Shown here: positions 1 through 64,000 of the stretch, piece by piece
Numbering within the stretch: the stretch's first letter is position 1
Layout of the letters: every line of letters begins with the position of its first letter
Virus record (IMG/VR): IMGVR_UViG_3300045988_132927
Coordinates: 13,484 to 77,483 of that record
Length of the DNA: 64,000 nucleotides
Source: a virus
Direction: 5' to 3' (one strand)
The notes under the pieces: model-generated
The model's input: only the letters and a program-made list of their open reading frames with translations
Database searches by the model: none
What the model was told of the DNA's origin: nothing
Program-made: the position numbers and the translations under genes

Positions 1-8558: not shown

Positions 8559-8578
8559 CACTAAACAACAAAAACAAT

Positions 8579-9598
8579 ATGGAGACAAAAATAACTGAAA
8601 TAATGAATCCTCACAAGTTACACGACAAGCTCTTCAAGAAAGAGCAGGTCTCTCCGATAGAAGTTATATACAATAGCTTCAGCAACTTAGGGTACAATGT
8701 AGTACGCCGTCCAGCCGGTCAGTGTTTAGGCAATTTGAGATATTTTAATCTATTTTATGACAAACATACTCATCATTTCTATCAGAAAAACAGGAAGTTG
8801 AGATATTGTAGTAATTTTCTCATATCTGATTACTGGAAAGATAGAGTGCGATGTTTCATAGTTTGGAACTTTGGATTTGGAAGATTCTTTCCGTACAATG
8901 ACTTTATTGAGGCTATGGTTTATGATTATCTTCGATATGGGAGAAAGTCAGTTCCTTATCTTAAAAGCGTGCAAGAGGCTGAAGAAAAGTGTGTAAGGTT
9001 CTATATCCGGTCTCAGATAGATATGCTTCGTAAGGAAGGATATGCCGCTTATCGGGCTAAGTTCAAGGAAGAACGTCCTCAGTATTTCATCGGAGACGAT
9101 AGGACGGTGTTTAGATGCCTTGACAGCTCTTTAAAAAGAGAAGAGAAGATTGCTGCATGCGTAGCCCACAAAAGGGCTTTAAAAGAAGGGATAATGACTT
9201 CCTTCATCAATCACCTTAAGAAACATCCTACCACTTTATATTCGTGGTTTTCATCAGAGGTAGATAGCGAAGGAAAGAATAGGATATGTTTATCCGACAA
9301 GGCTGTTTCGTATTTAAATAAGAGACTGGTTCGCAATGGGTTAAAGGCTCTTTCTGCATCATATCTTTTTAGAACGTTTAGAAAAATGGTTAAGACTTTG
9401 TTCGGTTCCAATGTCAGGTCGTTCTTGAATAGTTGTCTGATGTCTGTTTCAACAGAAGAGGTTTTAACCAAATCTATGAAGAAAATAGTTTCCAAGACGG
9501 TGCTGTTTTTGTACAAGAGAGCGCTTAAGAACTATCGCCGTGCATGCGGTCTTAAGTACGACCCTGATTCGGGTGGTTTGTCTGCCGTACATGATTGA
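8579..9598 (+). CDS. hypothetical protein
   Basis: 339-aa ORF, first gene of plus-strand structural block. Confidence 0.55.
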   Translation: METKITEIMNPHKLHDKLFKKEQVSPIEVIYNSFSNLGYNVVRRPAGQCLGNLRYFNLFYDKHTHHFYQKNRKLRYCSNFLISDYWKDRVRCFIVWNFGFGRFFPYNDFIEAMVYDYLRYGRKSVPYLKSVQEAEEKCVRFYIRSQIDMLRKEGYAAYRAKFKEERPQYFIGDDRTVFRCLDSSLKREEKIAACVAHKRALKEGIMTSFINHLKKHPTTLYSWFSSEVDSEGKNRICLSDKAVSYLNKRLVRNGLKALSASYLFRTFRKMVKTLFGSNVRSFLNSCLMSVSTEEVLTKSMKKIVSKTVLFLYKRALKNYRRACGLKYDPDSGGLSAVHD

Positions 9599-9666
9599 TT
9601 TTTAAACGTATCCCATAACGTTGGATTTTCTCGTTCGTTTCTCTTATCTTTGTGAAAAAAGATAGT

Positions 9667-12507
9667 ATGAAATTACGAATCATAAAAAATCGTCCGATAT
9701 TCGCTCCTGGCGGTAGTGTTCAGGATAAGAAACAGGATATTAATGTATCCTCTACTCAGCCTATTCTTGATTATGGAACGCCTGTTAATAAATGGGGTGA
9801 ATCTGATATTCAGAATATATATATGCCTTCTGATGTGACTTTAGAAACAGAGGAGGGGGAGATAAATCCATTTAGTAGTATGCCTACATCCGATCCGTTT
9901 TTTGAAAACAATGATGCAGTGTATGCAGGATATCTCGCTGATAATAGGGGCATGGTTAAAAACGTAGAGAAATCAGTCGTTGATAATGCAATGAATGTAG
10001 GTGGTGTTGATTCTGATTCCTCTAAAGAAAAACGTTCCCAAGATGGTAATCCTCTTGATCCTATGACTACCCCATATTATTCACCCGATCTAACCGGCAG
10101 AGCTCAAATGTTCGGTGCAAGTCTTGGTCGGATAAGAGCCGGTAATAAGGTCGGTGCTAATGTGGCTCAAGCTGCCTTGTCTGGTGTTAGTTTAGGATTA
10201 GGTCTTACCCGTAATATCATGGGAGCTTCATCTGCTGCGTATGCAGCCAGCAGAGACGAGCAGGCAGCGAGGGAAAAACTTGCCAAGGAGCGTCGTCAGC
10301 AATTCATCAAGTGGGAACGTGAAGGTGGTGGCGTGAATTTAGGTAACGGTCAGAAGATGGATACGTCTGATATGACCGGAGAATATATTTATCCTCTTCC
10401 CAAGTCTATGGAAGATGCTGCGAATGTAGAGATAGAGAAAGGCGAGTACGTGCTGACTCCTGACTCCGTAGGGCCTATGGAAGCCAAAGGGGACAGACAT
10501 GAAAATGGTGGTACTCCGGTTGATTTGCCAGAGGCTTATATTGTTTCCGATTATCGTAAGATAGATGATGAGTTTGCCTCTTACGTTAGAGAAAATTATG
10601 GTATTAAGGCAACGTCAAAAGATACGTATGCTACACTCCTTGATCGATATAAGAAAAAGATAGGTTTGTCTGATAAGTACGAAGATCAGGAGCGTGTATA
10701 TAAGAGATTAGAGAAAAATGAAGAAGTAAAAGACAAAAACACATCTAATCTTAATGCTTCTATTCTTTCCAAGTACGTCAATGAAAACCAGAAAGAGATA
10801 GACGAGCTTGAAGCACAATTTCGTTCTTTCGCTGAAATCGTTTATGGCAAACAGGAAGAATCTAAGCGTAACGAGAAGATGGATGCTTTTTTCAGGGATG
10901 GCGGGGTTGTTGATCTGAATCAGGTAAAGAAACAAGCTAAGGCTTTTAATATTGCAGAATCAGATGCTAAGAACTGGATATATGACGAGTATGTTAAGCA
11001 AACCAGAAAAATGGCTGAAGGTGGACCTACTCAGAAGGAGCTGGAGGAACTTAGAAAGAATGCTATCGGCTACAATAAGCTTATCAATCAGTTATTTGGA
11101 CGAACTCTTAATATGACTGTATCTGATGTTAGTGGTCGTGAGCAGATTCTTAATCCTGATTCCAGTGTCAATGCCAATCAGAATCTCCAACATAGAAGCA
11201 ATTTAGGATACGGCAGGGTAAATGATAAGGCGGTATCTAATTTGCTCGACGTAAACCGATGGGCTAACAAGTACAATACGGATGGTGATTTTGATACAGA
11301 AGGTTTCCAGAAAGGATACAACAGGCAATTAAATGCATTGTGGGCGTTAGCTGATGTAGGCGCTATTACGAATGCTGATGCAGCCAAGAAATTCAGAGAT
11401 GAATACGGATTCTGGGGCCAGGACGCCGGAAGCTACGGAGGGAATCAGGCTTATAATTCATTTGCCGTAGATGATAAGTTTGGTCAGACAACAGCTACTC
11501 GTTCTTATTATGGGTTGGACGTTGTTTCGGCAGAGCAAAAAAGATTGTTAAACGAAAAAGGGATAAAGAATTATGTTGACTTATTTGGTGATAAATCTGA
11601 TGCCGCTAAGAAGATTCTGGGCTCCGATTATAATAAGTTTGTTGCTTTAAGAGATAGTGGGTTAATGCCGGAAATAGACTTCGTTCTTGAGTCTGTTAAA
11701 CCAGAAATGAAGCCTATTGAGGCCGGTCCCATAGCACCAGGCCTTACACCGCCTAAGATTGGATCTCCTGGAAGGGTAGAGGTAAAACCGAAAGCAAGTA
11801 CGCCTACGACTGCAACCGACACCGATACAGAGGAGGTGGTTGAAGACAACGGACCTAAAGGGCAGGGCAGACCGGCGGCGTTCGGTCCTATCTTCCCGGA
11901 GATGCTGAGAACGCTCGATACAGGCTTGGAGATAGAAGGTCTGGAAAGACATCAGGCTCCGAGAATAGACCCAGTTCTTCAATCTGCTGATCAGTATATC
12001 AACGAGCTCAACCGCGCGACATCGGCTCAGTTGGACGCAGTAGGTGACGTGCCCGACTCCCAGCGCTCCGCTATTCTGGCTAATATGAACGCCATAGCCG
12101 GAAGCAATATAGCCAAGTACATTAACGAAGTAAATTTCAATAACGCAAGGCAAATAAACGAAGCTGATAGATTCAATGAAATGGCTTATGTTCAGACAGA
12201 CGATAAGAACATAGCGGAAAGGCAACGTTATGAATCCGGGTTATTGAAGGCTATGGCTATAAGGGATGAAAATCTTGCTCGTTATTATGATAGCATAAAC
12301 AGCGAAATACAGAATAAGTTCAATGTTCGTACATCGTTGAATACCATAGCTTCCATAGCTCCGAATATGAGAATGCTTCCAAGTGGCCAAATTATTTACG
12401 TTCAAGGTAATCAGGATGTGATGAATATGGGTGATTATTCTACACCTTACTTGAGAAGTTTAAATGAAGAAGATGATGAAACTAAAAGAAGAAGGAGGAC
12501 CAAATAG
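9667..12507 (+). CDS. large hypothetical virion protein (946 aa from ATG 9667)
   Basis: long uninterrupted ORF; track start 9652 is a non-ATG start. Confidence 0.6.
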   Translation: MKLRIIKNRPIFAPGGSVQDKKQDINVSSTQPILDYGTPVNKWGESDIQNIYMPSDVTLETEEGEINPFSSMPTSDPFFENNDAVYAGYLADNRGMVKNVEKSVVDNAMNVGGVDSDSSKEKRSQDGNPLDPMTTPYYSPDLTGRAQMFGASLGRIRAGNKVGANVAQAALSGVSLGLGLTRNIMGASSAAYAASRDEQAAREKLAKERRQQFIKWEREGGGVNLGNGQKMDTSDMTGEYIYPLPKSMEDAANVEIEKGEYVLTPDSVGPMEAKGDRHENGGTPVDLPEAYIVSDYRKIDDEFASYVRENYGIKATSKDTYATLLDRYKKKIGLSDKYEDQERVYKRLEKNEEVKDKNTSNLNASILSKYVNENQKEIDELEAQFRSFAEIVYGKQEESKRNEKMDAFFRDGGVVDLNQVKKQAKAFNIAESDAKNWIYDEYVKQTRKMAEGGPTQKELEELRKNAIGYNKLINQLFGRTLNMTVSDVSGREQILNPDSSVNANQNLQHRSNLGYGRVNDKAVSNLLDVNRWANKYNTDGDFDTEGFQKGYNRQLNALWALADVGAITNADAAKKFRDEYGFWGQDAGSYGGNQAYNSFAVDDKFGQTTATRSYYGLDVVSAEQKRLLNEKGIKNYVDLFGDKSDAAKKILGSDYNKFVALRDSGLMPEIDFVLESVKPEMKPIEAGPIAPGLTPPKIGSPGRVEVKPKASTPTTATDTDTEEVVEDNGPKGQGRPAAFGPIFPEMLRTLDTGLEIEGLERHQAPRIDPVLQSADQYINELNRATSAQLDAVGDVPDSQRSAILANMNAIAGSNIAKYINEVNFNNARQINEADRFNEMAYVQTDDKNIAERQRYESGLLKAMAIRDENLARYYDSINSEIQNKFNVRTSLNTIASIAPNMRMLPSGQIIYVQGNQDVMNMGDYSTPYLRSLNEEDDETKRRRRTK

Positions 12508-15500
12508 TGGCTTCACAGTATAGTATTTTAAGGCAATATGCCCCGTATGTTAGTCCTTACAACATAGATCTTGTTAAGGACGTCATGATGTACAAACAGC
12601 AGAAGGTTGATGCTGCTCGTGAAAAGATCTATACCCAGGTAGATTATCTTATGGGTCAAGAGATAGATAAGCCTGAAGCCCGTGCTTATATGGAAGATAA
12701 GATGTCAGGTGTGATTGCTAACATCAATCAAAAATTCAAAGGCGTGGATCTTTCTTCTGATGGTGTTACGAGAGCCATACAAGGAGAGATCAGTTCAGTG
12801 TTGGATGATACGGTCATTAACGCGATTGCCGGCACAAAAGAAGGCAAGAGGGTTATGAAGGAAATAGAATCTATAAAACAGAATCATCCTGAACTTTATT
12901 CTCCTATTAATGAATGGCATGCTTTGGACCCTTATTACAAATGGAGGTCAGATGGTAAAGCAGGATCAAGGTTGGGAGGTCTTCATTATTCTCCTTATGT
13001 CGATTATACTAAGGAGATAAATAAGCTGGTCAGTGATTTTAGGAAAAACAACGAAGGCAAGAAGATTCAGACAACAGAATATGATGTTAAAGGTAATCCT
13101 ACTGGTGGAATCATAGAAGTCAACGTAGATGAGCTTACTGATTCCCAGATAAGGAATTTTGTGTCTGCTAACTTATCTGAAAACATGAGGAATCAGATGA
13201 GAATAGAAGCATCATACATGGCAGCTACCAATCCGGTGTTCAGTAATCCAGATTTGGTTAGTCAATACATTGGGTCTTATGTCGAAAGATACGATAGGCA
13301 CATAGGAGCATTGGAAGCAAAAAAGAAATCAGTAGGGGATAATAAGGATATTATTGATCGTATTGACAGTCAGATACAGGAAGCTAAAAATCAGAAAGCA
13401 GAAGCCAAGAGGGAGGCAGATATGATAATAGCTTCATCAGATCCGGTAGCGGCTGCTAATTTTGTTGTTACCAATAATCTTTTCGATAAGATGACTGATG
13501 CATGGAGATACGACAATACAAGTTTTGAAAGGAAGAAAGATGATCTTTATTTTGCAAGGTTGGCAGAGGATAGGGCTCAGCAAAAGTTTTTGACTGATAA
13601 TGCTAAGTCTATGGTTGAAATATCGTTGGCAAAAGAGCAACTTGCACAGGCTAAGATTGAAACCGAATACATGCGTACTTACGGTTCCAAGATGGGCACT
13701 GAAAGCTCATCCGGAGGCACAAGAGGAGCAGGCGGTGTAGGAGTGCCGATGGCTCCTATGGACGGGCCTACGGCTATCAATTCTGGAACGGGTAAGATAG
13801 GATCTGTTAATTTGGCTAATATCCCTTATGAACAACTCACATCTTCTTCCACAGAGCGTAGAGCAAATTTATTGAAATTATATAATTCATTATCTCCTAC
13901 AGACAGAAGTAATATCGTTGCAGCATCATACGAAGAAGAAAAAACTGACCCAGGATTGTATGCTAATATGACTCCTGAAGAACGGATATATTCTTATTTA
14001 AAAAATAATGGAGGTCAGAAAAACGGATATTTTGGACAAGGAAATAACAGATTGTCTGAAGCTTATGATGCTTTACTTCTTTCTGATTCTAAGGCAAATG
14101 GAGCTACAAAGGCTATAAATAACATAACTGATTATCAAATAGATAATATAGTTACTAAAAAAAATAAGGATATTATCAGTAAAGTTCGTAATGCTAAGTT
14201 TATGAAAGGAAATTCTTTTATAAATCTTACCGATACAGATGATAAGGCTGGAGCCTTCCTGCTCGCCACAGCCATAACAACTGGTGTATCTGATGCCGTA
14301 GGGTTCAGAGAATACATGATGGATCCTTCAAGAGGAATAGATATTCTTAGTGCTATATCTCCGTCATTAGGAGCTAAGGTGAGTGCAGGAAAGTTGGGGA
14401 AAAACATATCTGATGCTATTACAAGCGAGAATAATGGTTCTTCTACTGGTACATTGGCTCTTATTAATGGAATGAAGAAACTCAATGGCGATCCTGATTT
14501 TAATATATCAGATTATATGACCATAGATAAGGATGGTGATATAGATTTAAAAGATTATCAGGAAGGTGAACCATTAACTATTACCCAGCTAAGATATGCT
14601 GAGAAAAACAGTAGGGTGTCTGATATGATAGCAGGTCAGATGCAGGATGAGATAAAAATGTCTGTATCTCCTGATCAGATTTCTGATAAGTTATCTCAGT
14701 ATCATTACCTTGATTCTTACAAAAGATACAATTGGAATGCCGATTCACCGGAAAAGTCTTTGCAGAAGGCTCAGTTTAGAAGATTGTCTGGTTACATGGC
14801 AGGAAAGGTAAATAATCTGGATCCTACTGCTATTAATGCCATTAATATGGATGCCGAGATAGATAATGGCACCGTTAGAAGATTCTTGACTGCTCAAGTA
14901 GGTTCCGGTAAAAATTCTTATGTTACAGAAAGGGTTGAGATTACGAATGACGAGCTTCTTAAGGCGGGTATAGATCCTTCGGTCGAGGAGCGCAATTATC
15001 CGGTAGATGGCTACAAATCAAGTTTTGGAACCTGTGATTTTGTAGATACCGGAAAGAAGGAAGGTTATTCTTATGATAAGTATCTTATACGTAATGGCCT
15101 TCCTCGTTTGGCTTCTAAGGCTGATGTTAAGAATGATCTTTATGATATAGTAAAGGTTCATGGTTCTTACCTTAAGCCAGAAGAAATGAATGTTGTTAAA
15201 GCCCTTGTTGATAATTTTATTGACATGTCTGATAATATATCAGTTCAGTTGGAGGGAATGGACGATAGGGGTTCAAGAGAGGTAGCGGTCAATTTCTATG
15301 ACAAAAGGACTAAAAATTCTAAAAATCCTGCATTGTTGTTCTCGGATTTTGTTCCTTTGGATCCAGGTAATGATGAGTATGCGGATTACTGGAATAGCAT
15401 TCACCAGAAGTGTCCTCAGTACTTCTTTGTAAAATACGTGAAGGAGGCTGTTCAAGAACGTCTTGATCAGATGAGGGATCCGTATATGAGAGGAATAAAT

Positions 15501-15566
15501 ATCACGCCCAACATGAATGACAAGTTTAGTAAGTTGAACGATTTTTTGCAGAAAATTTATGGCTGA
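12507..15566 (+). CDS. large hypothetical virion protein (1019 aa), GTG start overlapping the previous stop (TAGTG)
   Basis: long ORF, translational coupling. Confidence 0.55.
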   Translation: MASQYSILRQYAPYVSPYNIDLVKDVMMYKQQKVDAAREKIYTQVDYLMGQEIDKPEARAYMEDKMSGVIANINQKFKGVDLSSDGVTRAIQGEISSVLDDTVINAIAGTKEGKRVMKEIESIKQNHPELYSPINEWHALDPYYKWRSDGKAGSRLGGLHYSPYVDYTKEINKLVSDFRKNNEGKKIQTTEYDVKGNPTGGIIEVNVDELTDSQIRNFVSANLSENMRNQMRIEASYMAATNPVFSNPDLVSQYIGSYVERYDRHIGALEAKKKSVGDNKDIIDRIDSQIQEAKNQKAEAKREADMIIASSDPVAAANFVVTNNLFDKMTDAWRYDNTSFERKKDDLYFARLAEDRAQQKFLTDNAKSMVEISLAKEQLAQAKIETEYMRTYGSKMGTESSSGGTRGAGGVGVPMAPMDGPTAINSGTGKIGSVNLANIPYEQLTSSSTERRANLLKLYNSLSPTDRSNIVAASYEEEKTDPGLYANMTPEERIYSYLKNNGGQKNGYFGQGNNRLSEAYDALLLSDSKANGATKAINNITDYQIDNIVTKKNKDIISKVRNAKFMKGNSFINLTDTDDKAGAFLLATAITTGVSDAVGFREYMMDPSRGIDILSAISPSLGAKVSAGKLGKNISDAITSENNGSSTGTLALINGMKKLNGDPDFNISDYMTIDKDGDIDLKDYQEGEPLTITQLRYAEKNSRVSDMIAGQMQDEIKMSVSPDQISDKLSQYHYLDSYKRYNWNADSPEKSLQKAQFRRLSGYMAGKVNNLDPTAINAINMDAEIDNGTVRRFLTAQVGSGKNSYVTERVEITNDELLKAGIDPSVEERNYPVDGYKSSFGTCDFVDTGKKEGYSYDKYLIRNGLPRLASKADVKNDLYDIVKVHGSYLKPEEMNVVKALVDNFIDMSDNISVQLEGMDDRGSREVAVNFYDKRTKNSKNPALLFSDFVPLDPGNDEYADYWNSIHQKCPQYFFVKYVKEAVQERLDQMRDPYMRGINITPNMNDKFSKLNDFLQKIYG

Positions 15567-18500
15567 CAATAATATAGATAGATATAATCCTGCTGCTAAA
15601 ACCACTTACGAAGATGTGGCAAGGCAAAGAAAATTAGCCGAAGAAGAGAATTATACTCCGGCTACACTACCAGAGACGACAACGCCTCTGGTTCCTAATT
15701 ATATGCCTGGTGAAGGTGTGTATGCCCAACCTAAATTTCCGGATTACGCATCAAGGATAGCTGCTGCCGAATACGAAGAACCGTATATAGCCAAGGAGAT
15801 AAGCAACAGCTACTCGGAGGCACTGGCTCGTAACAGCTACAGGGGGGCTACACCTGCCCCGCCGCCTCTTAATCCCTATGGACCAAAGGTAAGTATCCGT
15901 GAAAGTCATCAGATGGGTAATGATGGGGTATGGCGTACAAAATATCCCAACTATATTCCGGGTATAAACAATGAGGATTATTATGCCAGGAGACAGAGCG
16001 GATGGAGTAAGTTTTGGAATGGTGTAGGCAAATTCGCTTTAAAGTCTGCATTGTACGGTGCACAAGGAGTTGTGTCATTGCCTGACAAACTTATCAATAT
16101 GGCATCTGAGGGAAGTTATAAAGCTGCGTTAAACACTAACATAGATAAGTTTGTAGGTGATCTTGACCAGCAAATAGACATGCTTCTTCCTCATTATTAC
16201 AAGAAAGAGGTAGAAGATTATAATTTTGGTCAGAAGCTTTTTAAGGATACCGGTAATTTCTTATGGAATGATGTCCTTGGTAATGGTATGTCTTTTACCG
16301 TAGGAGCCATGATATCAGCGTACATGACCGGAGGACTTGGAGTTGGATCATTGGGCAATATAGGTGCTAAATTAGGTGGAAGAATCGGAGCTAAGTTAGC
16401 AGCAAGGCAGGCTGCCAATAGGGGCATAGGAAGCCTTAAAGGTGTGTTTAACGACTATGTAAGAAAAGGAGTTGCTACCGGAAGAAATGTAGGGGAGGCG
16501 GCTAAGACCATGACGTTGTTGGCTACCAGTGCCGGATTCGAGTCATCGGTTGAAGCAAATTCTTTTATGAAGCAATCTGAGTCTGATTTCAAGGATTATT
16601 ATCGTAAGATTTATGGTCGTGATCCCAATGCAGAGGAAATGGCTGTTTTTCGTAATTCTAATGCTGATGTAGGTAGTGCTATATTTGCCGCCAATATGGG
16701 TATAGTAGGATTATCTAACTGGCTTCTTTTTGGTAAGTATATAGGGTTAGGAGGCAAGGCTATACCAGGGTTGGAAAAGAAGCTCAACAAGCATTTATTT
16801 GGATTAGGGACGGAAGTTGCGAAGCCGGGAGAGATGGCTATTAAAATAACCAATCCCAATATAGGACAAAAGATAGCAGGCAATGTTTTCAATATCATGA
16901 AAAGGCCAGTGTCCGAAGGCTTATGGGAAGAAGGATCTCAAGGTGCTGTTCAGAATACGGCTGAGGAATATGTTAAGTCAAGATATGATAATGTAGCCAT
17001 GAACGGAGCCGTTGATGTTCTTGATGCTATTTCTGAAGGATTTAAAAAGCAATATACGTCTAAAGAAGGATGGACTGAAATAGGAATCGGTGCTATTATC
17101 GGTTCTTTGTTTGGTATGAGGGAAGGCTTCTTTGGGGTTAAAGAGTATAGCAATAGTCAGATCTTGCTGGAAAGGCAAGTGAATGAATACAACAAAGCAT
17201 CTTCTAATCTTAACACGGCGGCTTTGAATACGTTGAAAAAATCAATGAGTTTAGGGCCTCAAGTTCGTTCCGATGCCCAGTCTATGACTGGCAAGGAGCT
17301 TGATGATGCTATGTTTGAAAAGATGTCTATTGACAACCAAATGGGAACCTTAGAGGATTCGGCTGAAAATTTCTGGCAGATGATTGATATGATGCCTATT
17401 TCGGAAATAGCCGAAGCTAATGGAATGTCTTTGGAAGAGGCAAAGAAATACAAGGATTCTATTATTGATAATTATAACAATCGTCTTTCGGATTTCAGAT
17501 CTGCCCAGAGTTTTGCCGAAGATCTTATAGGTGATGACTCTAAGATTGAATTTAGAAAATACGTGGCTCGTAATGCCTTCCTTGGTCTTCAATCAGAATC
17601 AAGAATGAAAGACATAGCTTCTGTCATAGAAACGCTTTCAGGACAGCCTCGCGTGGCAGATGCGCTAAGTACGTTCTCCCGGCTGTCGGACAGAGCAAGG
17701 GAGCGGGCGATGGCTATCCGTGGCATACGGTCAAGGATAGAAGAACTTGAATCCGAAATAGAAGATCTTGCTACCCGCCCTCGTAACGTAGAAGGGAAAG
17801 ATCCACAAGCTGAATCCATACAACGAAAAACCAAAGAATTGGAAAGCCTTAGAACCAATTATAATAATTCGTTGTCTGAGTTATCAACGTTAATAGGAAA
17901 AGAGTTTTCGATAGAAGAGCTGGTAAGTAAAACCGAATCTGTTTTATCTTCTCCTCTTTCTCCCATAAGTTCACAAGATGTGATAGAAGCCTATGATACG
18001 CTTGTGGCTTTTGATGATTATTTTAATGTAAAATCAAGACAGGAAAAGAAGTTTACAGCCAAAGACAAAGCCATGAGATCCTTGGTAAATGAATACCGAA
18101 GGAGTTTGATGGACTATAGGAATATGAATAACTTCTTGTCTAAGATGCTTGATAAAAGATTCTTAGCTGAGGAAAATAGGGGATTTTCAAAAGCGCTGTC
18201 TTCTCTATGGTCTACTCCTTATAAAGGGGATGACAAGGTTCCTGATTTTGCAGAGCCTAATAAAGTTGGTGAATATGACACTGATGAGGTAGTAGATCAA
18301 GCTGTGTCAGAAGGTAAGATTTCGGAAGACGAAGCTTGGACTATCAAGGCTTTTATGCATGCTCTTGATAAAGTAAGGGAAGATAGGATGAAGGAAGCAG
18401 AAGATGATATAAAAGAGTCACCGCTTACGGAGTCTGTATCGGATGAAGATTATGAGGCTGCTATGGATAATCCTATTATGGTTCCGGCCGTAAGGCAGTC

Positions 18501-21500
18501 TATAATTGATAAACTATATACAGGTAATGCCGATCTTCTTACTGCGAGAGAAAAAGATGTGTATGATAAATACAAACAAGATTTTGATGATTATGTATCG
18601 TCTTTGGGTGACAGTCCTGTTAATCTCATAAAATCATTATCTGAGAAGGCTGATAGGCTTACAAGTCCGAGATCTGTGTATGAGGATAATAAAGCTATTA
18701 TTGATATGGCTAAATCCAATTTAGAACCAGATCAAAGGAAGGAACTTGATGATGCTATTTCTTCGTATGTTGATATAATGAACAGACGGGATAAAGGGGA
18801 GAAGGTTGACGAAGATAAGCTTGCCGATTCTGTATTTACCATAGAAGATCTTGGCCAGGTTGGAAACATCACAGATCTCCTTCCTTATATCGAACAAAAC
18901 AGGATTATTGATAAAGGTCGTATTTCCGAATCTACGTTAAGTAATTTTGGGGAGGATGATACCAATATAGATTCTCTTGTAAATGAGTTAGATGAATCCG
19001 ATAATACGCCTGGAGCTAACATAGATAGTGCCCAAAATCCAGAGACGTTGATGGTTAGAAGAATATCCAACGATGGCAACGAAAGGTATGAAATTGCGGG
19101 TCTTAGAGCCGATAAATTTATATCTTCTATAAAATCATTGGTTCCTATTCAAATAAGCTCTGAAACGAACGCTAATGGCACTAAAAGGTATTCTCTTAAC
19201 ATAGGTGGAGAAACGGCTACTATAATTGAACTGCCTTATCATGCGAGATGGTCTATAGACAAAGAATCGGCTCGTGTTCTTAACCGTTACACAGACGTGT
19301 CTATTCAGGACGTGGGTAATTCCTATTCTTTGGTTTATAAGCGTCTTGATTCAGATGAATTGGTTCCGTACAGAACGGGTGTCGGATTCGGAGAGAATGA
19401 GGTAGATAAAATAGATCAGGAAGCATTATCTTCTTTGAAAAAAGGAGATAAGGTTAATCTCGAAATAGATGTAAATGATACTTATAATCAGTCTCTTTTT
19501 GCCGAATACAATGATGCTGTTCAGTCCGGCGATAAAAAAAGAATAGAATCTGCTGAGAATAAACTGGTGTCCAATATGGTTATCAAGGTCATGAGTGGGA
19601 ACAGATTCGTTTCTGTTGTAAAAGCTGATACAGGAGGCATAGATGGTATAAGTAAAATAAGAAGAACGGCTTTTAACAAGTGGAAGAAGGACGCCGGCCG
19701 GTCGGCTACCATCGGCGTCGGCACGCATGTTGTTGCCCAGACCCTTCCCGGAAGACCGGTGTTTAACATGAAGGTGAACGGTCAAGGATATGGCCAGATA
19801 GAAAATCTCCCTATTACCGAAAAAGGTGCTGAAAAAGTATCTGATGTTGGATATGTATTAAATGGCAAAGTCGTGCTTAAGAACGGATCTAAATACACAG
19901 GCTTCCCATTTGCTTATTCTATATTAAATGACAAGGGGAATAATTACAAAAATGTAAGAGTTCCGGTAGTCGTCATCAAAGGTAAAAACGGTCTTAATTA
20001 TCTTTTCCCAGTTAGCCTACGTTCTGTAGAATCAGAGGAAGGGCAGAAATGGATGTCTTTTATAGATATGCTGCTTGAATCTGGTGATTCTGAATTGCTA
20101 CAGATGGGTCAAGATGACATACAAGATCTTAATGCGTATCTAACCAAGTTAGGTCTTGATCCAGCTTCGTATCAAGTATCGTATTTGAATCCTATTTCAG
20201 GTCTTAGAAAAGCTCGTGAGGCTATAGAAAAATTATCTACGGTTCCTGATGTTGTTAAGTGGGTAGAAGATGAAAGCAGGAATGTGAAAGACATTGTGAC
20301 GTCTGAAGTAGAATCTGGAATAGATTTCGAAGGTGAGATGTTTGTCGCTCCTAAGATCAGGATTCAGTTTGGCAAATCATCTTCCAGACCTAAATCGCTT
20401 ATAGAGGATGATCTTCCTTTCTCTGATGAGGGTAAGACCGTTACTTCTAAGGTAGAAGATGTGGAAGTTTATGAAGAGGAAATGCCAGAGGAAGGGGCTG
20501 CCCGGGAGACTCAGCCGGTGCCATTAGCTCAGCCGGCTCCTGCGGCACAAGCTACGCAGTCTTTACCTGGCAAGAAGCGTACCTCCAGGAAAAACTTCTC
20601 TCTTATGTTAAACGAAATAGAATCTCATATAGAAAAAGAAGGATTGCCGTCTTATGCTAATATTTTTGATTTTATAGCAAGGAAGATTGTAGGAGGTGAT
20701 TTGAGGTTTCTTCGTGAGAGAGGTAATCCTAAAAGCCTTAAGGAAGAAATGGGATTAGAACCTAAAGGAACAGTAGGTGATAAAATATCCACTCCTTCCA
20801 GTAAAGGCGGTAAGACCTTAGAAGAATACGTTTCTTGGCTTCGTTCTCAAACAGATCAGGTGGTGGTTGATTATGTTGGGCCAAGATCTGATGAACAAAT
20901 TATATCAGAGTTGAAAAACTTTTTGAAATATATTAATTTTGTTCCAAGTAAGGCTTTAAATTATTCTCTTAGAGTCAATGGCATGGATACCCTAAAAGAA
21001 TATGGCACAAAAGAGGAAGTAGAAAAAATGGAATCTGATATCAATAGTTTGGTTTCTAAAGTTTTGCCTACGGTGGATAATAAAACTGTAGAAGATGTTT
21101 CTACTGCAATAAAATCAAACAACTTGCCTGCCATATGGGAGCCAGTGGAAAGCCTTGATATGACAAACGAGGAAAAAATAGAGTTTTTGAATAACGTAGC
21201 AGATTTCCTTAGCGGCATTCCAGAGTATGATGCTGTTGTGGAATCTATAGAGTCAGAATCAGATAATATTTTAAATAATGAGAAAGAAGGAAGCACAGGA
21301 GGTGGTACAGCACAGGCTAATGAAGAAGGCGGTGCAGTACGCGCTGAGGAAGATGGCGATAAAAAGGGAGATGGAGAAGGCGAAGGACAATCCAGAACAA
21401 ATGTCGAAGTTGAAGGAAATGTCGAATTACCTGGATCTGAAGAAGGAAGAGTAGATAACTATAGAAAGAACGGAGATAAGTTCTCTGATATTTCCGAAGT

Positions 21501-22230
21501 TACTTTATGGCTACTTAGAAGGGCTGCCGGCATAACTTCTATCCCGGAAGGAGAAGAGGTTTATGTAGAGGGAGATGAGGTTAATAGTATTATGACCGAT
21601 ATGGAATCAAGGTACGGGATAGACACCATCAACCACTCACATACGACTAAGGCTATAAGGGATCTTAACGGTGTGTCAGGTTATAAAGTAGAATACGGCT
21701 TAACCTTTTTGACATACGATCCTTTTATTAGAATATCCAATCCAAGGAAAGAATCTAAGGCTGAGAAAGACGAGCCTCGTATATCCGAAGAACCGCTTAC
21801 TCACATATCAAGGGTGACAACTCCTTATTTCCTGTACGGCGGTGATGAAGCATATTCATCTGTTCCGGCTAAGGTAGAACCTATACCGGAGAAGATAATG
21901 GGTCGTAATGGTATTAAATTTGGTATGAGTGTAGTCGAGCTAACCAAATTAGGGTACAAAAAAGCTGGTGGAAACTGGATATATAAATTCTATATGAACT
22001 CAGGTGTGTATGATTTGTATAATATCAGTACCGGTGAAGCGTTTAGGGCAAAACCGGATCTTGGAGTTAAGATAAGTTCCAGCGCATTCATCCGTTCTTT
22101 ATCTCAATCTGGTAGAAAAATACAAAATATGATGAGTAACATGAGCCAGGAAGAGATAGATAGGAATAAGAATCTTGTAGAAGGTTCTGATAATTCGGAT
22201 TCGATAAATGAGTTAAACAAGGAGTGTTGA
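15559..22230 (+). CDS. giant virion protein (2223 aa); Gly-rich hydrophobic segment near N-terminus suggests tape-measure or ejection-type protein
   Basis: ATG overlaps the previous stop (ATGGCTGA); segment GNGMSFTVGAMISAYMTGGLGVGSLGNIGAKLGGRIGAKLAARQAANRGIG. Confidence 0.6.
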   Translation: MADNNIDRYNPAAKTTYEDVARQRKLAEEENYTPATLPETTTPLVPNYMPGEGVYAQPKFPDYASRIAAAEYEEPYIAKEISNSYSEALARNSYRGATPAPPPLNPYGPKVSIRESHQMGNDGVWRTKYPNYIPGINNEDYYARRQSGWSKFWNGVGKFALKSALYGAQGVVSLPDKLINMASEGSYKAALNTNIDKFVGDLDQQIDMLLPHYYKKEVEDYNFGQKLFKDTGNFLWNDVLGNGMSFTVGAMISAYMTGGLGVGSLGNIGAKLGGRIGAKLAARQAANRGIGSLKGVFNDYVRKGVATGRNVGEAAKTMTLLATSAGFESSVEANSFMKQSESDFKDYYRKIYGRDPNAEEMAVFRNSNADVGSAIFAANMGIVGLSNWLLFGKYIGLGGKAIPGLEKKLNKHLFGLGTEVAKPGEMAIKITNPNIGQKIAGNVFNIMKRPVSEGLWEEGSQGAVQNTAEEYVKSRYDNVAMNGAVDVLDAISEGFKKQYTSKEGWTEIGIGAIIGSLFGMREGFFGVKEYSNSQILLERQVNEYNKASSNLNTAALNTLKKSMSLGPQVRSDAQSMTGKELDDAMFEKMSIDNQMGTLEDSAENFWQMIDMMPISEIAEANGMSLEEAKKYKDSIIDNYNNRLSDFRSAQSFAEDLIGDDSKIEFRKYVARNAFLGLQSESRMKDIASVIETLSGQPRVADALSTFSRLSDRARERAMAIRGIRSRIEELESEIEDLATRPRNVEGKDPQAESIQRKTKELESLRTNYNNSLSELSTLIGKEFSIEELVSKTESVLSSPLSPISSQDVIEAYDTLVAFDDYFNVKSRQEKKFTAKDKAMRSLVNEYRRSLMDYRNMNNFLSKMLDKRFLAEENRGFSKALSSLWSTPYKGDDKVPDFAEPNKVGEYDTDEVVDQAVSEGKISEDEAWTIKAFMHALDKVREDRMKEAEDDIKESPLTESVSDEDYEAAMDNPIMVPAVRQSIIDKLYTGNADLLTAREKDVYDKYKQDFDDYVSSLGDSPVNLIKSLSEKADRLTSPRSVYEDNKAIIDMAKSNLEPDQRKELDDAISSYVDIMNRRDKGEKVDEDKLADSVFTIEDLGQVGNITDLLPYIEQNRIIDKGRISESTLSNFGEDDTNIDSLVNELDESDNTPGANIDSAQNPETLMVRRISNDGNERYEIAGLRADKFISSIKSLVPIQISSETNANGTKRYSLNIGGETATIIELPYHARWSIDKESARVLNRYTDVSIQDVGNSYSLVYKRLDSDELVPYRTGVGFGENEVDKIDQEALSSLKKGDKVNLEIDVNDTYNQSLFAEYNDAVQSGDKKRIESAENKLVSNMVIKVMSGNRFVSVVKADTGGIDGISKIRRTAFNKWKKDAGRSATIGVGTHVVAQTLPGRPVFNMKVNGQGYGQIENLPITEKGAEKVSDVGYVLNGKVVLKNGSKYTGFPFAYSILNDKGNNYKNVRVPVVVIKGKNGLNYLFPVSLRSVESEEGQKWMSFIDMLLESGDSELLQMGQDDIQDLNAYLTKLGLDPASYQVSYLNPISGLRKAREAIEKLSTVPDVVKWVEDESRNVKDIVTSEVESGIDFEGEMFVAPKIRIQFGKSSSRPKSLIEDDLPFSDEGKTVTSKVEDVEVYEEEMPEEGAARETQPVPLAQPAPAAQATQSLPGKKRTSRKNFSLMLNEIESHIEKEGLPSYANIFDFIARKIVGGDLRFLRERGNPKSLKEEMGLEPKGTVGDKISTPSSKGGKTLEEYVSWLRSQTDQVVVDYVGPRSDEQIISELKNFLKYINFVPSKALNYSLRVNGMDTLKEYGTKEEVEKMESDINSLVSKVLPTVDNKTVEDVSTAIKSNNLPAIWEPVESLDMTNEEKIEFLNNVADFLSGIPEYDAVVESIESESDNILNNEKEGSTGGGTAQANEEGGAVRAEEDGDKKGDGEGEGQSRTNVEVEGNVELPGSEEGRVDNYRKNGDKFSDISEVTLWLLRRAAGITSIPEGEEVYVEGDEVNSIMTDMESRYGIDTINHSHTTKAIRDLNGVSGYKVEYGLTFLTYDPFIRISNPRKESKAEKDEPRISEEPLTHISRVTTPYFLYGGDEAYSSVPAKVEPIPEKIMGRNGIKFGMSVVELTKLGYKKAGGNWIYKFYMNSGVYDLYNISTGEAFRAKPDLGVKISSSAFIRSLSQSGRKIQNMMSNMSQEEIDRNKNLVEGSDNSDSINELNKEC

Positions 22231-22244
22231 GTATGAGAAGGAGA
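22199..22244 (+). repeat. 46-nt junction repeat copy A (3' end of giant gene plus RBS plus ATGAGAAGGAGA start of the first small ORF starting MRRR(F/Y))
   Basis: near-identical (2 mismatches) to 22816-22861. Confidence 0.7.
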
Positions 22245-22763
22245 TTTTTTAATGCTGCGGATAATTTCGTGGGAGGATGTTATAATAAGTTATCCAATGA
22301 AGATATAAAAAGGCTTGGAGGGAAAAGACCTTATGTATGTCAGTTTAATAAAATTCATATACATATAGGGCCTGTATTAAAAGATCATGATTCCGATGTC
22401 AGTGACATAGTGTTTAATAGTGACTGGAATTATGGTGGTTATGAATCTACGGTTTATCATCATAGCAATAATGGTATTTTTATATTAGGTGGAAATAAAA
22501 TTGGTAATATAGAAGACCATATGCAAGATCTAACATATTGGTACGAATATGATCCGAGTCTTAATGAAAATTATTGTTATTATTATTATGAAGCTGATAA
22601 TAGTGGAAATGTTATTAAGTTGAATGGTGAGTTTAGTGATGTTAGCACTGTTTTTAACATTCCCAGTTTGAAAGTTACCACTCTTCGTGATGGCAGTTTG
22701 AGTTTTCCAGAGATTTATATAGAAGGAGTTTGGGATCCGTCATTGTATAAGTCGATTTTATAG
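22233..22763 (+). CDS. small beta-rich protein, MRRRF-family paralog 1 (176 aa)
   Basis: AAGGAG RBS 7 nt upstream of ATG 22233; N-terminus MRRRFF. Confidence 0.55.
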   Translation: MRRRFFNAADNFVGGCYNKLSNEDIKRLGGKRPYVCQFNKIHIHIGPVLKDHDSDVSDIVFNSDWNYGGYESTVYHHSNNGIFILGGNKIGNIEDHMQDLTYWYEYDPSLNENYCYYYYEADNSGNVIKLNGEFSDVSTVFNIPSLKVTTLRDGSLSFPEIYIEGVWDPSLYKSIL

Positions 22764-22789
22764 TTAATTTTGAAAAAAAGTTAATTATT

Positions 22790-22816
22790 ATGGGTGCCAA
22801 ATGTCAGATAGAAAAA
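22790..22816 (+). repeat. 27-nt repeat copying the 5' end of gene 23471 (atgggtgCcaaatgtcagatagaaaaa)
   Basis: 26/27 identity to 23471-23497. Confidence 0.65.
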
Positions 22817-22861
22817 TTCGATAAATGAGTTAAATAAGGAGTGTTAAGTATGAGAAGGAGA
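22816..22861 (+). repeat. 46-nt junction repeat copy B
   Basis: duplicate of 22199-22244. Confidence 0.7.
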
Positions 22862-23428
22862 TACGAAGATGTTTCAAGTCTTGTTCAGTATCAGTTGAAG
22901 ACCAATCAGCAGGGGAATATAGAGGTTTATGTTGATGACAGGTTTGTTGGAAACGTAAGTGAAGGAGTCTGTAATTGGAAGGATATTGAATACAAGAGTA
23001 AGGTTACTATATCTTTGAAAGGAGTCGAGGATAAGGCTAAAACCTCAAGTAAAAGAGTCGGTCCTTATTGTCACATTTATAGCATATTTGGAGGAAATGA
23101 ATCTTATCATGCAGGTCCGGATAGTAATATAAAAAAGAGTCCGGTTACCACCTTTATAATGTATTGTTATAAAAATGGGGATATTACAACTACCACTACT
23201 TATACTAAAAATTTATCTGGAACTCTTCAGATAGGTAAAACACAATTGACTATCAATTACAAACAAAGTAAAAGTCAGTCTTTTTCTGGTGGTGATAAAG
23301 ATTATGTAACATCCGTATCTGATTTCCCTTTTGTTACTGGTCCAGGAGATAATAGTGTTGAGTTCGAAGGAGAGGGAAGATTAATAGTTGAAACAAAGGC
23401 TTCGCATTATGAAATAGAAGTTTCATAA
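22850..23428 (+). CDS. small beta-rich protein, MRRRY paralog 2 (192 aa)
   Basis: same RBS and first four codons as paralog 1, remainder unrelated. Confidence 0.55.
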   Translation: MRRRYEDVSSLVQYQLKTNQQGNIEVYVDDRFVGNVSEGVCNWKDIEYKSKVTISLKGVEDKAKTSSKRVGPYCHIYSIFGGNESYHAGPDSNIKKSPVTTFIMYCYKNGDITTTTTYTKNLSGTLQIGKTQLTINYKQSKSQSFSGGDKDYVTSVSDFPFVTGPGDNSVEFEGEGRLIVETKASHYEIEVS

Positions 23429-23470
23429 TTTCTATTTTTTATAATACCTTTGTCCAAAATATTTATCACT

Positions 23471-25729
23471 ATGGGTGTCAAATGTCAGATAGAAAAAAAG
23501 GAAAATGAAATAAAACGGGTTAAGGCTCCTAACGGGGAGCCTTCCGTTCTTTACGAAAGTGCCTTAAAATTATTAGGAAATAGCGAACGAGCTCTTCAGG
23601 TATGGGCTAAGGCTTACACTCCTGGTTTTTTGTCGTATTACGGTCATTGGAATAACCCGGCTCCAGGGGAGATGTTTAATACCGATCCCAATGGCGAACC
23701 TCTTTTAGAAGACGTGCTGTCGTATATGAAGCGTCAGACTTATTTTGCTGATCCTTTAACGGCTCAGGACATTAAGGATGTAAGGGATTTCCTTTTGTCT
23801 ACTCATTATTTTTTCAATGCGTCTTCATTGTCTAATGCTATTCTCTTCGATTTTTATGTAGATGGCAGTTTGATACTGAATGAGAAGAATTTAAGGAGAT
23901 CCGGTTTGTATGATGAAACAGAGATAAGTCGTATTTTATCCGATCCTTCTGTTTTAAATGAGGTTTCGACTTCCATGAGAAAGTTAATAGATTATTCTAT
24001 TAACGAACATGATAGGGAAAAGGATAATTATTTTATGTCTGTTGACTATCAGTATGGTCCTATTGTTTACAAGGAGGGAGTGTTTAACCAATTTGGTAAA
24101 AAAGTGCCATATAATCCTTCTGAGCTTTATTGGGCTATGGGCAAAACAGTAGCCGGCATAAAAAACTTTTCTGAATTTTCATCTGCTTTTGAATCATTGA
24201 GGGATTCATACCCTGAACTGGTTGAAAAATTTGTCTCTGATAAAGAATTTGCCGAATCTATGTTTGATGAGTTCTCATCTATGGAAAAGATTCCGGTAAT
24301 AAACATAGAAGGGGATGATATGGTAGAAGGGAAGAGAAGGTCTTTGTCTAAGCTACAAGACTTGTCTTATTACAATTCAGGTAAAATAGAGTTCTTAAGA
24401 GCTCGTATATCAGCTTATTTACATAGGTCAAATGCCGACACCGAATCCGATTTAAGAAGCATGATATGGGATATAGAAGAGGCTTGTACGTGGTTTGGCA
24501 TAGATATAATAGGGACATCGGAAACTTATGATGGCACAGAAGAATCTTTGAATAAGATAGATAATTTGATGCTGGATCTTGATATTTATGTGGCCAGACA
24601 TAATGATGTAAATTATGCTCCAACGCTGGCATCTTCTATCGATGATGTTCTTGGTGATAGTACAGATTTTTATTATGGATCATTACCGGAGGATATGGAT
24701 AATTTGAATATTGTTTATTCTGAATCCGATATAGATCCGGTAGAAGCATTTGAGAAACACTCATTGCTTAAGGTAGATGGCAACCTATATCAAAGGATCA
24801 ACAAAGATGATCTTAACGAGATGTATCAAATATCAACAGTGTTAGCCAAGCACAACCTAACTTACTTTCCTGCTAAAATATATCCTGAATCTTGTTTTAA
24901 GAACGGCGTTTTGGATAAAGAGAAAGTACGGAACGTAGATGATAATACACTCATGGATTCTATTAAAAAATACGTCAGATCGTTCATGGATCCTCAGAAC
25001 ACAGAGGACATGATAATGACCAGGATGGCGTTCGGGCACTGGGTGGTACCTCCTGTTTCTTACGTGGATGTGGATCGGGAGTATAGTCGATATATGAACA
25101 AAAAACAAGATAGCGAAAACCCATTATCCTTATTCGATTTATACCAATCTTACCTTGACAACAAACTCCATAAAACAAAATTATATGATAATGCCTATAA
25201 GTATCTTGACTTCAAACCTGGTCCATCTTTGGGCCTTATTTCTGATGATCCTGATATTTTGAAATCAATAGAATTATCTTTATCTGGAAAAGACAGGTTG
25301 ATGTTGTTTGATTATAGCATGACCAGCACCGACCCTTCTTTATCAGAATTGTTTTATTTGGAGAAGTATGACTCTTCGTATGCCGGGAATGATTTTGAAC
25401 ACTATTTTTACACCAGGCACCCGTATTTGTTAAAAGAAAAATCGGGCCCTAATATCGTAGAGCAAGATGGTGTTATAACAGCCGAAGGTATTTATGATAA
25501 TTTTATAAGAGTAGGTAATAAGATATGGTCTAAAGTAAGCGAGAGTAGTTCCGGCTCTATCTACCAAAATCTGACAGGAACCGAATCAGAGGTAAAATAC
25601 GATTCTACTCAGAAGGCTAAGACGGTAGAAACCGATTACGCTCCATACCAAAACAGATCTGGCTTGACGCAAGACATGACCGTAAGCAAGCCTGAATTGG
25701 ATGATCTTAACAAATTAGAATGCAGGTAA
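23471..25729 (+). CDS. hypothetical protein (752 aa from ATG 23471)
   Basis: -7 box TACCTTTG at 23445-23452 precedes ATG 23471; the track's 23450 start is TTG. Confidence 0.55.
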   Translation: MGVKCQIEKKENEIKRVKAPNGEPSVLYESALKLLGNSERALQVWAKAYTPGFLSYYGHWNNPAPGEMFNTDPNGEPLLEDVLSYMKRQTYFADPLTAQDIKDVRDFLLSTHYFFNASSLSNAILFDFYVDGSLILNEKNLRRSGLYDETEISRILSDPSVLNEVSTSMRKLIDYSINEHDREKDNYFMSVDYQYGPIVYKEGVFNQFGKKVPYNPSELYWAMGKTVAGIKNFSEFSSAFESLRDSYPELVEKFVSDKEFAESMFDEFSSMEKIPVINIEGDDMVEGKRRSLSKLQDLSYYNSGKIEFLRARISAYLHRSNADTESDLRSMIWDIEEACTWFGIDIIGTSETYDGTEESLNKIDNLMLDLDIYVARHNDVNYAPTLASSIDDVLGDSTDFYYGSLPEDMDNLNIVYSESDIDPVEAFEKHSLLKVDGNLYQRINKDDLNEMYQISTVLAKHNLTYFPAKIYPESCFKNGVLDKEKVRNVDDNTLMDSIKKYVRSFMDPQNTEDMIMTRMAFGHWVVPPVSYVDVDREYSRYMNKKQDSENPLSLFDLYQSYLDNKLHKTKLYDNAYKYLDFKPGPSLGLISDDPDILKSIELSLSGKDRLMLFDYSMTSTDPSLSELFYLEKYDSSYAGNDFEHYFYTRHPYLLKEKSGPNIVEQDGVITAEGIYDNFIRVGNKIWSKVSESSSGSIYQNLTGTESEVKYDSTQKAKTVETDYAPYQNRSGLTQDMTVSKPELDDLNKLECR

Positions 25730-25771
25730 TTTTTGTGCATATATATAGTTTTTTCATAGTTATAATTTGGG

Positions 25772-25803
25772 AAGTGAGGCTTGTGAAAGTCTCACTTTTC
25801 TCA
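25772..25803 (+). terminator. Rho-independent terminator
   Basis: aagtgag / ctcactt stem plus T-rich tail. Confidence 0.5.
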
Positions 25804-25951
25804 TATATGTACGTATATCAATAACATACAAGAAAAGTTAGATTTTCATTGTTTATGAATTATTTTTATTAAGTTTGCAATATTAGTTTCAGGAAGGGAT
25901 TATGGAAATAAGGAAAAAGTAAGAACCGAACGTAACTAATAACAGTAGGAA

Positions 25952-26149
25952 ATGAGAATCAGTACCATCAAACGTAACAACAGCATTCATCTTATGTATA
26001 AAAACATTATGAATGATTTAGGTCAATTAAGAACTGTAGTTTCAAAATCCTATATTTATAATCTGATACAAAATCAAACCGGATTAAGTATCAGAACTAT
26101 ATCCCATGTACTTAACCATACCAAAGAACAGGATACAGATTCTTTGTGA
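25952..26149 (+). CDS. small HTH DNA-binding protein (LacI/Xre-type helix-turn-helix)
   Basis: QTGLSIRTISHVLN resembles the LacI-family recognition helix (AGVS.aTVSRVLN); -7 box TAAGTTTG at 25869-25876. Confidence 0.45.
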   Translation: MRISTIKRNNSIHLMYKNIMNDLGQLRTVVSKSYIYNLIQNQTGLSIRTISHVLNHTKEQDTDSL

Positions 26150-26222
26150 AAACCATACATTTTCATACATTTGTGTGTTCTTTAGTTTTTAGATTTAAGT
26201 TTTTCATGGTATTAGTTTAGAG

Positions 26223-26256
26223 ACCAGGGCTCGCAGTGATGCGGGCCCTGGTTTGA
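26223..26256 (+). terminator. GC-rich hairpin terminator
   Basis: accagggc / gccctggt 8-bp stem, then TTTGATTT. Confidence 0.5.
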
Positions 26257-26428
26257 TTTAAAAAGTATTAAAATATTTGCTATTTAAAATCCTGTTCCTA
26301 TCTTTGCTCCAGAAACAATGAACAACGAGATCCCACCTCTGGTTGTTTGATGTTGAAAGATATTTTTGGCTCATTAGGGTTTGTCATAGTGGGATCTGAC
26401 ATTCTCTTTTGGGCCTATTTTTTTTATC

Positions 26429-27313
26429 ATGGATAAAGTTTCTGTTTTTGAAAGTTCGGATTTTGGAGAGCTTAGAATTATTGTAGATCCAAAAGGAGAT
26501 GTTTGGTTTGTGGCGTCAGATGTGGCTAAATCTCTTGGATATATAAATGCTAAAGATGCGGTAAAAAGACATGTAGATGATGATGATTCTATGCTTTTGC
26601 AAGTATCTGATAATCAATGGGGCGTAAAACGATCTATATTGAAAACCAGATATATAGATAGTATAAGAATAATTAATGAATCTGGTTTATATTCTCTTAT
26701 ATTATCTTCAAAATTAGAGTCTGCTAAGAGATTTAAGAAATGGGTAACATCTGAGGTTCTTCCTTCTATTCGTAAAACAGGAGAATATAAAACAAGTTCC
26801 GGTGGAAAGGGAATTTTGGTCCCTGACTTTTCTAATCCGGCAGATGCAGCAAGAGCCTGGGCTGATCAATATGAAGCTGCTCAAAAAGCTATAGCCGAAA
26901 AGTCGCAGGCAGAGGCAGAGAAGCAACAAGCTTTGAAAACAATAGAAGAACACAAGCCCGATGTAGAATTTGCCGAGTCTTTTAGGAAAGTAGACCATAA
27001 TAATATGTGGCTGATTCGTGATATTGCAAAGAAGTTAGAGCAAAATGGTGTTATTATTGCTGAAAAGAATCTTCGCTCATTCCTTGAAGAAGCTAAATTC
27101 ATGTTTAGGAACGGTCTTGGCAAATGGGAGCTATATAGCAATGTTGTAGTTAAAGGGTATGGAGTGTATAGGTCTTATTTCATAGATAAGTATTCTGGTG
27201 ATAGAATCAATCAACAAACCATATACATGACAGGCTCCGGATATGAAGTGACCTTAAATGGTATAAAAGGAAAACTCAAAAATGTGTTTCTAAAATATGG
27301 CAAGTTTGCTTAA
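26429..27313 (+). CDS. Bro-N domain antirepressor-like protein (BRO family, N-terminal Bro-N plus C-terminal domain)
   Basis: VWFVASDVAKSLGY...INESGLYSLIL...AKRFKKWVTSEVLPSIRKTGEY matches Bro-N consensus. Confidence 0.75.
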   Translation: MDKVSVFESSDFGELRIIVDPKGDVWFVASDVAKSLGYINAKDAVKRHVDDDDSMLLQVSDNQWGVKRSILKTRYIDSIRIINESGLYSLILSSKLESAKRFKKWVTSEVLPSIRKTGEYKTSSGGKGILVPDFSNPADAARAWADQYEAAQKAIAEKSQAEAEKQQALKTIEEHKPDVEFAESFRKVDHNNMWLIRDIAKKLEQNGVIIAEKNLRSFLEEAKFMFRNGLGKWELYSNVVVKGYGVYRSYFIDKYSGDRINQQTIYMTGSGYEVTLNGIKGKLKNVFLKYGKFA

Positions 27314-27323
27314 GTTTATTTAC

Positions 27324-27363
27324 AGGTGGTGTTTTGAAAGAATAAAAAACACTACCTTTTTTT
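27324..27363 (+). terminator. Rho-independent terminator
   Basis: aggtggtgtttt / aaaacactacct 12-bp stem plus T7. Confidence 0.65.
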
Positions 27364-27489
27364 GTTTCTGTTTTTGCTGAAAATATTTCTCTTCTATAAG
27401 AAATAAACACACCTATATTCCACCTTACAATCATGAACTTTGTTACGTGCTTCATGCACGTATGTTTAACAATTAAATACTATAAAATT

Positions 27490-28497
27490 ATGGGTGGTGA
27501 TAAAATCGTCCTTTTAGATGGAGCCGGGGCTAACGGTGGTGGTGCAGCCACTAACGGTCTTCTTTCAATGATTCCCGGCATGTTTGCTAATTTAATAGGT
27601 GGTAATAAAATGGATCCGAATCTGGTGGCGGCTTTGATGAATGGTCGTAACAACCAGGACGGTTTCGGTGGGGCTAACGGTTGGTGGCTCTGGATAATTG
27701 TTTTGTTCTGGCTGTGGGGTGGACGCGGCTTCGGTAACGGTTTTGGAAATGGTGGTGATTGTTGCGCCAATGGTTTGCCGGCTCAGTTGAATAACGATTA
27801 CGGTCGTGAACTTTTGATGCAGGCAATTCAAGGTAATCGTAGTGCCATAGATCAGATCGCTTCTGCTTTGAACTGTTCTACTACTCAACTTCAGAACGCT
27901 ATCTGCAACGTACAGGGTGCTATTGATAAAGTAGCTGGTCAGGTAGGTATGACTTCTCAGGCTGTTATCAACGCAGTTCAACAACAAGGTTGTGAAATCG
28001 GAAATCAAATCAGCTCTTGCTGCTGCAATCTGAGTTCGTTGATCAATCAAAGCACTTGCCAGACTCAGGGGATGATTACTCAGCAAGGTTTTGATAACCA
28101 GCTTCGCACGTTGGAACAAACCAATATCTTGCAGAACGGTCTCAACCAAGGTCTGGCTAACAATCGTGAGCAAGCTACAAGCCAATTCAATATCTTGTCT
28201 GCGAAACTTGACGCTCAAACCGTTATGATCAACGACAAATTCTGTCAGTTGGAAATGAGGGAGATGCAGAACACTATTGCTCAACTTCGTGAAGAAAAAG
28301 CGGCTTTGACAGCTTCGGCATTATCTCAGCAACAAACCCAGAATATCGTTGGTCAATTACGCCCGACGGCCGTCCCAGCCTACCCCTCTTGTTCTCCTTA
28401 CCAGGCTTATTCTTGGGGACAGGTATTCGGAGGAGGTTACTGCAATAACGGATGTGGATGTAACAACGGATGTTGCAATAACAACGCTGCTGTCTGA
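27490..28497 (+). CDS. Gly-rich N-terminus / single transmembrane helix / Gln-Asn-rich coiled coil / Cys-rich C-terminus protein
   Basis: TM helix WWLWIIVLFWLWGG; C-terminus GGGYCNNGCGCNNGCCNNN; ATG 27490 in frame with track ORF. Confidence 0.5.
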   Translation: MGGDKIVLLDGAGANGGGAATNGLLSMIPGMFANLIGGNKMDPNLVAALMNGRNNQDGFGGANGWWLWIIVLFWLWGGRGFGNGFGNGGDCCANGLPAQLNNDYGRELLMQAIQGNRSAIDQIASALNCSTTQLQNAICNVQGAIDKVAGQVGMTSQAVINAVQQQGCEIGNQISSCCCNLSSLINQSTCQTQGMITQQGFDNQLRTLEQTNILQNGLNQGLANNREQATSQFNILSAKLDAQTVMINDKFCQLEMREMQNTIAQLREEKAALTASALSQQQTQNIVGQLRPTAVPAYPSCSPYQAYSWGQVFGGGYCNNGCGCNNGCCNNNAAV

Positions 28498-28520
28498 TTT
28501 TATTAAGAGAGGAGGCTAAT

Positions 28521-28934
28521 ATGGCTTGTGTTTCTAAAATAGGATCGTTGTATGAGATGGTTACGAAGAATGTTATTGTCAGTACGACAAATACAATCTT
28601 CGGTATTAACCCACGGGCTTGGATCGCCCTTCCGTGTGAGGGTCTTATCCTTCTTAAGATAAGGCAAGTAGTCCCCACAGCCGGAAGTGCTCTACCGGTA
28701 CAGATTGCGGTCCCGGCAAACAGCACAGTTTCAACAGTAGGAGCCGACACCTGTTGCTCGGTTACGGGAGTGAATGTCGTGAACCCTATTAACGTAGCTG
28801 TAACGGGTGCTGCTATGGTAAATGGCACAGAACGCCTTCTGTACTTCAATAAAGTTCGTGGCGTGTTAAGATTAATGGATTGCTGTGTTCCAGTAGCGGC
28901 AGCCCAGGCGTCTGAAGTTAAAGCAGGTAAATGA
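28521..28934 (+). CDS. hypothetical protein
   Basis: 137-aa ORF. Confidence 0.45.
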   Translation: MACVSKIGSLYEMVTKNVIVSTTNTIFGINPRAWIALPCEGLILLKIRQVVPTAGSALPVQIAVPANSTVSTVGADTCCSVTGVNVVNPINVAVTGAAMVNGTERLLYFNKVRGVLRLMDCCVPVAAAQASEVKAGK

Positions 28935-28941
28935 TTTCAGT

Positions 28942-28969
28942 AGGGTGATGGAGATCATCACCCTATTTT
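28942..28969 (+). terminator. hairpin terminator
   Basis: agggtgatg / catcaccct 9-bp stem then ATTTT. Confidence 0.5.
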
Positions 28970-28984
28970 CACCTAAATAATATT

Positions 28985-29479
28985 TTGATCATGTTTTCAG
29001 ATTTGAAGAAGGGGTTTCAGGTACATACCCTTGATACTAATACAGTACCTAAATACGAATTGGGAAAGGTAGTAGCCGTATCCGAACCCAGGTATCTTCC
29101 TCCTCAGCCGGGTCAGTATCAGGCGATGCAGACCCGCGTGGTGGATCTGACGGTAGAGCTCACTGGCGAAACCAAGACCTATACGGTCCCGGAATCCCAG
29201 AATGTGGCTAAGGCTATGGGTATAACATTATCTACCAGCATAGATCCGATTATGAACGAGCTGAATGCCATAAAAAGCACCAGTCAGGAAATAATAGACA
29301 GCGTAGATGCCCATCGTGCCAAGATAGAGGCTTGTGAATCTATATTAGAAGATATCAATCCGGCATTCAAGCAAACGAGAGAGCAGGATCGTAAAATAGC
29401 TGGTATAGAAAATAAGGTGAATGACCTTACTGATTCATTCGAAGATTTAAAGAAGTTAATTGTAGAACGTTTGAAATAA
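28985..29479 (+). CDS. hypothetical coiled-coil protein
   Basis: 164-aa ORF. Confidence 0.45.
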   Translation: MIMFSDLKKGFQVHTLDTNTVPKYELGKVVAVSEPRYLPPQPGQYQAMQTRVVDLTVELTGETKTYTVPESQNVAKAMGITLSTSIDPIMNELNAIKSTSQEIIDSVDAHRAKIEACESILEDINPAFKQTREQDRKIAGIENKVNDLTDSFEDLKKLIVERLK

Positions 29480-29486
29480 GTATAAT

Positions 29487-29864
29487 ATGATAGTATATGA
29501 TTTAAATTCAGGACACAGAGAATATCCTGGATATGACGAGATAGAAGACAGACGAGGTGGAGGCAGAGGCAGAAGCCGGCGTTCTGATGGGACGTACATG
29601 GAGTACGGACATGGGTTCCTTCCTCCTTACGATCATTATGGTATGCATGAGAAGATGAAGGAAATGGAAGAACGCGAAAACGAGCTGGAAGAAAGGGAAA
29701 GAAGGCTCGAAGAGCGCGAACGTCGTCATGAAATGGAGGACCGGGAATACCGGAGGATGGGTTACGAATCCTACCCGACCGATTACTATGGAGACGACAG
29801 ATACTACGGTGACGGACCTCAGATGCGTAGAGGTCGCGGACGTGGCAGAGGTCGTTCTTATTGA
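29487..29864 (+). CDS. low-complexity RGG-box / Glu-Arg repeat protein (possible nucleic-acid-binding)
   Basis: GGGRGRSRR ... EERENELEERERRLEERERRHEMEDREYRR ... RRGRGRGRGRSY. Confidence 0.45.
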   Translation: MIVYDLNSGHREYPGYDEIEDRRGGGRGRSRRSDGTYMEYGHGFLPPYDHYGMHEKMKEMEERENELEERERRLEERERRHEMEDREYRRMGYESYPTDYYGDDRYYGDGPQMRRGRGRGRGRSY

Positions 29865-29957
29865 GGAGCAGACGCAGAGGATCCAGCTTATCAGAAATAT
29901 GTAGATACTTACGGCTACCATTTTTCTAATGCTCTTGCTGATGAGGCGGTAAAGAAG

Positions 29958-30251
29958 ATGGTTAACGTCGATGGATCCAAGAGGATCTGGAAGCAGCCGG
30001 AAATAAAAGATATTTTTGAAAAGTGCGGAGCGAAGAAGCCGGATAAAGCGACATGGGGCGATGTCCAATATGTCTTTGCAATGTACTATTCGGATGGTTT
30101 TCCGAAGGTCTTCAAATGTGAGAACGAGTTGGTGAAAGCTACGTTAATGTATTTGGATGATCCGGATGCTCCCGAAGGAGTAGCCTTTATAAGATGGCTT
30201 GCCGTGCAAGATTACCTCGGCGAAAAAATAAACTGGAAGGATCTGACCTGA
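29958..30251 (+). CDS. hypothetical protein
   Basis: 97-aa ORF. Confidence 0.4.
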   Translation: MVNVDGSKRIWKQPEIKDIFEKCGAKKPDKATWGDVQYVFAMYYSDGFPKVFKCENELVKATLMYLDDPDAPEGVAFIRWLAVQDYLGEKINWKDLT

Positions 30252-30310
30252 GATCCAGATCCAGGTCCTTCCGGTGGTGCGGGAGCCATAGTAAAAAATA
30301 TGATTCCCGC

Positions 30311-30413
30311 ATTCCCGTTTTTCCCGTTTGGAAAAACGGGAATAAAAATATTATACCGGTCGGCGGGCAATAGAATACCCGTGGCCGGTTTGTTTCACAT
30401 AACTTTTTTTTTG
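30311..30413 (+). other. structured intergenic element: triple TTCCCG direct repeat with alternative 9-bp hairpins (ttcccgttt/aaacgggaa), then a bulged GC hairpin and T9 (terminator-like)
   Basis: inverted and direct repeats read from sequence. Confidence 0.4.
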
Positions 30414-30416
30414 ACA

Positions 30417-30593
30417 TGAATATAGCACACGAATCTAAATCGAATAAAACCCCATTGTATTTAATAGGAGAGTTGATTGGCGTACCGAATACGGTTATGG
30501 ACTCAGCATTGCATGAACTGAAAGATAGAATAGACAAAGACCCTAAATATAAAGATGTTAAAAATTGGCTCGAATCTTTACCCAAGATCTGAA
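30417..30593 (+). CDS. small hypothetical protein (58 aa, below track cutoff)
   Basis: ATG 30417 to TGA 30593 found by manual translation. Confidence 0.3.
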
Positions 30594-30614
30594 CCTATTT
30601 TTTCCAATACCAGG

Positions 30615-30648
30615 CCCGATGCGATTTTAACGTATCGGGTTTTTATTT
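30615..30648 (+). terminator. Rho-independent terminator
   Basis: cccgat / atcggg stem plus T5. Confidence 0.5.
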
Positions 30649-30719
30649 TAATTCATATTGTTTTATTTTAAATCTAATTAATTTATGAATGTCGTACTTT
30701 TGTTGAAAAAGTATTTTTT

Positions 30720-30947
30720 ATGGAAAATAAGGAAGATTACGTTGGTTACGAAGATCAAGAACTGTGTAACCGGTATTACAAAGAGGCCGAAGCCATGAGG
30801 CAAAAGCAGGACTGGTCTCGGCTTAGGGCTGTCCCTGCTCCGGCCAAGGGAACGCCATCGCCCGGATGGGGTCAGCTTGGACGTGGAAATGATGTCCGTG
30901 TTAAGTACGTTAGCATCAATTCAGGATTAGGAGGGGACAGATTATGA
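30720..30947 (+). CDS. hypothetical protein
   Basis: 75-aa ORF. Confidence 0.35.
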   Translation: MENKEDYVGYEDQELCNRYYKEAEAMRQKQDWSRLRAVPAPAKGTPSPGWGQLGRGNDVRVKYVSINSGLGGDRL

Positions 30948-31159
30948 CTGTAGAAGAATTGGCTAATAAAAGATACGGTGGCGAATTTGTTTTCATGTTT
31001 GGTCATCTTGAAGGTAGAACAAGATTCGTTTTTGAATGCTTTGATCCCAGGCCTGATCACGAAGGTAAAAATACCTATATGGTTTCCTATTTTGATAAGC
31101 GCATCCGTAGAAGAGATGTGGTGGATGTACCGTGTTATATGAATATTTTGCTAAAATAA
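30944..31159 (+). CDS. hypothetical protein
   Basis: 71-aa ORF overlapping previous stop. Confidence 0.35.
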   Translation: MTVEELANKRYGGEFVFMFGHLEGRTRFVFECFDPRPDHEGKNTYMVSYFDKRIRRRDVVDVPCYMNILLK

Positions 31160-31214
31160 TGGAAACATTAATCTTAAATGTAAAAGTATAATAACAACTA
31201 ATTTAAAATAAATC

Positions 31215-31967
31215 ATGGGGTTAGACGATTTTAAAGATGTAATTAGAGTGATGACAAAAGAAGAGTTCGAATCAGCAATCAACGAAGATATTAAATTCGT
31301 TGAAGGAATTAAGCATTTTTTTAAACATGATGATGCTACGAGGGTAATGGAACACGTAAAGTCTGTGTTAGAAACATCAGTGGACTACTACTACCCGAAT
31401 CATCCTGAACCTGAAGCAGAACCTGGAGACATGGGAGAAGTTTCTGATGGATACCATACTTTCAATGAATTGTATCGGTATCGCATGTTGTATAACGCCG
31501 CCTTCTTTAATCTATTAGCCAGAAACGGACAGGTTGAAGTTTGCAAATCAAGAAAGCACAGCGATGGAGAAAAATGCTTCGGTTCTGATGACTGGTTTAT
31601 TGTGATGGCGATCCTACCTACCGGTCAGGTATCTAATCACTATGAAAGCAAATACTGGGATTTGTTTGATGTTCCTGAAAGAGAAACCGCTTTCGAATAC
31701 GATGGCCATACACCAAATGAAGCTGCCGACAGACTTGAAAAATATCTCAAACTGCCTCGTCATGGCATGACATTCGAAAAGGCTTTAGAACAGCTTAAAT
31801 TAGGTCGTAAGATAAAAAGAATCGATTGGGGTAAAAAGTATATCTGTATATTTATTGTAGAATCTGACGTAAATATATTGATGGTAGATACAGGTCAAAA
31901 AGTAGCATCAAATTGGAATCCAACCGAACATGATATTATGTCTAATGACTGGGAGATTGCGGGATGA
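31215..31967 (+). CDS. two-domain protein: unknown N-terminal domain fused to C-terminal DUF2829 (Tad2-like cyclic-nucleotide sponge fold)
   Basis: C-terminal MTFEKALEQLKLGRKIKRIDWGKKYI...DIMSNDWEI matches remembered DUF2829/Tad2 pattern M.F.EAL.ALK.GKKV.R.GW...DLLAEDWEVV. Confidence 0.5.
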   Translation: MGLDDFKDVIRVMTKEEFESAINEDIKFVEGIKHFFKHDDATRVMEHVKSVLETSVDYYYPNHPEPEAEPGDMGEVSDGYHTFNELYRYRMLYNAAFFNLLARNGQVEVCKSRKHSDGEKCFGSDDWFIVMAILPTGQVSNHYESKYWDLFDVPERETAFEYDGHTPNEAADRLEKYLKLPRHGMTFEKALEQLKLGRKIKRIDWGKKYICIFIVESDVNILMVDTGQKVASNWNPTEHDIMSNDWEIAG

Positions 31968-32239
31968 GTTTGTTTGTATGTTCAAAGTGTGGCTGTATAG
32001 ATAATACAGCCACATCATGTTACTGGGCTCTTATAAGACCTTGTAAGAATCGTATTTACGATAAGTCGCTAAAGGGATATGAAGGCAAGCCTCTTTGTTC
32101 TGAATGTGCCGCTATTGAATATAGTAAGGGAGACGAAGTGGTGGTAGTTCCTGGAACGTGGCATGGTAAGTTCAAGAAAGAATGGCCTACTGAAGAAGAG
32201 AAGAAGCATATTGGTAAAAACGGTATTTTAAATATGTAA
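31964..32239 (+). CDS. small Cys-rich (zinc-ribbon-like) protein
   Basis: CSKCGC ... CSEC motifs. Confidence 0.4.
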   Translation: MSLFVCSKCGCIDNTATSCYWALIRPCKNRIYDKSLKGYEGKPLCSECAAIEYSKGDEVVVVPGTWHGKFKKEWPTEEEKKHIGKNGILNM

Positions 32240-32242
32240 ATT

Positions 32243-32548
32243 ATGTGTGATAAGGAAATTGTTGTATGTGCAGCTATATGGGTTCAAGATCACAAGAACA
32301 AGCCTCACGGTCCAGTAAATATACCATTCGGAACCGTATTTTGTGGATTGAGACACTGTTCCATAATATCGCAACTTGCGGCATACGGAATAGCTCATAA
32401 AAACCGCAGTGTTCAAGGATTTTTGACGAGCAAGAACCGGTTTTTAACAAGAGAGGAAGCGTCTGAACTTGTTAGAAACAATAATCAAGAGATGGTGGTA
32501 GATAGGAATGCCATTAGAGAACAGTTGTATTCAGAAGATTTATATTAG
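32243..32548 (+). CDS. hypothetical protein
   Basis: 101-aa ORF. Confidence 0.4.
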   Translation: MCDKEIVVCAAIWVQDHKNKPHGPVNIPFGTVFCGLRHCSIISQLAAYGIAHKNRSVQGFLTSKNRFLTREEASELVRNNNQEMVVDRNAIREQLYSEDLY

Positions 32549-32565
32549 TGTATTAAAATGTTTAA

Positions 32566-33756
32566 ATGAAACTTGTTGAAAGACATATAGTTAAAGACAA
32601 CTGGTTTGAGGATATATGCCTCAAATCTGGTTTGTTGTACAATTATGTTCTTTACAACATTCGTCAAGGAGTCTTTTCTGGTAACTACTTAAAGGAGTTT
32701 GATTTATCAAACAAACTTTGCAAAGAAAACCAATTTGATTTCAGGAATTTACCTAATCATGTTTCACAGCAGGTGATTAAACAGGTATTTAAAAACATAA
32801 AATCCTGGATGAGATTAAAGAAAGATTTTGAAAAGAATCCTTCGAAATACGGTAATCATCGTCCTCATCTTCCTTCGTATAAGAAGGGCAAGAAACAAAA
32901 CATGGTTGTTTTTACTAACTGTGATTGTAGGATAAAGGATGATGGTTATATCCATTTTGTCAAAAACACAATTAAACCGATCAAAACAAATGTAAAGAAA
33001 GATGAATTAAAACAAGTTAGAATCATACCTCAAGCCACCTGTTATGTAGTAGAGGTAGTTTATGAAAGAAAGGAAATTGATCTTGGTTTAGATAAAGACA
33101 ATTTTCTTTCGATTGATTTAGGATTGAATAATTTATGTTCATGTATTAGCAATGTAGGATTAATTCCTTTCATTGTAAACGGACGGATTATGAAATCATT
33201 TAATCAATGGTACAATAAGAAGAAAGCTAAGTTGATGTCTTTTGTTGGTGATAGAGGATCTTCAAATAGGATAAGAAGAATCACTTTGTTTAGAAATTGT
33301 TGGATAGAAGACAAGTTGCATAAGATAAGCAGATATATTGTCAACTTCTGTAGATCAAACAACATAGGAACAATCATCATCGGATTAAATAAGGAATGGA
33401 AACAGGAAATCAATATTGGTAGGCGAAATAACCAACATTTTGTTTCTATTCCTCATTCAAAGTTAATAGATAAGATTGTTTACAAAGCAAAGTTATTAGG
33501 AATCAATGTTGTTATTCATGAAGAATCCTATACATCAAAGATAGATCATCTTGCTTTTGAACCTCTAAAGAAACAGGAATCCTACTTAGGAAAAAGAAAG
33601 AAACGTGGATTGTTTCAAAGTTCAATTGGAAAACTGATCAATGCAGATATTAATGGATCAATTGGAATAGCAAGAAAAGTAATTGGTGATTCTTTTATTG
33701 GAAAGATAATCGATAGTGGATTTGTGTTTAATCCAATTAGAGTAAATACTTTGTGA
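32566..33756 (+). CDS. tnpB: TnpB-like (IS200/IS605 OrfB family) RuvC nuclease homolog, compact (396 aa), lacking the canonical CxxC..CxxC zinc finger
   Basis: RuvC-I SIDLGLNN; region YKAKLLGINVVIHEESYTSKID aligns with TnpB YKxxxxGxxVVxVxxxxTSKxC; RuvC-III NADINGSIGIARK (cf. DADVNAAINI); no Cys between RuvC-II and RuvC-III. Confidence 0.7.
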   Translation: MKLVERHIVKDNWFEDICLKSGLLYNYVLYNIRQGVFSGNYLKEFDLSNKLCKENQFDFRNLPNHVSQQVIKQVFKNIKSWMRLKKDFEKNPSKYGNHRPHLPSYKKGKKQNMVVFTNCDCRIKDDGYIHFVKNTIKPIKTNVKKDELKQVRIIPQATCYVVEVVYERKEIDLGLDKDNFLSIDLGLNNLCSCISNVGLIPFIVNGRIMKSFNQWYNKKKAKLMSFVGDRGSSNRIRRITLFRNCWIEDKLHKISRYIVNFCRSNNIGTIIIGLNKEWKQEINIGRRNNQHFVSIPHSKLIDKIVYKAKLLGINVVIHEESYTSKIDHLAFEPLKKQESYLGKRKKRGLFQSSIGKLINADINGSIGIARKVIGDSFIGKIIDSGFVFNPIRVNTL

Positions 33757-33829
33757 TACAAGGTTGAATCTAATAAATAAAATGAGTAATTTTAATAACA
33801 TTTGTATTAACTAAAAAAAATAAAACAAC

Positions 33830-34180
33830 ATGGGATTTATAATCAGAAAGTCAATATTTTATGATATGATGGACGGCAATCAATTAAAGTATGAATTTGA
33901 CAACAGGGATTTAGATCATATCACATTTAAAGGTGATGGTAAAGAATCTTTTTCATTTAACAGAGCACTTGTTGAAAATTTAATTGAGACATTTGAAACC
34001 ATGCATGATATATATTCCGATAATTACAAGCTTAAGGTTTATACTGGTAATTGCATAATTCAATTGAGCGAAGATTCAAAGGACTTAAGTAAATCCTTTT
34101 TTGACGTATATGATAAAGATGAAATGAAAATGATATACGCAATAAATATCAGTATCTTGAAAGAAATGTTTGTCATATGA
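33830..34180 (+). CDS. hypothetical protein
   Basis: 116-aa ORF. Confidence 0.4.
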   Translation: MGFIIRKSIFYDMMDGNQLKYEFDNRDLDHITFKGDGKESFSFNRALVENLIETFETMHDIYSDNYKLKVYTGNCIIQLSEDSKDLSKSFFDVYDKDEMKMIYAINISILKEMFVI

Positions 34181-34494
34181 TCACCAAGCAAGATATACAA
34201 GCAGCAACATCGTATATTTTCCGAAGCAGTTTTGTCTCGGAGGACCAGGCAAGGAAAGCAATGGTAAGAGCCGGCAATAACGCTACCAAGAACCTCGTCA
34301 AGACCTTTAGAGGCAAGTTGTTCAAGAAAGCTTTTGAAAGAGCCCGTAGAGGAAAGGATATCAGTTTTTTTGAAAGACAGGAAAAAGAAAGTGGTTTCAA
34401 CTTTCTTTACAATCCTAATAATGGTCGTATGCAAAGCGGTCATATTATAATAGATGGAATTGATCTGTTTAAACAAATAATTCATGAAAGGTAA
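34177..34494 (+). CDS. hypothetical basic protein
   Basis: 105-aa ORF. Confidence 0.4.
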   Translation: MITKQDIQAATSYIFRSSFVSEDQARKAMVRAGNNATKNLVKTFRGKLFKKAFERARRGKDISFFERQEKESGFNFLYNPNNGRMQSGHIIIDGIDLFKQIIHER

Positions 34495-34653
34495 AAAAGT
34501 TGATATTCGTTTAGGTAGAGGTCTGGCAAATCAGATTAAGATAAACAAAACCATTCCAGTGTCTCATAAACCAAAAGAAGAACGTCGAATGATGTTTGTT
34601 TGTGGTGATGATATTGCTTCTCTTATAAAGCTGTTTGAAAACGAATCAAAGTA
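34483..34653 (+). CDS. small hypothetical protein (56 aa, below track cutoff)
   Basis: manual translation MKGKKVDIRLGRGLANQIKINKTIPVSHKPKEERRMMFVCGDDIASLIKLFENESK. Confidence 0.3.
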
Positions 34654-34659
34654 ATATAA

Positions 34660-34690
34660 AGTCGGGCATGTGTCTTGTCCGACTTTTTTT
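34660..34690 (+). terminator. Rho-independent terminator
   Basis: agtcggg / tccgact stem plus T7. Confidence 0.6.
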
Positions 34691-34703
34691 ATATATTTGT
34701 GGC

Positions 34704-35027
34704 ATGGCAAGAGGTTATTATTGGATACCACAAACAGATGAAACGTTAAATGGCAGAAGCTATTACGTGGCTAAGATAGTAGGAGATATCACGTTTGATA
34801 CTAAACGAAAAAGAATCGTATTTCAAGCTGATAGGTATTTCCCTGTAGGATCTGTTTTCCATTTTACGCACAATTGCTTTAACTATATCATAACTTGCCG
34901 ACTTCGTAAGCCGGGGCTTTGGTTTGAAGCCAGGAGAGAGGATTCGGGCTCTATTTGCCCTGAAGATATTGAGCGCTTTGAATCGGGAAGGTTTATTCAC
35001 CGAGATGGGTACATGCATTACATATAA
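34704..35027 (+). CDS. hypothetical protein (start uncertain; track start 34635 would read through the terminator)
   Basis: TATATTTG -7 box at 34692-34699; ATG 34704 in frame. Confidence 0.4.
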   Translation: MARGYYWIPQTDETLNGRSYYVAKIVGDITFDTKRKRIVFQADRYFPVGSVFHFTHNCFNYIITCRLRKPGLWFEARREDSGSICPEDIERFESGRFIHRDGYMHYI

Positions 35028-35078
35028 GCTGAACTTGACGATTTTTCGTCAGATTATAATTTTTTTTCATATCATTTT

Positions 35079-35116
35079 AAGCCATCAGACTGAGAAGTTA
35101 GGTGGCTTTATTTTTT
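35079..35116 (+). terminator. Rho-independent terminator
   Basis: aagccatc / ggtggctt stem (one G-U) plus T8. Confidence 0.55.
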
Positions 35117-35136
35117 ATGATATGCTTGATTTTTAA

Positions 35137-35144
35137 CTACCTTT
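35137..35144 (+). promoter_or_regulatory. -7 element TACCTTTG of promoter for giant gene 35169
   Basis: TAnnTTTG 24 nt upstream of ATG. Confidence 0.4.
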
Positions 35145-35168
35145 GTCTCATAACAAAAATGTTTTACT

Positions 35169-38100
35169 ATGACATCAACGTGTATTATTAAAAGAGATAA
35201 TAAAAAGAAAGTTGTTTCTGTCTCTACCAGATCAGGGGACAGGTCTATGTTGTTTGATAAAATAGCATCTATTCCTCTTATGGAGAACAGAGAACGGGCT
35301 ACTACTGTTTTTAAAACCGTATTTTCTAATAAGTTCTTAAAGGCTTTTGGCGACTGGAGAAAGAGAGTGCCTATCAACAAACCGGCTTATAATAAGGTAA
35401 AATCCAACATCGATCTTATTCCGGAAGCCTATAGAGAAAGGGTACTGGATAAGGCTTCTAAGATGAGTAATCCTGTTCTTGTGTCAAAATCAGATGCACC
35501 TTATGAAATCCAAGAATCGGGCTTTGGATTTTACAGCCAAGATCTGGGTGATAATATTATATTGGTGGATGCTATGGTTCCGTCAAGTATTTCCGTACCG
35601 GAAGAACCAGGAATAGACGCCGGGCAGTATCTACAAGATACCATATCTTCAGACTTCACTCCCGTATCTATGGTACAGGATAAGGGTGTTAATTATATGG
35701 TTATAAAAGACGGTCTTAAGATATTTAGCCCAGAGGAGTTACCAGAAACAGATTCTAATCCTGTGGGTGTAACGTATCAGACCGGAGAGCCTCGTTTGTT
35801 TTTCATGAACGATCGTAGTCAATTATTTGAAGATTACGGAGAAGCTCTTCGCTCTGGCGGGAATGATATTAGAATAGGATTCTTATCAGGCACCGTTCAA
35901 GAATCTGCCGTGGATGGCGTGGCAGACATTACTTACAAGGCTGGAAAGTATGTTCTTAATAATCCAAAATCTTTTATACCGGTCATGACCGCTTCTGCTT
36001 CCACTTCTTTATCAACAAAAGGTGGTATAATTAACTACCTTATAAAGAAAGGTCTTTTGTCCGGATCTAAGATATTCGATCCTGAAACAAGAAGCTATTA
36101 TCTTACAGGAGAAGGTCATACAGGACAAATTAGACTTTTCAATTCAGCCTTATCCTACACTGAGCTCCGTAATCATTTTGGTTCCGATGTTTCCATGAAC
36201 GACCAAGGTATGATAACCATAAGCTCGTTGGATAACAGTAAGGTAACGATGAGACTCGCCACCGGAGGAACGGAAAGGATTAGTAGGGAACAGATAAAGA
36301 ACGATCTCAAGTCAGGAAGATACAATGAATTGGACGCCAAGTACGATCATTTTGATGCGCTTGTAGTTTCATTCATATTAGAAGACAACGATCTTTATGC
36401 TGACACTAAAGCTAAGATCGTATCAGATTATAGCAGGCAGGAACGTGATCAACGAAATTCTATTGTCGAGATACTGAAAACTCTTGGCGTTAGTGTCATA
36501 GGTATGACCGACTATATAGAGAAGTACCAAACCAAATACGGGCATGAACCTTCTGCTAAGGCATTGGCGGATATTGCCAATAACGTAATAGCAGTTGGTG
36601 AAGATGCTACTTTATCTGATTTAGTAGAAGAAACAGCCCACTTCCTTGTAGAGGCATACAGAGATCAGAATGCTGTTGAGGCTGTTCTGCAAGATGTAGA
36701 AGGTACGGAAGAGTGGAACCAGTATGCAGGTCAGTATTATAATACATACGGTAAGGTATATGAAGGAGCTGAGCTTGATAATGCTGTTAGGAGAGAAATT
36801 CTTGGAAAGATCCTCGCCAGGGAGATGCAGACCGGCACAGCACAGGCGCCGGTAGAGCCCACCTCCTTCCTGGGGCGCGTCCGGCAGCTTCTCTCTGGAA
36901 TAGTAAACTGGCTTAAATCAGCTTTATCAACCCAAAGACAAGATTTGAATAACGTTATTAAAAACATTCGTGATCTTGCCATTACTGACATAGATAAAGG
37001 ATTTGACACTTCTCTGTTAAAGGATAATGACTTTACATTATACTCCCTTTCTTCTATGAACAAGAACAAGTTTCTTGAGTCTAAGATCAGATCGCTAAGA
37101 AAAACATTAAGAGACTTACGTCAGATAAGCTCTGATAGGGCTGTAACTACGTCTATGACCCTTGCTCAGCTTAAGACCATAGAAGATAAGATAAATAAAG
37201 TAGAGACCGAGATAGACAAGAATGAGATGGCGGCTGCCATGAACAGCATGATCTCCACAGCCGAAGCTCAGGTCAGATACTTAAGCAATGTGGTGAACAC
37301 CATCCTTCATGGTGATACCAAAGACGGTAAGCTTCACTTCAATACCAATGATCGAAAGAACGTAGATATTATCAACAATCAGGTTCTTCCGATCATGAAC
37401 GATCTTCGAGGATATATCCGTAACAGAAGTACCGAATTTGATGAACGTGAAAAGCAGGATTATACAAATAGGATCAATACCGTCATTGCCGACATCAATG
37501 GTATTCAGTCTGATATTAAATCAGTACAAGACCTTGATGAAAGTACGTTGCTTGATAAGTTAATGAACGAACTTCATGTGCCGGCAGATAAGGTAAAGAG
37601 AGTAAAAGAATTTTTTGACAAGGTTCAACACGATGTTTCTTGGATAAGTAGGTGGTTCGGTATATTAGAGCATTCTTCCAGTCCGTTCAATAACGCTCTT
37701 GGAGCTATGATTGCCAAAGACAATTACAATGCGATGGTGAATGCCCAGCCCGCCATATCCGACTTCCTGACATATGCGAAAAAGCATGGTTTTAACAAAT
37801 CTGAATTTGAAAAACTGCTTCAGAAAGTAGACGGCAAAACTTCTAATTACCTTCGTAGTGCTCTTGATATGGCTAAATACGATCGTAATAAGAAGCTGGC
37901 GCAGATGCGAGCGTTTGCGACTGCCATGAACATAGAGATATCAGAAGAAGAAATTGGTGATGTGGTTGACAATAACCGTAATTACGTATTTAAAAGAGAA
38001 GCAGTTGACAAGGATGGAAATACGGTTACTGAAAACGCTAAATTCAAACCATCGTCTGATAGAGTTAATACCGATATTTTTACCATCGAGCAGGAAAAGA

Positions 38101-41100
38101 TTTATACAGAACAGATGGAAAAGTGGGATGCTGAAAATTCGGAACTGGAATTTAGCGAAAGTCATGCCACAAGAATGGAATCCATATACAAAAAGGCTGA
38201 AGAAGAATTAGGGCATCCGGTTTCTCAAACAACCAAAGAATACCTTAATGCTCTATCCAGGCAAAAACGGATATTGAGGCAGCCTTTTATTGATAGCGGT
38301 GGTAATTTTGATGAGGTTGCCTATTTTAAAAGCAGCAATTACGAAGAAGAAGGACTGCTTCGTAAACAACGTAAGGAAGCAGCTTCAGAATACATATATG
38401 TAGGAACCAGGAGAGTGGAAAAAACCGGCGACCAACTTAAGATGGCCAAAGAAATACAAGCTATAAATGAAGTTTGGAGAAAGGAATCAAATAATGTTAC
38501 TAATGCCGTATCAGAATCGTTTTTGCAAAAATTGAGAGCGATTCAGAGCGAATCAGGAGGGGAAGCTGCATTGAGAACGCTTATGTTGGGAGGTCACCTG
38601 TCGTTCAATGATCGGTTTTGGAATGAAGTAGAATCGGAACAGTCGGCGCGTACCGAATCAAATAACAAGGCTTCGTATCTTAAAATGGCGCATGATATCA
38701 TTAGTTCTACGACAAGTGATAGAGATGCGACTGACGTGGATTCGATTGTGAAAGATATAGAAAAAAATAAGGCCATTATCAAGGAAATAATCGGAAACAA
38801 CCGAGATGTGGCTGATATCGGAGAAATTAACGAAGCGACATTTACCTCATCTGAAAGAGATGCTTTTAGGGCCGCATCTGAAGCTATTGAAGCTGATTAC
38901 GCTATCTTAATAGATTATGCTAAGATGGTGGGTCTTGAAGATATTGATAAGTACCTTACTAAAAGCAGTAAGGCCGAAAACGAAGTAAATCAGTCTTATT
39001 TAAATGCTCTTGCTGACTCCAAGGAAGTGGAATGGAAGTTCGTACAACGTCATACTACAGCGAAGAAAGCAAAAAGGATTCAGGCTTTAAGGGATAAGCT
39101 GTTTAAGGCTGCTGATAACCGATATCTGTTTACCGTATCTGAAACCAACTACCTGTCAGAAAAGCTTGGTATAAGCAAAGAATTAGACGGTAGAGATTTC
39201 AGGAATGCTGTTAATGCTAAGATGGCCAGCTTGTTTTTAAATAATACAAGAGAAGAGGGCATAGAAGAGACCAATGCTATTGTTAATGAATTTGCCAGGG
39301 GCCAGGTCTTTTCCTACTATAAACGCATGGCGCCTACCGGATATGCGGCTATGATCGACAAAATAGGTCGAGGTGAGATAGATGTGGCGCAGATGGTTAA
39401 GGACGTGCAAAACGGTACATCCACCCAAGATTATGGCATGAACATATCGTACCTGTCTTTCGATCCTGCAAGGGCATGGGTGGCTGAATCTGAAGCCGAA
39501 AATAACGGCCGTAATCCTGATTATGTAAAAGATCATGGGTATGGTCATCGAATGCCTAAGAAAAGCCTGTATCGTGATGAATCTTATTTCAATGACTTTG
39601 GTATCAAGTATGATGCTGACGGTAATGAAGTTGCTACTAAAAACGTAGAGCAGTGGAATATGATTCAAAAACTCAAGGAAATAAAAAGACAATCCCTTGA
39701 TCTATACAAAGAGCAGAGCCCGAACCTGTATGCTATTCCACAGATATCAAAACAAGATATAGAACGTATAGAAGGATTGGGTATTAACTTCAAAAATACG
39801 GTTCGTAATTTTGTATCAGATCTGTGCCTGGACAGAGTAGACGATTCTTTATACGGTAAAACCAGGCAAGGAGAAGTGTATGATCCGGAAGACAGACTTA
39901 GGTCTATACCTAAATACTACATATATGAATTGGAGAACCAAGATGATGTATCTCACGATTTTGGCTACTCTTATTCGATGCTTATGATGCAGTCATCGTT
40001 ATACAACGAAAAGCAGAAGTCTATAGAGCTCGCTCAAGGACTGGAGCAGATGTTACTGAATAAACAATTTGAAGGTGGTAAAAAGGCTGAAGCAACCCAA
40101 GCATATCAGATGTTCAGGGACTTCTTCAACGATCATTATTATGGCATTAGGATGAACACCAAAAAACTTACGGTGAACATCGGAGGATATACGGTAGACC
40201 TTACAAGAATTATGATGGCTGTTGAAAGATTTATGTCGGTCATGAACTTGGCACTGTCCCCGTTTGTGGCAGCTACCGGCGCCTTAACAGGTCATATCAA
40301 CCTCATCATGGAATCTGCCGTAGGACAGTATATAAGTAAAGATTCCCTTAAATACGCATCGGCTGAATTTTCACGCCTTGCTCCATCTTGTATAGCAGAA
40401 ACCGGAGACATAGATAGGAAAAGCAAATTATATGTCATAGGTGAGAGAATGGGGATATTCAATATCCGAAATCGTATGTATGGTGCCGGATACAATAGAG
40501 TGGCCAGGACCTTAATGCGTTCACCTATGTATGCTTTTATGGAAATCCTGAACTACCCTCTTGATCCGCAGGTTATGATTGCTACTATGGACAATGTTCG
40601 TCATTACAAAGGTCGGTTCTACACGTTCCAAGATTTCAAGATGGAAAAAGAACGCAATAAGGAACAGAGTACCATAAAAAGAGAATGGAATGCATTAAAA
40701 GATCGTACTTTATGGAGTATGGTAGACGTCGTGGATGGGAAGGTGGTTGTAAAGCCAGGATCGGGTGTTACTGTTGAGGAAGTTGAAACCCAGATGGCTA
40801 TAACCAGGAATCAAGTCCGTAGCTTGTCGCAGATATGTAACGGATCTTTGAATGAAGAAAACCGAACTGCCGCATCGCGCAACTGGATAGCCAGGTTCAT
40901 GACCGCCCACCGAGGATGGTTGGTGCTGGCGGCTCAACGTCTGTGGAAAAGACGTGGCTTCAATTTCCAAACAATGCAAGAAGAGGAAGGGTTGTCAATT
41001 ACGTTAAAGAATATGATAGCCAAAACATTTAGCCTGGCTTCCGAGTCTGGTATGAAAAACATCATAGATGCCTGGAACGAAAATAAAGACAATATGAATG

Positions 41101-41591
41101 AGGTAGAAAAAACTAATCTCAAACGCCTCAGTGTCTATGCCGGCACGTTCCTTATCATGCAAGCCGTATCCATGCTTCTTGCCGGATGGCGTGATGATGA
41201 TGAAAACGAAAAAAGTTGGCTTACTCAATTTGGATCTTACGTTGGATTCAGAACCATAAACGAAATAGCTTCACAGATGCCGTTTATTATGGAGCTTAAC
41301 GTTGTAGATATCATTAACGACCCGTTTGTTATGGGAAGGAAGCTGAAGGATCTTACCGATCTTAGGAATTATTCACTTGATAAAGTAACATCCGGTACAT
41401 ACAAAGGAGAGTCTAAGCTATTTAGGCAACTCGCCAAACAGACGTTTATCAAACAATGGTATAATATCAAGACGCCGGAAGACGTAGCGCGCGCCTATAA
41501 TTGGTGGCAGCAGACAAACAACAAGTCAATGATGTTCTTCATCGGCGCTACTCCTGATTCGGAAGGAGACGATGACGTTAGTTACAAATAG
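35169..41591 (+). CDS. giant hypothetical virion protein (2140 aa)
   Basis: uninterrupted 6.4-kb ORF; no DxDGD RNAP motif found. Confidence 0.6.
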   Translation: MTSTCIIKRDNKKKVVSVSTRSGDRSMLFDKIASIPLMENRERATTVFKTVFSNKFLKAFGDWRKRVPINKPAYNKVKSNIDLIPEAYRERVLDKASKMSNPVLVSKSDAPYEIQESGFGFYSQDLGDNIILVDAMVPSSISVPEEPGIDAGQYLQDTISSDFTPVSMVQDKGVNYMVIKDGLKIFSPEELPETDSNPVGVTYQTGEPRLFFMNDRSQLFEDYGEALRSGGNDIRIGFLSGTVQESAVDGVADITYKAGKYVLNNPKSFIPVMTASASTSLSTKGGIINYLIKKGLLSGSKIFDPETRSYYLTGEGHTGQIRLFNSALSYTELRNHFGSDVSMNDQGMITISSLDNSKVTMRLATGGTERISREQIKNDLKSGRYNELDAKYDHFDALVVSFILEDNDLYADTKAKIVSDYSRQERDQRNSIVEILKTLGVSVIGMTDYIEKYQTKYGHEPSAKALADIANNVIAVGEDATLSDLVEETAHFLVEAYRDQNAVEAVLQDVEGTEEWNQYAGQYYNTYGKVYEGAELDNAVRREILGKILAREMQTGTAQAPVEPTSFLGRVRQLLSGIVNWLKSALSTQRQDLNNVIKNIRDLAITDIDKGFDTSLLKDNDFTLYSLSSMNKNKFLESKIRSLRKTLRDLRQISSDRAVTTSMTLAQLKTIEDKINKVETEIDKNEMAAAMNSMISTAEAQVRYLSNVVNTILHGDTKDGKLHFNTNDRKNVDIINNQVLPIMNDLRGYIRNRSTEFDEREKQDYTNRINTVIADINGIQSDIKSVQDLDESTLLDKLMNELHVPADKVKRVKEFFDKVQHDVSWISRWFGILEHSSSPFNNALGAMIAKDNYNAMVNAQPAISDFLTYAKKHGFNKSEFEKLLQKVDGKTSNYLRSALDMAKYDRNKKLAQMRAFATAMNIEISEEEIGDVVDNNRNYVFKREAVDKDGNTVTENAKFKPSSDRVNTDIFTIEQEKIYTEQMEKWDAENSELEFSESHATRMESIYKKAEEELGHPVSQTTKEYLNALSRQKRILRQPFIDSGGNFDEVAYFKSSNYEEEGLLRKQRKEAASEYIYVGTRRVEKTGDQLKMAKEIQAINEVWRKESNNVTNAVSESFLQKLRAIQSESGGEAALRTLMLGGHLSFNDRFWNEVESEQSARTESNNKASYLKMAHDIISSTTSDRDATDVDSIVKDIEKNKAIIKEIIGNNRDVADIGEINEATFTSSERDAFRAASEAIEADYAILIDYAKMVGLEDIDKYLTKSSKAENEVNQSYLNALADSKEVEWKFVQRHTTAKKAKRIQALRDKLFKAADNRYLFTVSETNYLSEKLGISKELDGRDFRNAVNAKMASLFLNNTREEGIEETNAIVNEFARGQVFSYYKRMAPTGYAAMIDKIGRGEIDVAQMVKDVQNGTSTQDYGMNISYLSFDPARAWVAESEAENNGRNPDYVKDHGYGHRMPKKSLYRDESYFNDFGIKYDADGNEVATKNVEQWNMIQKLKEIKRQSLDLYKEQSPNLYAIPQISKQDIERIEGLGINFKNTVRNFVSDLCLDRVDDSLYGKTRQGEVYDPEDRLRSIPKYYIYELENQDDVSHDFGYSYSMLMMQSSLYNEKQKSIELAQGLEQMLLNKQFEGGKKAEATQAYQMFRDFFNDHYYGIRMNTKKLTVNIGGYTVDLTRIMMAVERFMSVMNLALSPFVAATGALTGHINLIMESAVGQYISKDSLKYASAEFSRLAPSCIAETGDIDRKSKLYVIGERMGIFNIRNRMYGAGYNRVARTLMRSPMYAFMEILNYPLDPQVMIATMDNVRHYKGRFYTFQDFKMEKERNKEQSTIKREWNALKDRTLWSMVDVVDGKVVVKPGSGVTVEEVETQMAITRNQVRSLSQICNGSLNEENRTAASRNWIARFMTAHRGWLVLAAQRLWKRRGFNFQTMQEEEGLSITLKNMIAKTFSLASESGMKNIIDAWNENKDNMNEVEKTNLKRLSVYAGTFLIMQAVSMLLAGWRDDDENEKSWLTQFGSYVGFRTINEIASQMPFIMELNVVDIINDPFVMGRKLKDLTDLRNYSLDKVTSGTYKGESKLFRQLAKQTFIKQWYNIKTPEDVARAYNWWQQTNNKSMMFFIGATPDSEGDDDVSYK

Positions 41592-41728
41592 ACGAAGAAT
41601 ATCGGACTTGCATTGTTTTTGTATGATTCCAATATGTTATATTAGCATCGTCAAAGAGTAGATTGTACGTTTTTTTGTTCTTACTTGAAAGATTATGTAG
41701 GTTTAATTTTTTCTGAAATTGTTTTCTT

Positions 41729-41770
41729 ACCGGTTCTCAGTCAGAGATGATAGGGAACCGGTTTCTTTTA
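41729..41770 (+). terminator. terminator-like hairpin accggttc / gaaccggt plus T-rich tail
   Basis: 8-bp stem, 18-nt loop. Confidence 0.45.
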
Positions 41771-41805
41771 TGTTGTCAATTATTGCTATCTTGCAAACAA
41801 AAATC

Positions 41806-42423
41806 ATGAGACGAAGATTTCAAATAGGGATGGGGGTAAATCCCTCGCTTATAATCAATAAAGGCATATACATCCAACATGTAGATGGAGGATTATATAC
41901 AAAAGAAAATTGGTCTAATAAAGGATATTCCAATGATCTATGCAATGGAATAGCTCTTGTAGATAAAGTGTGTTTTGTTATAGCCACCGAATATATTGGC
42001 ACATTTCGTTGGGGTAAGGATGGAGAAATAGACAATATATTTGCACAAGATAGTTCTCATATTGGAACTATTAAAAAGGATTATTGGGGGCGTGAAAATC
42101 AGAATGCGTATCTTGAATATGATACCAGTAATACAGATTACGCTTTTAATAAAGCTAATAGCTATTTATTTAAAAATGGTCAAAATGGATATGTAGGTGG
42201 CGCCGGAGAGTTTTTTTTGATATCATTGTATGCTAATGAAATAAACGAATGCCTTTTAATGGTAGGAGGTACGATAATGAGTAATAGAATGTGGACATCC
42301 ACTCGAAATACAAAATTTACCTATTCGTGGTATTATGATATAAACATCCAAGGAGATCATTTGGATACAGGTTCAAGGGGTAGTTCACATTATGTCCGCC
42401 CTTTTACTGAATTAATTTTATGA
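41806..42423 (+). CDS. MRRRF-family paralog 3; lectin-like, DUF1566-like C-terminus (…SSHYVRPF)
   Basis: ATGAGACGAAGATTT start; the C-terminal segment MWTSTRNTKFTYSWYYDINIQGDHLDTGSRGSSHYVRPF resembles the DUF1566 ending (yWSST…yvRcV). Confidence 0.5.
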   Translation: MRRRFQIGMGVNPSLIINKGIYIQHVDGGLYTKENWSNKGYSNDLCNGIALVDKVCFVIATEYIGTFRWGKDGEIDNIFAQDSSHIGTIKKDYWGRENQNAYLEYDTSNTDYAFNKANSYLFKNGQNGYVGGAGEFFLISLYANEINECLLMVGGTIMSNRMWTSTRNTKFTYSWYYDINIQGDHLDTGSRGSSHYVRPFTELIL

Positions 42424-42427
42424 AATT

Positions 42428-42877
42428 ATGAGAAGAAGATTTGAAAATATTAAGACAGTTGCCGGCGTCAAGATCCCTGTTTTTGCTTGTTCGATTTCGG
42501 CCCCTACAACCACATGGCGAAATCCTGTACCTATTCTTGGTTGTAGATACCGATCTAATGGAGTAACTATGGCGGCTTCCTATGTTTTAGATGAAATTAA
42601 TAATAGCAAGGTATGTACGATGGGCGGTAATCCTATAAGTTGTACGATATCAAATTCTGGACAATATATCCAGGCTTACTTTAATGAAGGACAGGTAACA
42701 GGTGATATTATATTACAGTTTACGATTGGAGACGTTTTTTATTATTTCTTTATTACAGAAGGATCCAATCAAGTACCTCAACTGAAATTAAGTCCAAGTA
42801 CTCACCTTATTCATTCAATATATAAGATAAGTACAATTGGCAGCTTTGTCCCTATTGATACCTATGTGGAATTATAA
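42428..42877 (+). CDS. MRRRF-family paralog 4
   Basis: ATGAGAAGAAGATTT start, 4 nt after previous stop. Confidence 0.5.
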   Translation: MRRRFENIKTVAGVKIPVFACSISAPTTTWRNPVPILGCRYRSNGVTMAASYVLDEINNSKVCTMGGNPISCTISNSGQYIQAYFNEGQVTGDIILQFTIGDVFYYFFITEGSNQVPQLKLSPSTHLIHSIYKISTIGSFVPIDTYVEL

Positions 42878-42942
42878 TAAAAGATATAAAAATAGTACTA
42901 AAATGTATTAGTATAAGATAAGACGGTTATTAATCATATATT

Positions 42943-42988
42943 ACAATAATCCCCAACCGTACACCTATTGTATGGCCGGGGATTATTG
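42943..42988. terminator. bidirectional terminator hairpin between convergent modules
   Basis: acaataatcccc / ggggattattgt 12-bp stem. Confidence 0.6.
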
Positions 42989-42991
42989 TAG

Positions 42992-43240
42992 TTACCATCT
43001 TCTCTTGTAACAAGAGTCCACTACCTTTACCTTTCCTTCTTCTTTCTCACCATAATTAAATTCATACGCATCTTCGAATGAATAAAAAACAGCATAATAC
43101 GACACGCCAAACATATTATATTTTATTCTGTTTTTCCATTTCCCAAAAATGTTTTGATATTGGCACCAATATTCTATTTCCCCATTAGTTAATTTCCTTT
43201 CAAATATTCTAATAGGAACATGAAATAGATTCCTAAGCAT
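42992..43240 (-). CDS. hypothetical protein
   Basis: 82-aa ORF. Confidence 0.4.
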   Translation of the reverse strand: MLRNLFHVPIRIFERKLTNGEIEYWCQYQNIFGKWKNRIKYNMFGVSYYAVFYSFEDAYEFNYGEKEEGKVKVVDSCYKRRW

Positions 43241-43721
43241 TAGCTTTATGACCTTCCCTATCTGTGAAAACTAAACCAATACCTTCTATAATATATCCTA
43301 CTACAGGAGCTTTGTCAAATTCCTCCTTCGTAGCCCAAGTAGCATTATCAGGCATCAGATCCTTGAATGTGTCCGAAACATCACCTTGGCACCAGCAGTT
43401 ATTTGATACAACAATGCCTTTCCCTTCGATATTGATATACATCTTTCTTCCACCGCATCCAAGGCTGTTCCATCCGCTCGGTACGTTTTTCACCATAGGC
43501 TTAAGCACCCAGCTTTCACCGTCTATCCTAACCCATCCAGGATCGTCTTTGTGCTTGTCGTACATATTTTGCCAAAAAGAGCATTCGTAGCACCATCCCC
43601 TGTCTTCCATGACCGTTCTTATCTCACACCTTTCAAATCCATCTGCATCCATCGTGTGCGGAGAATGAGGCTGGTGAGGAGTGCCACATTTTGGACATAC
43701 GAGTTTTAAATTATTTTCCAT
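43233..43721 (-). CDS. hypothetical Cys/His-rich protein
   Basis: CPKCGTPHQPHSPH ... CYEC motifs. Confidence 0.45.
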   Translation of the reverse strand: MENNLKLVCPKCGTPHQPHSPHTMDADGFERCEIRTVMEDRGWCYECSFWQNMYDKHKDDPGWVRIDGESWVLKPMVKNVPSGWNSLGCGGRKMYINIEGKGIVVSNNCWCQGDVSDTFKDLMPDNATWATKEEFDKAPVVGYIIEGIGLVFTDREGHKANA

Positions 43722-43959
43722 ATTGTTTCACTTTTATGATCTTAATAGAATCTCCTATATTGTATTCCCCTTGGTATCCAACGAATTTTATAAGTCTATT
43801 ACTGTTAAATATTGAAAATCCTCCGTCTTCACCATAATACATCACACGCCCACCCTGTAAAGGACGTAAATCATATATAACCCATCCGTTATTAACCTGA
43901 CTATCATCATGCGAACATGATGATAACACAAGTGCCATCAATAAAACAAAATACCTCAT
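43711..43959 (-). CDS. small lipoprotein (lipobox LSSC)
   Basis: MRYFVLLMALVLSSCSHD signal peptide II. Confidence 0.45.
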   Translation of the reverse strand: MRYFVLLMALVLSSCSHDDSQVNNGWVIYDLRPLQGGRVMYYGEDGGFSIFNSNRLIKFVGYQGEYNIGDSIKIIKVKQYGK

Positions 43960-43966
43960 GTTATTT

Positions 43967-44158
43967 TCAACATAAAAATTTATAACCTGGTTTTACTGCC
44001 TCTGCTTCTTCTCTCGTATCAAACATTAAGATAGTAGTTGATTCTGTACCTTCACAAATGTAAGATACTTCCACCCACCACCTAAAAATTCCAGAGCCAT
44101 AATCATCATAGTACGGCTCAGAAAGAACTTCTTCTACATACCCATCCAAATAATTCAC
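43967..44158 (-). CDS. hypothetical protein
   Basis: 63-aa ORF. Confidence 0.3.
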   Translation of the reverse strand: MNYLDGYVEEVLSEPYYDDYGSGIFRWWVEVSYICEGTESTTILMFDTREEAEAVKPGYKFLC

Positions 44159-44877
44159 GATCGCTCCTCCTTATTTTTAGATTCTGCCTCTTCGAGTATG
44201 CTGATCACCTTATCAACAATATCCGAATCAGACATTTTCTCAATAAAAACATCCATTGCCTTAGTTATGTCATTGGCTTCTTTTTCTTCAAAAGCTATTT
44301 CTCCACCGGTAATAGCATCAGATAATGATGTAGATAAGTGTCTTATCTTATCAATGCTCATAAACGTAAATGGATTACCACCTTGACCTCCACCCATTTC
44401 TTTCATGATCTGATATCCACCTGAGATAAGTCTGCCTGATGTCGTGGCCAAGGAGGATACGATTAGGGACAGTACCGCCGCTTCCGTCCGCTCCTCGGAC
44501 ACACCCCTCGACCACACGGCTGCCCTTATAGCGCCGGCCAGATCGTCTATGTATGGCATGAGGCAATCTTCCATCGCTTGTGTTATATCAGCTATAACCT
44601 CACTACGCTCTTTATTTATGTAGTAGATAGAAGCATTGTACCTCTTTATCTCTTTGTCCATATCATTCAAAAATCGTTTGACATTATGTTTGTACATAGG
44701 ACCACCCTTAATCACTTCCTTCAGCTTAAGAATGTAATTATAAGCCTGGTCGTTTACGAACAACGTCATGGTTTCAACCGTCGAATGAAGCGTGTTAAGA
44801 CTGTTAAGAATCTTATCTAAATTGTTTATCAAATAAGCTTTTCTGGCTTTTGCCGCGTAATTAATCATCGTATTCAA
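44155..44877 (-). CDS. hypothetical protein
   Basis: 240-aa ORF. Confidence 0.5.
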   Translation of the reverse strand: MNTMINYAAKARKAYLINNLDKILNSLNTLHSTVETMTLFVNDQAYNYILKLKEVIKGGPMYKHNVKRFLNDMDKEIKRYNASIYYINKERSEVIADITQAMEDCLMPYIDDLAGAIRAAVWSRGVSEERTEAAVLSLIVSSLATTSGRLISGGYQIMKEMGGGQGGNPFTFMSIDKIRHLSTSLSDAITGGEIAFEEKEANDITKAMDVFIEKMSDSDIVDKVISILEEAESKNKEERS

Positions 44878-45403
44878 ATTTTAGATTTTCAAGTTCATGT
44901 ATTTGTAACTTAAGAGACTTAATTAAATCCGTTCTCTGTTCCTCTGCATGTTTTAAAGCCTCTTCCTTGCTTTCAAAAGCACAATCCCCTATCTGATAAG
45001 GGGTGTAACGACCAGGAGTGTCGGCTAATAAAAGACCACCACAATCTTCTATTCTGGCTTTTACCTTTCTTATTTTCCCATCTTTTAGACACATGTCCGT
45101 AACCCATACGAATTTACCATATAATTTATCATACTCTTCTAATCTCTCTTCTTGCAATTCATACCATTTAGGCTTAGGAAATCTTAATGTGAATTTAACC
45201 TCAGTATCTTTTTCTAAGACATTAATATCGTATGCTTCCGGCCACAGCTCTTTTATGCTGTCTTCGTCTTCGGCATACGCTACAAGTATGAATGAATCAT
45301 CGGATTCACCACTACACCAATATGGATATTTTATAGGCCATTTGACTGGACGGTAGTCGTTATCGCAGTCGGATTTTTTAATGTAAAATCTTGTTCTAAT
45401 CAT
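44861..45403 (-). CDS. hypothetical protein
   Basis: 180-aa ORF. Confidence 0.5.
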   Translation of the reverse strand: MIRTRFYIKKSDCDNDYRPVKWPIKYPYWCSGESDDSFILVAYAEDEDSIKELWPEAYDINVLEKDTEVKFTLRFPKPKWYELQEERLEEYDKLYGKFVWVTDMCLKDGKIRKVKARIEDCGGLLLADTPGRYTPYQIGDCAFESKEEALKHAEEQRTDLIKSLKLQIHELENLKFEYDD

Positions 45404-46527
45404 GATTCTTTTATTCTTTTAAGTATATGTTCAATCACTTTAATAGTCCACCCGTTTCCCAACATCTTGTACTGTTGGGTTTCGCTGCATTCCCATTTAT
45501 ACCAATCTGGTACAGTCTGTAACCTGGAGCACTCTGTAGGGGTTAATCTTCTTATTCTGAAATCGCCATGTAATGTTCTCTGTATGATAAAATTGTTTCT
45601 ATCATATGAATTACAAGATGATGTTGGAGCCTTATCTTCATGAAATCCACCTTTGTTAAATCCTCTTGGTATTTGTAAAATAAGATTATCTTTCTGAACT
45701 GTTTTAAGACCAGATTCTCTACATGTAGGTTTTTCTGGATTCCTACCTCTCATTGCTACACAAATAAGATCGTACATGTATTTACCCTTTACGGTAACAG
45801 TATTGGATTTTTCATCTTTTGTTTTAATATTAGCTCCATAATAATCCCCCTTGTCGTGATTTCTTTTCAAGTGAAAAGTTAAATTGTTTAAAACTTTTTC
45901 AGATAAGTAATATTTTTCATCTACTTCATATTCCGCTATATCACTTATAGTCAAACCTTCGTCTTTAGGTTGAGGGATAATTCCGCCTTGAATATTAGTC
46001 CAATAAATACGTTTCCTGGTTTGAGCGGAAACAAGCGCTGAATTAATATGATTGCCTTTACACCCTATAGCATCATCAAATACCAGCTCCCATTTCTTTC
46101 CCATCTTAACGTTCTCAAGAAGAAACAATACCTCGGGATTGGTTTTTCTTGCATCATTCAAAATACGGATAAACTCCCAGAATAAGTAAGACTGACCGGA
46201 AAACTCAAATCCTTGTTTTTTTAATTCAAGATACTCATTAAGTGATTTGATTTCTATTCCTTCTACGGTAGACAACCCTTTTCTTTTTCCAGAAAAGGAC
46301 ATATCCGTACATGGGCTGCCGGCTAAAATAAGATCTATGTGTCCAAGATCTTCTACATTCAAATCCCTTACATCTCCTACTTGTATAGTATTAGGGAAAT
46401 TTAATTGCGTTTGTTTAATAGCAAACTTATCTATTTCTGATGCATAATATACTTCAGGTGTGATCCCTATTTCTTTTAGCGCTATTTGACCACATGACAT
46501 TCCGTCAAATAAACTTAACACTCTCAT
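45400..46527 (-). CDS. DNA (cytosine-5)-methyltransferase; start probably at Met26 of track ORF (track end 46602)
   Basis: motif I LFDGMSCG, motif IV GSPCTDMSFSG (PC), motif VI LLENVKM (ENV), motif VIII QTRKRIYW (QxRxR). Confidence 0.8.
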   Translation of the reverse strand: MRVLSLFDGMSCGQIALKEIGITPEVYYASEIDKFAIKQTQLNFPNTIQVGDVRDLNVEDLGHIDLILAGSPCTDMSFSGKRKGLSTVEGIEIKSLNEYLELKKQGFEFSGQSYLFWEFIRILNDARKTNPEVLFLLENVKMGKKWELVFDDAIGCKGNHINSALVSAQTRKRIYWTNIQGGIIPQPKDEGLTISDIAEYEVDEKYYLSEKVLNNLTFHLKRNHDKGDYYGANIKTKDEKSNTVTVKGKYMYDLICVAMRGRNPEKPTCRESGLKTVQKDNLILQIPRGFNKGGFHEDKAPTSSCNSYDRNNFIIQRTLHGDFRIRRLTPTECSRLQTVPDWYKWECSETQQYKMLGNGWTIKVIEHILKRIKES

Positions 46528-46531
46528 GGCA

Positions 46532-46840
46532 TTATACACATTTTTCAATTTTAATTGATTTTGATGATAGATACATATTCCATGTTCCTCTGCCTCTGTC
46601 ACCTTTTTCGTTTTGTTTTTGGATTGTCAAGTACAGATCTCCGTCTTCACATACTTCAACTTTTTTCAAGAAGCCTATCATTTCATCTCCTGTTTCGTGT
46701 AAAATACGGATCTTATCTCCTTCTTTTAACCCATAATTGGAATCAAAGTATTCTTTTTTGATTCTATCAATATTGTCTTTATGATTTTTTATAGCATAAA
46801 GCTCGTTTCTTAATAAATAATTTAGTTGTTCTATTGTCAT
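46532..46840 (-). CDS. hypothetical protein
   Basis: 102-aa ORF. Confidence 0.4.
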   Translation of the reverse strand: MTIEQLNYLLRNELYAIKNHKDNIDRIKKEYFDSNYGLKEGDKIRILHETGDEMIGFLKKVEVCEDGDLYLTIQKQNEKGDRGRGTWNMYLSSKSIKIEKCV

Positions 46841-47394
46841 TTCTTTTCCTCCTTGTTTAATGGTATCAACCCTTTTCCATGCTTGTCATACCACAGCATA
46901 GCTATACAGTTCCATGCACATTGTGCAAGATGAAAACATCCTGTATCTGAGTCTATTCTTTCCCCTTTCATGTATTCCATTAGGTGTCTGGCAGCCGCAG
47001 CACGATACCGTTCAAACCCGTTGTCAAGGTTCTGCCATTTATTGGGTCCGTACTTCTTTGCACCAGCATGATAGACTTTTACAATGTCCTCAATCTCTTC
47101 CATTGGAAGTAAATCCCATCGTAGTTTATCGTCAATGATGTCATTTTTCACCGATTTGTTTTCTCCGGATACTTTGACAGGAATAATACCCATAATGTCC
47201 GTTCCTACGATAAACGTCTCTCCATTGCAACAAACCTCAGCATATTCATCATCTACCTCTATGTCTGATACTGCCTCCACTATAGCTCCTCTGGCTATTT
47301 CTAATTCGGAACTGATTACATCACTTTCCAACATGCGAAAAATAGATCCTTTTGGATAAAGGATGTTTTTAGTATTATTGTCCATCTTTTCCAT
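46837..47394 (-). CDS. putative dATP/dGTP pyrophosphohydrolase-like protein (MazG/DUF550-like N-terminal domain)
   Basis: DKLRWDLLPMEEIEDIVKVYHAGAKKYGPNKWQNL...RYRAAAARHLMEY...GCFHLAQCAWNC resembles the phage dNTP diphosphohydrolase N-domain pattern. Confidence 0.4.
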   Translation of the reverse strand: MEKMDNNTKNILYPKGSIFRMLESDVISSELEIARGAIVEAVSDIEVDDEYAEVCCNGETFIVGTDIMGIIPVKVSGENKSVKNDIIDDKLRWDLLPMEEIEDIVKVYHAGAKKYGPNKWQNLDNGFERYRAAAARHLMEYMKGERIDSDTGCFHLAQCAWNCIAMLWYDKHGKGLIPLNKEEKK

Positions 47395-47438
47395 TGTTTT
47401 ATCGTTGTTTTAATTATTTGATATAATAATATAGTCCA

Positions 47439-47804
47439 TCATTTTTCTTTTGCAAAGCGGTCAAATTCTTCTCCGCTCATGACAATGCGGTTAATGATAA
47501 TTATGCCGTTATTGCTATAACTATCATTTTTAACTCCCATGTCATCAAGCTCCTTCTTTAAATCTTCAAATGTAGGGCCTTTCTTGTCTTTAAAAAATAA
47601 AGTAGCATGCACAACCCTTCCGTTGTTTAGTTTTACTCTCACGGTATAGAGATATCCTTTTTCTTCTTCATCCTTTTTATTGATACCATCAAGGATGCTA
47701 TTTATCATATCCTTGTCCTCACGTGATAGGTTGGATATGGCTATTCTGCCCTTTAATCTAAATATTTCGTTTTCGTTCATGACTTTCTGTTTTATTGTTT
47801 TCAA
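47439..47804 (-). CDS. hypothetical protein
   Basis: 121-aa ORF. Confidence 0.4.
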   Translation of the reverse strand: MKTIKQKVMNENEIFRLKGRIAISNLSREDKDMINSILDGINKKDEEEKGYLYTVRVKLNNGRVVHATLFFKDKKGPTFEDLKKELDDMGVKNDSYSNNGIIIINRIVMSGEEFDRFAKEK

Positions 47805-48063
47805 AATATTGTCTTACGGCTTCTATGGCTTTATCATCATCAAAAGCTTCTTCAAACTCCGTGTAGAACCTATCTCGCTCCATGCAGAATGTGTTTTTCC
47901 CTTCCGGTATAGGACGGAACACAACCACCCTCTCTTTGTCGTGATTGGTTCCTATTATGTTATTATCTAAGATAATAGAATACCTTCTTGAACTTTTGTT
48001 GATAACAACATCATGTTGAAGACCATACAATTTAAGTATTTCCCTTAATTCATTTGTTTTCAT
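47758..48063 (-). CDS. hypothetical protein
   Basis: 101-aa ORF. Confidence 0.4.
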   Translation of the reverse strand: MKTNELREILKLYGLQHDVVINKSSRRYSIILDNNIIGTNHDKERVVVFRPIPEGKNTFCMERDRFYTEFEEAFDDDKAIEAVRQYFENNKTESHERKRNI

Positions 48064-48420
48064 TTATATTACTCCTTCCAAATTTACTTTAATAGAACCA
48101 TTTATGGTTTTAATGCTCCCATCTATGGTTGAAATCACATCATCTATATCATTTATAATACTTTCCATGTCATCAACCACCTCCTCCATATCAGTTACAG
48201 CCTGATCTGATTCCCAATATCTTTCTGAGTCTTGTAACGATTCCGGTATATTATCTCTCGCCTCAGTCTCTTCATCTAAAATCATATCAACATCATCTTT
48301 GGCTGAATTTATGTTGTGCTTCAACTCCGACAACTTTGATTTGATGTATTCAAAATCTGTTTTATACTTATTTACGTTGTTAATAACATCCGATATTTTT
48401 TTTCTTCTCTTGTTGTTCAT
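48064..48420 (-). CDS. hypothetical acidic protein
   Basis: 118-aa ORF. Confidence 0.4.
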   Translation of the reverse strand: MNNKRRKKISDVINNVNKYKTDFEYIKSKLSELKHNINSAKDDVDMILDEETEARDNIPESLQDSERYWESDQAVTDMEEVVDDMESIINDIDDVISTIDGSIKTINGSIKVNLEGVI

Positions 48421-49841
48421 GCCTTTATCTTATTATAATATTCGATAATCTTTTCTTTCCTGTCTCCTGGTTTTACTGCCATATTCTCAGCCAAGAACCT
48501 AAAATACGACACTGGTATGTCCTTGAATCTAATTCCTTCATATTTTCCAAACCACATTATTATACTGTCAAGATCGTCTTCTCTCCTACCATCTCCATTC
48601 ACAGATTTAAGCGAGGCTGCCCGGCGAAGGATCTCGTCTTTGGTAATAATATCACCCATCCTTATATTAGACAGAAGTTGATCTCCGGCAAACATACACC
48701 AGCCCTTAGAAGGGAATTGTTCGATTGTCAAGTCTTCTATCCGACCGAAACGCCTCATGTTGTCGCAGCAATCAACTATCAGCGCCTCTTTCTTGTCAGG
48801 ATGGATGCGGACGGCTCGGCCTAATATTTGGTAATAAGTTGAATATGAGAAAGTTGGTCGACCAAACATCACACAATCAAGTTCAGGAAAATCAAATCCG
48901 GTAGCAAGCGTTGAATAATTAAAAACCACCTTCAACTTACCTTCTTTGAAATCGGATATAATTTGTTCTCTTTTCTTTTTGGTTGTTAGCGATGTTACGA
49001 CACCGGTTATGGCTCCCATCCTGGCATTCATGAACTCTGATATTCTATTACATGATTCGATAGAATCCATACAGACCAAAATGGCTTTACGTTCGTTCAT
49101 AAGTTGAAGAAGGCGCTTGTAGATAGAGTTGTTTAAGCCGTTTCGTACAATACTTTCTTTAATAGATTCGTTGGTGTATTCAGCTCCGGTACTGTTTAAC
49201 ATCAGAGCCGATTCATCAAACGACCATCGTTCGTACTTAAGTGGACACCAAAACCCTTGAGAGGTTAGTTCTTGTATTTGAGTCACATGAACTATTTTCT
49301 TGAAGAAATTATGCTCGTCTTTCGTCAGCATATTGAGCTTGCTATAGTTTCCTTCCAGCATGGAACTGTAGGTTCTGAGGCGGCAGGGAGTGGCGGTGAA
49401 GCCCAGCACCTTCGCCTCTGGGAACCTGTTCATAAACTCCATAAATTCAGAACCTTCTTCAGGAGAATATCCTGAATGACATTCGTCTATCAATAAGGTA
49501 TCTATCCCTATATCCTTCAACCTCGCTACATCTTTCTTTATGCTCTTTAATGTTGCATAAGTCATAGCCGACAGCTCCTTTATACCACATGAAGCAGAAT
49601 ATATAGTAGGTTTAGAACCGAATGATACGGCCTTTGCATAATTCTGCTCCAGAATCTCTTTTGAGGGCTGTAATACTAATGTCGGTCTATTTATTTCATG
49701 TGCTATCTTGGATATCAGAAGGCTCTTTCCACATCCGCATGGGGCTACGATTATGCCAGGCTTCTTAGATCTTCCTGTAAGAAACTTAAGCCCGGCATCT
49801 ACTGCCTCTTTTTGGTAAGGTCTAAGTTCAAAGCCCATCAC
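48417..49841 (-). CDS. superfamily 2 DEAD/DEAH-box DNA helicase
   Basis: Walker A APCGCGKS, motif II DECH, motif III TAT; 474 aa. Confidence 0.75.
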   Translation of the reverse strand: MMGFELRPYQKEAVDAGLKFLTGRSKKPGIIVAPCGCGKSLLISKIAHEINRPTLVLQPSKEILEQNYAKAVSFGSKPTIYSASCGIKELSAMTYATLKSIKKDVARLKDIGIDTLLIDECHSGYSPEEGSEFMEFMNRFPEAKVLGFTATPCRLRTYSSMLEGNYSKLNMLTKDEHNFFKKIVHVTQIQELTSQGFWCPLKYERWSFDESALMLNSTGAEYTNESIKESIVRNGLNNSIYKRLLQLMNERKAILVCMDSIESCNRISEFMNARMGAITGVVTSLTTKKKREQIISDFKEGKLKVVFNYSTLATGFDFPELDCVMFGRPTFSYSTYYQILGRAVRIHPDKKEALIVDCCDNMRRFGRIEDLTIEQFPSKGWCMFAGDQLLSNIRMGDIITKDEILRRAASLKSVNGDGRREDDLDSIIMWFGKYEGIRFKDIPVSYFRFLAENMAVKPGDRKEKIIEYYNKIKA

Positions 49842-50214
49842 AATCTATTATATTATTTTTTGAAAGTTCTATTATCGCCTCTTTCAACATCTCCCTTGCT
49901 TTATTCTCATTATCTTCAAACAGGCATACACTGCATGTAGCACCTTTGGAGGGGTAGTCTCTGTAGGCTTCTGCTCTTTCTACAACGTACTCACAACAAT
50001 AGTCGTGACTCATGTCTTTTGCTATACTTATAAAATGATCTTCTCCATCCATCAACACACAATATTCAGCATCGTTTTCGCATGCAATAACACCTTTGTT
50101 TTTTAAAATGGATAGCACTTTGTTTCCAAAAAGTCCAATATAGACCCATATATCTTTCCCTGCATTTTTGTAAAAAATATCCATTCCTTCTTTGATTGTG
50201 ACTTTCTTTTCCAT
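49828..50214 (-). CDS. hypothetical protein
   Basis: 128-aa ORF. Confidence 0.4.
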   Translation of the reverse strand: MEKKVTIKEGMDIFYKNAGKDIWVYIGLFGNKVLSILKNKGVIACENDAEYCVLMDGEDHFISIAKDMSHDYCCEYVVERAEAYRDYPSKGATCSVCLFEDNENKAREMLKEAIIELSKNNIIDCDGL

Positions 50215-50220
50215 AATCCC

Positions 50221-50571
50221 TTATTTTATATCAGTAATTAAAACATATATTTTAGCAATATCTTCAAGACTCACAGAAGAACGTATATATAGTTTTTCTT
50301 CGTACTCATATAGAGCGTACCCTTCTTTTACGTCTAATATCTTAATCACATGCTTGCCTCTTTCAAATGGATCCTCAAAGTAGTTCTTATGTTCGTATCT
50401 TTGACCGACTTTTATTTTGTCAGTTTTCTTCTTCATCTTATAACGATCTATTGCTCTACCTGTTTTTATGAAAGCTGTCGTGAGTAAGTATAATAAAACT
50501 AAATACAAAAGGATCGCTACTCCACATATTAGATCTTCTTTCATTACACTCCTTTTAAATAGTTGAACCAT
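50221..50571 (-). CDS. hypothetical membrane-anchored protein
   Basis: N-terminal hydrophobic helix ILLYLVLLYLLTTAFI. Confidence 0.4.
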   Translation of the reverse strand: MVQLFKRSVMKEDLICGVAILLYLVLLYLLTTAFIKTGRAIDRYKMKKKTDKIKVGQRYEHKNYFEDPFERGKHVIKILDVKEGYALYEYEEKLYIRSSVSLEDIAKIYVLITDIK

Positions 50572-50710
50572 ATATCCTCCAGCTTCTCCTGAAGCTCAAA
50601 CGCTTTCTTGAAATTCCCGCATCGTACAGCAACGTCTCTCATGTATGTCAAGTTTATAACTTCCGGATCTTGCCGGTATTTTGTTCTTAACTTTTGAACA
50701 TCCTCGTATT

Positions 50711-51730
50711 TCATCGTTTTATCTTTTTAGACGGATCCCAATCCGAAGAGAAAGGGCATTCGTTTTTGTTATGTAATCCAAAGTCACAATAATAACACAG
50801 TGCTGACGGGCAGGGCAGCTTGTTTTGCGGAACAGGCTGGCTTAGGGTGGCGCGCCGCCTGCTATACCTGGCTCCTTCTGCCCCCTGGATGTACGCTTGA
50901 AATGTTTTTACACTATTATCTTCAAAATCATACATTTTAGATAAAGTGTCATTTAGCATCTCTATAGATTTTGTTTTACGTTCCTCATCCACTTTAACCT
51001 TTTGGTATTGTCTGGTCCTGGTAAAGAAATAGATGTTCATATCTGGCAGAACTCCACCATATTTTCTATAGATGTAAAACGAATATATAGGATGCTGTAA
51101 ATTCGTTTCCAACTTCTTAGAATCAAAAACCTTATTACCTGATTTCCAATCTATGACATAATGGTGAACTACGTTCTTGCTCTTTATAGCCAGATGAAGG
51201 TCTACCGATCCTACTATGTACACATGAGTATGAACGTCACCATTTATATCAACAGGCTTAGGAAGACGGTATGGCAGCACGAAATCTTCTTCGACTCCAA
51301 CTATGGCGCCGTGTCTGATAAGTTTCTCACAGGGATTAAGATCACTATCAGCTATCATAAACCTATTCCCGTCTTTTTTAAACAGATCCACAATCCAAGC
51401 AAGAAGCTCTCCAGATTGTTTCATGGCTATCATCATATTTTCCGGTGATTGCCAAGGTATGTCTTCTTGATAGGAATAATAACTTATTGCTTCTCCAAGG
51501 TCTTTACCGGAAGGCTGTCTTCCGTTCTTAAAGAAGTATTCCAGTGTCTTATGGATAACCGTACCATAAGACGTAGCTTCTTGTTTTTCCGTAGACCTTT
51601 TGCCCTCTACGTAAGTCTTATACCATTTCATTGGACAAGTAAGAAACGTATCTATCTGGGAATAAGATATGGCAAGACGTTTCACACCATTAAACTCCTT
51701 ATATAGCAAATGTGTTTCCGGGACCATCAT
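50711..51730 (-). CDS. Cas4-like / RecB-family PD-(D/E)xK nuclease with Fe-S cluster cysteines
   Basis: N-terminal Cys (LTCPMKW), VIDWKSG (DYKTG-like motif), C-terminal CPSALCYYC...ECPF cysteine cluster. Confidence 0.6.
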   Translation of the reverse strand: MMVPETHLLYKEFNGVKRLAISYSQIDTFLTCPMKWYKTYVEGKRSTEKQEATSYGTVIHKTLEYFFKNGRQPSGKDLGEAISYYSYQEDIPWQSPENMMIAMKQSGELLAWIVDLFKKDGNRFMIADSDLNPCEKLIRHGAIVGVEEDFVLPYRLPKPVDINGDVHTHVYIVGSVDLHLAIKSKNVVHHYVIDWKSGNKVFDSKKLETNLQHPIYSFYIYRKYGGVLPDMNIYFFTRTRQYQKVKVDEERKTKSIEMLNDTLSKMYDFEDNSVKTFQAYIQGAEGARYSRRRATLSQPVPQNKLPCPSALCYYCDFGLHNKNECPFSSDWDPSKKIKR

Positions 51731-52086
51731 AAGTCATTGTCTTTAAATCCTTCCGGGTAATATACGACATACTTCTTACCGTCTTCTGGTGTCATGGCAA
51801 ACTGCATGTAGTTATTACGATTACGATGCTTACCATCTAATCCTCGCTTCCAATACAGAATCCCGTCTATATCCACATAAGACCGTCCGCGTTCGGCTCT
51901 AACTACGTCCGTGTGTAGCAGATACCCGTCGGAAGACACAATCCACACTTTATCCCCTTTGTTTAAATAAGATATTCTTTTTCTTACAACAACCTTTTTC
52001 TTATTATCCAATACAAATTCCTCATCAGTCATACTCTTCATCCTCCTCTTCTTCTGTTTCAAAATCAATTCCATAACACTGATCAT
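51727..52086 (-). CDS. hypothetical protein
   Basis: 119-aa ORF. Confidence 0.4.
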   Translation of the reverse strand: MISVMELILKQKKRRMKSMTDEEFVLDNKKKVVVRKRISYLNKGDKVWIVSSDGYLLHTDVVRAERGRSYVDIDGILYWKRGLDGKHRNRNNYMQFAMTPEDGKKYVVYYPEGFKDNDL

Positions 52087-52249
52087 AATGCTTGGTCAGT
52101 TCTTCTGGTTCTAAATCTTGTCCAAAATCCATGTTAAAAATATCGTAATTAGTAAAGCACTTAAAATCACTGTTCCAGCAGGCAGGAAATCTATGAATGC
52201 TGCTTTTATTTCTTCAATTAGGCCCAAGTGTAACCTTGGGCCATTGTAT

Positions 52250-53950
52250 TTATTTTTTGTCATCTCCCTTTAACTTCTTTAAAGTATCTGCAATCGGAAG
52301 CTGATCAATGACTCCCAATGCCGGAGCGACGGTCTTAACAACATTGTTAAGGAAATTACCGGTACTGTTCTGACCGCCGTCAAATACTGTGATATTTCCG
52401 AGGTTAATGTGCTCAAATGCCTTAACCTGTTCTCCGGCAATTTCTTTCCACTGATTAACCATCTTGTACTGGATGGCGATCTGAGGATTGGATTCTGCTG
52501 CTTCCACCATGGCCTTAAATCCGTCGGCTTCTGCCATTAACGACTTTTTCTTACCTTCGGCTTCTGCCTCCAGCTTCATCTGAATAGCTTTTGCCTCCGC
52601 CTCAGCTTTTGCCAAATGTGCTGCTGCCTCAGCCTCAGCCCGGCGTTTGATCTTCTCGGCCTCGGCATCAGCTTGCAAGATGGCCTCTTCCTTCTGGGTT
52701 TCAGCCGGCACAATCTTTTCAGCCTTAAGCGCAGCCTGAACTTTCTTAGCCTTAGCTTCTTCCACTTCTTTGTCGGCAAGCTCTTTTGCTGTTTTTACAG
52801 CCGCTTCCGATTTAACTTTTTCTTCTCCGGCCTTCTTCTCTGATTGAGCTTTGATAATCTGTAGTTCTGATACTGACACAGCAACCTCCTTCTGGGCATT
52901 GTTGTATCCTATAGACGCATTTTTCTCAGCCTCAGCCTTCTTAATCTGAGCTTCAGAGTCTTGTATTGCTATAGCTGCTTCCTTGTCAGCTTCAGCCTTA
53001 TTCTTTCCGACTTCTTCCATCCTTTCAGCCTCGGCTTTATTTACTTCAAGTTCTGCCTTAGATCTTACAATCGCCGATTCCTTGTCGGTTAAAGTTTTTG
53101 CGATAACCGCAGCCCTGTCTCTATCTGCTTGAGCTACGCCGATCTGTTTCTCTTTATCGGTTAAAGCCAAGGCTATTTCTTTTTCTTTCTTCGTTTCAGC
53201 TACTATCGTTTCCTTTTCTTTTTCAGTACAAGCAATTTGAATCTCTTGTTCTTTTTTGGTATTAGCCACAGCCGTTTCTTTCTCCTTCTGCTGTACAGCA
53301 ATCTTAATAGCACCCAGCTTCTCCTGCTCTTCGATATTAGCTTGTGCTTCGTTCAGAGCCCTACTTTCAGCCTCCTTACCAAGGTTCATAATATAACCGG
53401 CTTCGTCTCTAATGTCACTGATGTTGATGTTCAGGAGGTAAAGACCTAACTTGTTAAGCTCGTTATCAATGTTCTTTCTCGCCTTATCCAAAAACTCATC
53501 CCTGTCAGAATTAAGTTTTTCGATTGTCATTTCAGCAATAATCAAACGCATCTGACCGTAAACGATGTCCGTAATAAGATTTTCAGTAGATTCGGTATCC
53601 ATCCCCAAAAGTCTTTCTGCCGCATTTTGCATGATTTCGGGATTTGTACTGATAGCTACTGTAATAGTCGTAGGTACATCTACTCTAATATTCTGAGATG
53701 ATAAAGCACCGGTAAGCTTGCAATCTATTTGCATAGGCTCCATTGACAAAACATCATAGCTTTGAATAATAGGTAAGACAAATGCCGCTCCACCATGATA
53801 TAATTTCGCCGACTTCTTTTCCCCACCTGTCTTACCATAAACGACCAAGACCTGATTAGGCTTACATCTACGATACCTTGATAAGACTCCGATGATTGTC
53901 AAAATAATCACTACAGCTAAGATAGCTGACACGTACATGATTGTTGTCAT
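52250..53950 (-). CDS. flotillin-like SPFH/band-7 domain protein with long Ala/Glu/Lys-rich coiled coil
   Basis: N-terminal TM helix then the SPFH core beginning LVVYGKTGG…; EA/KA repeat region; 566 aa. Confidence 0.7.
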   Translation of the reverse strand: MTTIMYVSAILAVVIILTIIGVLSRYRRCKPNQVLVVYGKTGGEKKSAKLYHGGAAFVLPIIQSYDVLSMEPMQIDCKLTGALSSQNIRVDVPTTITVAISTNPEIMQNAAERLLGMDTESTENLITDIVYGQMRLIIAEMTIEKLNSDRDEFLDKARKNIDNELNKLGLYLLNINISDIRDEAGYIMNLGKEAESRALNEAQANIEEQEKLGAIKIAVQQKEKETAVANTKKEQEIQIACTEKEKETIVAETKKEKEIALALTDKEKQIGVAQADRDRAAVIAKTLTDKESAIVRSKAELEVNKAEAERMEEVGKNKAEADKEAAIAIQDSEAQIKKAEAEKNASIGYNNAQKEVAVSVSELQIIKAQSEKKAGEEKVKSEAAVKTAKELADKEVEEAKAKKVQAALKAEKIVPAETQKEEAILQADAEAEKIKRRAEAEAAAHLAKAEAEAKAIQMKLEAEAEGKKKSLMAEADGFKAMVEAAESNPQIAIQYKMVNQWKEIAGEQVKAFEHINLGNITVFDGGQNSTGNFLNNVVKTVAPALGVIDQLPIADTLKKLKGDDKK

Positions 53951-53982
53951 AACTTTTAAAATTTAATTGTTGATAAAAAAAA

Positions 53983-54477
53983 TTAGATACTTAATTCTCC
54001 TTCTTCATATTTTATATTCGCCTTGTCGCCGTTTTTGTAGGTTTTTCCAGACAAGCATCTTACTCTCATTTGCTCTTGTCTTCCATTTTTCGAAATATTT
54101 ACCATATAATGATTCTTCCCTGATCTAAATACTATCTCCACTTCTCTTCCGTTTAAATCTTCCGGACATTCGTACACCATTTCTTGCTTTAACTTAAGAA
54201 GTAACTTATATACGTAAAACAAAACGATAAAGAAAAACGACCCTATCACAACCCCTACTAAATGGGAACCCGAAAAGTAAGTAGTCCAGCTATATCCAAG
54301 AATGAAATGTGTTATGCCCTTGAATGATATGATGTCCGACAAAGACATGCTTAAATCAGAAGCACTGTCAATGTCAATATCCGTATCCAGATCAGATCCT
54401 AATATCGACAACAAAAACTGTATAACAAAAGCAAATGACGCTATTAAAGCCATGCATAAAATTATATCACTTCCCAT
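53983..54477 (-). CDS. NfeD-like membrane protein (flotillin/stomatin operon partner)
   Basis: N-terminal TM helices and C-terminal beta/OB-like soluble domain, positioned immediately 5' of flotillin gene. Confidence 0.5.
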   Translation of the reverse strand: MGSDIILCMALIASFAFVIQFLLSILGSDLDTDIDIDSASDLSMSLSDIISFKGITHFILGYSWTTYFSGSHLVGVVIGSFFFIVLFYVYKLLLKLKQEMVYECPEDLNGREVEIVFRSGKNHYMVNISKNGRQEQMRVRCLSGKTYKNGDKANIKYEEGELSI

Positions 54478-54718
54478 ATCCTTCTGTTATTGTTTTGTAA
54501 ACAAGATCAGTCATATCTTTGATGGTCTCCATATCATAATCAATAATAACAATATTGAATTTTTGTTCCACCATCATTTCAAGTTCAATTTGATCAAGAG
54601 AATCTAATCCAAGTTCTTTAAACGTCACATCTTCTTCATGAACTATATCCATTTCTGAATTAAGAAACTGAGTAATAATTATATCCTCTATAATCTTTCT
54701 GATTTCTACTTTTTCCAT
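54467..54718 (-). CDS. acyl carrier protein
   Basis: LGLDSLDQIEL phosphopantetheine-attachment motif (DSL), 83 aa, acidic. Confidence 0.65.
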   Translation of the reverse strand: MEKVEIRKIIEDIIITQFLNSEMDIVHEEDVTFKELGLDSLDQIELEMMVEQKFNIVIIDYDMETIKDMTDLVYKTITEGYGK

Positions 54719-55419
54719 TGCTTTCTAATTTTGTTAAATAAATACGTTTTTATGTTTTTCAATCTCTCTTTGTCTGTTTCAGAACTTCCGGTAAACAAAT
54801 AATCCGGATTGCCTTTAGCCGGCGGCGTAGGCAATTTAGATACGGCAAACAACCAATCCATTTCCTTATTCTTCTTAGACTCCAAATAAGGCTCGGTAGC
54901 GATCTTGAATTTTTCAGCTATTAAGTCGAAGAGCTTTGAGTTTTTAAGGTTCATATGGACTGAAAAAGCCTGAGAAGGCGGTTTCCATATGAAGTTACAT
55001 AAGCTCATTGTATAATCTCCTGACTCTGCTATATAAGATTCCGTTACCTGAAGTATGACCTCTTTTTTAAATGAAGTATTACCCATAAACCAACACAACC
55101 TGGATTCCGCTTCTTTTCTGCTGACACCTATGTCTTTTGAATACGATTCGTACATTCCTATCATAATCTTCAACGTTTCCAGAACCTCGTCCGTCATTTC
55201 CGGTGTCTCTATATAATTCACAAAAGACGTTCCTTTGTTGGTTAATCTCATCACGCCTGATTTTAATTTCTCAACCAGGCCAAGCTCTATATACCTCCCA
55301 GCATCTTCTTCCGGCATGGCTTCGATCATAACCGTATCCTTCTGTCTTATGGCAAGAAGATTGGCAAGATCATTAGGAGTCATGTCTGATGCTGCAAGTT
55401 GTCTGAAATTGATGTACAT
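54706..55419 (-). CDS. hypothetical protein
   Basis: 237-aa ORF. Confidence 0.5.
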   Translation of the reverse strand: MYINFRQLAASDMTPNDLANLLAIRQKDTVMIEAMPEEDAGRYIELGLVEKLKSGVMRLTNKGTSFVNYIETPEMTDEVLETLKIMIGMYESYSKDIGVSRKEAESRLCWFMGNTSFKKEVILQVTESYIAESGDYTMSLCNFIWKPPSQAFSVHMNLKNSKLFDLIAEKFKIATEPYLESKKNKEMDWLFAVSKLPTPPAKGNPDYLFTGSSETDKERLKNIKTYLFNKIRKQWKK

Positions 55420-55421
55420 TC

Positions 55422-55619
55422 TTAATCAGCTTTAATAAAAATAACATTCTTGTTATCTTGTCTATCAACATGTCCACATGGACCAATAATTATGTCTGTA
55501 CATGAACAAGAATCGTAATCTTCGAATATACATCCATCGCATGTATCACCTTCCACACATTTCAATTTTACAAGTCCGGCAGTAAATACTTCTCCTACTT
55601 TAAATTCCTTCTTTTCCAT
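55422..55619 (-). CDS. small Cys-rich protein
   Basis: 65-aa ORF, CDGC...CSC...GPCGH. Confidence 0.35.
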   Translation of the reverse strand: MEKKEFKVGEVFTAGLVKLKCVEGDTCDGCIFEDYDSCSCTDIIIGPCGHVDRQDNKNVIFIKAD

Positions 55620-55634
55620 ATTTCCTCCTTGTTT

Positions 55635-56237
55635 TTAACTGTTGTACCCTTCTTTGATAATCGAATTTCTACCGGTAGATACCGACTGTCGAAGATCGTC
55701 ATGTACAGAATCTACCGTAGAATACTTGTTTCTGGTTGTAAAAATCACTTCCAGCATCTCCTTGTAATCACCTAAAGCTACTTCGTATCTCGGATCCACT
55801 TTGGCTTTTCTTTCAGCCTCGGCATTACTTTTAGCCAGTTCTCGATCAAGAAGATCTTCTTTGATTCGGTCAGCAATCATATCAAGTTCTTTTTTAATAA
55901 CTTCTCCTGCTGCCCGAAGTTGACCTTCTACGTCACCAAGCTGGTCTTGGACGGTACCTATTTCTTTCTTTAGACGATCGTATTCGTTAATCATACCCAT
56001 ATCACCTGCATAGCCGGAAAAGTCCTTGATTATTTTGGTTCCTTCTTTAAGGAGCTCAATGACTCGTCTTTTACGTTCTCTGCTTATTAAAGACGGAAGA
56101 CGATAATTCATATCCGCCACCGCCTTATCATGTATGGAGTTGATTAAAAACATCTCTCTTTCATCCCCTGCAAATTCAGTAAGAACCAAAAGGAACTTAC
56201 TTATCAGGTATTCGTTTTCTTCTACTGTTAGTCTCAT
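55635..56237 (-). CDS. hypothetical coiled-coil protein
   Basis: 200-aa ORF. Confidence 0.45.
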   Translation of the reverse strand: MRLTVEENEYLISKFLLVLTEFAGDEREMFLINSIHDKAVADMNYRLPSLISRERKRRVIELLKEGTKIIKDFSGYAGDMGMINEYDRLKKEIGTVQDQLGDVEGQLRAAGEVIKKELDMIADRIKEDLLDRELAKSNAEAERKAKVDPRYEVALGDYKEMLEVIFTTRNKYSTVDSVHDDLRQSVSTGRNSIIKEGYNS

Positions 56238-56252
56238 GGTTCTTATTTTTTT

Positions 56253-57386
56253 TTAATACAATGACTGTTCTTCTTTTGTCTCTTGTTCTTGTTCCTGATT
56301 GTCCGTAACATCTTCCACAGTATAGAGCTTGGGCGGCGTCGGCGGCTGGTTGGGGTTCACGAACTTCGTCCCTCCCTCCCCGTACATCCATCCATGCCCC
56401 GGCAAGATCTCTGGGTGGATTGTATTAGTAAGCTCTTCCATACTAACTTGCCTTACCTTCAGTATATGATGAAACACCAGTCCGGCTGTCCTGAATGATG
56501 TTTTGTTTTCAGTTTTAAACCTATCAAGAGTCTGATACCAATCTTTCCCAAATATCATATACTTATCCAGCCCGTACCTACGAGGATTGTGCAAACCTAT
56601 CATTAACGTACATAACTGACCCAGCGTATCAGACTGGTAAAAATCAGAAAGACGCGGAGGCTGCTCTTGTGGGCTTTTTATCCTTCCTTCTATCTCTCTG
56701 TTGAATTGGGATATGATGAGGAAAAATATGTTTTTATATACTAATTTAGCTTCGTTCATAACCGCCACCAAATCATCTATAGCCGACTTAGGATCTAACC
56801 CCATTCTTTTTATCAAAGCAATATGATCGACTTTAAATATTATAAGACGTTTATCTTTGTGTTTGGTAGCTATATGATACACAGCCGCCTCAAACTCTTT
56901 TACCGTACACGGAGCATCGATGTATATTATGTTATTTCTGATTTCACCTTGAAGGATTTCAAACATCCTCATCTCTTCTACCGTATTAGAATCTTGCCTT
57001 CTTAATATTTCAGGAGCCCTCTTTTTCATATCCTGGCTCATTCTACGAAGAAGAAGATCTTGAGGATTCATTTCGAACTCGCAATTAACAAGAAAATAAT
57101 CTTCTGCTTGCGGGTTGATCATCGGATTCATCACATTTTCCAATATCTTTTGGGCCACATACGATTTACCTACAGATGGCCGGGCTCCTATGGCAATAGC
57201 ATGCTGAGGGAAAATACCTCCAAGCAAAGCCTCATCAATATAATCGTATCCGGTTTTAGCGGGGATAAGCTCTCCCCGCCTGTATTTCAAGATATTCTCA
57301 TACGCCTCTTCCATAACTTGTTTAGAGGTCTTGAATATCCTTCTTATATCTATCCTATTTGCTATCTCCTCTTGCATTTTTGTCAC
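56253..57386 (-). CDS. DnaB-like replicative helicase (RecA-fold C-terminal domain)
   Basis: Walker A GARPSVGKS; ISQFNREIEGR resembles DnaB H3/arginine-finger motif. Confidence 0.6.
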   Translation of the reverse strand: MTKMQEEIANRIDIRRIFKTSKQVMEEAYENILKYRRGELIPAKTGYDYIDEALLGGIFPQHAIAIGARPSVGKSYVAQKILENVMNPMINPQAEDYFLVNCEFEMNPQDLLLRRMSQDMKKRAPEILRRQDSNTVEEMRMFEILQGEIRNNIIYIDAPCTVKEFEAAVYHIATKHKDKRLIIFKVDHIALIKRMGLDPKSAIDDLVAVMNEAKLVYKNIFFLIISQFNREIEGRIKSPQEQPPRLSDFYQSDTLGQLCTLMIGLHNPRRYGLDKYMIFGKDWYQTLDRFKTENKTSFRTAGLVFHHILKVRQVSMEELTNTIHPEILPGHGWMYGEGGTKFVNPNQPPTPPKLYTVEDVTDNQEQEQETKEEQSLY

Positions 57387-57633
57387 CTTTCGTATCCGAC
57401 TTGGATCCCCTATTAGCTTTTACTGATTTATACCTAAGACCGTTCTTGGTATGAGAACAATCCTTGCCTTTCCTCCAGCCCTTGCCCTTCTTCTTGTCCG
57501 TTTCGTAGTTTTTACGACCAAGCTCCCGGCGTTTGGCTTTCTGTTCCGGTCTGGCATTTATCTCCTTGTCTTTTTTAGCCTTTTTCTTCCTGGCTTCGGG
57601 ATGAGTCCTGTAGTACTCTGTTGATCTGCCCAT
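57355..57633 (-). CDS. highly basic Lys/Arg-rich protein
   Basis: 92-aa ORF, KKKAKKDKE..KRRELGRKNYETDKKKGKGWRKGK. Confidence 0.4.
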   Translation of the reverse strand: MGRSTEYYRTHPEARKKKAKKDKEINARPEQKAKRRELGRKNYETDKKKGKGWRKGKDCSHTKNGLRYKSVKANRGSKSDTKGDKNARGDSK

Positions 57634-57685
57634 CTTCTTACATTTTTTTTGATTGATAATAGCACAAAGATAGGCAATTCTCGCC

Positions 57686-58252
57686 CTATTTCAACCTGCC
57701 GTAACTCATATCAGGATCACACCAGACATACCCGTCTTTCTCATCATGGAGATACTCAGGACATCCTCTACATGCGCTACTTCCTGACACTATTTGATTG
57801 TTTTTATTAGGGCACTTATCTCCAGGTTTATGCCATTCTATTCTCGAACCTGATCGCTCTTTGTTTACATGACAGAATTGAAATACTTTTCCCATCGTCT
57901 TCTCGCCAAACATACCTATATGTGTGTATTCTTCCGGTATAGAGAGAAATTCAGATAAATCTTTATACATCCTTTCCCGTTCCTCCGGCGTAGACCATAG
58001 TCTGTCAAGTTCGGCATGGACTCTTATCTTAAGAGATCTCAGTGATGGCCCCGCAAGCCGGCCTTTAGCTTTTCCCTTATTCGGCCCTGATTCATGAACA
58101 CCGACATAAGCGTTGCATGGTTTACACATCATAACCATCCCTAAGCCTTTTCTGCTATATATTTTATCGGCATTTACCAGCTCAGTCTCTCTTCCGCAAT
58201 AAGGACAAATTTCGCCTCTTAAAACCCGTTGTTGGCGCTCATTAAGTTCCAT
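57686..58252 (-). CDS. zinc-ribbon protein of unknown function
   Basis: CPYCG...CKPCN and CRGCPEY motifs. Confidence 0.45.
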   Translation of the reverse strand: MELNERQQRVLRGEICPYCGRETELVNADKIYSRKGLGMVMMCKPCNAYVGVHESGPNKGKAKGRLAGPSLRSLKIRVHAELDRLWSTPEERERMYKDLSEFLSIPEEYTHIGMFGEKTMGKVFQFCHVNKERSGSRIEWHKPGDKCPNKNNQIVSGSSACRGCPEYLHDEKDGYVWCDPDMSYGRLK

Positions 58253-58497
58253 ACCCTATTCTTTTGTTTTTCTTTAAACTTTTCATACAAACTGTTTTCA
58301 GTTTCCATTTCCGAGATCTCTACCTCTACGTCCTCTCTTTTGAAAATTACTTTCTTGGCTGTCGGATACGCACATTTAGAGATACGAATAGCATTACGAA
58401 TAGCGTAAACAAAATACGTTTCTGGTGACGATTCGATCACCACTACCTCATTTAAAGTATTTTTATAATTTTCCATGTTGTTATCTACTTGCTTCAA
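58219..58497 (-). CDS. hypothetical protein
   Basis: 92-aa ORF. Confidence 0.4.
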   Translation of the reverse strand: MKQVDNNMENYKNTLNEVVVIESSPETYFVYAIRNAIRISKCAYPTAKKVIFKREDVEVEISEMETENSLYEKFKEKQKNRVWNLMSANNGF

Positions 58498-58834
58498 TTA
58501 TATAACCCGGATGATCTTCACACGCCTCTTTGTATTTGATAAGAAACTTAAGAAATGAATCATAAGACCCCCATCCATTTTCTGGCTCGTATTTCAAAAG
58601 ACTTTTTCTCTTGGAGATCATAATACATATACCTTTTGTAAGTACATTCTTCATCTCATTGGTATCTATTTCCCTACCCAATTCTTCTGGTCTCCAAACA
58701 TAATCGTACAGCGTTTCTTTATTTTCTGATACGAATATTCTTTGTGCCATCTTGTTCATGTTGTGGGTGATGTTCGCAACCCATTCACGATCCTCTTCTT
58801 TCTTCTTACTTTTAATATAAACGTCCAGGCTCAT
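58481..58834 (-). CDS. hypothetical protein
   Basis: 117-aa ORF. Confidence 0.4.
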   Translation of the reverse strand: MSLDVYIKSKKKEEDREWVANITHNMNKMAQRIFVSENKETLYDYVWRPEELGREIDTNEMKNVLTKGICIMISKRKSLLKYEPENGWGSYDSFLKFLIKYKEACEDHPGYIIEASR

Positions 58835-59825
58835 ACTGTTTTTCTTTTACCTTGTTATTGATTATCAAATCTGCCACATCATCTCCGTCTCCTACATTTT
58901 CAACATTTTGAAGATAGTCCGATACTTTTATCCTTGACTTCATCATCATCCCATCTATCTTTTTACTCCATGTCTCAAATGCTTGTCCTTTGTCCGGAAA
59001 AGCTACAGTCTTTCTATCTTTTAAGACATCTATCACTTCCGGCCTTAGATTCTGCAACCCACCGGTAGCTACAAATAACTCATCTGGTTTATTCACAGCG
59101 CATATAATAGCCGTCTTTTCTGATTCCACCAGATTAACCACCTTATCCGGATACTGGCTTAGAAGATGCTCTCCGAACAGGCATTGTCTAAACAAGAAGT
59201 CTCTTGCATGCAACGAGTGATAAAACATAACATGAGGCCGCTCATTGTCACCGTCTTTTTCCTTCACTCTTTTTACATCAATCTCATTCCCCTGGCCGTC
59301 GGTTTTTATATAAAAGTCCATGATCTTGCCGGTTCTACATACAAAATCTTTATCTATCTGCCAGAATATACAACACCCTTTCCATCCCCATAAGTCCATT
59401 GTTCCGACATGATATCTTCTAAACACGTCAGATACCCTTTCTTTTCCCCATAGAGACGATAAAAACCTAAATACAGTATTTCTATCATCTGGAACTACAG
59501 TCCTCTCAAACTCGCTAAAAGGTATGTAATTTACAACGTCAGGATTTACAGGAGGACGATAAGCTCTTATACACTTATTTCCCGAAATCCAAAGATCTTT
59601 GTCACCTACATCCTTGCCGGTAGGTCGTTTATCATAACCGCAAGTCCGTTCATGATCGCATCTCCCGAACTCATTTCCAACTACCTGACCTGTTGCCACA
59701 TCAATATAAGGAGTGAGGCACCGGCTTTTCCCGCAAGCCGGGCAGGTCAGCTTTAGTCGGCTCCTGCCAGGTCTGCGGTCAAGTTGAAACCGAGGTACGT
59801 TTTCGTATTTTCTAAAATCAAGCAT
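58812..59825 (-). CDS. putative DNA primase (N-terminal zinc ribbon plus TOPRIM-like core)
   Basis: CPACGKSRC...GRCDHERTCGY zinc ribbon; LVESEKTAIICA and VAFPDKGQAF TOPRIM-like acidic motifs. Confidence 0.45.
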   Translation of the reverse strand: MLDFRKYENVPRFQLDRRPGRSRLKLTCPACGKSRCLTPYIDVATGQVVGNEFGRCDHERTCGYDKRPTGKDVGDKDLWISGNKCIRAYRPPVNPDVVNYIPFSEFERTVVPDDRNTVFRFLSSLWGKERVSDVFRRYHVGTMDLWGWKGCCIFWQIDKDFVCRTGKIMDFYIKTDGQGNEIDVKRVKEKDGDNERPHVMFYHSLHARDFLFRQCLFGEHLLSQYPDKVVNLVESEKTAIICAVNKPDELFVATGGLQNLRPEVIDVLKDRKTVAFPDKGQAFETWSKKIDGMMMKSRIKVSDYLQNVENVGDGDDVADLIINNKVKEKQYEPGRLY

Positions 59826-60168
59826 TTTTAATTCCCCTCATTGCCTCTATTATTCTATCTGCTATAGTTATAGACCATGACACCACATCTGGTACATATA
59901 CTCCGCAATCTATTTCACCTTTTCTATTTTGTGCTTTAACAAACTCAATAGAATAAGCCTTAACAAGATCGAATCTACGTTGTTCCCAGTCTACATCTTT
60001 GTTTTCGTCATTTACAGGAAGGGTATCGAGATAAAAATTTAAACTCTCACTTATCACATTCCCATTATCACCATAGAACTGTATTCTGTCATGGTCGCTT
60101 CTTGTAGTTGAGCTACTAAAGGTGATTACGTCTATTATCTCTCCTGTTCTTCTAATTTTTCTCTTCAT
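59818..60168 (-). CDS. hypothetical protein
   Basis: 116-aa ORF. Confidence 0.4.
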   Translation of the reverse strand: MKRKIRRTGEIIDVITFSSSTTRSDHDRIQFYGDNGNVISESLNFYLDTLPVNDENKDVDWEQRRFDLVKAYSIEFVKAQNRKGEIDCGVYVPDVVSWSITIADRIIEAMRGIKNA

Positions 60169-60398
60169 ACTCTTCTTGTGTTTCTAACCAGTATAGGCAT
60201 TGTTACATTAACATTCTTGCCATATTTCTCATAAGATATGAGTATGCATATTGCATACTTATCCCCTATTTTCAAATCTTTCGATAATCTTAATCTTGAC
60301 CCCCTTTTGATGTTAATAAAATAACCACCAAAAGGATTGATACATATCGGTTTTACAATTTCCACATAATCTCCTTTAGGAATAACAATATCACTCAT
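60165..60398 (-). CDS. hypothetical protein
   Basis: 77-aa ORF. Confidence 0.35.
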   Translation of the reverse strand: MSDIVIPKGDYVEIVKPICINPFGGYFINIKRGSRLRLSKDLKIGDKYAICILISYEKYGKNVNVTMPILVRNTRRV

Positions 60399-61711
60399 AT
60401 TACGAATCTTTTAGACATTTCCTCTGCAATATCATATACAACCGTATGATCCTCTTCATTGTATGGTTTATTGATATTTAATACTCCTTTTCTCACTTTG
60501 AACTTCTTATCTTTTCTAAGGTGATTCAACATACCTTGTTGGAATACGCAGTCCGCCTTTTCAAGTGCTATACTGTCTTCTGTCCATTCTTTCAGCGTAT
60601 ATCCTTTGCTACTCGTGCTTTTTGGAGAAAAGTTCATAATACGTGCATCAATCCCATACCATGCTTTAACCATTCTTCTTTCAGCTTCTAATTGAAATGC
60701 GTATGATTCCCATATTCCCCCTGATTTAAAGTCGAGAATAACCACTTCTTCCTTCTCCACTTCTCTTACCTCCTTCTTCGGATCACCTTTCTTAAACTGC
60801 CCTGTGGCCCTTTGATACACGGCTCCAAAATAACCTTCTTCTTTGTATTTGAATGTCATTTTAACCATCGCATCTATCGGCGTAGCTACCAAATAATCTT
60901 CTAATGATAATATTCTTTCAATCATCATCGGTTTAACCTTATATTCCGAACAAAACTTGGCAAACTTCATAACTCTGACAATCATATCGTCAAGATCATC
61001 TATGCTATTAAAGAACCGATCAAGATTTTTCTTAGATATCTTCAGCTTACCTTCTTGCACTGTCTTAACCACAAAGCTTCGATTTAAGACCATATCTCTA
61101 CCTGTTAGGTACAATCCGTATAAGTAGTGCATGATCGTTCCCTTATCGGCTTCATACTGCGCCACCTCTTCTGGATTGCGACCAAGCATCTTTATCTCTT
61201 GCTTCCATTCCTGAAGTGCTGTCTTATCGTCCACATACCCATCTTTGATTAAGGTTGTTACCGAAGCATATATCTTAGCCGTCCCATCATCCATCTTTCT
61301 TACATAAAAACGATTATCGTCTAATGTCAATCTTACGAATTTGGGGGTCTCAATCTTCTTTAACTCATCACAGATATAAAACGGCTCTAATGTTTCCTGA
61401 TTTTCTGTAAACGGATTCGAATCTTCTTCTCCAGGGTTAGGAGCGGCTTCCTCCGCCGGAGCTTCCGGTTCCTCTCCCTGGACCGGCTCTGGCTCAGGCG
61501 CCGGCTCTTTAACTACTGGAACCTGTCCGCCTCTTTCTGCTATGTCTCTGTTCTTTATTAAAGACATAACCTCCTTCTTCAACTGCTCTGGTGTTTGGTT
61601 AGGATCTGACACCGACATCACAACATCGTTCATTCTAAACAACGTATTTCCTTCTCCTTCTACCATAGGCGCAAACCCTAAATCTGTCAATATTTTTATT
61701 TTCTCTTTCAT
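60395..61711 (-). CDS. hypothetical protein, possible PD-(D/E)xK nuclease-like C-terminal domain
   Basis: EVEKEEVVILDFKSGG resembles E..(I/V)DxK nuclease motif; acidic PEPEP linker. Confidence 0.4.
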   Translation of the reverse strand: MKEKIKILTDLGFAPMVEGEGNTLFRMNDVVMSVSDPNQTPEQLKKEVMSLIKNRDIAERGGQVPVVKEPAPEPEPVQGEEPEAPAEEAAPNPGEEDSNPFTENQETLEPFYICDELKKIETPKFVRLTLDDNRFYVRKMDDGTAKIYASVTTLIKDGYVDDKTALQEWKQEIKMLGRNPEEVAQYEADKGTIMHYLYGLYLTGRDMVLNRSFVVKTVQEGKLKISKKNLDRFFNSIDDLDDMIVRVMKFAKFCSEYKVKPMMIERILSLEDYLVATPIDAMVKMTFKYKEEGYFGAVYQRATGQFKKGDPKKEVREVEKEEVVILDFKSGGIWESYAFQLEAERRMVKAWYGIDARIMNFSPKSTSSKGYTLKEWTEDSIALEKADCVFQQGMLNHLRKDKKFKVRKGVLNINKPYNEEDHTVVYDIAEEMSKRFVI

Positions 61712-61893
61712 GATCTTCCTCTAATCAATTCTTCTTTAATACAATGTAACACTGTTTCCACTTCATCTTTATCTCTATCTTTCACTGCGATAGCTATATC
61801 CTTGCCATAACTCTCTCTTCGTATGTGAGCATAAAAGATAGTTTCATCGTCAGCTTCTATTCTTATTTTATAAAGTTTTCTCATATCTGTCAA
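61708..61893 (-). CDS. hypothetical protein
   Basis: 61-aa ORF. Confidence 0.3.
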   Translation of the reverse strand: MTDMRKLYKIRIEADDETIFYAHIRRESYGKDIAIAVKDRDKDEVETVLHCIKEELIRGRS

Positions 61894-62383
61894 TTATTTC
61901 AATAATTAATCTACCTCTTTCTTTAATCATTCCCCTGCTTTCCATATCCAGTACCTTCTTTACCGCATACTTCCACACAAAAGGAAATTCTGTTTCAAGT
62001 TTATCAAATTCCATCCGGTCAAGATACATGTCGAATACCGTATGCTCCGATTCATGAAGGAAAACTATATTATCCCTGCAAGTAGCAACCGACTTATATA
62101 TCCTTTTCGGAAGTATGTGACATACGTTACATACTGTAGGAAAATGAATAGCCTTACCGGTCATAGACATTCGAATAGTACTCAACTCCTCCAACATAAG
62201 ACGAAAAAACCCGGATAAATCCGGGTTCTCTAACTTTTTCTTCTTGCTGCTGTTTTTAATGGATGTAATTCTGTCTTTTTTCTTCGGAGTCAACTCTTTG
62301 CTCCTGCAAGCCTGGCATAAGCCATGACTTCTTATCATTACTTTTCGTCCGCATTTTTCGCAGACGTACAATTTCTTTTCCAC
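61868..62383 (-). CDS. zinc-ribbon protein
   Basis: CEKCGRKV...CQACRS. Confidence 0.4.
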   Translation of the reverse strand: MEKKLYVCEKCGRKVMIRSHGLCQACRSKELTPKKKDRITSIKNSSKKKKLENPDLSGFFRLMLEELSTIRMSMTGKAIHFPTVCNVCHILPKRIYKSVATCRDNIVFLHESEHTVFDMYLDRMEFDKLETEFPFVWKYAVKKVLDMESRGMIKERGRLIIEIIDRYEKTL

Positions 62384-62581
62384 TTTTTATATTTCGATAC
62401 AAGCGATATGTATTTAGATATAAGCGATATACTTGAAAAAGATAACGCCGTTAAAGACAGCGTATATGGTAAGTTCATTAACCATCTTGGCACTTCTTCT
62501 GTCTTAATCACTATCAGTAAAGTAGCACCTGCCACTACCAATAATACAATTGCTATCGCAAGTGCTACACGGGAAACAACA

Positions 62582-63052
62582 TCACTCATCAGTTTTCTTT
62601 TCTCCCAATTTTTCTACGCCTTTTTGCAGATCGTATTTAAACACTTCAATGATTTTCGTTTCCACAATAGACTCGCAATTCCAGTCTCCCAACGTACCCT
62701 GCATACCTTTAGTCAACACAGCTTCGGCGTCTTTAGGATTGCCGGCTTGGACATACATATAGCATGGCGTTTTCTTTTCTTTACCTTTCTTTTCATCCAG
62801 TGTAATGTAATTCACCTTGCACTTATACCAGTACTCAGCTTCTCCGTTGAAAAAGATTTCTGACACTTTAATAGGGTTAATTTTTACAACCTCGAAAGAA
62901 TTGTACAAATCCTTAAAGATCTCCAACGATCTTGATTCTGCCTCTGTATAAGACAAGGCATCCACCAAATACTTTTCAGTTACTTTCTTTTTTTTGCCGT
63001 TCTCGATATTATCAATCTCGGCTTTTACCGTAATTTCAAACCAGCGATTCAT
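62582..63052 (-). CDS. hypothetical protein
   Basis: 156-aa ORF. Confidence 0.45.
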   Translation of the reverse strand: MNRWFEITVKAEIDNIENGKKKKVTEKYLVDALSYTEAESRSLEIFKDLYNSFEVVKINPIKVSEIFFNGEAEYWYKCKVNYITLDEKKGKEKKTPCYMYVQAGNPKDAEAVLTKGMQGTLGDWNCESIVETKIIEVFKYDLQKGVEKLGEKKTDE

Positions 63053-63063
63053 TGTATTAATAT

Positions 63064-63372
63064 TTAATTAGTTGATTTCTTTCCTTTCTCTATACTATTT
63101 TTAAATCTTTCAGAACACCACTGCAAAACGTCCATCATCATCATCTCATTATTAGATAAGATACCTTTTATAACTAACGCCAATTGATGCTGTGGCATTC
63201 TTTGGCTCATATCAAATCTTCTTTCCTCTTCATTTACTATCGTAGCCACGAAATACTTACACCCCTCTAAGTGCGTCAGGGCTTCAATCATAGCTTCTTT
63301 TATCTCTTTTTCTTCCATTATGTTTGTTTTTTTTGGGCAAAGATATGTCTTTTGATAATAAAAAAGATTCAA
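63064..63372 (-). CDS. hypothetical protein
   Basis: 102-aa ORF. Confidence 0.4.
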   Translation of the reverse strand: MNLFYYQKTYLCPKKTNIMEEKEIKEAMIEALTHLEGCKYFVATIVNEEERRFDMSQRMPQHQLALVIKGILSNNEMMMMDVLQWCSERFKNSIEKGKKSTN

Positions 63373-63392
63373 AATGATTTAATTTAGCTTAA

Positions 63393-63836
63393 TTACTGCT
63401 CTTTTGATTCGTCCGGTATAGGCATGTCAAACTTTTTTCTGATAAACGACTCTGTTTCTTCATTGAATGGATAGGCTTCCTTAATAAAATTCATAGCTAC
63501 CTCCATATCACCGTCTGCTATATCTTTATACCTTTCAAAGATACCAACCAGGTCATTGTTATATGAACGCTCTTGTTTTATGTTGTACACGTATTTCAAC
63601 ACCCTGTCTTTGATTTCATTGGCATTTTTCAAAGTGTTATTGAAGGAATTTATACTTTCCAATTCTGGATCTTCGTTTTCCTTGTTTACCTTATCAAACT
63701 CTTCTTTGCTATACCCCGCTTCCCCTTTAATAGCCGGGCAAACACTTTCTTTTATGATCCAAAACTGTTCATACGATCCTGTCAGAAACCTTGATTCTAT
63801 TTTAAATGCATTATATTTAACAAGCAAATTAGCCAC
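63393..63836 (-). CDS. hypothetical protein
   Basis: 147-aa ORF. Confidence 0.45.
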   Translation of the reverse strand: MANLLVKYNAFKIESRFLTGSYEQFWIIKESVCPAIKGEAGYSKEEFDKVNKENEDPELESINSFNNTLKNANEIKDRVLKYVYNIKQERSYNNDLVGIFERYKDIADGDMEVAMNFIKEAYPFNEETESFIRKKFDMPIPDESKEQ

Positions 63837-64000
63837 CTCAGTTGCACCTTCTATGGTTCTAAAACCGATGCCGATATCTTTTAACTTGACACACTCCCAT
63901 CGCTAAAGCAAATGGGATTCTTGGATACAAACGCAAGAAACCCCGATATTAATATCGCTGGAATTACTCTTGCTCTCCAATTCGGAAATGCCCTTCCGAA

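Follow-up and report, generated by a model that had tools for sequence, protein, structure and literature searches.

The 64,000-nt stretch of DNA analysed here (the window) derives from an epsilon crAss-like phage of the crAssE-Sib lineage from the human gut. We consider it probable (about 85%) that the interval between its giant gene G1 and gene D is an accessory-gene bay, and that the tandem of two small genes in this bay arose by an illegitimate join of two haplotypes that was followed by homologous shuffling. The bay comprises the following features.

15559..22230, plus strand: giant gene G1 (2223 aa), from the ORF list, with a PHROG 32390 match; left border of the bay
22199..22245, plus strand: repeat A, made up of the final 32 nt of G1 (with AAGGAG and the stop codon), a 2-nt spacer and then ATGAGAAGGAGAT
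22233..22763, plus strand: ORF1 (176 aa, beginning MRRRF), an ORFan and the commoner allele
22790..22828, plus strand: B′ remnant, consisting of the first 27 nt of D (22790-22816) and then running into A′
22816..22862, plus strand: repeat A′, in which the end of G1 and the translation-start region recur ahead of ORF2
22850..23428, plus strand: ORF2 (192 aa, beginning MRRRY), an ORFan and the lone slot gene in crAssE-Sib
23471..25729, plus strand: gene D (752 aa), right border of the bay, beginning with the 27 nt of repeat B

Repeats A and A′ span 47 nt and are identical at 45 of 47 positions. The original prediction had recognized this duplication and placed it correctly, but counted 27 nt of the giant gene in it where there are 32. 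The AAGGAG motif lies inside the last codons of G1. Within repeat A, ATGAGAAGGAGAT encodes MRRR plus 1 nt and forms the start of ORF1; A′ places ORF2 behind the same sequence context and likewise provides its MRRR start. The copy of the first 27 nt of the downstream gene, also predicted, is present at 22790-22816 and is identical to 23471-23497 at 26 of 27 positions. This B′ segment is now a dead 12-codon ORF (MGAKCQIEKFDK and a stop), and its match to D ends at nt 27. Neither repeat pattern was matched at ≤3 mismatches in any of 100 dinucleotide-preserving shuffles of the window. The 34 nt located 5′ of B′ and of B, which belong to two 3′ UTRs, are weakly similar (a 61-nt family, 77%). B′ and A′ abut and have a single base in common, the A at 22816, which is thus a novel joint with the sequence GATAGAAAAA followed by TTCGATAAATG.

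Comparison with crAssE-Sib, which is ~93% identical over the 86% of the 4-kb query that aligns and whose slot contains ORF2 alone, without ORF1, located the same point. In the alignment, similarity stops after 22198 and restarts at 22816. crAssE-Sib lacks these 617 bp (22199-22815), corresponding to ORF1 and B′, and the rest of 22100-23560 matches column for column, bar one mismatch in A′. Similarity to each parental configuration ends abruptly at the joint, as at the novel joints of phage mosaics, and the crossover homology of one shared A falls within the zero to few nucleotides of such joints.

An unbiased sample of 120 IMG/VR contigs was drawn by the DNA pattern of the G1 end, and haplotypes were read from the assemblies; 94 contigs had a complete slot. 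Both parental arrangements are present in these related genomes, with ORF1 only in 61 of the 94 slots and ORF2 only in 23. Four slots carry ORF1-ORF2 with exactly the window’s joint, and six carry ORF2-ORF1 with a second joint. Pooling all fetched loci yielded 144 unique slots (79 ORF1, 48 ORF2, 8 ORF1-ORF2, 8 ORF2-ORF1, and 1 IS-interrupted ORF2), none of which is an ORF1-ORF1 or ORF2-ORF2 homoduplication with the window’s joint. Apparent cases of either kind are IS-interrupted single genes. Joint sequence is constant within each tandem class, and only two joint types were found in IMG/VR and the metagenome scan. The window’s joint recurs unchanged in 8 unique IMG/VR slot sequences and in 5 metagenome contigs from separate ENA/GenBank assemblies; substitutions within the joint comprise a T-to-C change in the window’s B′ and an extra A in one variant. 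The second type displays 2-4 nt of microhomology and a nearby imperfect AGATAG(G/A)AA. The two types have different A-side breakpoints (−34 and −77) and a common B-side breakpoint within an A7 run.

ORF1 and ORF2 are alternative alleles of one slot, because they share both borders, A and B. Relatives carry ORF1, ORF2, both in either order, none, or other genes; the slot is therefore not one fixed gene, and the proposed arrangement of conserved flanks around a swappable cassette holds. In distant relatives, the slot is empty or is occupied by a 152-aa MRRRY gene, by Bro-N/ANT versus KilA-N/ANT alleles, or by an array of four MRRRF genes. The type of G1 end, the cassette and the type of D occur in many mixed combinations, and the flanks recombine freely. 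One locus (L363) has the window’s joint, yet the ORF2-to-ORF1 order.

Based on these data, we propose the following origin of the tandem. The bay normally holds ORF1 or ORF2 between the A border (the G1 end, the AAGGAG motif and ATG-AGA-AGG-AGA) and the B border (the start of D). An illegitimate join with ~1-nt microhomology would have connected D of an ORF1-type genome, at its nt 27, with the sequence 34 nt 5′ of the ORF2 start codon in an ORF2-type genome, giving G1-A-ORF1-B′/A′-ORF2-B-D. A′ keeps the whole translation-start region, so that both genes stay expressible. The joint would have had a single origin and been inherited, and homologous recombination via the short shared borders would since have brought it into new backgrounds and even reversed the gene order. 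One join in a single step suffices, because each single haplotype is abundant and 98-100% identical to its copy in the tandem, and homoduplications are absent from the 144 slots; from this we infer that the join was a one-step event and in which direction it ran.

The tandem had originally been read in another way, with the segment from the junction through the ORF to the start of the next gene being duplicated in tandem in one genome and one ORF body later being replaced via flank recombination. This would lead to the same final layout, and the homologous exchange around the joint seen in L363, with its reversed order, makes copy replacement mechanistically possible. However, it requires two events where one is enough and a homoduplicated intermediate that is found in none of the 144 unique slots, whereas both single-allele parents are common; it is unlikely and not the best reading. 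A dedicated site-specific cassette system, either integron-like with attC sites and an integrase or driven by a cassette-borne homing endonuclease, would suit the short conserved borders on both sides of the cassette and the tandem cassette arrays of relatives. Such a system is very improbable, as ORF1, ORF2, D and G1 contain no integrase, recombinase or homing-endonuclease domain, neither attC-like or otherwise convincing inverted repeats nor an RNA family match was found, and the A-side breakpoints differ, unlike those of a site-specific recombinase. An integron-type integrase is absent among the genes scanned, and the crAssE-Sib authors likewise found no integrase (PMC11054128).

We also considered an assembly artefact, in which co-existing ORF1-type and ORF2-type strains were stitched in tandem through their shared flanks. 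Gut samples commonly contain both strains, with near-identical flanks, but the joint string GATAGAAAAATTCGATAAATG is in neither parent, and parental k-mers cannot yield it. Moreover, the joint is the same in the window, the 8 unique IMG/VR slot sequences and the 5 contigs of separate assemblies, and carries substitutions of its own, which makes an artefact barely credible.

ORF1 and ORF2 are real genes under purifying selection, as indicated by dN/dS values of 0.18 and 0.26, respectively. As anticipated, both start with MRRR(F/Y) and have unrelated bodies (BLASTP of ORF1 against ORF2, best E = 0.81). Neither has a Pfam or PHROG match even at E = 10, and the homologues of ORF1 recovered by exhaustive HMMER analysis of 1.84e9 representatives are its own cluster and fragments only. 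MucBP, a weak lead for a cassette domain, was rejected at an hhalign probability of 4%. AlphaFold models of ORF1 and ORF2 are unusable (pLDDT 33 and 41.5, respectively), the AF2 model of ORF2 being all-beta at this low confidence.

G1, whose orthologue in crAssE-Sib is annotated ‘structural protein’, is a virion structural protein, and synteny and size make it putative packaged cargo. It is positioned in the block 3′ of the muzzle and tail-lysozyme genes; in crassviruses, that block encodes packaged cargo and RNAP-associated giants. Homologues of gene D were listed down to 23% identity, and genomic contexts were inspected for those at 70%, 53%, 47% and 43%. D follows a giant-gene homologue with 0 or 1 gene between them in three of these four groups, the giant gene lying outside the fetched DNA in the 53% group.

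ORF1 and ORF2 belong to a newly described set of swappable phage genes with a Met-Arg-Arg-Arg-Phe/Tyr start, a class that appears neither in the literature searched nor in the crAssE-Sib paper. The set includes 186 distinct MRRR[F/Y] proteins in 9 BLASTP-unrelated families, and the Arg codons of the MRRR start vary synonymously (AGA, AGG, CGT, CGA, CGG). All MRRR-start genes found in the 9 families lie next to a giant gene within the virion module, and only 4 ORFs in the first 150 kb of the 151-kb crAssE-Sib genome have an MRRR start, all beside giant virion genes. The window has a second such bay.

35169..41591, plus strand: second giant virion gene (2140 aa; PHROG 37651, virion structural protein), followed by the second MRRR-cassette bay
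41806..42423, plus strand: MRRRF-start gene (205 aa), first cassette of the second bay
42428..42877, plus strand: MRRRF-start gene (149 aa), second cassette of the second bay

This second bay is polymorphic too. Among 80 relatives, some have the 205-aa MRRRF gene whereas others lack it or carry it truncated, and the 149-aa gene alternates in relatives with an unrelated 245-aa MRRR[FY] gene.

TnpB insertion elements are located exactly at the right border of the slot in ~10% of genomes. Type I elements (Pfam OrfB_IS605 and Cas12f1-like TNB) are inserted between TATG and GGTGTC at the start of D, with a full element in 16 fetched loci. PF01385 and PF07282, the RuvC-type OrfB_IS605 and Zn-ribbon/TNB domains, score above cut-offs in TnpB proteins of 410, 379 and 407 aa and in a 396-aa protein of the window.

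32566..33756, plus strand: resident TnpB (IS605 OrfB-type), 41-44% identical to the bay TnpB elements of other genomes

The window itself has no type I TnpB copy (best 41% identity). The 5′ flanks of the elements are TTATG, CTATG and TTATA (type I) or TTTATG and ATTATG (type II), with a 3-nt ATG ambiguity at the element ends that blurs the boundary, and the right flank of the bay TnpB element is GGTGTCAAATGTCAGATAG. In the TnpB family, the guide corresponds to the DNA next to the right end, and cleavage takes place 15-21 bp from the TAM (PMC8612924, PMC10055086). The expected target of the 410-aa TnpB with its predicted omega RNA would be GGTGTCAAATGTCAGA, cut near position 21-24. In both joints, B′ breaks off 22-24 nt from TATG, a TAM-like motif, truncating the start of D, which suggests, rather than proves, misrepair of a TnpB cut. 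The RNA-guided TnpB of an IS element might thus have broken B at its own target site, with misrepair producing the joint. We regard a break by a nuclease targeting exactly this site as possible but rather doubtful: the A7 run at the shared breakpoint could itself favour slippage or template switching, and loss of 43 nt from the long joint may have given rise to the short one, so that the two types may not be independent, and the case for a hot spot is weaker.

Receptor-binding or counter-defence modules were originally suggested for such loci, and for the cassettes these roles are hypothetical. The sole clue to function comes from some sister cassettes of relatives, which carry a glycine-rich domain also known from tail proteins; Gly_rich_2 was detected only in sister cassettes of 294 aa (L273), 240 aa (crAssE-Sib) and 472 aa (L272). 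Tentatively, and at somewhat less than even odds, the cassettes may be virion-associated host-interaction proteins that share the MRRR[F/Y] N-terminal tag. A bolder and unlikely extension would make MRRR[F/Y] a portable address tag for virion loading or docking beside giant cargo and muzzle proteins, functionally analogous to the T4 capsid-targeting sequence (CTS), the bays libraries of injected counter-defence or host-range factors, and TnpB breaks one engine of their shuffling and stacking.

Within the human gut virome, epsilon crAss-like phages are abundant and uncultured, and the majority of their genes have no known function. Here, one natural population displays a joint, both its parents and its later reshuffled descendants, and an MRRR[F/Y] start beside giant virion genes provides a simple, searchable signature of hypervariable accessory genes. 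Should the tag prove to be a virion-loading signal, it would reveal the injected or host-range arsenal of the phage and provide a means to load foreign proteins into crassvirus particles. A TnpB cut at the shared breakpoint, if confirmed, would show that RNA-guided transposon nucleases alter the gene content of phages in nature.

The bay elements resemble IS200/IS605 TnpB-only elements in having both Pfam signatures; within the 3-nt ambiguity at their ends, they also appear to be inserted 3′ of a YTATG-like motif with no obvious target duplication. In ORF1 genomes of the L007 type, the element is accompanied by a stretch of ORF2-type 3′ UTR, which is what co-conversion in break repair during IS200/IS605 TnpB homing would be expected to produce. 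ISDra2 cuts ≤21 bp from the TAM, whereas 22-24 nt are retained at these joints. Unlike known IS200/IS605 homing (PMC8612924, PMC10055086), the outcome in our sequence-based proposal would be misrepair to a tandem of phage gene cassettes.

T-even internal protein (IP) loci encode diverse small proteins with a common N-terminal tag that directs head loading and injection as anti-defence factors (PMC3012670). The bays likewise are polymorphic virion-region loci for unrelated small proteins with a short common N-terminal peptide, although crAss-like podoviruses have a different cargo-storage system from T4 (PMC10172136). By inspection, MRRR[F/Y] does not appear to resemble the CTS, which makes this an analogy and not membership. 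T4 IPs are virion-packaged, processed by the prohead protease and anti-defence, whereas our cassettes are known from sequence.

At the T-even gp37-gp38 distal tail-fibre/adhesin locus, recombination between conserved motifs swaps adhesin specificity. The slot is similar in placing a small variable gene, exchanged via short conserved borders, directly 3′ of a large virion gene, and in the glycine-rich tail-protein domain of some sister cassettes. It differs in that G1 is at most a putative fibre protein, and in that ORF1 and ORF2 have neither similarity to gp38 nor glycine-rich motifs or any recognisable receptor-binding or glycine-rich adhesin domain.

A further parallel is the Hendrix-type model of mosaicism in lambdoid and HK97-like phages, in which illegitimate recombination at gene borders is followed by homologous shuffling. 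As in phage mosaic joints, identity breaks abruptly at gene boundaries with ~1-4 nt of microhomology, no gene is disrupted, the parental configurations persist side by side, and homologous recombination subsequently reassorts the modules. Unlike in the usual mosaic joints, the two parents and the product were all sampled from a single natural population, the product joins two alleles in a heterologous tandem and is not a replacement, and two joints share one breakpoint that coincides with an IS/TnpB target.

The bay between the first giant virion gene (G1) and gene D holds two small cassette genes in tandem, ORF1 and ORF2, and repeats of both borders:

15559-22230: G1, 2223 aa, left border
22199-22245: repeat A, end of G1 plus cassette start; copy A' at 22816-22862, 45/47 identical
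22233-22763: ORF1, 176 aa, starts MRRRF
22850-23428: ORF2, 192 aa, starts MRRRY
23471-23497: repeat B, first 27 nt of D (752 aa, right border); copy B' at 22790-22816, 26/27 identical

Pattern search located the copies of A and B as the original prediction had described them; when the window was shuffled 100 times with dinucleotides preserved, neither pattern occurred. Comparison of the ORF1 and ORF2 bodies revealed no similarity, in agreement with the claim that they are unrelated. B' and A' abut with one base common to both, and 22816 is therefore a novel joint. B' is a dead stub of 12 codons, and A' retains 34 nt 5' of the ORF2 start, including AAGGAG, so that both genes keep their start context, which explains why the joint survived. 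A regulatory scan gave no excess of promoter or terminator matches over shuffled expectation, and an Rfam scan gave no matches. Within D, 51 nt past its start, lies a perfect 9-bp GC-rich hairpin (AAGGCTCC TAAC GGGGAGCCTT, 23522-23543), which is flagged as terminator-like and kept in close relatives.

Within the phage collection, one record alone is close: crAssE-Sib (OR575929), an epsilon crAss-like phage of the human gut with a 151-kb genome and the proposed genus Epsilonunovirus (PMC11054128). Its slot reads G1-ORF2-D and aligns column for column with window 22100-23560, with one mismatch (in A') and a clean 617-bp gap at 22199-22815; the window thus carries an extra unit, ORF1 plus B'. In the crAssE-Sib annotation, this region follows the muzzle and tail-lysozyme genes, in the block where crassvirus genes for packaged cargo and for giant proteins associated with RNA polymerase lie (PMC10172136). 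From synteny and size, we infer a cargo role for G1. The DxDGD motif, which would have marked G1 as the virion RNA polymerase, was found only in a neighboring 993-aa protein, so the cargo role rests on synteny. A PDB sequence search returned nothing matching G1 or a Gly_rich_2 cassette, and only a chance-level match (E = 0.28) for the 993-aa neighbor.

To survey the slot, 268 related IMG/VR loci were fetched via ORF1, via ORF2, or via an exact 24-nt G1-end pattern, the last being unbiased towards either cassette, and slots were classified by script. Among 144 unique slots, 79 held ORF1 only, 48 ORF2 only, 8 ORF1-ORF2 and 8 ORF2-ORF1; the remaining one is a single ORF2 with an IS interruption. 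The unbiased sample of 94 complete slots gave 61, 23, 4 and 6, respectively. No third allele was found in the close population. G1-end variants, cassette types and D variants (identity classes of about 75%, 91% and 96%) occur in many mixed combinations, and hence the slot region recombines freely. The D classes refer to 23471-24400. Population variants also include a 304-nt in-frame-scale indel in the G1 C-terminal region (window about 21459-21762), and these variants combine in many ways with either cassette.

Both cassette genes are under purifying selection, with dN/dS values of 0.18 for ORF1 (65 distinct alleles) and 0.26 for ORF2 (42 distinct alleles). Each is individually dispensable; insertion elements interrupt or partly delete one or the other in several contigs. 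Both are ORFans: word-indexed searches found only relatives of at least about 65% identity, many of them truncated, plus fragments; with a threshold as loose as E = 10, Pfam and PHROGs matched none of ORF1, ORF2 and D; and AlphaFold2 with family alignments yielded unusable models (pLDDT 33 for ORF1 and 41.5 for ORF2). An exhaustive profile search with ORF1 over 1.84 billion representatives recovered only its own cluster and family, plus one weak match to a MucBP-repeat adhesin, a candidate that was dropped after profile comparison gave a probability of 4%.

TnpB-only elements of the IS200/IS605 type are present in about 10% of slots. They come in three kinds (410, 379 and 407 aa), all with Pfam OrfB_IS605 and Cas12f1-like TNB domains. 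The 410-aa element, located between cassette and D in L006, L007, L011, L016, L017, L022-L024, L046, L112 and L239 and present as a remnant in L005, is inserted exactly between TATG and GGTGTC at the D start codon in both cassette contexts, and its right end restores the ATG of D. The 5' flanks of the 410-aa and 379-aa elements are (T/C)TATG or TTATA. In L007-type loci, the element plus 20 nt of ORF2-type 3' UTR lies inside an ORF1 genome, which looks like co-conversion. The 379-aa and 407-aa types and other ~1.3-kb inserts interrupt or delete cassettes; inserts lie after the ORF2 stop (L120 and L087), inside ORF2 (L137), with an ORF2 deletion (L149), in place of most of ORF1 (L247) and inside ORF1 (L171), with a further case in L362. 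The slot is an insertion hot spot. Elsewhere, the window encodes its own 396-aa TnpB (32566-33756), 41-44% identical to types I (the 410-aa kind) and III, and its extreme end (63906-63998) matches the C-terminus of the 379-aa type.

The window's joint, GATAGAAAAA fused to TTCGATAAATGAG, is present exactly in all ORF1-ORF2 contigs; a second, GATAGAAAAA fused to TAAGAATCTCGTAG, in which B' is joined 77 nt before the G1 stop, is present in all IMG/VR ORF2-ORF1 contigs. Gapped pattern scans of IMG/VR found no other joint of B' to a start region, and a scan of the metagenome collection found five more contigs with the window's joint. One metagenome contig, L363, has this joint yet the order ORF2-to-ORF1; therefore, the joint module moved by homologous recombination via the short borders. 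Most likely, the tandem originated when a genome of ORF1 type was joined illegitimately, in a single event, to one of ORF2 type, in co-infection or within a concatemer; this would produce the window layout in one step. The original prediction had instead proposed a tandem duplication followed by replacement of an ORF body. This route requires two steps where one join suffices, and no homoduplicated intermediate was seen among the examined slots, the apparent ORF1-ORF1 and ORF2-ORF2 cases being single genes split by insertion elements; we consider it improbable. That the tandem was created by assembly is scarcely credible, since the joint string is absent from both parents and recurs across independent assemblies. 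We regard the locus as an unusually clear case of ordinary phage mosaicism, in which two allelic accessory genes stand in heterologous tandem and the recombination joint is preserved. A fetched 115-aa protein (P0037) fuses ORF1 residues 1-63 to the C-terminal ~52 residues of ORF2, which implies a deletion inside an ORF1-ORF2 tandem.

A speculative trigger may be proposed for the joints. In the TnpB family, the omega RNA guide corresponds to the 16 nt or so of DNA next to the right end of the element, and the empty site is cut 15-21 bp from the TAM, after which repair restores the element (PMC8612924, PMC10055086). The right flank of the 410-aa element is the B sequence, so its guide would read GGTGTCAAATGTCAGA; B' ends 22-24 nt from TATG in both joint types, and the other breakpoints of the two types are 43 nt apart. 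Together with the co-conversion-like L007-type loci, these features tentatively suggest that the joints arose when a cut made by TnpB at B was misrepaired, or when B' was cut again with deletion. We hold this to be possible rather than probable: there are only two joints, which may be related through a deletion, the breakpoint lies within an A7 run, the 15-21 bp distance is a family rule from which this orthologue may depart, and the window holds no copy of the 410-aa element.

In more distant relatives, ranked by D protein identity, the bay differs further:

70% D identity: bay empty
53%: four tandem genes, every one starting MRRRF
47%: one gene of anti-repressor type, with two alleles (KilA-N/ANT and Bro-N/ANT)
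43%: one 152-aa gene with an MRRRY start

This variation supports, in general terms, the swappable cassette of the original prediction. Overall, the observation stands confirmed, and its interpretation is right in part. The four consecutive MRRRF genes (L273 1086-3948) encode 213, 167, 238 and 294 aa, and the 294-aa product has a Pfam Gly_rich_2 domain; in L272 the arrangement differs, and a 472-aa Gly_rich_2 gene is encoded by the opposite strand. The anti-repressor-type forms (L274 2906-3934 and L275 2951-3934) share the ANT C-terminal half and differ in the N-terminal domain (KilA-N versus Bro-N); L274 has a TnpB gene 3' of D.

Only four ORFs in the window start with MRRR, namely ORF1, ORF2 and a pair in a second bay:

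35169-41591: second giant gene
41806-42423: 205-aa MRRRF gene, beginning 214 nt past the stop of the second giant gene
42428-42877: 149-aa MRRRF gene, beginning 4 nt after the 205-aa gene

The 205-aa gene matched Lcl_C/DUF1566 at E = 0.81, a hint that was set aside. In a set of 80 IMG/VR relatives, some have this gene, some have a truncated form and some lack it; the position after it is taken by the 149-aa gene, by an unrelated 245-aa MRRR[FY] gene, by others or by nothing, and 19 of the 80 have none. The variability of this bay matches that of the first. The first 150 kb of crAssE-Sib also has four MRRR starts, all MRRR[F/Y]: ORF2, the pair after the second giant gene, and a 240-aa Gly_rich_2 protein with an MRRRF start (L279 13285-14007, crAssE-Sib 63285-64007), whose gene lies immediately 5' of those for a TnpB and the muzzle protein and so also adjoins a giant virion gene.

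All loci together yield 186 distinct MRRR[F/Y] proteins, in 9 families that BLASTP does not relate to one another. Their Arg codons (AGA, AGG, CGT, CGA and CGG) and upstream DNA vary; conservation of the signature is therefore a property of the protein, and the signature is more than a recombination linker. In some of the families there is a glycine-rich domain also found in PHROGs annotated as tail proteins. Literature searches on the MRRRF/MRRRY motif and PF21722 returned nothing relevant, and no description of the motif was found in PMC11054128; as far as we have checked, the pattern of hypervariable cassette bays that adjoin giant virion genes, hold MRRR[F/Y]-tagged genes and have TnpB elements at the border is new. 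The closest analogy is the capsid targeting sequence found on diverse internal proteins of T4 (PMC3012670), to which the MRRR[F/Y] genes may be likened as possible counterparts, not as members of that family.

Follow-up and report, generated by a model that had tools for sequence, protein, structure and literature searches.

A minimal Tad2-fold module joined to a conserved WDGH domain in a protein of crAss-like gut phages: domain architecture, evolution and a possible role in counter-defence

Background

The characterized members of the Tad2 (DUF2829) family are sponges whose clades differ in ligand. Tad2 of phage SPO1 (gp34.65; PDB entries 8sme, 8smf and 8smg) sequesters 3'cADPR of type I Thoeris, ModTad2 (8v3e, 9eib) sequesters His-ADPR of type II Thoeris, and HgmTad2, also called AcrIIA7, and SptTad2 (8kbi-8kbm, 8wjd), from phages of Bacteroidota, are dual sponges of gcADPR and cyclic dinucleotides, cGG being bound by HgmTad2 by means of an insert. 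The ligand contacts of SPO1 Tad2 include W25, N26, W73, S76, T78 and D79, with T78, S76, D67, H71, I63 and T65 making contacts to the adenine and in the water network (10.1101/2023.05.01.538930), and those of HgmTad2 with gcADPR comprise W21, N22, G23, W87 and D93 (10.1101/2023.11.15.567273); N26 in the former and N22 and G23 in the latter touch the diphosphate, and W21A/N22A abolishes binding by HgmTad2 (10.1101/2023.05.01.538930; 10.1101/2023.11.15.567273). The cyclic-dinucleotide (CDN) pocket of HgmTad2 and SptTad2 is built by an insertion of 35-41 residues between β2 and β5, with R31, S47, F70 and N85 as the pocket residues in HgmTad2 (10.1101/2023.11.15.567273). In solved Tad2 structures, an extended β2-β3 loop with helix α2 forms a V-shaped dimer interface, and the known sponges have all been described with positively charged pockets between protomers (10.1101/2025.07.12.664507).

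Sponge domains are also found joined to each other. Fusions described by Tal et al. include Acb4-Tad2 from Pasteurella phage Pm86, Tad2-Sequestin and Sequestin-Acb4, the first two being known to work as sponges, and it was fusion to a known sponge that provided the logic for the discovery of Sequestin, itself a sponge of 3'cADPR (10.1101/2025.07.12.664507).

Here we analyse a gene of a crAss-like gut phage located within a window of 64,000 nucleotides, i.e. the whole stretch of viral DNA under study (IMG/VR record IMGVR_UViG_3300045988_132927, positions 13,484 to 77,483). An initial annotation, made from the sequence alone, had interpreted its product as a candidate new protein against Thoeris or CBASS, in which a Tad2-like sponge domain is fused to an unrelated domain. 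The comparisons reported below give direct support to the domain identities, the fold, the mapping of pocket residues, the exchange of cassettes, the contrast in selection and the fusion partners of the relatives.

Results and discussion

Gene and domain organization

The open reading frame is real, with the position, strand and length originally assigned to it, and its product consists of three pieces according to Pfam and the AlphaFold2 (AF2) model: a helical hairpin, a WDGH domain and a short Tad2-fold module. The features are as follows (positions in the window):

31215..31967, + strand: complete coding sequence, 250 aa plus stop, with an ATG start (ORF list and sequence)
31257..31391, + strand: N-terminal two-helix hairpin, aa 15-59 (AF2 helices 15-35 and 39-59, pLDDT about 73-85)
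31434..31742, + strand: WDGH domain, aa 74-176, a core under strong constraint (Pfam PF25311)
31767..31958, + strand: minimal Tad2-like (DUF2829) module, aa 185-248 (PF11195, Foldseek, translation)
31827..31838, + strand: β1-β2 loop W205-G-K-K (translation; alignment with SPO1, Mod and Hgm Tad2)
31914..31934, + strand: W234-N-P-T-E-H-D240 (translation; HMMER alignment to 8sme)
31723..31941, no strand assigned: DNA segment exchanged as a cassette between phages whose genomes are nearly identical elsewhere (sliding identity against locus L011, which carries the P0014 allele)

The gene's surroundings are hypervariable and consist of small accessory genes, among which TnpB insertions are polymorphic, in agreement with the accessory location proposed at the outset, and the genes that flank it give no hint of function. 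The locus shows 98.4% DNA identity to phage csAssE-Sib (OR575929.1), and contigs that encode the identical 250-aa protein occur in 96 index blocks, of which 45 contain contigs of 50-200 kb. WDGH is often combined with a Tad2-like module (1193 homologues), and in GenBank the orthologue from csAssE-Sib already carries the annotation DUF2829; the literature retrieved on Tad2 in crAss phages or on Tad2-like proteins contains nothing on the WDGH-Tad2 architecture. As for the N-terminal part of about 185 residues, it was correctly regarded as a domain different from Tad2, but it is not an unknown one, being composed of the hairpin and the Pfam domain WDGH. The hairpin (aa 15-59) matches no Pfam or NCBIfam family, and the N-termini that relatives carry at its position are unrelated (4-40% identity).

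The C-terminal module has a Tad2 fold

The C-terminal 64 residues (MTFEKALEQLKLGRKIKRIDWGKKY...DIMSNDWEI) match the Tad2-like family PF11195 with E=8.6e-13 and 49.1 bits (cut-off 25 bits), over positions 1-72 of the 73 in the profile, in line with the initial annotation. Among solved structures, the best sequence match is SPO1 Tad2 (8sme), with E=2e-4 for the single sequence and E=6e-18 for the family profile. The AF2 model has a mean pLDDT of 82.9, with most of the Tad2 module at 85-93, and all of the 21 PDB matches found by Foldseek at E<0.01 are Tad2 structures. They include SPO1 (8wje, 8smf), Myroides (8v3e, 9eib) and Hgm (8kbj) proteins, with a probability of 1.0, E of about 3e-5 and target-normalized TM scores of 0.75-0.79 for the best matches and 0.53-0.79 across SPO1, Mod and Hgm Tad2; these values place the likeness to Tad2, which had been predicted, far beyond chance. 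In the model, helix 187-195 (α1) is followed by strands 200-202, 208-215, 218-225 and 230-233 (β1-β4), a short helix 238-242 and strand 246-248 (β5). The module thus comprises the N-terminal helix, the antiparallel sheet and the short C-terminal helix with the last strand that define the core Tad2 fold, without the β2-β3 insert and without α2, and we regard the C-terminus as a true domain of the Tad2/DUF2829 fold on the grounds of both sequence and predicted fold.

An alternative view is that the protein is DNA-directed or regulatory, or an AcrIIA7-like anti-CRISPR, instead of a manipulator of signals. A family labelled 'transcriptional regulator' (PHROG 643) matches the Tad2 module with E=1.5e-6, AcrIIA7 is matched weakly via DUF2829 (8kbi, E=0.033; 9kzr, E=0.18), and a few relatives of WDGH are fused to Bro-N, sigma70 region 4, Myb-like, YccV-like or FaeA-like domains. 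However, the PHROG label is an annotation and not a test, neither Pfam nor NCBIfam reveals a DNA-binding domain in the 250-aa protein, and the anti-CRISPR activity of AcrIIA7/HgmTad2 was irreproducible, the protein being a sponge (Li et al., 10.1101/2023.11.15.567273), all of which makes such a role highly improbable.

A partly conserved ligand pocket

The aromatic clamp and the acidic residue of characterized Tad2 proteins are kept, since W205, W234 and D240 align with W25, W73 and D79 of SPO1 Tad2 and with W21, W87 and D93 of HgmTad2. Together with R202, K208 and D245-W246, they are conserved in short and long modules alike, and the W/W/D/DW core does not vary among the retrieved homologues with an intact cassette. 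The segment W234-N-P-T-E-H-D240 corresponds to W73-V-P-S-Q-T-D79 in SPO1 Tad2, T65 of the latter is retained as T226, and the changes of I63 to V224 and of S76 to T237 are conservative. On the other hand, the phosphate loop reads W-G-K-K in place of the GWNGK present in all three aligned characterized proteins (SPO1, Mod and Hgm), with N26 of SPO1 replaced by G and G27 by K, and T78, D67 and H71 are substituted by H239, Q228 and S232. In a motif census of the short forms the loop varies, with WGKK, WKNE, WGGK, WNDK and WKDK all present. The surrounding region RKIKRIDWGKK is strongly basic, which matches the positively charged inter-protomer pockets of the known sponges. The gcADPR pocket is therefore conserved in part only: the proposed sequestration of gcADPR is favoured by W205, W234 and D240, and disfavoured by the loss of the W-N-G loop and by the changes at T78, D67 and H71. 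A divergent pocket need not be an inactive one, as illustrated by the ligand switch of ModTad2.

The module differs from its characterized relatives also in size. It has 66 residues against 89 in SPO1 Tad2, with which it shares the Pfam family and the core fold, and it follows about 184 residues of other sequence, whereas SPO1 Tad2 stands alone. In the AF2 model, β2 (208-215) is connected to β3 (218-225) by a turn of two residues, and the spacing between the two tryptophans amounts to 25 residues, compared to 44 in SPO1 and Mod Tad2 and 62 in HgmTad2. ModTad2 has the same fold (TM up to 0.79), but it keeps both GWNGK and an extended region after β2, neither of which is present here. The module is of the same family as HgmTad2 and SptTad2, and the host phylum is probably similar, while the TM scores reach only 0.53-0.57; it is the long-form WDGH-Tad2 relatives, and not the 250-aa protein, that possess the long insert, WNGK and W-x-P-S-x-S-D of these two proteins.

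By alignment and by the spacing of tryptophans, the module lacks the CDN-pocket insertion between β2 and β5; it should thus be unable to act as a sponge of cyclic dinucleotides like HgmTad2, and the anti-CBASS part of the original interpretation is not supported. The model also lacks both the β2-β3 loop and α2, so that a tetramer is not assured. It follows that a canonical Tad2 sponge, binding 3'cADPR or gcADPR in the manner of SPO1 Tad2 and cyclic dinucleotides in that of HgmTad2, and hence acting against both Thoeris and CBASS, is quite improbable: against Pfam and fold membership, the retained Trp clamp and Asp, and the origin of HgmTad2 from phages of Bacteroides, in which the hosts of crAss-like phages are probably to be sought as well, stand the absent insertion (tryptophan spacing of 25 versus 62) and the alteration of the W-N-G loop and of three more gcADPR contact positions. 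The initial annotation is thus supported in part, and sequestration of the anti-Thoeris type is possible.

The WDGH domain and its relatives

WDGH (PF25311) spans aa 74-176 with E=8.8e-37 and 125.8 bits (cut-off 27 bits), and is the more interesting of the two domains. With members from Bacillus, Salmonella, Listeria and Arthrobacter phages it has 21 invariant columns in common, namely S77, D78, G79, H81, T82, F83, E85, L86, Y87, R90, F98, S112, H115, D117, G118, G137, H142, E155, D163, G164 and H165, and it shares the family motifs SDGxHTFxELY, KSxxHxDG, xHY and (W/Y)DGH(T/Q). Four His, three Asp, two Glu, Ser, Thr and Arg are invariant across phages of Firmicutes, Proteobacteria, Actinobacteria and Bacteroidota, and these residues together with very strong purifying selection (see below) suggest catalysis or the binding of a conserved target.

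The domain is widespread: clustering of its proteins at 50% identity gives about 3750 clusters, with members in Listeria P100-like, Bacillus, P22-like, Lactococcus and crAss-like phages. Listeria and Arthrobacter phages have stand-alone WDGH genes of about 115 aa amid small hypothetical genes, and in P22-like phages WDGH is a moron. Members such as gp143 of Listeria phage LP-124 (115 aa), orf6 of Salmonella phage g341c and the proteins of Lactococcus phages P092 and P1046 are stand-alone or have other unannotated flanks, a Tad2-like tail being limited to a small minority of the family.

Searches for function or structure gave little. A broad WDGH profile found nothing at E<=10 among all PDB sequences, and no solved structural relative was identified; NCBIfam gave no match, PADLOC a noise match alone, and PHROGs only families of unknown function. 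No paper on the function of WDGH or PF25311 was found, the literature hits being unrelated or old, and WDGH is not mentioned in the study of Tal et al., whose tables do not contain the motif string. A relationship of WDGH to Acb5, an enzyme that cleaves cGAMP, or to Lockin, a sponge of 3'cADPR and His-ADPR, was rejected by hhalign (probability 0.3% for Acb5A and 0.5% for LockinA, with sequences from Tables S2, S4 and S5 of 10.1101/2025.07.12.664507). The presence of two 'DG(x)HT' motifs led us to consider a 2H-phosphoesterase, but this reading was dropped because H and T are adjacent and not arranged as H-x-T/S-x, the domain size does not fit and there is no fold support.

In a set of 147 diverse WDGH representatives, a Tad2-like domain occurs in three and Sequestin in one, and the other partners are mostly unannotated, with a few DNA-binding-like or GNAT domains; the flanks cluster into few families, without a significant Pfam match even at E<=1. 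Among close relatives there are WDGH-Sequestin(PF21825)-Tad2 triple fusions, in which Tad2 is of the canonical long WNGK form. PF21825, a helical domain, is present in seven homologues (P0108, P0111, P0114-P0116, P0119 and P0120), while the 250-aa protein itself has no match to it at E<=10. Through the triple fusions, WDGH is tied to Sequestin and Tad2, both of them proven sponge domains against Thoeris. Long-form relatives (P0099, P0106 and P0116) combine the long insert and WNGK with W-x-P-S-x-S-D. As in the fusions of Tal et al., the same polypeptide couples a Tad2-family module to a further domain specific to phages; unlike in those fusions, the partner is no known sponge or enzyme, is larger than typical sponges and is far more conserved than the Tad2 module itself.

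The invariant His, Asp, Glu, Ser, Thr and Arg in phages of four bacterial phyla, the extreme purifying selection and the fusion to two different sponge families would all fit a capture-and-destroy enzyme, in which the Tad2 cassette recruits a nucleotide signal and WDGH inactivates the signal or an NAD/ADPR-type metabolite. Small signal-cleaving phage enzymes are known (Acb1, Apyc1, Acb5). We regard this mechanism as improbable.

Cassette exchange, selection and loss

Comparison of the window with locus L011 reveals DNA identity of 35-65% only across 31723-31941, and of 92-100% on both sides. Exchange at the orthologous locus affects only the Tad2 module, with at least five cassette types and sharp DNA breakpoints, a pattern typical of modules engaged in an arms race. 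Against homologue P0010, a comparison free of saturation, dN/dS of the Tad2 cassette is 0.72 (neutrality p=0.45) and the substitutions hit pocket-equivalent positions (G206D, P236I and H239Y). WDGH, with dN/dS of 0.015-0.09, is under strong purifying selection, and when domain and cassette of one gene pair are compared, the contrast is significant (Fisher p=5e-4). There are natural alleles with a nonsense codon or deletion in Tad2 and an intact WDGH; two 'WDGH-only' matches were checked, and one is a genuine nonsense allele and the other a genuine 2.5-kb deletion, so contig-end artefacts are ruled out for both. The Tad2 module therefore evolves near-neutrally and is sometimes lost.

These observations raise the possibility that WDGH is solely responsible for function, perhaps one unrelated to immune signalling, and that the Tad2 cassette is a ligand-free tail for oligomerization or scaffolding, or a decaying remnant of a long-form sponge. 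The difference in dN/dS (0.015-0.086 versus 0.72), the fit of cassette substitutions to neutrality, the null alleles that keep WDGH, the variable phosphate-contact loop of the short forms, the lack of a Tad2-like domain in 144 of the 147 diverse WDGH proteins and the existence of stand-alone WDGH genes all argue for it. Yet 97 of the 120 homologues retrieved have an intact cassette ORF, with the W/W/D/DW core invariant, the exact 250-aa allele is widespread (the 96 index blocks mentioned above), and relatives have long WNGK forms and the Sequestin sponge at the same position of the protein. Moreover, cassettes are replaced by intact Tad2-fold cassettes and not by random sequence, which speaks for selection that keeps a module of the Tad2 type. 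On balance, we consider this alternative possible, if somewhat doubtful.

A possible role in counter-defence

Tentatively, we favour, as the most likely role, that of a modular counter-defence protein directed against nucleotide-based immune signalling (ADPR-type, TIR/Thoeris-like), composed of a variable hairpin, a WDGH core and an exchangeable Tad2 cassette. This reading follows from membership in the Tad2 family, conservation of the clamp, the basic loop and the ligand diversity of the clades, and from the working sponge fusions, the Sequestin-Tad2 relatives, the cassette swaps, the hypervariable locus and the occurrence of WDGH in stand-alone and moron genes. Against it count the loss of W-N-G, the changes at T78, D67 and H71, the loss of α2, the near-neutral cassette and the null alleles, as well as the rarity of Tad2-like (3/147) and Sequestin (1/147) domains among WDGH proteins and the lack of a WDGH function in the literature.

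With respect to oligomerization, ligand binding, the anti-defence phenotype and any activity of WDGH, we infer the following for such a counter-defence protein. The Tad2 cassette would self-associate via helix α1, in a manner like that of the solved Tad2 tetramers, and W205, W234 and D240 would line a basic pocket between subunits. K207 and K208 might replace the canonical Asn-Gly contacts to phosphate, and the pocket would capture a signal other than the 3'cADPR of SPO1 Tad2, while WDGH may add a second activity.

A broader scenario, which is unlikely, would make WDGH a new and widespread phage counter-defence enzyme or sponge that acts on nucleotide or ADPR signals or on NAD metabolism. WDGH of gut phages would then be the constant core of 'polyvalent' proteins, in which short Tad2, long Tad2 and Sequestin+Tad2 cassettes recombine to track host signalling, and the minimal 66-aa cassette would represent a new class of Tad2 ligand specificity.

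Conclusions

Sponges of the Tad2 family are one of the chief means available to phages for shutting down TIR- and cGAS-type immune signalling, and attention to sponge domains that travel as fusions has already yielded one new family, Sequestin. A Tad2 fold of only 66 residues, which keeps the Trp/Trp/Asp clamp and has lost the phosphate loop and the insert for dimerization or CDN binding, would show how far the fold can shrink and whether a move to a new ligand has taken place. WDGH in turn is present also in well-studied model phages and in thousands of clusters, and is linked to two proven anti-Thoeris sponges. If neither of these leads holds, the protein marks the limits of calling every DUF2829 match anti-Thoeris; should WDGH turn out to act against host defence, a sizeable part of phage 'dark matter' would gain an annotation.

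Domain architecture and fold

The reading frame described in the initial annotation was recovered from both the ORF list and the sequence with the same coordinates. It starts with ATG and encodes a protein with two domains, whose scores are both far over the Pfam gathering scores:

31215-31967, + strand, 250-aa ORF (WDGH-Tad2 gene)
aa 74-176, + strand, WDGH domain (PF25311), E=8.8e-37, 125.8 bits
aa 185-248, + strand, Tad2-like domain (PF11195, formerly DUF2829), E=8.6e-13, 49.1 bits

It belongs to both the Tad2-like and the WDGH families of Pfam. The predicted Tad2-like C-terminus was thereby confirmed, while the N-terminal domain, first described as unknown, belongs to a curated family, although one without a functional assignment. 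Of the solved structures, those that match best in sequence belong without exception to the Tad2 family, namely SPO1 Tad2 (8sme, E=2e-4), ModTad2 and HgmTad2/AcrIIA7, and a profile of the Tad2 module built from 13 relatives matches solved Tad2-family structures with E=6e-18 to 5e-14. An AlphaFold2 model of the 250-aa protein, made with 35 homologues (mean pLDDT 82.9), has a helical hairpin at aa 15-59; a linker of low confidence leads from it to the WDGH domain (pLDDT >90), after which comes the C-terminal module. The anticipated structural similarity was found with Foldseek: all 21 PDB matches at E<0.01 are Tad2 structures, with TM-scores of 0.75-0.79 to SPO1 and Myroides Tad2 and 0.53-0.57 to the long HgmTad2 and SptTad2. 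As such the Tad2 call is unremarkable and already annotated: the window is 98.4% identical across the locus to csAssE-Sib (OR575929.1), a 151-kb human-gut phage whose orthologue (WOZ57315.1) carries the label 'protein of unknown function (DUF2829)'. The architecture is unstudied, though visible in databases.

A minimal Tad2 module with an altered pocket

In SPO1 Tad2, 3'cADPR is gripped by W25 and W73 of both protomers, with polar contacts from N26 and D79, adenine contacts from T78, I63 and T65, and waters at D67, H71 and S76 (10.1101/2023.05.01.538930). HgmTad2 contacts gcADPR through W21, N22, G23, W87, L88, S90, T92 and D93, and has a second pocket for cGG/cGAMP (R31, S47, F70, N85), formed by a 35-41-residue insertion between beta2 and beta5 (10.1101/2023.11.15.567273).

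Pocket residues of SPO1 Tad2 and their equivalents in the window's protein, mapped from HMMER alignments
W25, W205, kept
N26, G206, changed
G27, K207, changed
I63, V224, conservative
T65, T226, kept
D67, Q228, changed
H71, S232, changed
W73, W234, kept
S76, T237, conservative
T78, H239, changed
D79, D240, kept

The loop that reads GWNGK in all three aligned characterised proteins (SPO1, Mod and Hgm Tad2) is DWGKK in the window's protein, and the two clamp tryptophans are 25 residues apart, as compared with 44 for SPO1 and Mod Tad2 and 62 for Hgm Tad2. Given this spacing and the two-residue turn that links beta2 to beta3 in the AlphaFold2 model, the module lacks helix alpha2, through which the V-shaped dimers of solved Tad2 structures are packed, and also the whole HgmTad2-type insertion. 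Since that insertion defines the cyclic dinucleotide (CDN) pocket, the anti-CBASS role as a CDN sponge, put forward in the initial annotation, was rejected. The surround of the gcADPR pocket is all present (beta1-beta2 loop, central strands and C-terminal helix) and the RKIKRIDWGKK stretch is strongly basic, so a nucleotide-type pocket across an alpha1-mediated interface is still plausible. Both the W-N-G loop and the alpha2/insert features were looked for and found missing, and for this reason the protein should not be classed as a functional SPO1/Hgm-type sponge; their absence lowers the standing of a canonical Tad2, not of a protein that works like a sponge. A fully canonical Tad2 dual sponge, as originally proposed, is therefore very unlikely, even with both clamp tryptophans kept.

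The Tad2 module as an exchangeable cassette

A motif census covered 97 homologues with a recognisable Tad2 module. Those with a W..W spacing of 56, the long forms, retain WNG[K/E] and W-x-P-S-x-S-D, as in characterised sponges; in short forms (spacing 21-36) the loop varies (WGKK in 33, WKNE in 24, WGGK and WNDK in 8 each, WKDK in 4, and others). Among 34 relatives, identity to the window's copy is 73-100% in WDGH versus 28%-98% in the Tad2 module. The homologue P0014, encoded in the same syntenic slot, is 96% identical in the N-terminus and 99% in WDGH, but only 38% in the Tad2 module. On both flanks the DNA of the two loci is 92-100% identical, and identity falls sharply to 35-65% only across window 31723-31941, which is thus a clean cassette replacement.

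Nei-Gojobori estimates were taken against the homologue P0010, the only unsaturated comparison:

WDGH, dN/dS 0.068, 18 synonymous and 6 non-synonymous changes
Tad2 cassette, dN/dS 0.72, 6 synonymous and 19 non-synonymous changes

The two differ significantly (Fisher p=5e-4), whereas the cassette alone, for which the counts are small, is indistinguishable from neutrality (p=0.45); its changes include the pocket-equivalent G206D, P236I and H239Y. WDGH is a constrained core, and the Tad2 module is a swappable, fast-evolving cassette. Two explanations fit this pattern: an arms-race module that is exchanged and subject to diversifying selection, or a weakly constrained one. Two natural alleles lack the Tad2 module and have WDGH intact: P0038 (L014 3001-3788), with a GAA-to-TAA nonsense change at codon 188 and unrelated sequence past window-equivalent 31882, and P0044 (L015 3001-3672), in which 2.5 kb is deleted so that window ~31760 adjoins 34316. 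That WDGH is the sole active part and the cassette a scaffold or remnant is a rather unlikely explanation.

The WDGH domain

A search with aa 66-180 against 1.84 billion representatives returned 3753 clusters at E<=1e-3 (426 at E<=1e-30), of which the best 150 still share 60-96% identity in the domain, although the proteins that contain it are 140-638 aa long. Among 147 of these 150, partner domains are Tad2-like in three, PF21825 in one, and GNAT, sigma70 region 4, Myb-like, YccV-like and FaeA-like in single cases; for the remaining flanks of these 147, Pfam returned nothing, even at E<=1. That the window's protein has a DNA-directed or Acr role, which the sigma70 and Myb-like partners and the HgmTad2/AcrIIA7 match might bring to mind, is highly improbable. 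An unannotated helical module ('...AKAYDEALERAK...ESEDERIRK...') recurs in 66 of 131 N-flanks and small beta modules of the 'PKFKVGDWI' type in 47 of 107 C-flanks; at least one gut metagenome protein (P0165) has two WDGH domains in tandem.

In cultured phages WDGH occurs in 197 records, including those of Listeria (54), Bacillus (45), Salmonella (34), Streptococcus (13), Lactococcus (13) and Klebsiella (8); among the matches listed, all annotated proteins are hypothetical, unknown or unnamed. Listeria phage LP-124 and Arthrobacter phage Qui carry a stand-alone 115-118-aa WDGH gene amid small hypothetical genes, and Bacillus phage Nate has a WDGH gene that overlaps the start of an adjoining NADAR-family gene. 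In P22-like Salmonella phage g341c (FJ000341.1) the gene is in a classic moron position, between the Rho-independent terminator of the coat gene, which it directly follows, and a gene similar to ST64T gene 4:

L003 (g341c locus) 3321-3881, orf6, 186-aa WDGH protein

The domain model is confident (pLDDT 91, pTM 0.82). A broad profile found no solved relative among PDB sequences at E<=10, a search of BFVD returned other WDGH proteins only, and a literature search found no paper on the domain or citing PF25311. In distant members 21 positions are invariant: S77, D78, G79, H81, T82, F83, E85, L86, Y87, R90, F98, S112, H115, D117, G118, G137, H142, E155, D163, G164 and H165. So many invariant His, Asp, Glu, Ser and Arg residues, with dN/dS at 0.015-0.09, suggest that the domain may be catalytic or may bind a conserved target. 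Were it catalysis, the protein might be a coupled capture-and-destroy enzyme, a quite unlikely arrangement in our estimation.

Genomic context

Contigs that code for exactly this 250-aa protein fall in 96 index blocks, and 45 of the blocks contain contigs of 50-200 kb. The neighbourhood is kept: ORFs of 75 and 71 aa upstream, the gene, the 91-aa ORF, the 101-aa ORF and, farther downstream, several small ORFs followed by a 2140-aa protein. The small neighbours scanned with Pfam gave no informative match.

26429-27313, + strand, Bro-N/ANT antirepressor-like protein, upstream accessory gene
29958-30251, + strand, DUF7841 protein, upstream accessory gene (E=3.8e-9)
31964-32239, + strand, 91-aa ORF, with a 4-nt overlap (ATGA) at the stop of the WDGH-Tad2 gene
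32243-32548, + strand, 101-aa ORF two genes downstream, with a precomputed match to PF26092 (T4_Y16D), a family of uncharacterised ORFs of phage T4, and none to that family at E<=0.01 in the Pfam scan
32566-33756, + strand, TnpB ORF, 396 aa, IS605 OrfB-like (PF01385, E=2.9e-15, and Cas12f1-like TNB)

The ATGA overlap makes translational coupling of the 91-aa ORF to the WDGH-Tad2 gene probable, and this ORF is kept downstream in most related loci examined. It has no Pfam match, and is Cys-rich, with CSKCGC...C...C and CSEC motifs of zinc-ribbon look. In the homologues P0036 and P0062 a Bro-N domain is fused straight onto the N-terminus of the WDGH-Tad2 protein.

TnpB genes (IS605 OrfB) take differing positions around the gene among contigs, and that of the window is a ~1.25-kb insertion (~32548-33796) relative to 99%-identical contigs and csAssE-Sib; the surroundings are therefore a plastic accessory region. 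The insertion junctions have in common a short, similar TTT(G/A)TATTA motif, and no TnpA was seen near TnpB. Related phages carry other TnpBs (37-44% identical) elsewhere in the accessory block, upstream in L007 and L009 and downstream in L010.

Association with counter-defence

In seven homologues (P0108, P0111, P0114-P0116, P0119, P0120) PF21825 lies between WDGH and a canonical long Tad2. Members of this family, named 'crAss001_48' and more recently Sequestin in Pfam, act as 3'cADPR sponges and block Thoeris of type I; fusions of sponge domains are frequent (Tad2-Acb4, Tad2-Sequestin, Sequestin-Acb4), and fusion to a known sponge has been a productive route to new anti-defence families (Tal et al., 10.1101/2025.07.12.664507). 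WDGH is not mentioned in that work, and the DGYHTF motif string was not found in its candidate and family tables, of which Table S1 was covered in part. Assignment of WDGH to the Acb5 or Lockin family was rejected (hhalign probability <1%). The T4 Sequestin sponge is named Y16O in the same work, and the 'Y16' naming suggests that it and T4_Y16D may come from one group of T4 ORFs.

WDGH accompanies two independent, proven anti-Thoeris sponge domains, in a minority of WDGH proteins, and this company is the best available argument, by association, that the whole protein acts in counter-defence. We tentatively favour, at somewhat less than even chance, a modular counter-defence protein. Its exchangeable minimal Tad2-fold cassette would mediate oligomerisation and form a basic, Trp-clamped pocket for some ADPR-type signal, rather than a cyclic dinucleotide, and WDGH would give a second activity. 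The minimal cassette, its recombinational exchange and the ultra-conserved orphan domain WDGH, its partner, are concrete leads open to direct testing.

Follow-up and report, generated by a model that had tools for sequence, protein, structure and literature searches.

The 64,000-nucleotide stretch of phage DNA analysed here (the window) carries, packed among the genes of a phage operon, a compact gene resembling the tnpB genes of insertion sequences, and the question it raises is whether this is a phage gene in service of its host genome or part of an element that still spreads. The original prediction described a domesticated TnpB, possibly altered as a nuclease, with neither zinc finger nor transposon ends. 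Our analysis indicates instead that segment 32540-33801 is probably a non-autonomous element derived from the IS607 family and composed of tnpB and an omega-RNA, which spreads by homing in an Epsilon crAss-like phage of the human gut; its activity and its homing we infer from sequence comparisons. The coordinates of the features are given in Table 1.

Table 1. Features of the predicted element. Nucleotide positions refer to the window and residues to its TnpB.
Feature	Position	Strand	Remarks
Probable TAM / target motif AGAT	32536..32539	+	Last left-flank bases; deduced from junctions
Core (crossover) dinucleotide AT	32538-32539	+	Last two bases of AGAT
Left copy of 10-nt direct repeat, ATTTATATTA	32538..32547	+	Junction comparison
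Left end, truncated	32540..32565	+	26 nt; aligns with inner part of the ~58-60-nt full-length left ends
tnpB	32566..33756	+	ORF of 396 aa
RuvC-I	D184 (SIDLG)	+	Clade alignment
Canonical RuvC-II position	G273	+	Gly instead of Glu; clade alignment
Alternative Glu	E320 (HEESYTSK)	+	Clade alignment
Cysteine-free segment in place of the zinc finger	Residues 325-358		Profile alignment
RuvC-III	D361 (NADIN; clade motif NADxN)	+	Clade alignment
Predicted omega-RNA (reRNA) scaffold	33612..33801	+	~190 nt, eight helices; RNAalifold and covariation
Right-end terminus, AGTAATTTTAATAAC+AT	33785..33801	+	Conserved among copies
Right copy of 10-nt direct repeat, ATTTGTATTA	33800..33809	+	Identical to empty-allele sequence
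Predicted guide, TTGTATTAACTAAAAAAAAT	33802..33821	+	Right flank; placed from IS607 reRNA architecture

The TnpB protein and its active site

The start codon of tnpB lies 17 nt downstream of the stop codon of a preceding 101-aa ORF. The ORF is real, and both NCBIfam and Pfam place its product among the TnpB RNA-guided nucleases. It scores 148.1 bits against the NCBIfam profile NF040570 guided_TnpB (cutoff 100), which bears out the compact TnpB-type RuvC nuclease first proposed, and its Pfam matches are to OrfB_IS605 and Cas12f1-like_TNB (PF01385, 57 bits, cutoff 30.5; PF07282, 30.2 bits, cutoff 26.3); it also matches PHROG 506, 'transposase'. The AF2 model (pLDDT 90.1) is a confident prediction of a TnpB/Cas12f-like fold, with Cas12f, TnpB and Fanzor2 as its top Foldseek matches. 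We found 248 relatives in IMG/VR and fetched 80 loci from these, 78 of which contain an intact ORF of 389-396 aa. Judged from its dN/dS of 0.05-0.18, tnpB is under purifying selection. The related phage crAssE-Sib reportedly has two TnpB genes; a tblastn search for a second one in the 64-kb window returned only a chance match (E = 0.88), and a 438-aa ORF at 60395..61711 on the minus strand has no Pfam match; no second TnpB was found there.

Alignment of the catalytic residues revealed that the RuvC-II glutamate, whose position had appeared ambiguous, is replaced by a family-invariant glycine, G273. Together with D184, E320 and D361 this glycine is invariant over a clade of 1119 cluster representatives (E<1e-30). 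The alignment and the AF2 strands (residues 269-274 and 314-319) put E320 on the core strand after that of G273, in agreement with the published alternative-Glu layout, in which glycine plus alternative glutamate constitutes a rearranged RuvC-II and is presumed to be an active configuration in TnpB (PMC10691335). We thus predict that D184, E320 and D361 form a RuvC triad of the rearranged RuvC-II type, rather than a product of decay or inactivation. The protein resembles the RIIr TnpB clades of Altae-Tran et al. 2023 (PMC10691335) in its Glu-to-Gly replacement, in its alternative Glu (on beta-5 in those clades) and in a NADxN RuvC-III motif like that of the 'derived' NADXN clade, and its invariant Glu, about 47 residues after the Gly where the following core strand ends, is as in RIIr/Ealt proteins; some TnpB branches with a rearranged RuvC-II are reported to be virus-specific (PMC10691335). 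It departs from the Ealt TnpB and Fanzor proteins of Yoon et al. 2023 (PMC10711439), where the Glu is defined six residues before the first CxxC, a motif that the window protein lacks, and from Fanzor also in RuvC-I, which reads DLG and not DPG.

The zinc finger is missing, as the original prediction held: the cysteines of the protein are confined to residues 18-262, with none between RuvC-II and RuvC-III. In a profile alignment, the CxxC...CxxC finger of Cas12f/TnpB structures faces an equally long cysteine-free stretch, the beta-hairpin of residues 325-358, and the whole clade is without this motif. Loss of the finger has been documented for some TnpB branches (PMC10691335). Both this absence and the RuvC-II glycine are clade-wide, already catalogued and unsurprising by themselves; the exact zinc-finger-less clade, as far as the profile alignment to structures covers it, has no member with a solved structure or a tested enzyme.

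Boundaries of the insertion and the predicted guide RNA

Comparison with crAssE-Sib (OR575929), which is 98% identical on both flanks and lacks exactly 1262 bp, revealed the extent of the element. The empty allele reads GAAGAT followed by TTGTATTAACT, with the insertion point between the two, and gives the exact boundaries: the element occupies window positions 32540-33801, in a 17-nt spacer between two small phage genes, at AGAT. By this comparison, it is a recent insertion between two phage genes. Left flanks end in [A/G/T]GAT in nine independent contexts, six of which have AGAT, and AGAT is the probable TAM as deduced from only about 16 junctions, being an AT-rich motif in an AT-rich genome. 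In seven pairs of empty and occupied sites the left junction has AT and the right end is followed by AT or GT; in one subfamily the two are unlike, AT on the left and GT on the right.

The earlier statement that transposon ends are lacking is not supported. The right end is sharp, with TTTTAATAAC at 33790-33799 followed by AT at 33800-33801; TTTTAATAAC+RT is kept in nearly all phage copies, a few having the one-base variants TTTTAGTAAC and TTCTAATAAC, and IS607-type elements that bear a TnpA have this strictly conserved terminus too. Truncation affects the left end only: its outer part, with the motif GAAWWATTTGATTATTT common to TnpA-bearing elements, is present in full-length phage copies and deleted from the window copy. 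A search for orphan right ends in the window gave a single weak match, with two mismatches, inside a giant ORF. The right end adjoins, and often regenerates, the start codon (ATG or GTG) of the downstream phage gene.

The window copy is also flanked by a 10-nt direct repeat, whose copies agree at 9/10 positions in the window and at 10/10 in a sister contig (L003). Such a repeat is not expected from a simple insertion by a serine recombinase with a 2-nt core, and it may have originated either as a microhomology junction or through deletion after insertion. The left copy preserves the C-terminus of the upstream ORF (...EDLY and stop), with a new TAG stop codon at 32546-32548.

The predicted omega-RNA overlaps the final ~145 nt of tnpB and continues through the right end, with the AT dinucleotide as its last bases. 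Its helices are paired in 96.9% of alignment cells, against 30-55% in slid controls, and 69 cells are changed on both sides, against 7-19; the observed values were reached by none of 500 shuffles. As far as the alignment tells, covariation marks out a structured RNA that stops at the conserved right end, which bears out the suggestion that the 3' coding end and the tail could encode a guide RNA. Folded as a single sequence, the RNA does not exceed shuffled versions in stability (z = -0.63), so the omega-RNA claim is one of covariation only. Rfam at gathering thresholds returned only two tRNAs, and a permissive search only a chance miRNA match in the omega-RNA region. The caattgga repeat noted before is real, at 33623 and 33659, but it is a codon-level repeat for S-I-G and not a repeat element; parts of it lie within helices 1 and 2. 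We placed the guide according to the reRNA architecture of IS607 elements (PMC10711439; 10.1101/2023.11.20.567912), and the first 17 nt of TTGTATTAACTAAAAAAAAT match the empty allele of crAssE-Sib directly 3' of AGAT. Guide length, like nuclease activity, we infer.

Origin of the element and alternatives to the proposed homing

The fetched IMG/VR loci occupy at least 22 contexts, with two copies in some genomes, and the window itself contains empty sites for four other element contexts. An ectopic-homing model, with similar right flanks across contexts, was rejected: the flanks have only RT(G/T/A) in common. A genome scan for cellular relatives, with an alignment of eight sequences as query, found an abutting IS607-family serine TnpA (NF033518, 164.6 bits) at 17 of 80 cellular loci. 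Hallella and H. pylori relatives have a serine TnpA, and the window TnpB shares 40% identity with the TnpB of one IS607-type element of H. pylori (L145). In Hallella, where its closest relatives from gut bacteria occur, these are IS607-type elements with the right end TTTTAATAAC+GT and the same left-end motif as the phage copies. Among the latter, L071 carries tnpA (NF033518, 167.7 bits; identical in seven phage contigs), overlapping tnpB as in IS607, and L002 retains a remnant of about 30 aa. In the 64-kb window tblastn found no TnpA, as originally stated. On these comparisons, the window copy is a non-autonomous derivative and not a complete IS607 member.

Analysis of the divergence around the element favours RNA-guided homing over transposition. 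Among phages with flanks that differ by 4-30%, the window copy keeps 99.5–100% identity. Copies of the element agree at 98-100%, against 80-96% over 1 kb of flank, and in 132 of 142 pairs, drawn from six sites, the element exceeds each of its flanks. L003 and L004 have no differences across the element, and mismatches resume 30-60 nt beyond each boundary. In principle, ordinary recombination with selection, or hypervariable neighbouring genes, could also produce such an excess of identity.

The alternative that best withstands the data, although we consider it unlikely, is a transposon mobilised by a serine TnpA acting in trans, supplied by an L071-type phage copy or by an IS607 element of the host Prevotellaceae; TnpB would then only guard against loss (restorative homing), and recurrence at the same sites would reflect target preference. 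The termini common to Hallella elements and the TnpA-bearing phage copy, as well as the AT core dinucleotides at the junctions, fit this explanation, and so many separate sites indicate that true transposition did once take place. However, the window-type copy is without the outer left-end motif of full-length and TnpA-bearing copies, and its identical truncated junction recurs in five different phage backgrounds, although the flanks have diverged. IS607 transposases require both ends and, apart from a short motif, are hardly selective for their target (10.1101/2023.11.20.567912), which makes it unlikely that independent insertions struck the same base time after time, and the truncated left end common to these copies would exclude their re-insertion by TnpA.

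We find it improbable that the element is of IS200/IS605 type, inserted 3' of ...AT by single-strand 'peel-and-paste' through a Y1 TnpA, with the terminal AT/GT as its right end and AT-only palindromes as TnpA-binding hairpins. The junctions do fit insertion 3' of ...AT without duplication, AT on the left and GT on the right would need no mismatched crossover, and small palindromes near both ends (helix 8) have conserved stems and variable loops. A Y1 TnpA accompanies the cellular relative L085, one of the 80, but TnpA is of the serine type in 17 of the 18 TnpA-associated cellular relatives and in the sole TnpA-bearing phage copy. Y1 TnpA is absent from all phage copies, the palindromes are weak and AT-only, and the right-end terminus is common to IS607-type Hallella and H. 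pylori elements.

Still less credible is a domesticated or exapted TnpB, that is, a fixed phage gene with an altered or dead nuclease acting as a TldR-like regulator or in another role beneficial to the phage. The lack of tnpA, the truncated left end, the missing canonical RuvC-II Glu and zinc finger, and the co-orientation and tight packing of tnpB in a phage operon all agree with such a role. Against it, a 98%-identical phage lacks the gene, which is scattered over many sites instead of being fixed at one and is conserved to a much higher degree than the sequence around it. On sequence grounds, this presence/absence polymorphism, the at least 22 sites and the conservation above the flanks are hallmarks of an active selfish element, and the claim of domestication is not supported. 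The proposal of a possibly altered, TldR-like nuclease fared no better, since the D/E(alt)/D triad is invariant, dN/dS is low, the Gly with alternative Glu is a published type presumed active (PMC10691335), and the guide region is whatever adjoins each insertion on the right and not a conserved target; a dead nuclease was rejected on the invariant triad. The least probable reading, a dead remnant that persists only by hitch-hiking, could appeal to the loss of tnpA and most of the left end, but the dN/dS values and intact ORFs led us to reject it, and invariant catalytic residues and compensatory changes that maintain the RNA helices also stand against it.

Proposed homing and relation to known systems

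For the homing element that we favour, we propose that tnpB is transcribed together with the surrounding phage genes of the same strand, that the 3' part of the transcript (about 33612-33801) would fold into the omega-RNA scaffold, and that the next ~16-20 nt of flank would serve as guide. TnpB may act as a nuclease of the rearranged RuvC type, with D184, E320 and D361 and without zinc finger. The complex would recognise AGAT followed by TTGTATTAACTAAAAA, a combination predicted only in element-free phage genomes; where the element is present, ACAT stands before the sequence that matches the guide, and a mismatched sequence follows AGAT. When both alleles replicate in one cell, the empty one would be cut and repaired from the occupied one, and the element would thereby be copied into it, a gene drive by non-restorative homing. 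Originally, new sites would have been seeded by a serine-recombinase TnpA on full-length copies, through AT core dinucleotides; having lost tnpA and the outer left end, the window copy could now move only by homing. There is an even chance, in our estimate, that it represents a free-standing RNA-guided homing endonuclease acting as a natural gene drive in one abundant group of human-gut phages: with neither transposase nor transposase-binding left end, this element, with its AGAT TAM and 396-aa nuclease, would spread solely by TnpB/omega-RNA cleavage of empty alleles at co-infection and possibly exclude element-free competitors, its right end having evolved to regenerate the downstream start codon and leader, so that insertion is nearly cost-free.

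The IS607 family (H. pylori IS607, ISXfa1 and the Clostridium botulinum IStron CboIStron) combines a serine-recombinase TnpA, which has a MerR-like HTH and a resolvase domain and is encoded upstream of tnpB, with TnpB and a right-end guide RNA. Like its members, the element appears to have a core dinucleotide common to its junctions (model in PMC10711439; 10.1101/2023.11.20.567912), and, as in CboTnpB, the scaffold closes with bases that echo the last ones of the target motif (ACAU vs AGAT here; UCGG vs TGGG for CboTnpB). The window copy differs from IS607 in having no tnpA and only 26 nt of left end, and in its core, where AT replaces the usual GG (one subfamily has GT at the right end). Further differences are its host, a lytic-type crAss-like phage genome in which the start codon of the next gene is often regenerated, and its flanking 10-nt repeat, IS607 elements having no long target-site duplication.

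In its population behaviour, the element resembles the free-standing genes for homing endonucleases in T-even phages (SegF, SegB, Mob): a nuclease gene between conserved phage genes, polymorphic among relatives, conserved above the level of its flanks, bordered by short tracts of co-conversion, and predicted to cut an element-free competitor at co-infection. Unlike in those systems, the target would be chosen by a guide RNA from the junction of element and flank, and not by the protein. As in intron homing, self and non-self would be set by presence or absence of the element, that is, by the adjacency of TAM and target. The proposed nuclease-linked spread also parallels the TnpB-driven spread of insertion sequences in plasmids (PMC11870625). 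With TldR proteins the window TnpB shares being a phage-encoded TnpB homolog without tnpA; unlike these nuclease-dead transcription regulators it retains the predicted triad, its guide is derived from the flank and differs by site, and the gene is mobile rather than fixed.

These results correct the published plain "transposase" annotation of such genes in Epsilon crAss-like phages, and the common ends of the insertion sequences link these uncultured phages to Prevotellaceae. The compact zinc-finger-free TnpB of 396 aa, with its probable AT-rich TAM and predicted omega-RNA, is a candidate scaffold for genome editing. Experimental support for non-restorative homing by TnpB comes from plasmids only, and for co-infecting phages such homing has until now been a theoretical category (PMC13565253, PMC11870625). 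In the crAss-like phages, population genomics supplies a probable natural case: several sites have both occupied and empty alleles, the boundaries are exact, and an apparently untransposable copy among them separates the contribution of the nuclease from that of the transposase.

Boundaries and insertion sites

The phage of the window is an Epsilon crAss-like phage, and its relative crAssE-Sib (OR575929; PMC11054128) is 98% identical to it on both flanks of a 1262-bp segment that crAssE-Sib lacks. The empty allele reads GAAGAT/TTGTATTAACTAAAAAAT, and the occupied allele GAAGAT/TTATATTAGTGTATTAAAATGTTTAAATG... at the left junction and ...TTTTAATAAC-AT/TTGTATTAACTAAAAAAAAT at the right. The original prediction described a gene without transposon ends, but the empty site gives exact boundaries and the right terminus (...TTTTAATAAC, with one-base variants in a few, then AT or GT) is conserved in all copies. 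Left flanks finish in AT, AGAT being the commonest, and one subfamily has GT at the right junction versus AT at the left.

IMG/VR holds 248 relatives. The 80 loci fetched represent at least 22 insertion contexts in gut phage contigs of about 80-160 kb, some genomes carrying two copies. Six empty/occupied pairs were found beyond the crAssE-Sib pair, and four of those empty sites lie inside the window.

In 13 of the 22 contexts the right-end dinucleotide and the next G supply the start codon (ATG or GTG) for a downstream ORF 50 aa or more in length, and in two others the downstream gene is in frame with an ATG inside the right end, so the neighbouring gene is preserved on insertion. This internal ATG (ATG-AxT-AAT-TTT-AAT-AAC; window, L011, L014 and L071 copies), in frame in several contexts, would prepend MNNFNN- to the downstream protein where the native start codon is displaced. 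The window junctions also carry a 10-nt direct repeat, ATTT(A/G)TATTA (9/10 identical in the window, 10/10 in the sister copy L003), which is not expected from insertion at a 2-nt core, falls on an internal segment of the left end and restores the ...EDLY-stop ending of the upstream ORF. In another sister copy, L004 (~4235-4260), the 116-aa gene downstream has lost its start codon to a 34-nt deletion that is bordered by ATTT microhomology and lies directly past the right end; self-targeting or slippage could have left this scar.

Features of the window (window coordinates)
Feature	Position	Strand	Remark
tRNA-Tyr (GTA)	2916-2988	+	
tRNA-Lys (TTT)	3061-3134	+	
Empty site, L009-type context	~26191-26194	+	at AGAT; related phages occupied
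250-aa ORF	31215-31967	+	two genes upstream of tnpB
tnpB	32566-33756	+	396 aa
Predicted omega-RNA helices	~33612-33801		
Right-end ATG	33782-33799		
Predicted guide start	33802		
Shared intergenic motif	33802-33832		TTGTATTAA / A-run / ATAA[AG]AAC[AC](C)ATG
Shared intergenic motif	56235-56261	-	as above; common to two insertion sites, perhaps a recurring signal at phage gene junctions
116-aa ORF	begins 33830		downstream of tnpB
Empty site, L070-type context	35169-35171	+	start codon of 2140-aa ORF; related phages occupied
Right-end-like match	36952-36968	-	AATGTTTTTAATAACGT, weak, 2 mismatches, within 2140-aa ORF; probably chance
Empty site, L011-type context	~44862-44868	-	8-nt gene overlap; related phages occupied
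C-5 cytosine DNA methyltransferase	45400-46602	-	137 bits
Empty site, L063-type context	~56235-56237	-	start codon; related phages occupied

A TnpB of the rearranged RuvC-II type

The tnpB ORF, which is just what the original prediction described, has its ATG 17 nt beyond the end of a 101-aa ORF. Its product belongs to NCBIfam guided_TnpB (148.1 bits, cutoff 100) and also matches Pfam OrfB_IS605 and Cas12f1-like_TNB (above curated thresholds) and PHROG 506. As expected by the original prediction, a search of the 64-kb window found no tnpA, the zinc finger is absent and RuvC-II is unusual: C262 is the last cysteine, no CxxC...CxxC occurs from the YTSK block to NADIN, and G273 occupies the canonical glutamate position. 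An exhaustive search returned 4792 cluster representatives at E<=1e-3, of which 1119 reach E<=1e-30. Alignment with 37 representatives (36-50% identical) showed that D184, G273, E320 and D361 are invariant, that RuvC-III is NADxN and that none of the 37 has a zinc finger. Against Cas12f structures, the Gly of the family profile faces the canonical '...ME-DL' Glu, and the C4 finger faces a cysteine-free segment of equal length. In a confident AlphaFold2 model (pLDDT 90.1, pTM 0.85), strand 269-274 ends at G273, strand 314-319 ends at E319/E320, and a small beta-hairpin (343-351) stands at the expected place of the zinc ribbon. Among solved structures the fold is nearest to AsCas12f, to the TnpB proteins of ISFba1 and ISDra2 and to mimivirus Fanzor2; the zinc-finger-less clade itself has no solved structure.

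This configuration (Gly273, E320, NADxN, no finger) is the rearranged one in Altae-Tran et al. 2023 (PMC10691335), who reported a RuvC-II Glu to Gly change for which a beta-5 Glu compensates (RuvX-like), a 'derived' NADXN clade, zinc finger loss in some branches and virus-specificity of certain rearranged branches; Yoon et al. (PMC10711439) described a related signature, 'Ealt'. Judged by these alignments, both traits belong to a large known clade, already catalogued. The dN/dS of tnpB (0.05-0.18 versus 21 other phage copies) reveals strong purifying selection, and with D184, E320 and D361 invariant the protein is most likely an active nuclease, rather than the altered one first raised as a possibility.

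Probable IS607 ancestry and the predicted guide RNA

In 17 of 80 cellular relatives (cyanobacteria, Asgard archaea, H. pylori, Hallella and others) tnpB is abutted on the same strand by a serine recombinase, an IS607-family transposase (NF033518, 164.6 bits, cutoff 110); a single locus of the 80 carries a Y1 TnpA instead. Hallella (Prevotellaceae) elements have the right end ACTTTTAATAAC+GT and the left-end motif GAAATATTTGATTATTTG, also found in full-length phage left ends (e.g. GAATAATTTGATTATTTT in L011). The exact terminus TTTTAATAAC+GT and the left-end motif are common to the Hallella mizrahii and H. absiana loci (L157/L160; 2290-4213) and phage elements, which hints at what hosts these uncultured phages infect, or at host-phage element exchange.

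The phage lineage L071 (IMGVR_UViG_3300045988_093114) retains an overlapping tnpA(Ser)-tnpB pair (2417-3001; tnpA 167.7 bits), and its tnpA is identical in six more contigs, making seven Epsilon crAss-like contigs (L071, L163-L169). This two-gene copy is autonomous. The published account of these phages names just TnpB 'transposases'. In another phage copy, L002 (GenBank MT835500.1, 3600-3700), transposase loss has gone part of the way, and just a ~30-aa C-terminal tnpA remnant is left directly upstream of tnpB. The left end of the window copy keeps 26 nt and lacks the motif shared by Hallella and full-length phage ends, so this copy should no longer be a TnpA substrate.

Experiments on IS607 established a dsDNA circle intermediate, crossover at core dinucleotides, recognition of the same motif by TnpB and TnpA, and a scaffold whose last bases mirror the TAM, position -3 serving to discriminate (PMC10711439; 10.1101/2023.11.20.567912). 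By analogy, the phage junction pattern agrees with this pathway in these four respects. AGAT in the window versus the element's own ACAT parallels TGGG versus TCGG in CboIStron, whereas the core is AT rather than the GG of IS607.

An omega-RNA had been suggested for the 3' coding end and tail, and covariation among 33 distinct aligned 3' ends supports eight helices of this predicted RNA, with several compensatory pairs inside the tnpB coding region. In the proposed structure 96.9% of cells are paired (30-55% in slid-partner controls), 69 are changed on both sides (7-19) and the covariation score is 0.275 (0.04-0.09); the observed values were reached by 0 of 500 shuffles. Rfam gave no family match for the region, and its single-sequence fold is unremarkable. 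The guide start is predicted from IS607 reRNAs, and the first 17 nt from there equal the crAssE-Sib empty allele immediately 3' of AGAT.

Probable homing among crAss-like phages

At six sites with several phages each, the element is 98-100% identical versus 80-96% for the adjacent 1 kb; out of 142 pairs, 132 have an element more similar than either flank. L003 and L004 show no difference from the window over the element, and mismatches restart 30-60 nt beyond each boundary. The five genomes compared at the window site have one and the same truncated left junction, which excludes re-insertion by a transposase. From these comparisons, recombination with very short co-conversion tracts must have carried the element from one diverged genome to another. 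Ordinary recombination plus selection could also explain identity above that of the flanks, and is the weaker alternative; high element identity together with short tracts is, at the sequence level, the signature of double-strand-break-induced homing. The pattern fits 'non-restorative homing', which was put forward as a category for OMEGA systems (PMC13565253) and has been demonstrated in plasmids (PMC11870625).

In the 250-aa ORF near tnpB, a WDGH domain (125.8 bits) is fused to a Tad2-like domain of Thoeris anti-defence (49.1 bits), so the element seems to lie among accessory or anti-defence genes. Relatives with 80% identity (P0046/P0077) bear the label 'Vibrio olivae' in NCBI/UniRef; P0046, one of them, is present on 86 contigs (up to 155 kb) resembling the gut phages described here, and phage sequence has therefore probably contaminated that assembly.

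The original prediction thus held for the TnpB, its finger loss, its odd RuvC-II and the omega-RNA location, but it was wrong on its main point, a domesticated or crippled gene without ends, given the 98%-identical phage lacking the segment, the many contexts and the identity above flanks. What was inserted here, and recently, is a streamlined TnpB/omega-RNA element of IS607 type, whose most likely role in crAss-like phages is that of a homing endonuclease gene guided by RNA. It adds new details to a known kind of system, namely the phage homing biology, an AT core and a right end that regenerates start codons.

Follow-up and report, generated by a model that had tools for sequence, protein, structure and literature searches.

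A probable Bacteroidales NfeD-flotillin operon in a variable cargo slot of phage csAssE-Sib, beside an acyl carrier protein gene linked to the phage backbone

We analysed a 64,000-nt stretch of viral DNA (IMG/VR record IMGVR_UViG_3300045988_132927, positions 13,484 to 77,483), hereafter the window, around a block in which an earlier note had read three consecutive minus-strand genes followed by one for a 237-aa protein. The list of open reading frames (ORFs) confirmed all four, of 566, 164, 83 and 237 aa, on the minus strand and at the coordinates first given (Table 1), and their length and strong domain scores indicate that they are not chance ORFs. Neighbouring genes of the block overlap or lie at most 32 nt apart. 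A scan that takes in no Bacteroides promoters found no terminator-like sites on the minus strand within the block. At 98.6% identity, the window matches the GenBank phage csAssE-Sib (OR575929), a crAss-like Bacteroidales phage of about 151 kb judging from its record. The OR575929 annotation includes ring, muzzle and BACON proteins and already lists the flotillin and the acyl carrier protein (ACP). csAssE-Sib is an abundant human-gut phage, and its hosts are Bacteroides-type bacteria. The literature searched held no publication on csAssE-Sib and none pairing crAss-like phages with flotillin. The account in the earlier note did not include a 50-aa membrane ORF at the end of the block.

Table 1. 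Features of the block and its surroundings, in window coordinates
Feature	Coordinates	Strand	Support or remark
PD-(D/E)XK nuclease, next after P119	50711-51730		Pfam PDDEXK_1 1.3e-20
P119, 119-aa backbone gene, downstream edge of variable cargo slot	51727..52086	-	homologues flank slot in relatives
Single-pass membrane ORF, 50 aa	52111..52263	-	ORF list; overlaps flotillin stop codon by 14 nt
Segment absent in commonest deletion variants	52151..53979	.	blastn; whole flotillin and 5' part of 50-aa ORF
Flotillin, 566 aa	52250..53950	-	Pfam, PDB, host homologues, dN/dS
Flotillin C-terminal domain, residues 450-559	52274-52603		
Flotillin SPFH/Band_7 domain, residues 30-211	53318-53863		
NfeD-like membrane partner of the short, YuaF-type form, 164 aa	53983..54477	-	predicted fold, weak YuaF profile similarity, membrane architecture, operon position
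ACP-like protein, 83 aa	54467..54718	-	Pfam PP-binding, PHROG 5934, PDB ACPs
DSL serine of ACP, residue 40	54599-54601		
P237, conserved replication-module protein, 237 aa	54706..55419	-	MarR-like winged-helix domain

The reading of the 566-aa product as a flotillin-like SPFH protein with a long EA/KA coiled coil held up. Both Pfam models scored above their gathering cut-offs: Band_7 (PF01145) with 91.7 bits against 23.6 (E 7.6e-26) and Flot (PF15975) with 38 bits against 27 (E 2.1e-9). The closest solved structures in the PDB were human flotillin-2 and flotillin-1 (E 7e-23). In the translation, a hydrophobic N-terminal anchor (residues ~4-24) precedes the SPFH domain, and an EA/KA-rich, helix-forming coiled coil (residues ~212-449) separates this domain from the C-terminal one. 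The score against NCBIfam NF058507, the B. subtilis FloT equivalog, was 144.5 bits and thus under the cut-off of 700; judged by these profiles, the phage protein is a homologue of FloT and not an equivalog. Its coiled coil is 33 residues (22 + 11) longer than in host flotillins and is polymorphic in length, with indels that are multiples of about 11 residues. DNA tandem repeats were considered as the source of this length variation, and none were found.

The 164-aa protein carries three predicted membrane helices (residues 2-27, 52-69 and 72-101), a conserved acidic DxDxDxD loop and an SFKGxxHF motif. Its C-terminus (residues ~110-164) was modelled as an OB-like beta domain, a five-stranded barrel of NfeD type, the predictions being made for monomers. 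The best structural matches were the NfeD C-terminal OB domains 3wwv, 3cp0 and 2exd, of which 3wwv is the partner of P. horikoshii stomatin. The protein had no match in Pfam, NCBIfam, PHROG or PADLOC. Pfam NfeD (PF01957) matched neither it nor its close relatives, and only two of 79 members of the NfeD-like family matched this model (best E 6e-5). A five-sequence profile retrieved nothing from the PDB; the broader 79-member profile reached YuaF weakly (E 0.026; hhalign 56%). On predicted fold, architecture and synteny, we classify the protein as NfeD-like. The membrane/OB-fold partner proposed in the earlier note thus stands by predicted fold, membrane helices and operon position, but not by a PF01957 match.

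The NfeD-like gene lies directly upstream of flotillin in csAssE-Sib and in two phage relatives (L082 and L168). A contig search with a 15-member alignment retrieved 80 genome loci, nearly all from Bacteroidales. The NfeD-like gene was present in all 80, with flotillin 20-40 bp downstream in 78; in the other two, the contigs end too soon. The pairing of the two genes is real, and their order is the same in phages and hosts. No ACP gene was found within 5 kb of the operon in any of the 80 loci, and no homologue of the 237-aa protein was found near it. Flotillins of Bacteroides, Phocaeicola, Parabacteroides and Prevotella (Bacteroidaceae, Tannerellaceae, Prevotellaceae) share 67-71% identity with the phage flotillin, and those of other lineages 50-55% or less. 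The NfeD-like protein, which evolves fast between hosts as well, is 39-44% identical to its counterparts in Bacteroides, Phocaeicola and Parabacteroides and 31-34% to those in Prevotellaceae. By these similarities, the phage genes probably derive from a Bacteroidales chromosomal operon. Among themselves, host flotillins share 83-99% identity (1-17% divergence), whereas the phage flotillin is about 30% diverged and forms a long branch. Given this divergence and the 33 extra coiled-coil residues, the phage flotillin may differ in function from the host protein and not just add to it.

IMG/VR scans with the flotillin and the 237-aa protein as queries returned matches almost only from the same phage species; the distant phage relatives were taken from ENA contigs. 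Two short contigs with an NfeD-like/flotillin pair and no ACP (L084 and L085) are probably bacterial and were left out as phage evidence. The backbone order was DnaB, P200, x, P237, ACP where present, cargo, P119, further cargo in some relatives (e.g. radical SAM genes) and PDDEXK. P119 homologues flank the slot in L082, L168, L086, L254-L257, L169 and L170; they are the ORF that follows P237 in L169 and the second, 176-aa ORF in L170. The slot holds the NfeD-like and flotillin genes in csAssE-Sib, L082 and L168. In L086 and L254-L257, its place is taken by a DNA methyltransferase or by a 635-aa protein, and the methyltransferase in some of them follows P237 and ACP in flotillin's place. The slot is empty in L169 and holds an unknown 105-aa ORF in L170, and such relatives are without both ACP and flotillin. 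The whole trio of the earlier note was found in csAssE-Sib, L082 and L168 and not in L086, L254-L257, L169 or L170. The ORFs of 101, 105 and 65 aa that follow P237 in L169, L170 and L088 were considered as divergent ACPs and rejected, on the grounds that they have no HMM similarity and that the L169 ORF, as also the 176-aa ORF of L170, is homologous to P119. The 50-aa ORF has a 52-aa counterpart in L082 and L168, varies in length across the phage population and has no counterpart downstream of host flotillins; it is phage-specific.

The 237-aa neighbour, previously without any assignment, has a MarR-like winged helix at its N-terminus, and its C-terminal two thirds matched no known fold. Searches of Pfam, NCBIfam, PHROG and PADLOC gave no match. 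The order of the 237-aa protein followed by ACP is kept in flotillin-less relatives too. We assign P237, with its winged helix, to the replication module and not to a membrane system. A FabT-like pairing of this MarR-like protein with ACP was considered and rejected; since FabT is one among many equivalent MarR matches, the pairing has no specific support.

Sequence searches supported the reading of the 83-aa protein as an ACP, and it carries the DSL serine. It scored 27.7 bits against Pfam PP-binding (PF00550; cut-off 20.8), 9.5e-11 against PHROG 5934 (acyl carrier protein) and E 6e-7 against type II ACPs in the PDB; every score against the NCBIfam ACP models was under its cut-off. LGLD-S40-LD in the phage protein lines up with the DSL motif of the solved type II ACP 3gzl. 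Ser40 is invariant across 46 alleles of the csAssE-Sib species and is also present in L082 and L168, whereas the positional orthologues in the five flotillin-less relatives L086 and L254-L257 carry Asp. This substitution suggests that at least some phage ACP-like proteins do their work with no prosthetic group. The csAssE-Sib ACP might nevertheless be modified by host AcpS. The association of Ser-ACP with flotillin and of Asp-ACP with its absence involves two clades only and leaves slight room for a functional connection.

We compared selection and gene loss across the block. The dN/dS values were 0.033 for flotillin and 0.053 for the NfeD-like gene (72-73 alleles), indicating that the cassette is under strong purifying selection; the value for ACP was 0.43. 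Between csAssE-Sib and L082, lineages with saturated synonymous sites, amino acid identity was 82% for flotillin, 74% for DnaB and 40% for ACP. For the population set, the block was compared by blastn with 80 contigs picked via the 237-aa gene, 78 of which span it. Flotillin was intact in 59 of the 78 and wholly or mostly missing in 19 (24%), with at least five junction types. In the commonest deletion variants, the NfeD-like gene is intact, part of the 50-aa ORF is lost with flotillin, and the junction shows ATTTTT microhomology. Fusions of the NfeD N-terminus to the flotillin C-terminus also occur in metagenomes. No ACP deletion was found within the species among the contigs spanning the block, unlike flotillin. 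Taken by its sequence and placement, ACP is best described as a fast-evolving, backbone-linked phage gene and not as part of the host flotillin operon. Flotillin itself shows host-lineage homologues, a variable locus and dispensability, as host-derived auxiliary (moron-type) genes do.

With moderate confidence, we interpret the block as two unrelated modules that adjoin by chance within the replication-gene operon: a diverged, captured host NfeD-flotillin operon that serves as conditional membrane-scaffold cargo and, apart from it, the P237-ACP pair. The first module would comprise the NfeD-like gene, flotillin and the 50-aa ORF, captured into the slot that ACP and P119 bound. Gene content, homology, host origin, synteny, selection and the presence/absence polymorphism are results of the analysis; for the expression timing, membrane assembly and physiological benefit of the module, we infer the following. 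The module would share its transcription with the replication genes, and the operon would count as early, both judged from gene order, overlaps and the lack of terminator-like sites. The flotillin would insert into the host inner membrane via its N-terminal anchor and, by way of the lengthened coiled coil, form an oligomeric SPFH cage or microdomain, onto which the NfeD-like protein would dock through its OB domain. An infecting phage would thereby bring its own version of a scaffold that organises the membrane and buffers stress, by the logic of other host-derived auxiliary genes. A conditional benefit would explain why flotillin is conserved where present yet repeatedly deleted. In the second module, P237 would be a backbone DNA-binding replication or regulatory protein followed by ACP, a small acidic protein whose role would not need flotillin or, in the sister clades, the phosphopantetheine serine.

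The same observations admit other readings. It is possible, although on balance unlikely, that the flotillin cassette is counter-defence or exclusion cargo, in which the phage-specific SPFH cage would keep the inner membrane stable or mend it when abortive-infection effectors disrupt it, or would shut out the DNA of competing phages. Its benefit would then be confined to hosts or communities where such a threat exists. Strong purifying selection together with recurrent independent loss, as seen here, is the usual mark of host-strain-dependent accessory genes. The hypervariable slot also fits, as the other cargo it can carry is a DNA methyltransferase, a gene typical of anti-restriction, and so does a flotillin far from the host protein with a lengthened, length-polymorphic coiled coil. 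This case is purely circumstantial, however; the cassette matched no PADLOC defence-associated model, and the literature searched held no SPFH-type anti-defence or exclusion protein. We regard it as improbable that the phage pair acts in the manner of HflK/C, modulating host FtsH or another membrane protease and so stabilising phage proteins or tuning persistence versus lysis. The flotillin subfamily membership of the phage protein, given by its Flot C-terminal domain, sets it apart from HflK/C, and its NfeD-like partner is a short form with no protease domain, although long NfeD proteins are known as protease-linked partners of stomatins. Also in favour is the control that HflK/C, themselves SPFH proteins, exert over FtsH and over the stability of lambda cII; the same argument has been put forward for SPFH genes of Pseudomonas phages (PMC8540360).

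The earlier note had suggested lipid or acyl chemistry at the membrane from ACP beside NfeD and flotillin; that the three act there as one functional unit, in a membrane microdomain, we now consider very improbable. The three genes do adjoin, translationally overlapping, in csAssE-Sib and two relatives, and the distribution of the DSL serine (46 of 46 alleles of the flotillin-bearing species, Asp in the flotillin-less clade) is in its favour. However, ACP is absent beside all 80 host operons, occurs in relatives without flotillin, stays when flotillin is lost and is weakly constrained (dN/dS 0.43 against 0.03 for flotillin). The acyltransferase or PPTase partner that was to be sought did not appear: no PPTase, acyltransferase, ketosynthase, Fab-type enzyme or acyl-ACP synthetase was detected in the GenBank annotation or in a Pfam scan of 48 early proteins without known function. 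Most improbable of all is that the cassette is a decaying passenger, non-functional host DNA of recent acquisition. Frequent deletion of flotillin in the population would suit a passenger, but the dN/dS of 0.03-0.05, the 82% identity between lineages despite saturated synonymous sites and the intact reading frames in 59 of 78 contigs would not, and the divergence of about 30% from hosts points to long residence in phages. The selection data largely refute this reading. A lipid-chemistry trio is not supported, and a conditionally useful membrane-scaffold gene is likely.

SPFH-NfeD operons are widespread in prokaryotes, and their physiological role is poorly defined. A diverged cassette under purifying selection, together with circulating flotillin-minus variants of the same phage, amounts to a natural experiment. 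Comparing flotillin-plus and flotillin-minus phages on Bacteroides could reveal the value of a bacterial flotillin scaffold under membrane stress or infection. The ACP case corrects a tempting guilt-by-association reading. Possibly, although on balance this is unlikely, the captured operon has become a phage-specific membrane cage, with a lengthened coiled coil of tunable length and the 50-aa protein as an added subunit, which would serve counter-defence or membrane repair against membrane-targeting abortive infection or, less likely, would recruit a holo-ACP into a lipid-remodelling platform for replication. If true, either would give a virus-encoded prokaryotic SPFH scaffold its first demonstrated function.

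Several known systems resemble parts of the scaffold cargo and its neighbour. Solo ACP genes of unknown function are found in large phages (PHROG 5934; Yersinia phage fHe-Yen9-04, Pectobacterium phage CBB, Flavobacterium jumbophages) (PMC13573597). They are likewise small, type II-like and without a fatty-acid synthase, whereas the csAssE-Sib ACP goes with P237, the winged-helix protein among the replication genes, and shows the Ser to Asp change in sister clades. SPFH/flotillin genes of unknown function occur in Pseudomonas phages KPP10 and PAK_P3, Xanthomonas phage X1 and Vibrio phage KIT04 (PMC8540360; PMC13384950). They are unrelated to the csAssE-Sib flotillin or only about 29% identical to it, and the KIT04 flotillin, unlike that of csAssE-Sib, has no NfeD partner annotated alongside; none of them is on record as a whole host operon taken up by a phage, with presence/absence data at population level. 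Archaeal and bacterial operons of stomatin and NfeD (P. horikoshii PH1511/PH1510, E. coli qmcA-ybbJ) also join an SPFH gene to an NfeD gene, and the OB domains 3wwv, 3cp0 and 2exd come from this group, but their SPFH partners are of stomatin type and the phage's is of flotillin type, and the PH1510 protease domain is absent in the phage. The sigma-W membrane-stress regulon of B. subtilis, which has phage infection among its triggers, includes floA and floT (PMC8581546). The B. subtilis yuaF-floT (yuaG) operon shares with the phage a short NfeD upstream of the flotillin. The phage-encoded version differs in an NfeD-like protein too diverged for PF01957, a FloT score far under cut-off, the extra 50-aa membrane ORF and regulation that would follow the phage operon context and not sigma-W. 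The genes of the chromosomal operon in Bacteroides, Phocaeicola, Parabacteroides and Prevotella are direct homologues in identical order and spacing; compared with this operon, the phage cassette is optional, lies on a long branch and has 22 + 11 extra coiled-coil residues.

The best-supported account of the reported trio, a flotillin (SPFH) protein, an NfeD-like protein and an acyl carrier protein (ACP) read in the earlier note as a unit of lipid or acyl chemistry, is that it consists of two modules. The four minus-strand ORFs described (566, 164, 83 and 237 aa) were found at identical coordinates. Overlaps of 11-14 nt or gaps of at most 32 nt lie between adjacent genes of the block. The terminator scan found no minus-strand terminator-like site inside the block, and promoter-like matches there were at chance level with scan models that exclude Bacteroides-type promoters. 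Around the block extends a long series of minus-strand genes for replication that encode primase, DnaB, a PD-(D/E)XK nuclease and a helicase; the label 'early' is inferred from this gene context.

Features of the window phage and of contigs (L numbers) from related phages
Feature	Sequence	Position	Strand	Basis
P237 (winged-helix protein), 237 aa	window	54706-55419	minus	ORF list
ACP-like ORF, 83 aa	window	54467-54718	minus	ORF list; Pfam PP-binding
NfeD-like ORF, 164 aa	window	53983-54477	minus	ORF list; predicted fold, architecture, operon position
Flotillin ORF, 566 aa	window	52250-53950	minus	ORF list; Pfam Band_7
Flotillin coiled coil	window	52604-53317
Membrane ORF, 50 aa, downstream of flotillin	window	52111-52263	minus	ORF list
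P119 (backbone gene), 119 aa	window	51727-52086	minus
Commonest deletion	window	~52151-53979
Point equivalent to HEARO insertion	window	between 52072 and 52073
tRNA gene	window	2916-2988		Rfam
tRNA gene	window	3061-3134		Rfam
ACP-like orthologue with Asp	L086	6675-6938
ACP-like orthologue with Asp	L254	4563-4826
ACP-like orthologue with Asp	L255	8675-8944
ACP-like orthologue with Asp	L256	8675-8938
ACP-like orthologue with Asp	L257	8675-8944
Possible accessory-gene hotspot (cargo-slot DNA methyltransferase, radical SAM genes)	L086	6941-9946		(equivalents in L254-L257)
IS605-type OrfB/TnpB	L087	1592-2812
IS605-type OrfB/TnpB	L169	8044-9159
IS605-type OrfB/TnpB	L082	13497-14288
IS605-type OrfB/TnpB	L170	1-687
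HEARO insertion	L004	7877-8115	plus	Rfam RF02033

The window region matches GenBank OR575929.1 ('phage csAssE-Sib') at 98.6% identity. This record is a 151-kb genome from the human gut, and its annotation already includes a 'flotillin family protein', a 'transmembrane protein' and an 'acyl carrier protein'. The rest of that record lists ring, muzzle and BACON-domain proteins, a diversity-generating retroelement and TnpB genes; from this annotation we infer a large crAss-like phage of Bacteroidales. The phage is abundant by IMG/VR stretch counts, with a near-identical flotillin in 165 stretches and a near-identical P237 in 194. The literature searched contained no paper on csAssE-Sib or on flotillin in crAss-like phages. 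Two tRNA genes, the sole Rfam gathering-level matches in the window, correspond in position to tRNA-Tyr and tRNA-Lys of the csAssE-Sib record.

The SPFH assignment was borne out by Pfam Band_7 (7.6e-26) and the flotillin C-terminal domain (2.1e-9), both above threshold. The NCBIfam FloT model matched at E 5e-42, yet far under its equivalog cut-off, and the closest solved structures in the PDB are human flotillin-2 and flotillin-1. The coiled coil has 22 + 11 residues more than Bacteroidales flotillins. Furthermore, phage alleles range from ~467 to 597 aa through in-frame coiled-coil indels of 33-99 residues, behind which no DNA tandem repeats were found. Because the coiled coil forms the wall of SPFH cages and its length differs, cage size may vary.

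The 164-aa protein had no family match in any library searched (Pfam, NCBIfam, PHROG, PADLOC). Its AlphaFold model places a beta domain (pLDDT 82-87) at the C-terminal end, after three membrane helices. An exhaustive HMMER search gathered a family of 420 representative clusters; a 79-member profile gave YuaF as top PDB match (E 0.026), hhalign against YuaF gave 56% probability, and two members reached Pfam NfeD. Since predicted fold, architecture and operon position fit, we call it NfeD-like, of a putative YuaF-type short form; the NfeD claim stands on these grounds, and the test of sequence membership in PF01957 was negative. Residues 30-58, an acidic DxDxDxD loop followed by SFKGxxHF, are near-invariant from phage through Bacteroidales and kept in a few Clostridium and Gastranaerophilales homologues; they are the best-conserved part of the family, although outside the OB domain.

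We scanned one genome per prokaryotic species for relatives of the NfeD-like protein and retrieved 80 loci, nearly all from Bacteroidales (Phocaeicola, Bacteroides, Parabacteroides, Prevotella, Paludibacteraceae, Dysgonomonadaceae). A flotillin gene lies ~20-40 bp downstream in 78/80, the other two contigs being truncated, and none of the 80 loci has a homologue of ACP, P237 or the 50-aa ORF within 5 kb. The full-length phage flotillin is 67-71% identical to those of Bacteroides, Phocaeicola, Parabacteroides and Prevotella, 50-55% to those of Paludibacteraceae and Dysgonomonadaceae, and ~42% to a few from outside Bacteroidales. Host flotillins are mutually 83-99% identical, so the phage flotillins stand on a long branch. 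The NfeD-like protein, which changes faster than flotillin between hosts, shares 39-44% identity with Bacteroides, Phocaeicola and Parabacteroides and 31-34% with Prevotellaceae. Given the host operon, these identities and the long branch, the pair is a captured host operon with a long residence in phages; its direct source is probably the Bacteroidales chromosomal operon.

In related phages, homologues of P237 reach down to 36% identity and the backbone is the same in every case: DnaB, a 200-aa protein, variable small genes, P237, mostly ACP, cargo and P119, followed by further cargo in some relatives, the nuclease and the helicase. The slot between P237 and P119 holds ACP, NfeD-like protein, flotillin and the small membrane ORF in this phage, L082 and L168; ACP and a DNA methyltransferase in L086, L087, L254, L255 and L257; ACP and a 635-aa protein in L256; an unrelated 105-aa ORF in L170; and nothing in L169. 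Conservation of the trio therefore holds in L082 and L168, but L086, L087 and L254-L257 have ACP without flotillin. The sister phages with the methyltransferase also have two radical SAM genes between P119 and the nuclease. These contents suggest a hotspot for accessory genes, possibly for DNA modification or anti-restriction.

Mobile elements also occur in the replication modules of related phages. IS605-type OrfB/TnpB insertions occupy differing sites, and some relatives have intein or homing-endonuclease domains in the helicase gene. An ORF-less insertion of ~355 bp in ~20% of related contigs matches Rfam RF02033 (112.9 bits, E 1.9e-24), HEARO, the IscB-associated omega RNA. It falls in the first codons of P119, shortly before an internal ATG of that gene. 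No HEARO copy occurs in the window, and the csAssE-Sib annotation lists TnpB genes and no IscB.

We compared the window with distinct full-length IMG/VR alleles. The dN/dS was 0.023 for P237 (93 alleles), 0.033 for flotillin (72), 0.053 for the NfeD-like gene (73) and 0.43 for ACP (53). In the comparison of the window phage with L082, where synonymous substitutions have reached saturation, amino acid identity is 82% for flotillin, 78% for the nuclease, 74% for DnaB and 40% for ACP. Among 80 contigs chosen via the P237 gene, 78 span the block, which is intact in 59; all or most of flotillin is missing in 19/78 (24%), with at least five distinct junctions. The NfeD-like gene is intact in 16 of these 19, and none has lost ACP or P237. 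The commonest deletion is flanked by short ATTTTT microhomologies. Metagenomic fusion proteins with an NfeD N-terminus and a flotillin C-terminus are further deletion products. The flotillin gene is thus optional in the phage population.

The ACP domain call was confirmed: Pfam PP-binding scored 27.7 bits (cut-off 20.8), PHROG 'acyl carrier protein' 9.5e-11, and the PDB gave type II ACP matches at 6e-7 in which the DSL motif is aligned. The serine is invariant in 46/46 distinct IMG/VR protein variants and present in L082 and L168. Serine-bearing ACP and flotillin thus co-occur in one clade, which is a small point in favour of acyl chemistry by a trio. In 5/5 flotillin-less relatives (L086, L254-L257) the attachment residue is aspartate (GFDDLD), which would imply that these orthologues act independently of the prosthetic group. 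The partner expected for such chemistry did not appear: neither the GenBank annotation (145 kb viewed of the 151-kb genome) nor the 25 families listed in a Pfam scan of 48 early-region unknown proteins of at least 100 aa (families beyond those having E >0.0045) include a phosphopantetheinyl transferase, an acyltransferase or a component of a fatty-acid synthase. ACP, which overlaps the P237 stop codon, therefore travels with P237; it occurs in relatives without flotillin, and host flotillin loci lack it. This speaks against the trio as a single functional unit, and we consider acyl chemistry unlikely. Other large phages carry solo ACP genes without established function (PMC13573597).

The best-supported account is that the NfeD-like/flotillin/50-aa cassette is host-derived cargo in a variable slot; selection maintains it in the phages that carry it, and losses have recurred. 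We propose that in infected cells its products would assemble into a phage-encoded SPFH scaffold in the inner membrane of the host, which may buffer or reorganise that membrane, much as B. subtilis floA and floT are induced by membrane stress, phage infection included (PMC8581546). Counter-defence or exclusion is a serious rival, favoured by the methyltransferase as alternative cargo and by a flotillin gene that is conserved yet often lost. An HflK/C-like effect on FtsH, an idea put forward for Pseudomonas phage SPFH genes (PMC8540360), is a weaker one.

SPFH genes were noticed earlier in other phages but without analysis. New here are a complete captured operon in a phage, an NfeD partner recognised via structure, its placement in a cargo slot, and population evidence that combines selection with dispensability. 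The phage pair is a homologue of known SPFH-NfeD operons, B. subtilis yuaF-floT among them, and probably works like them.
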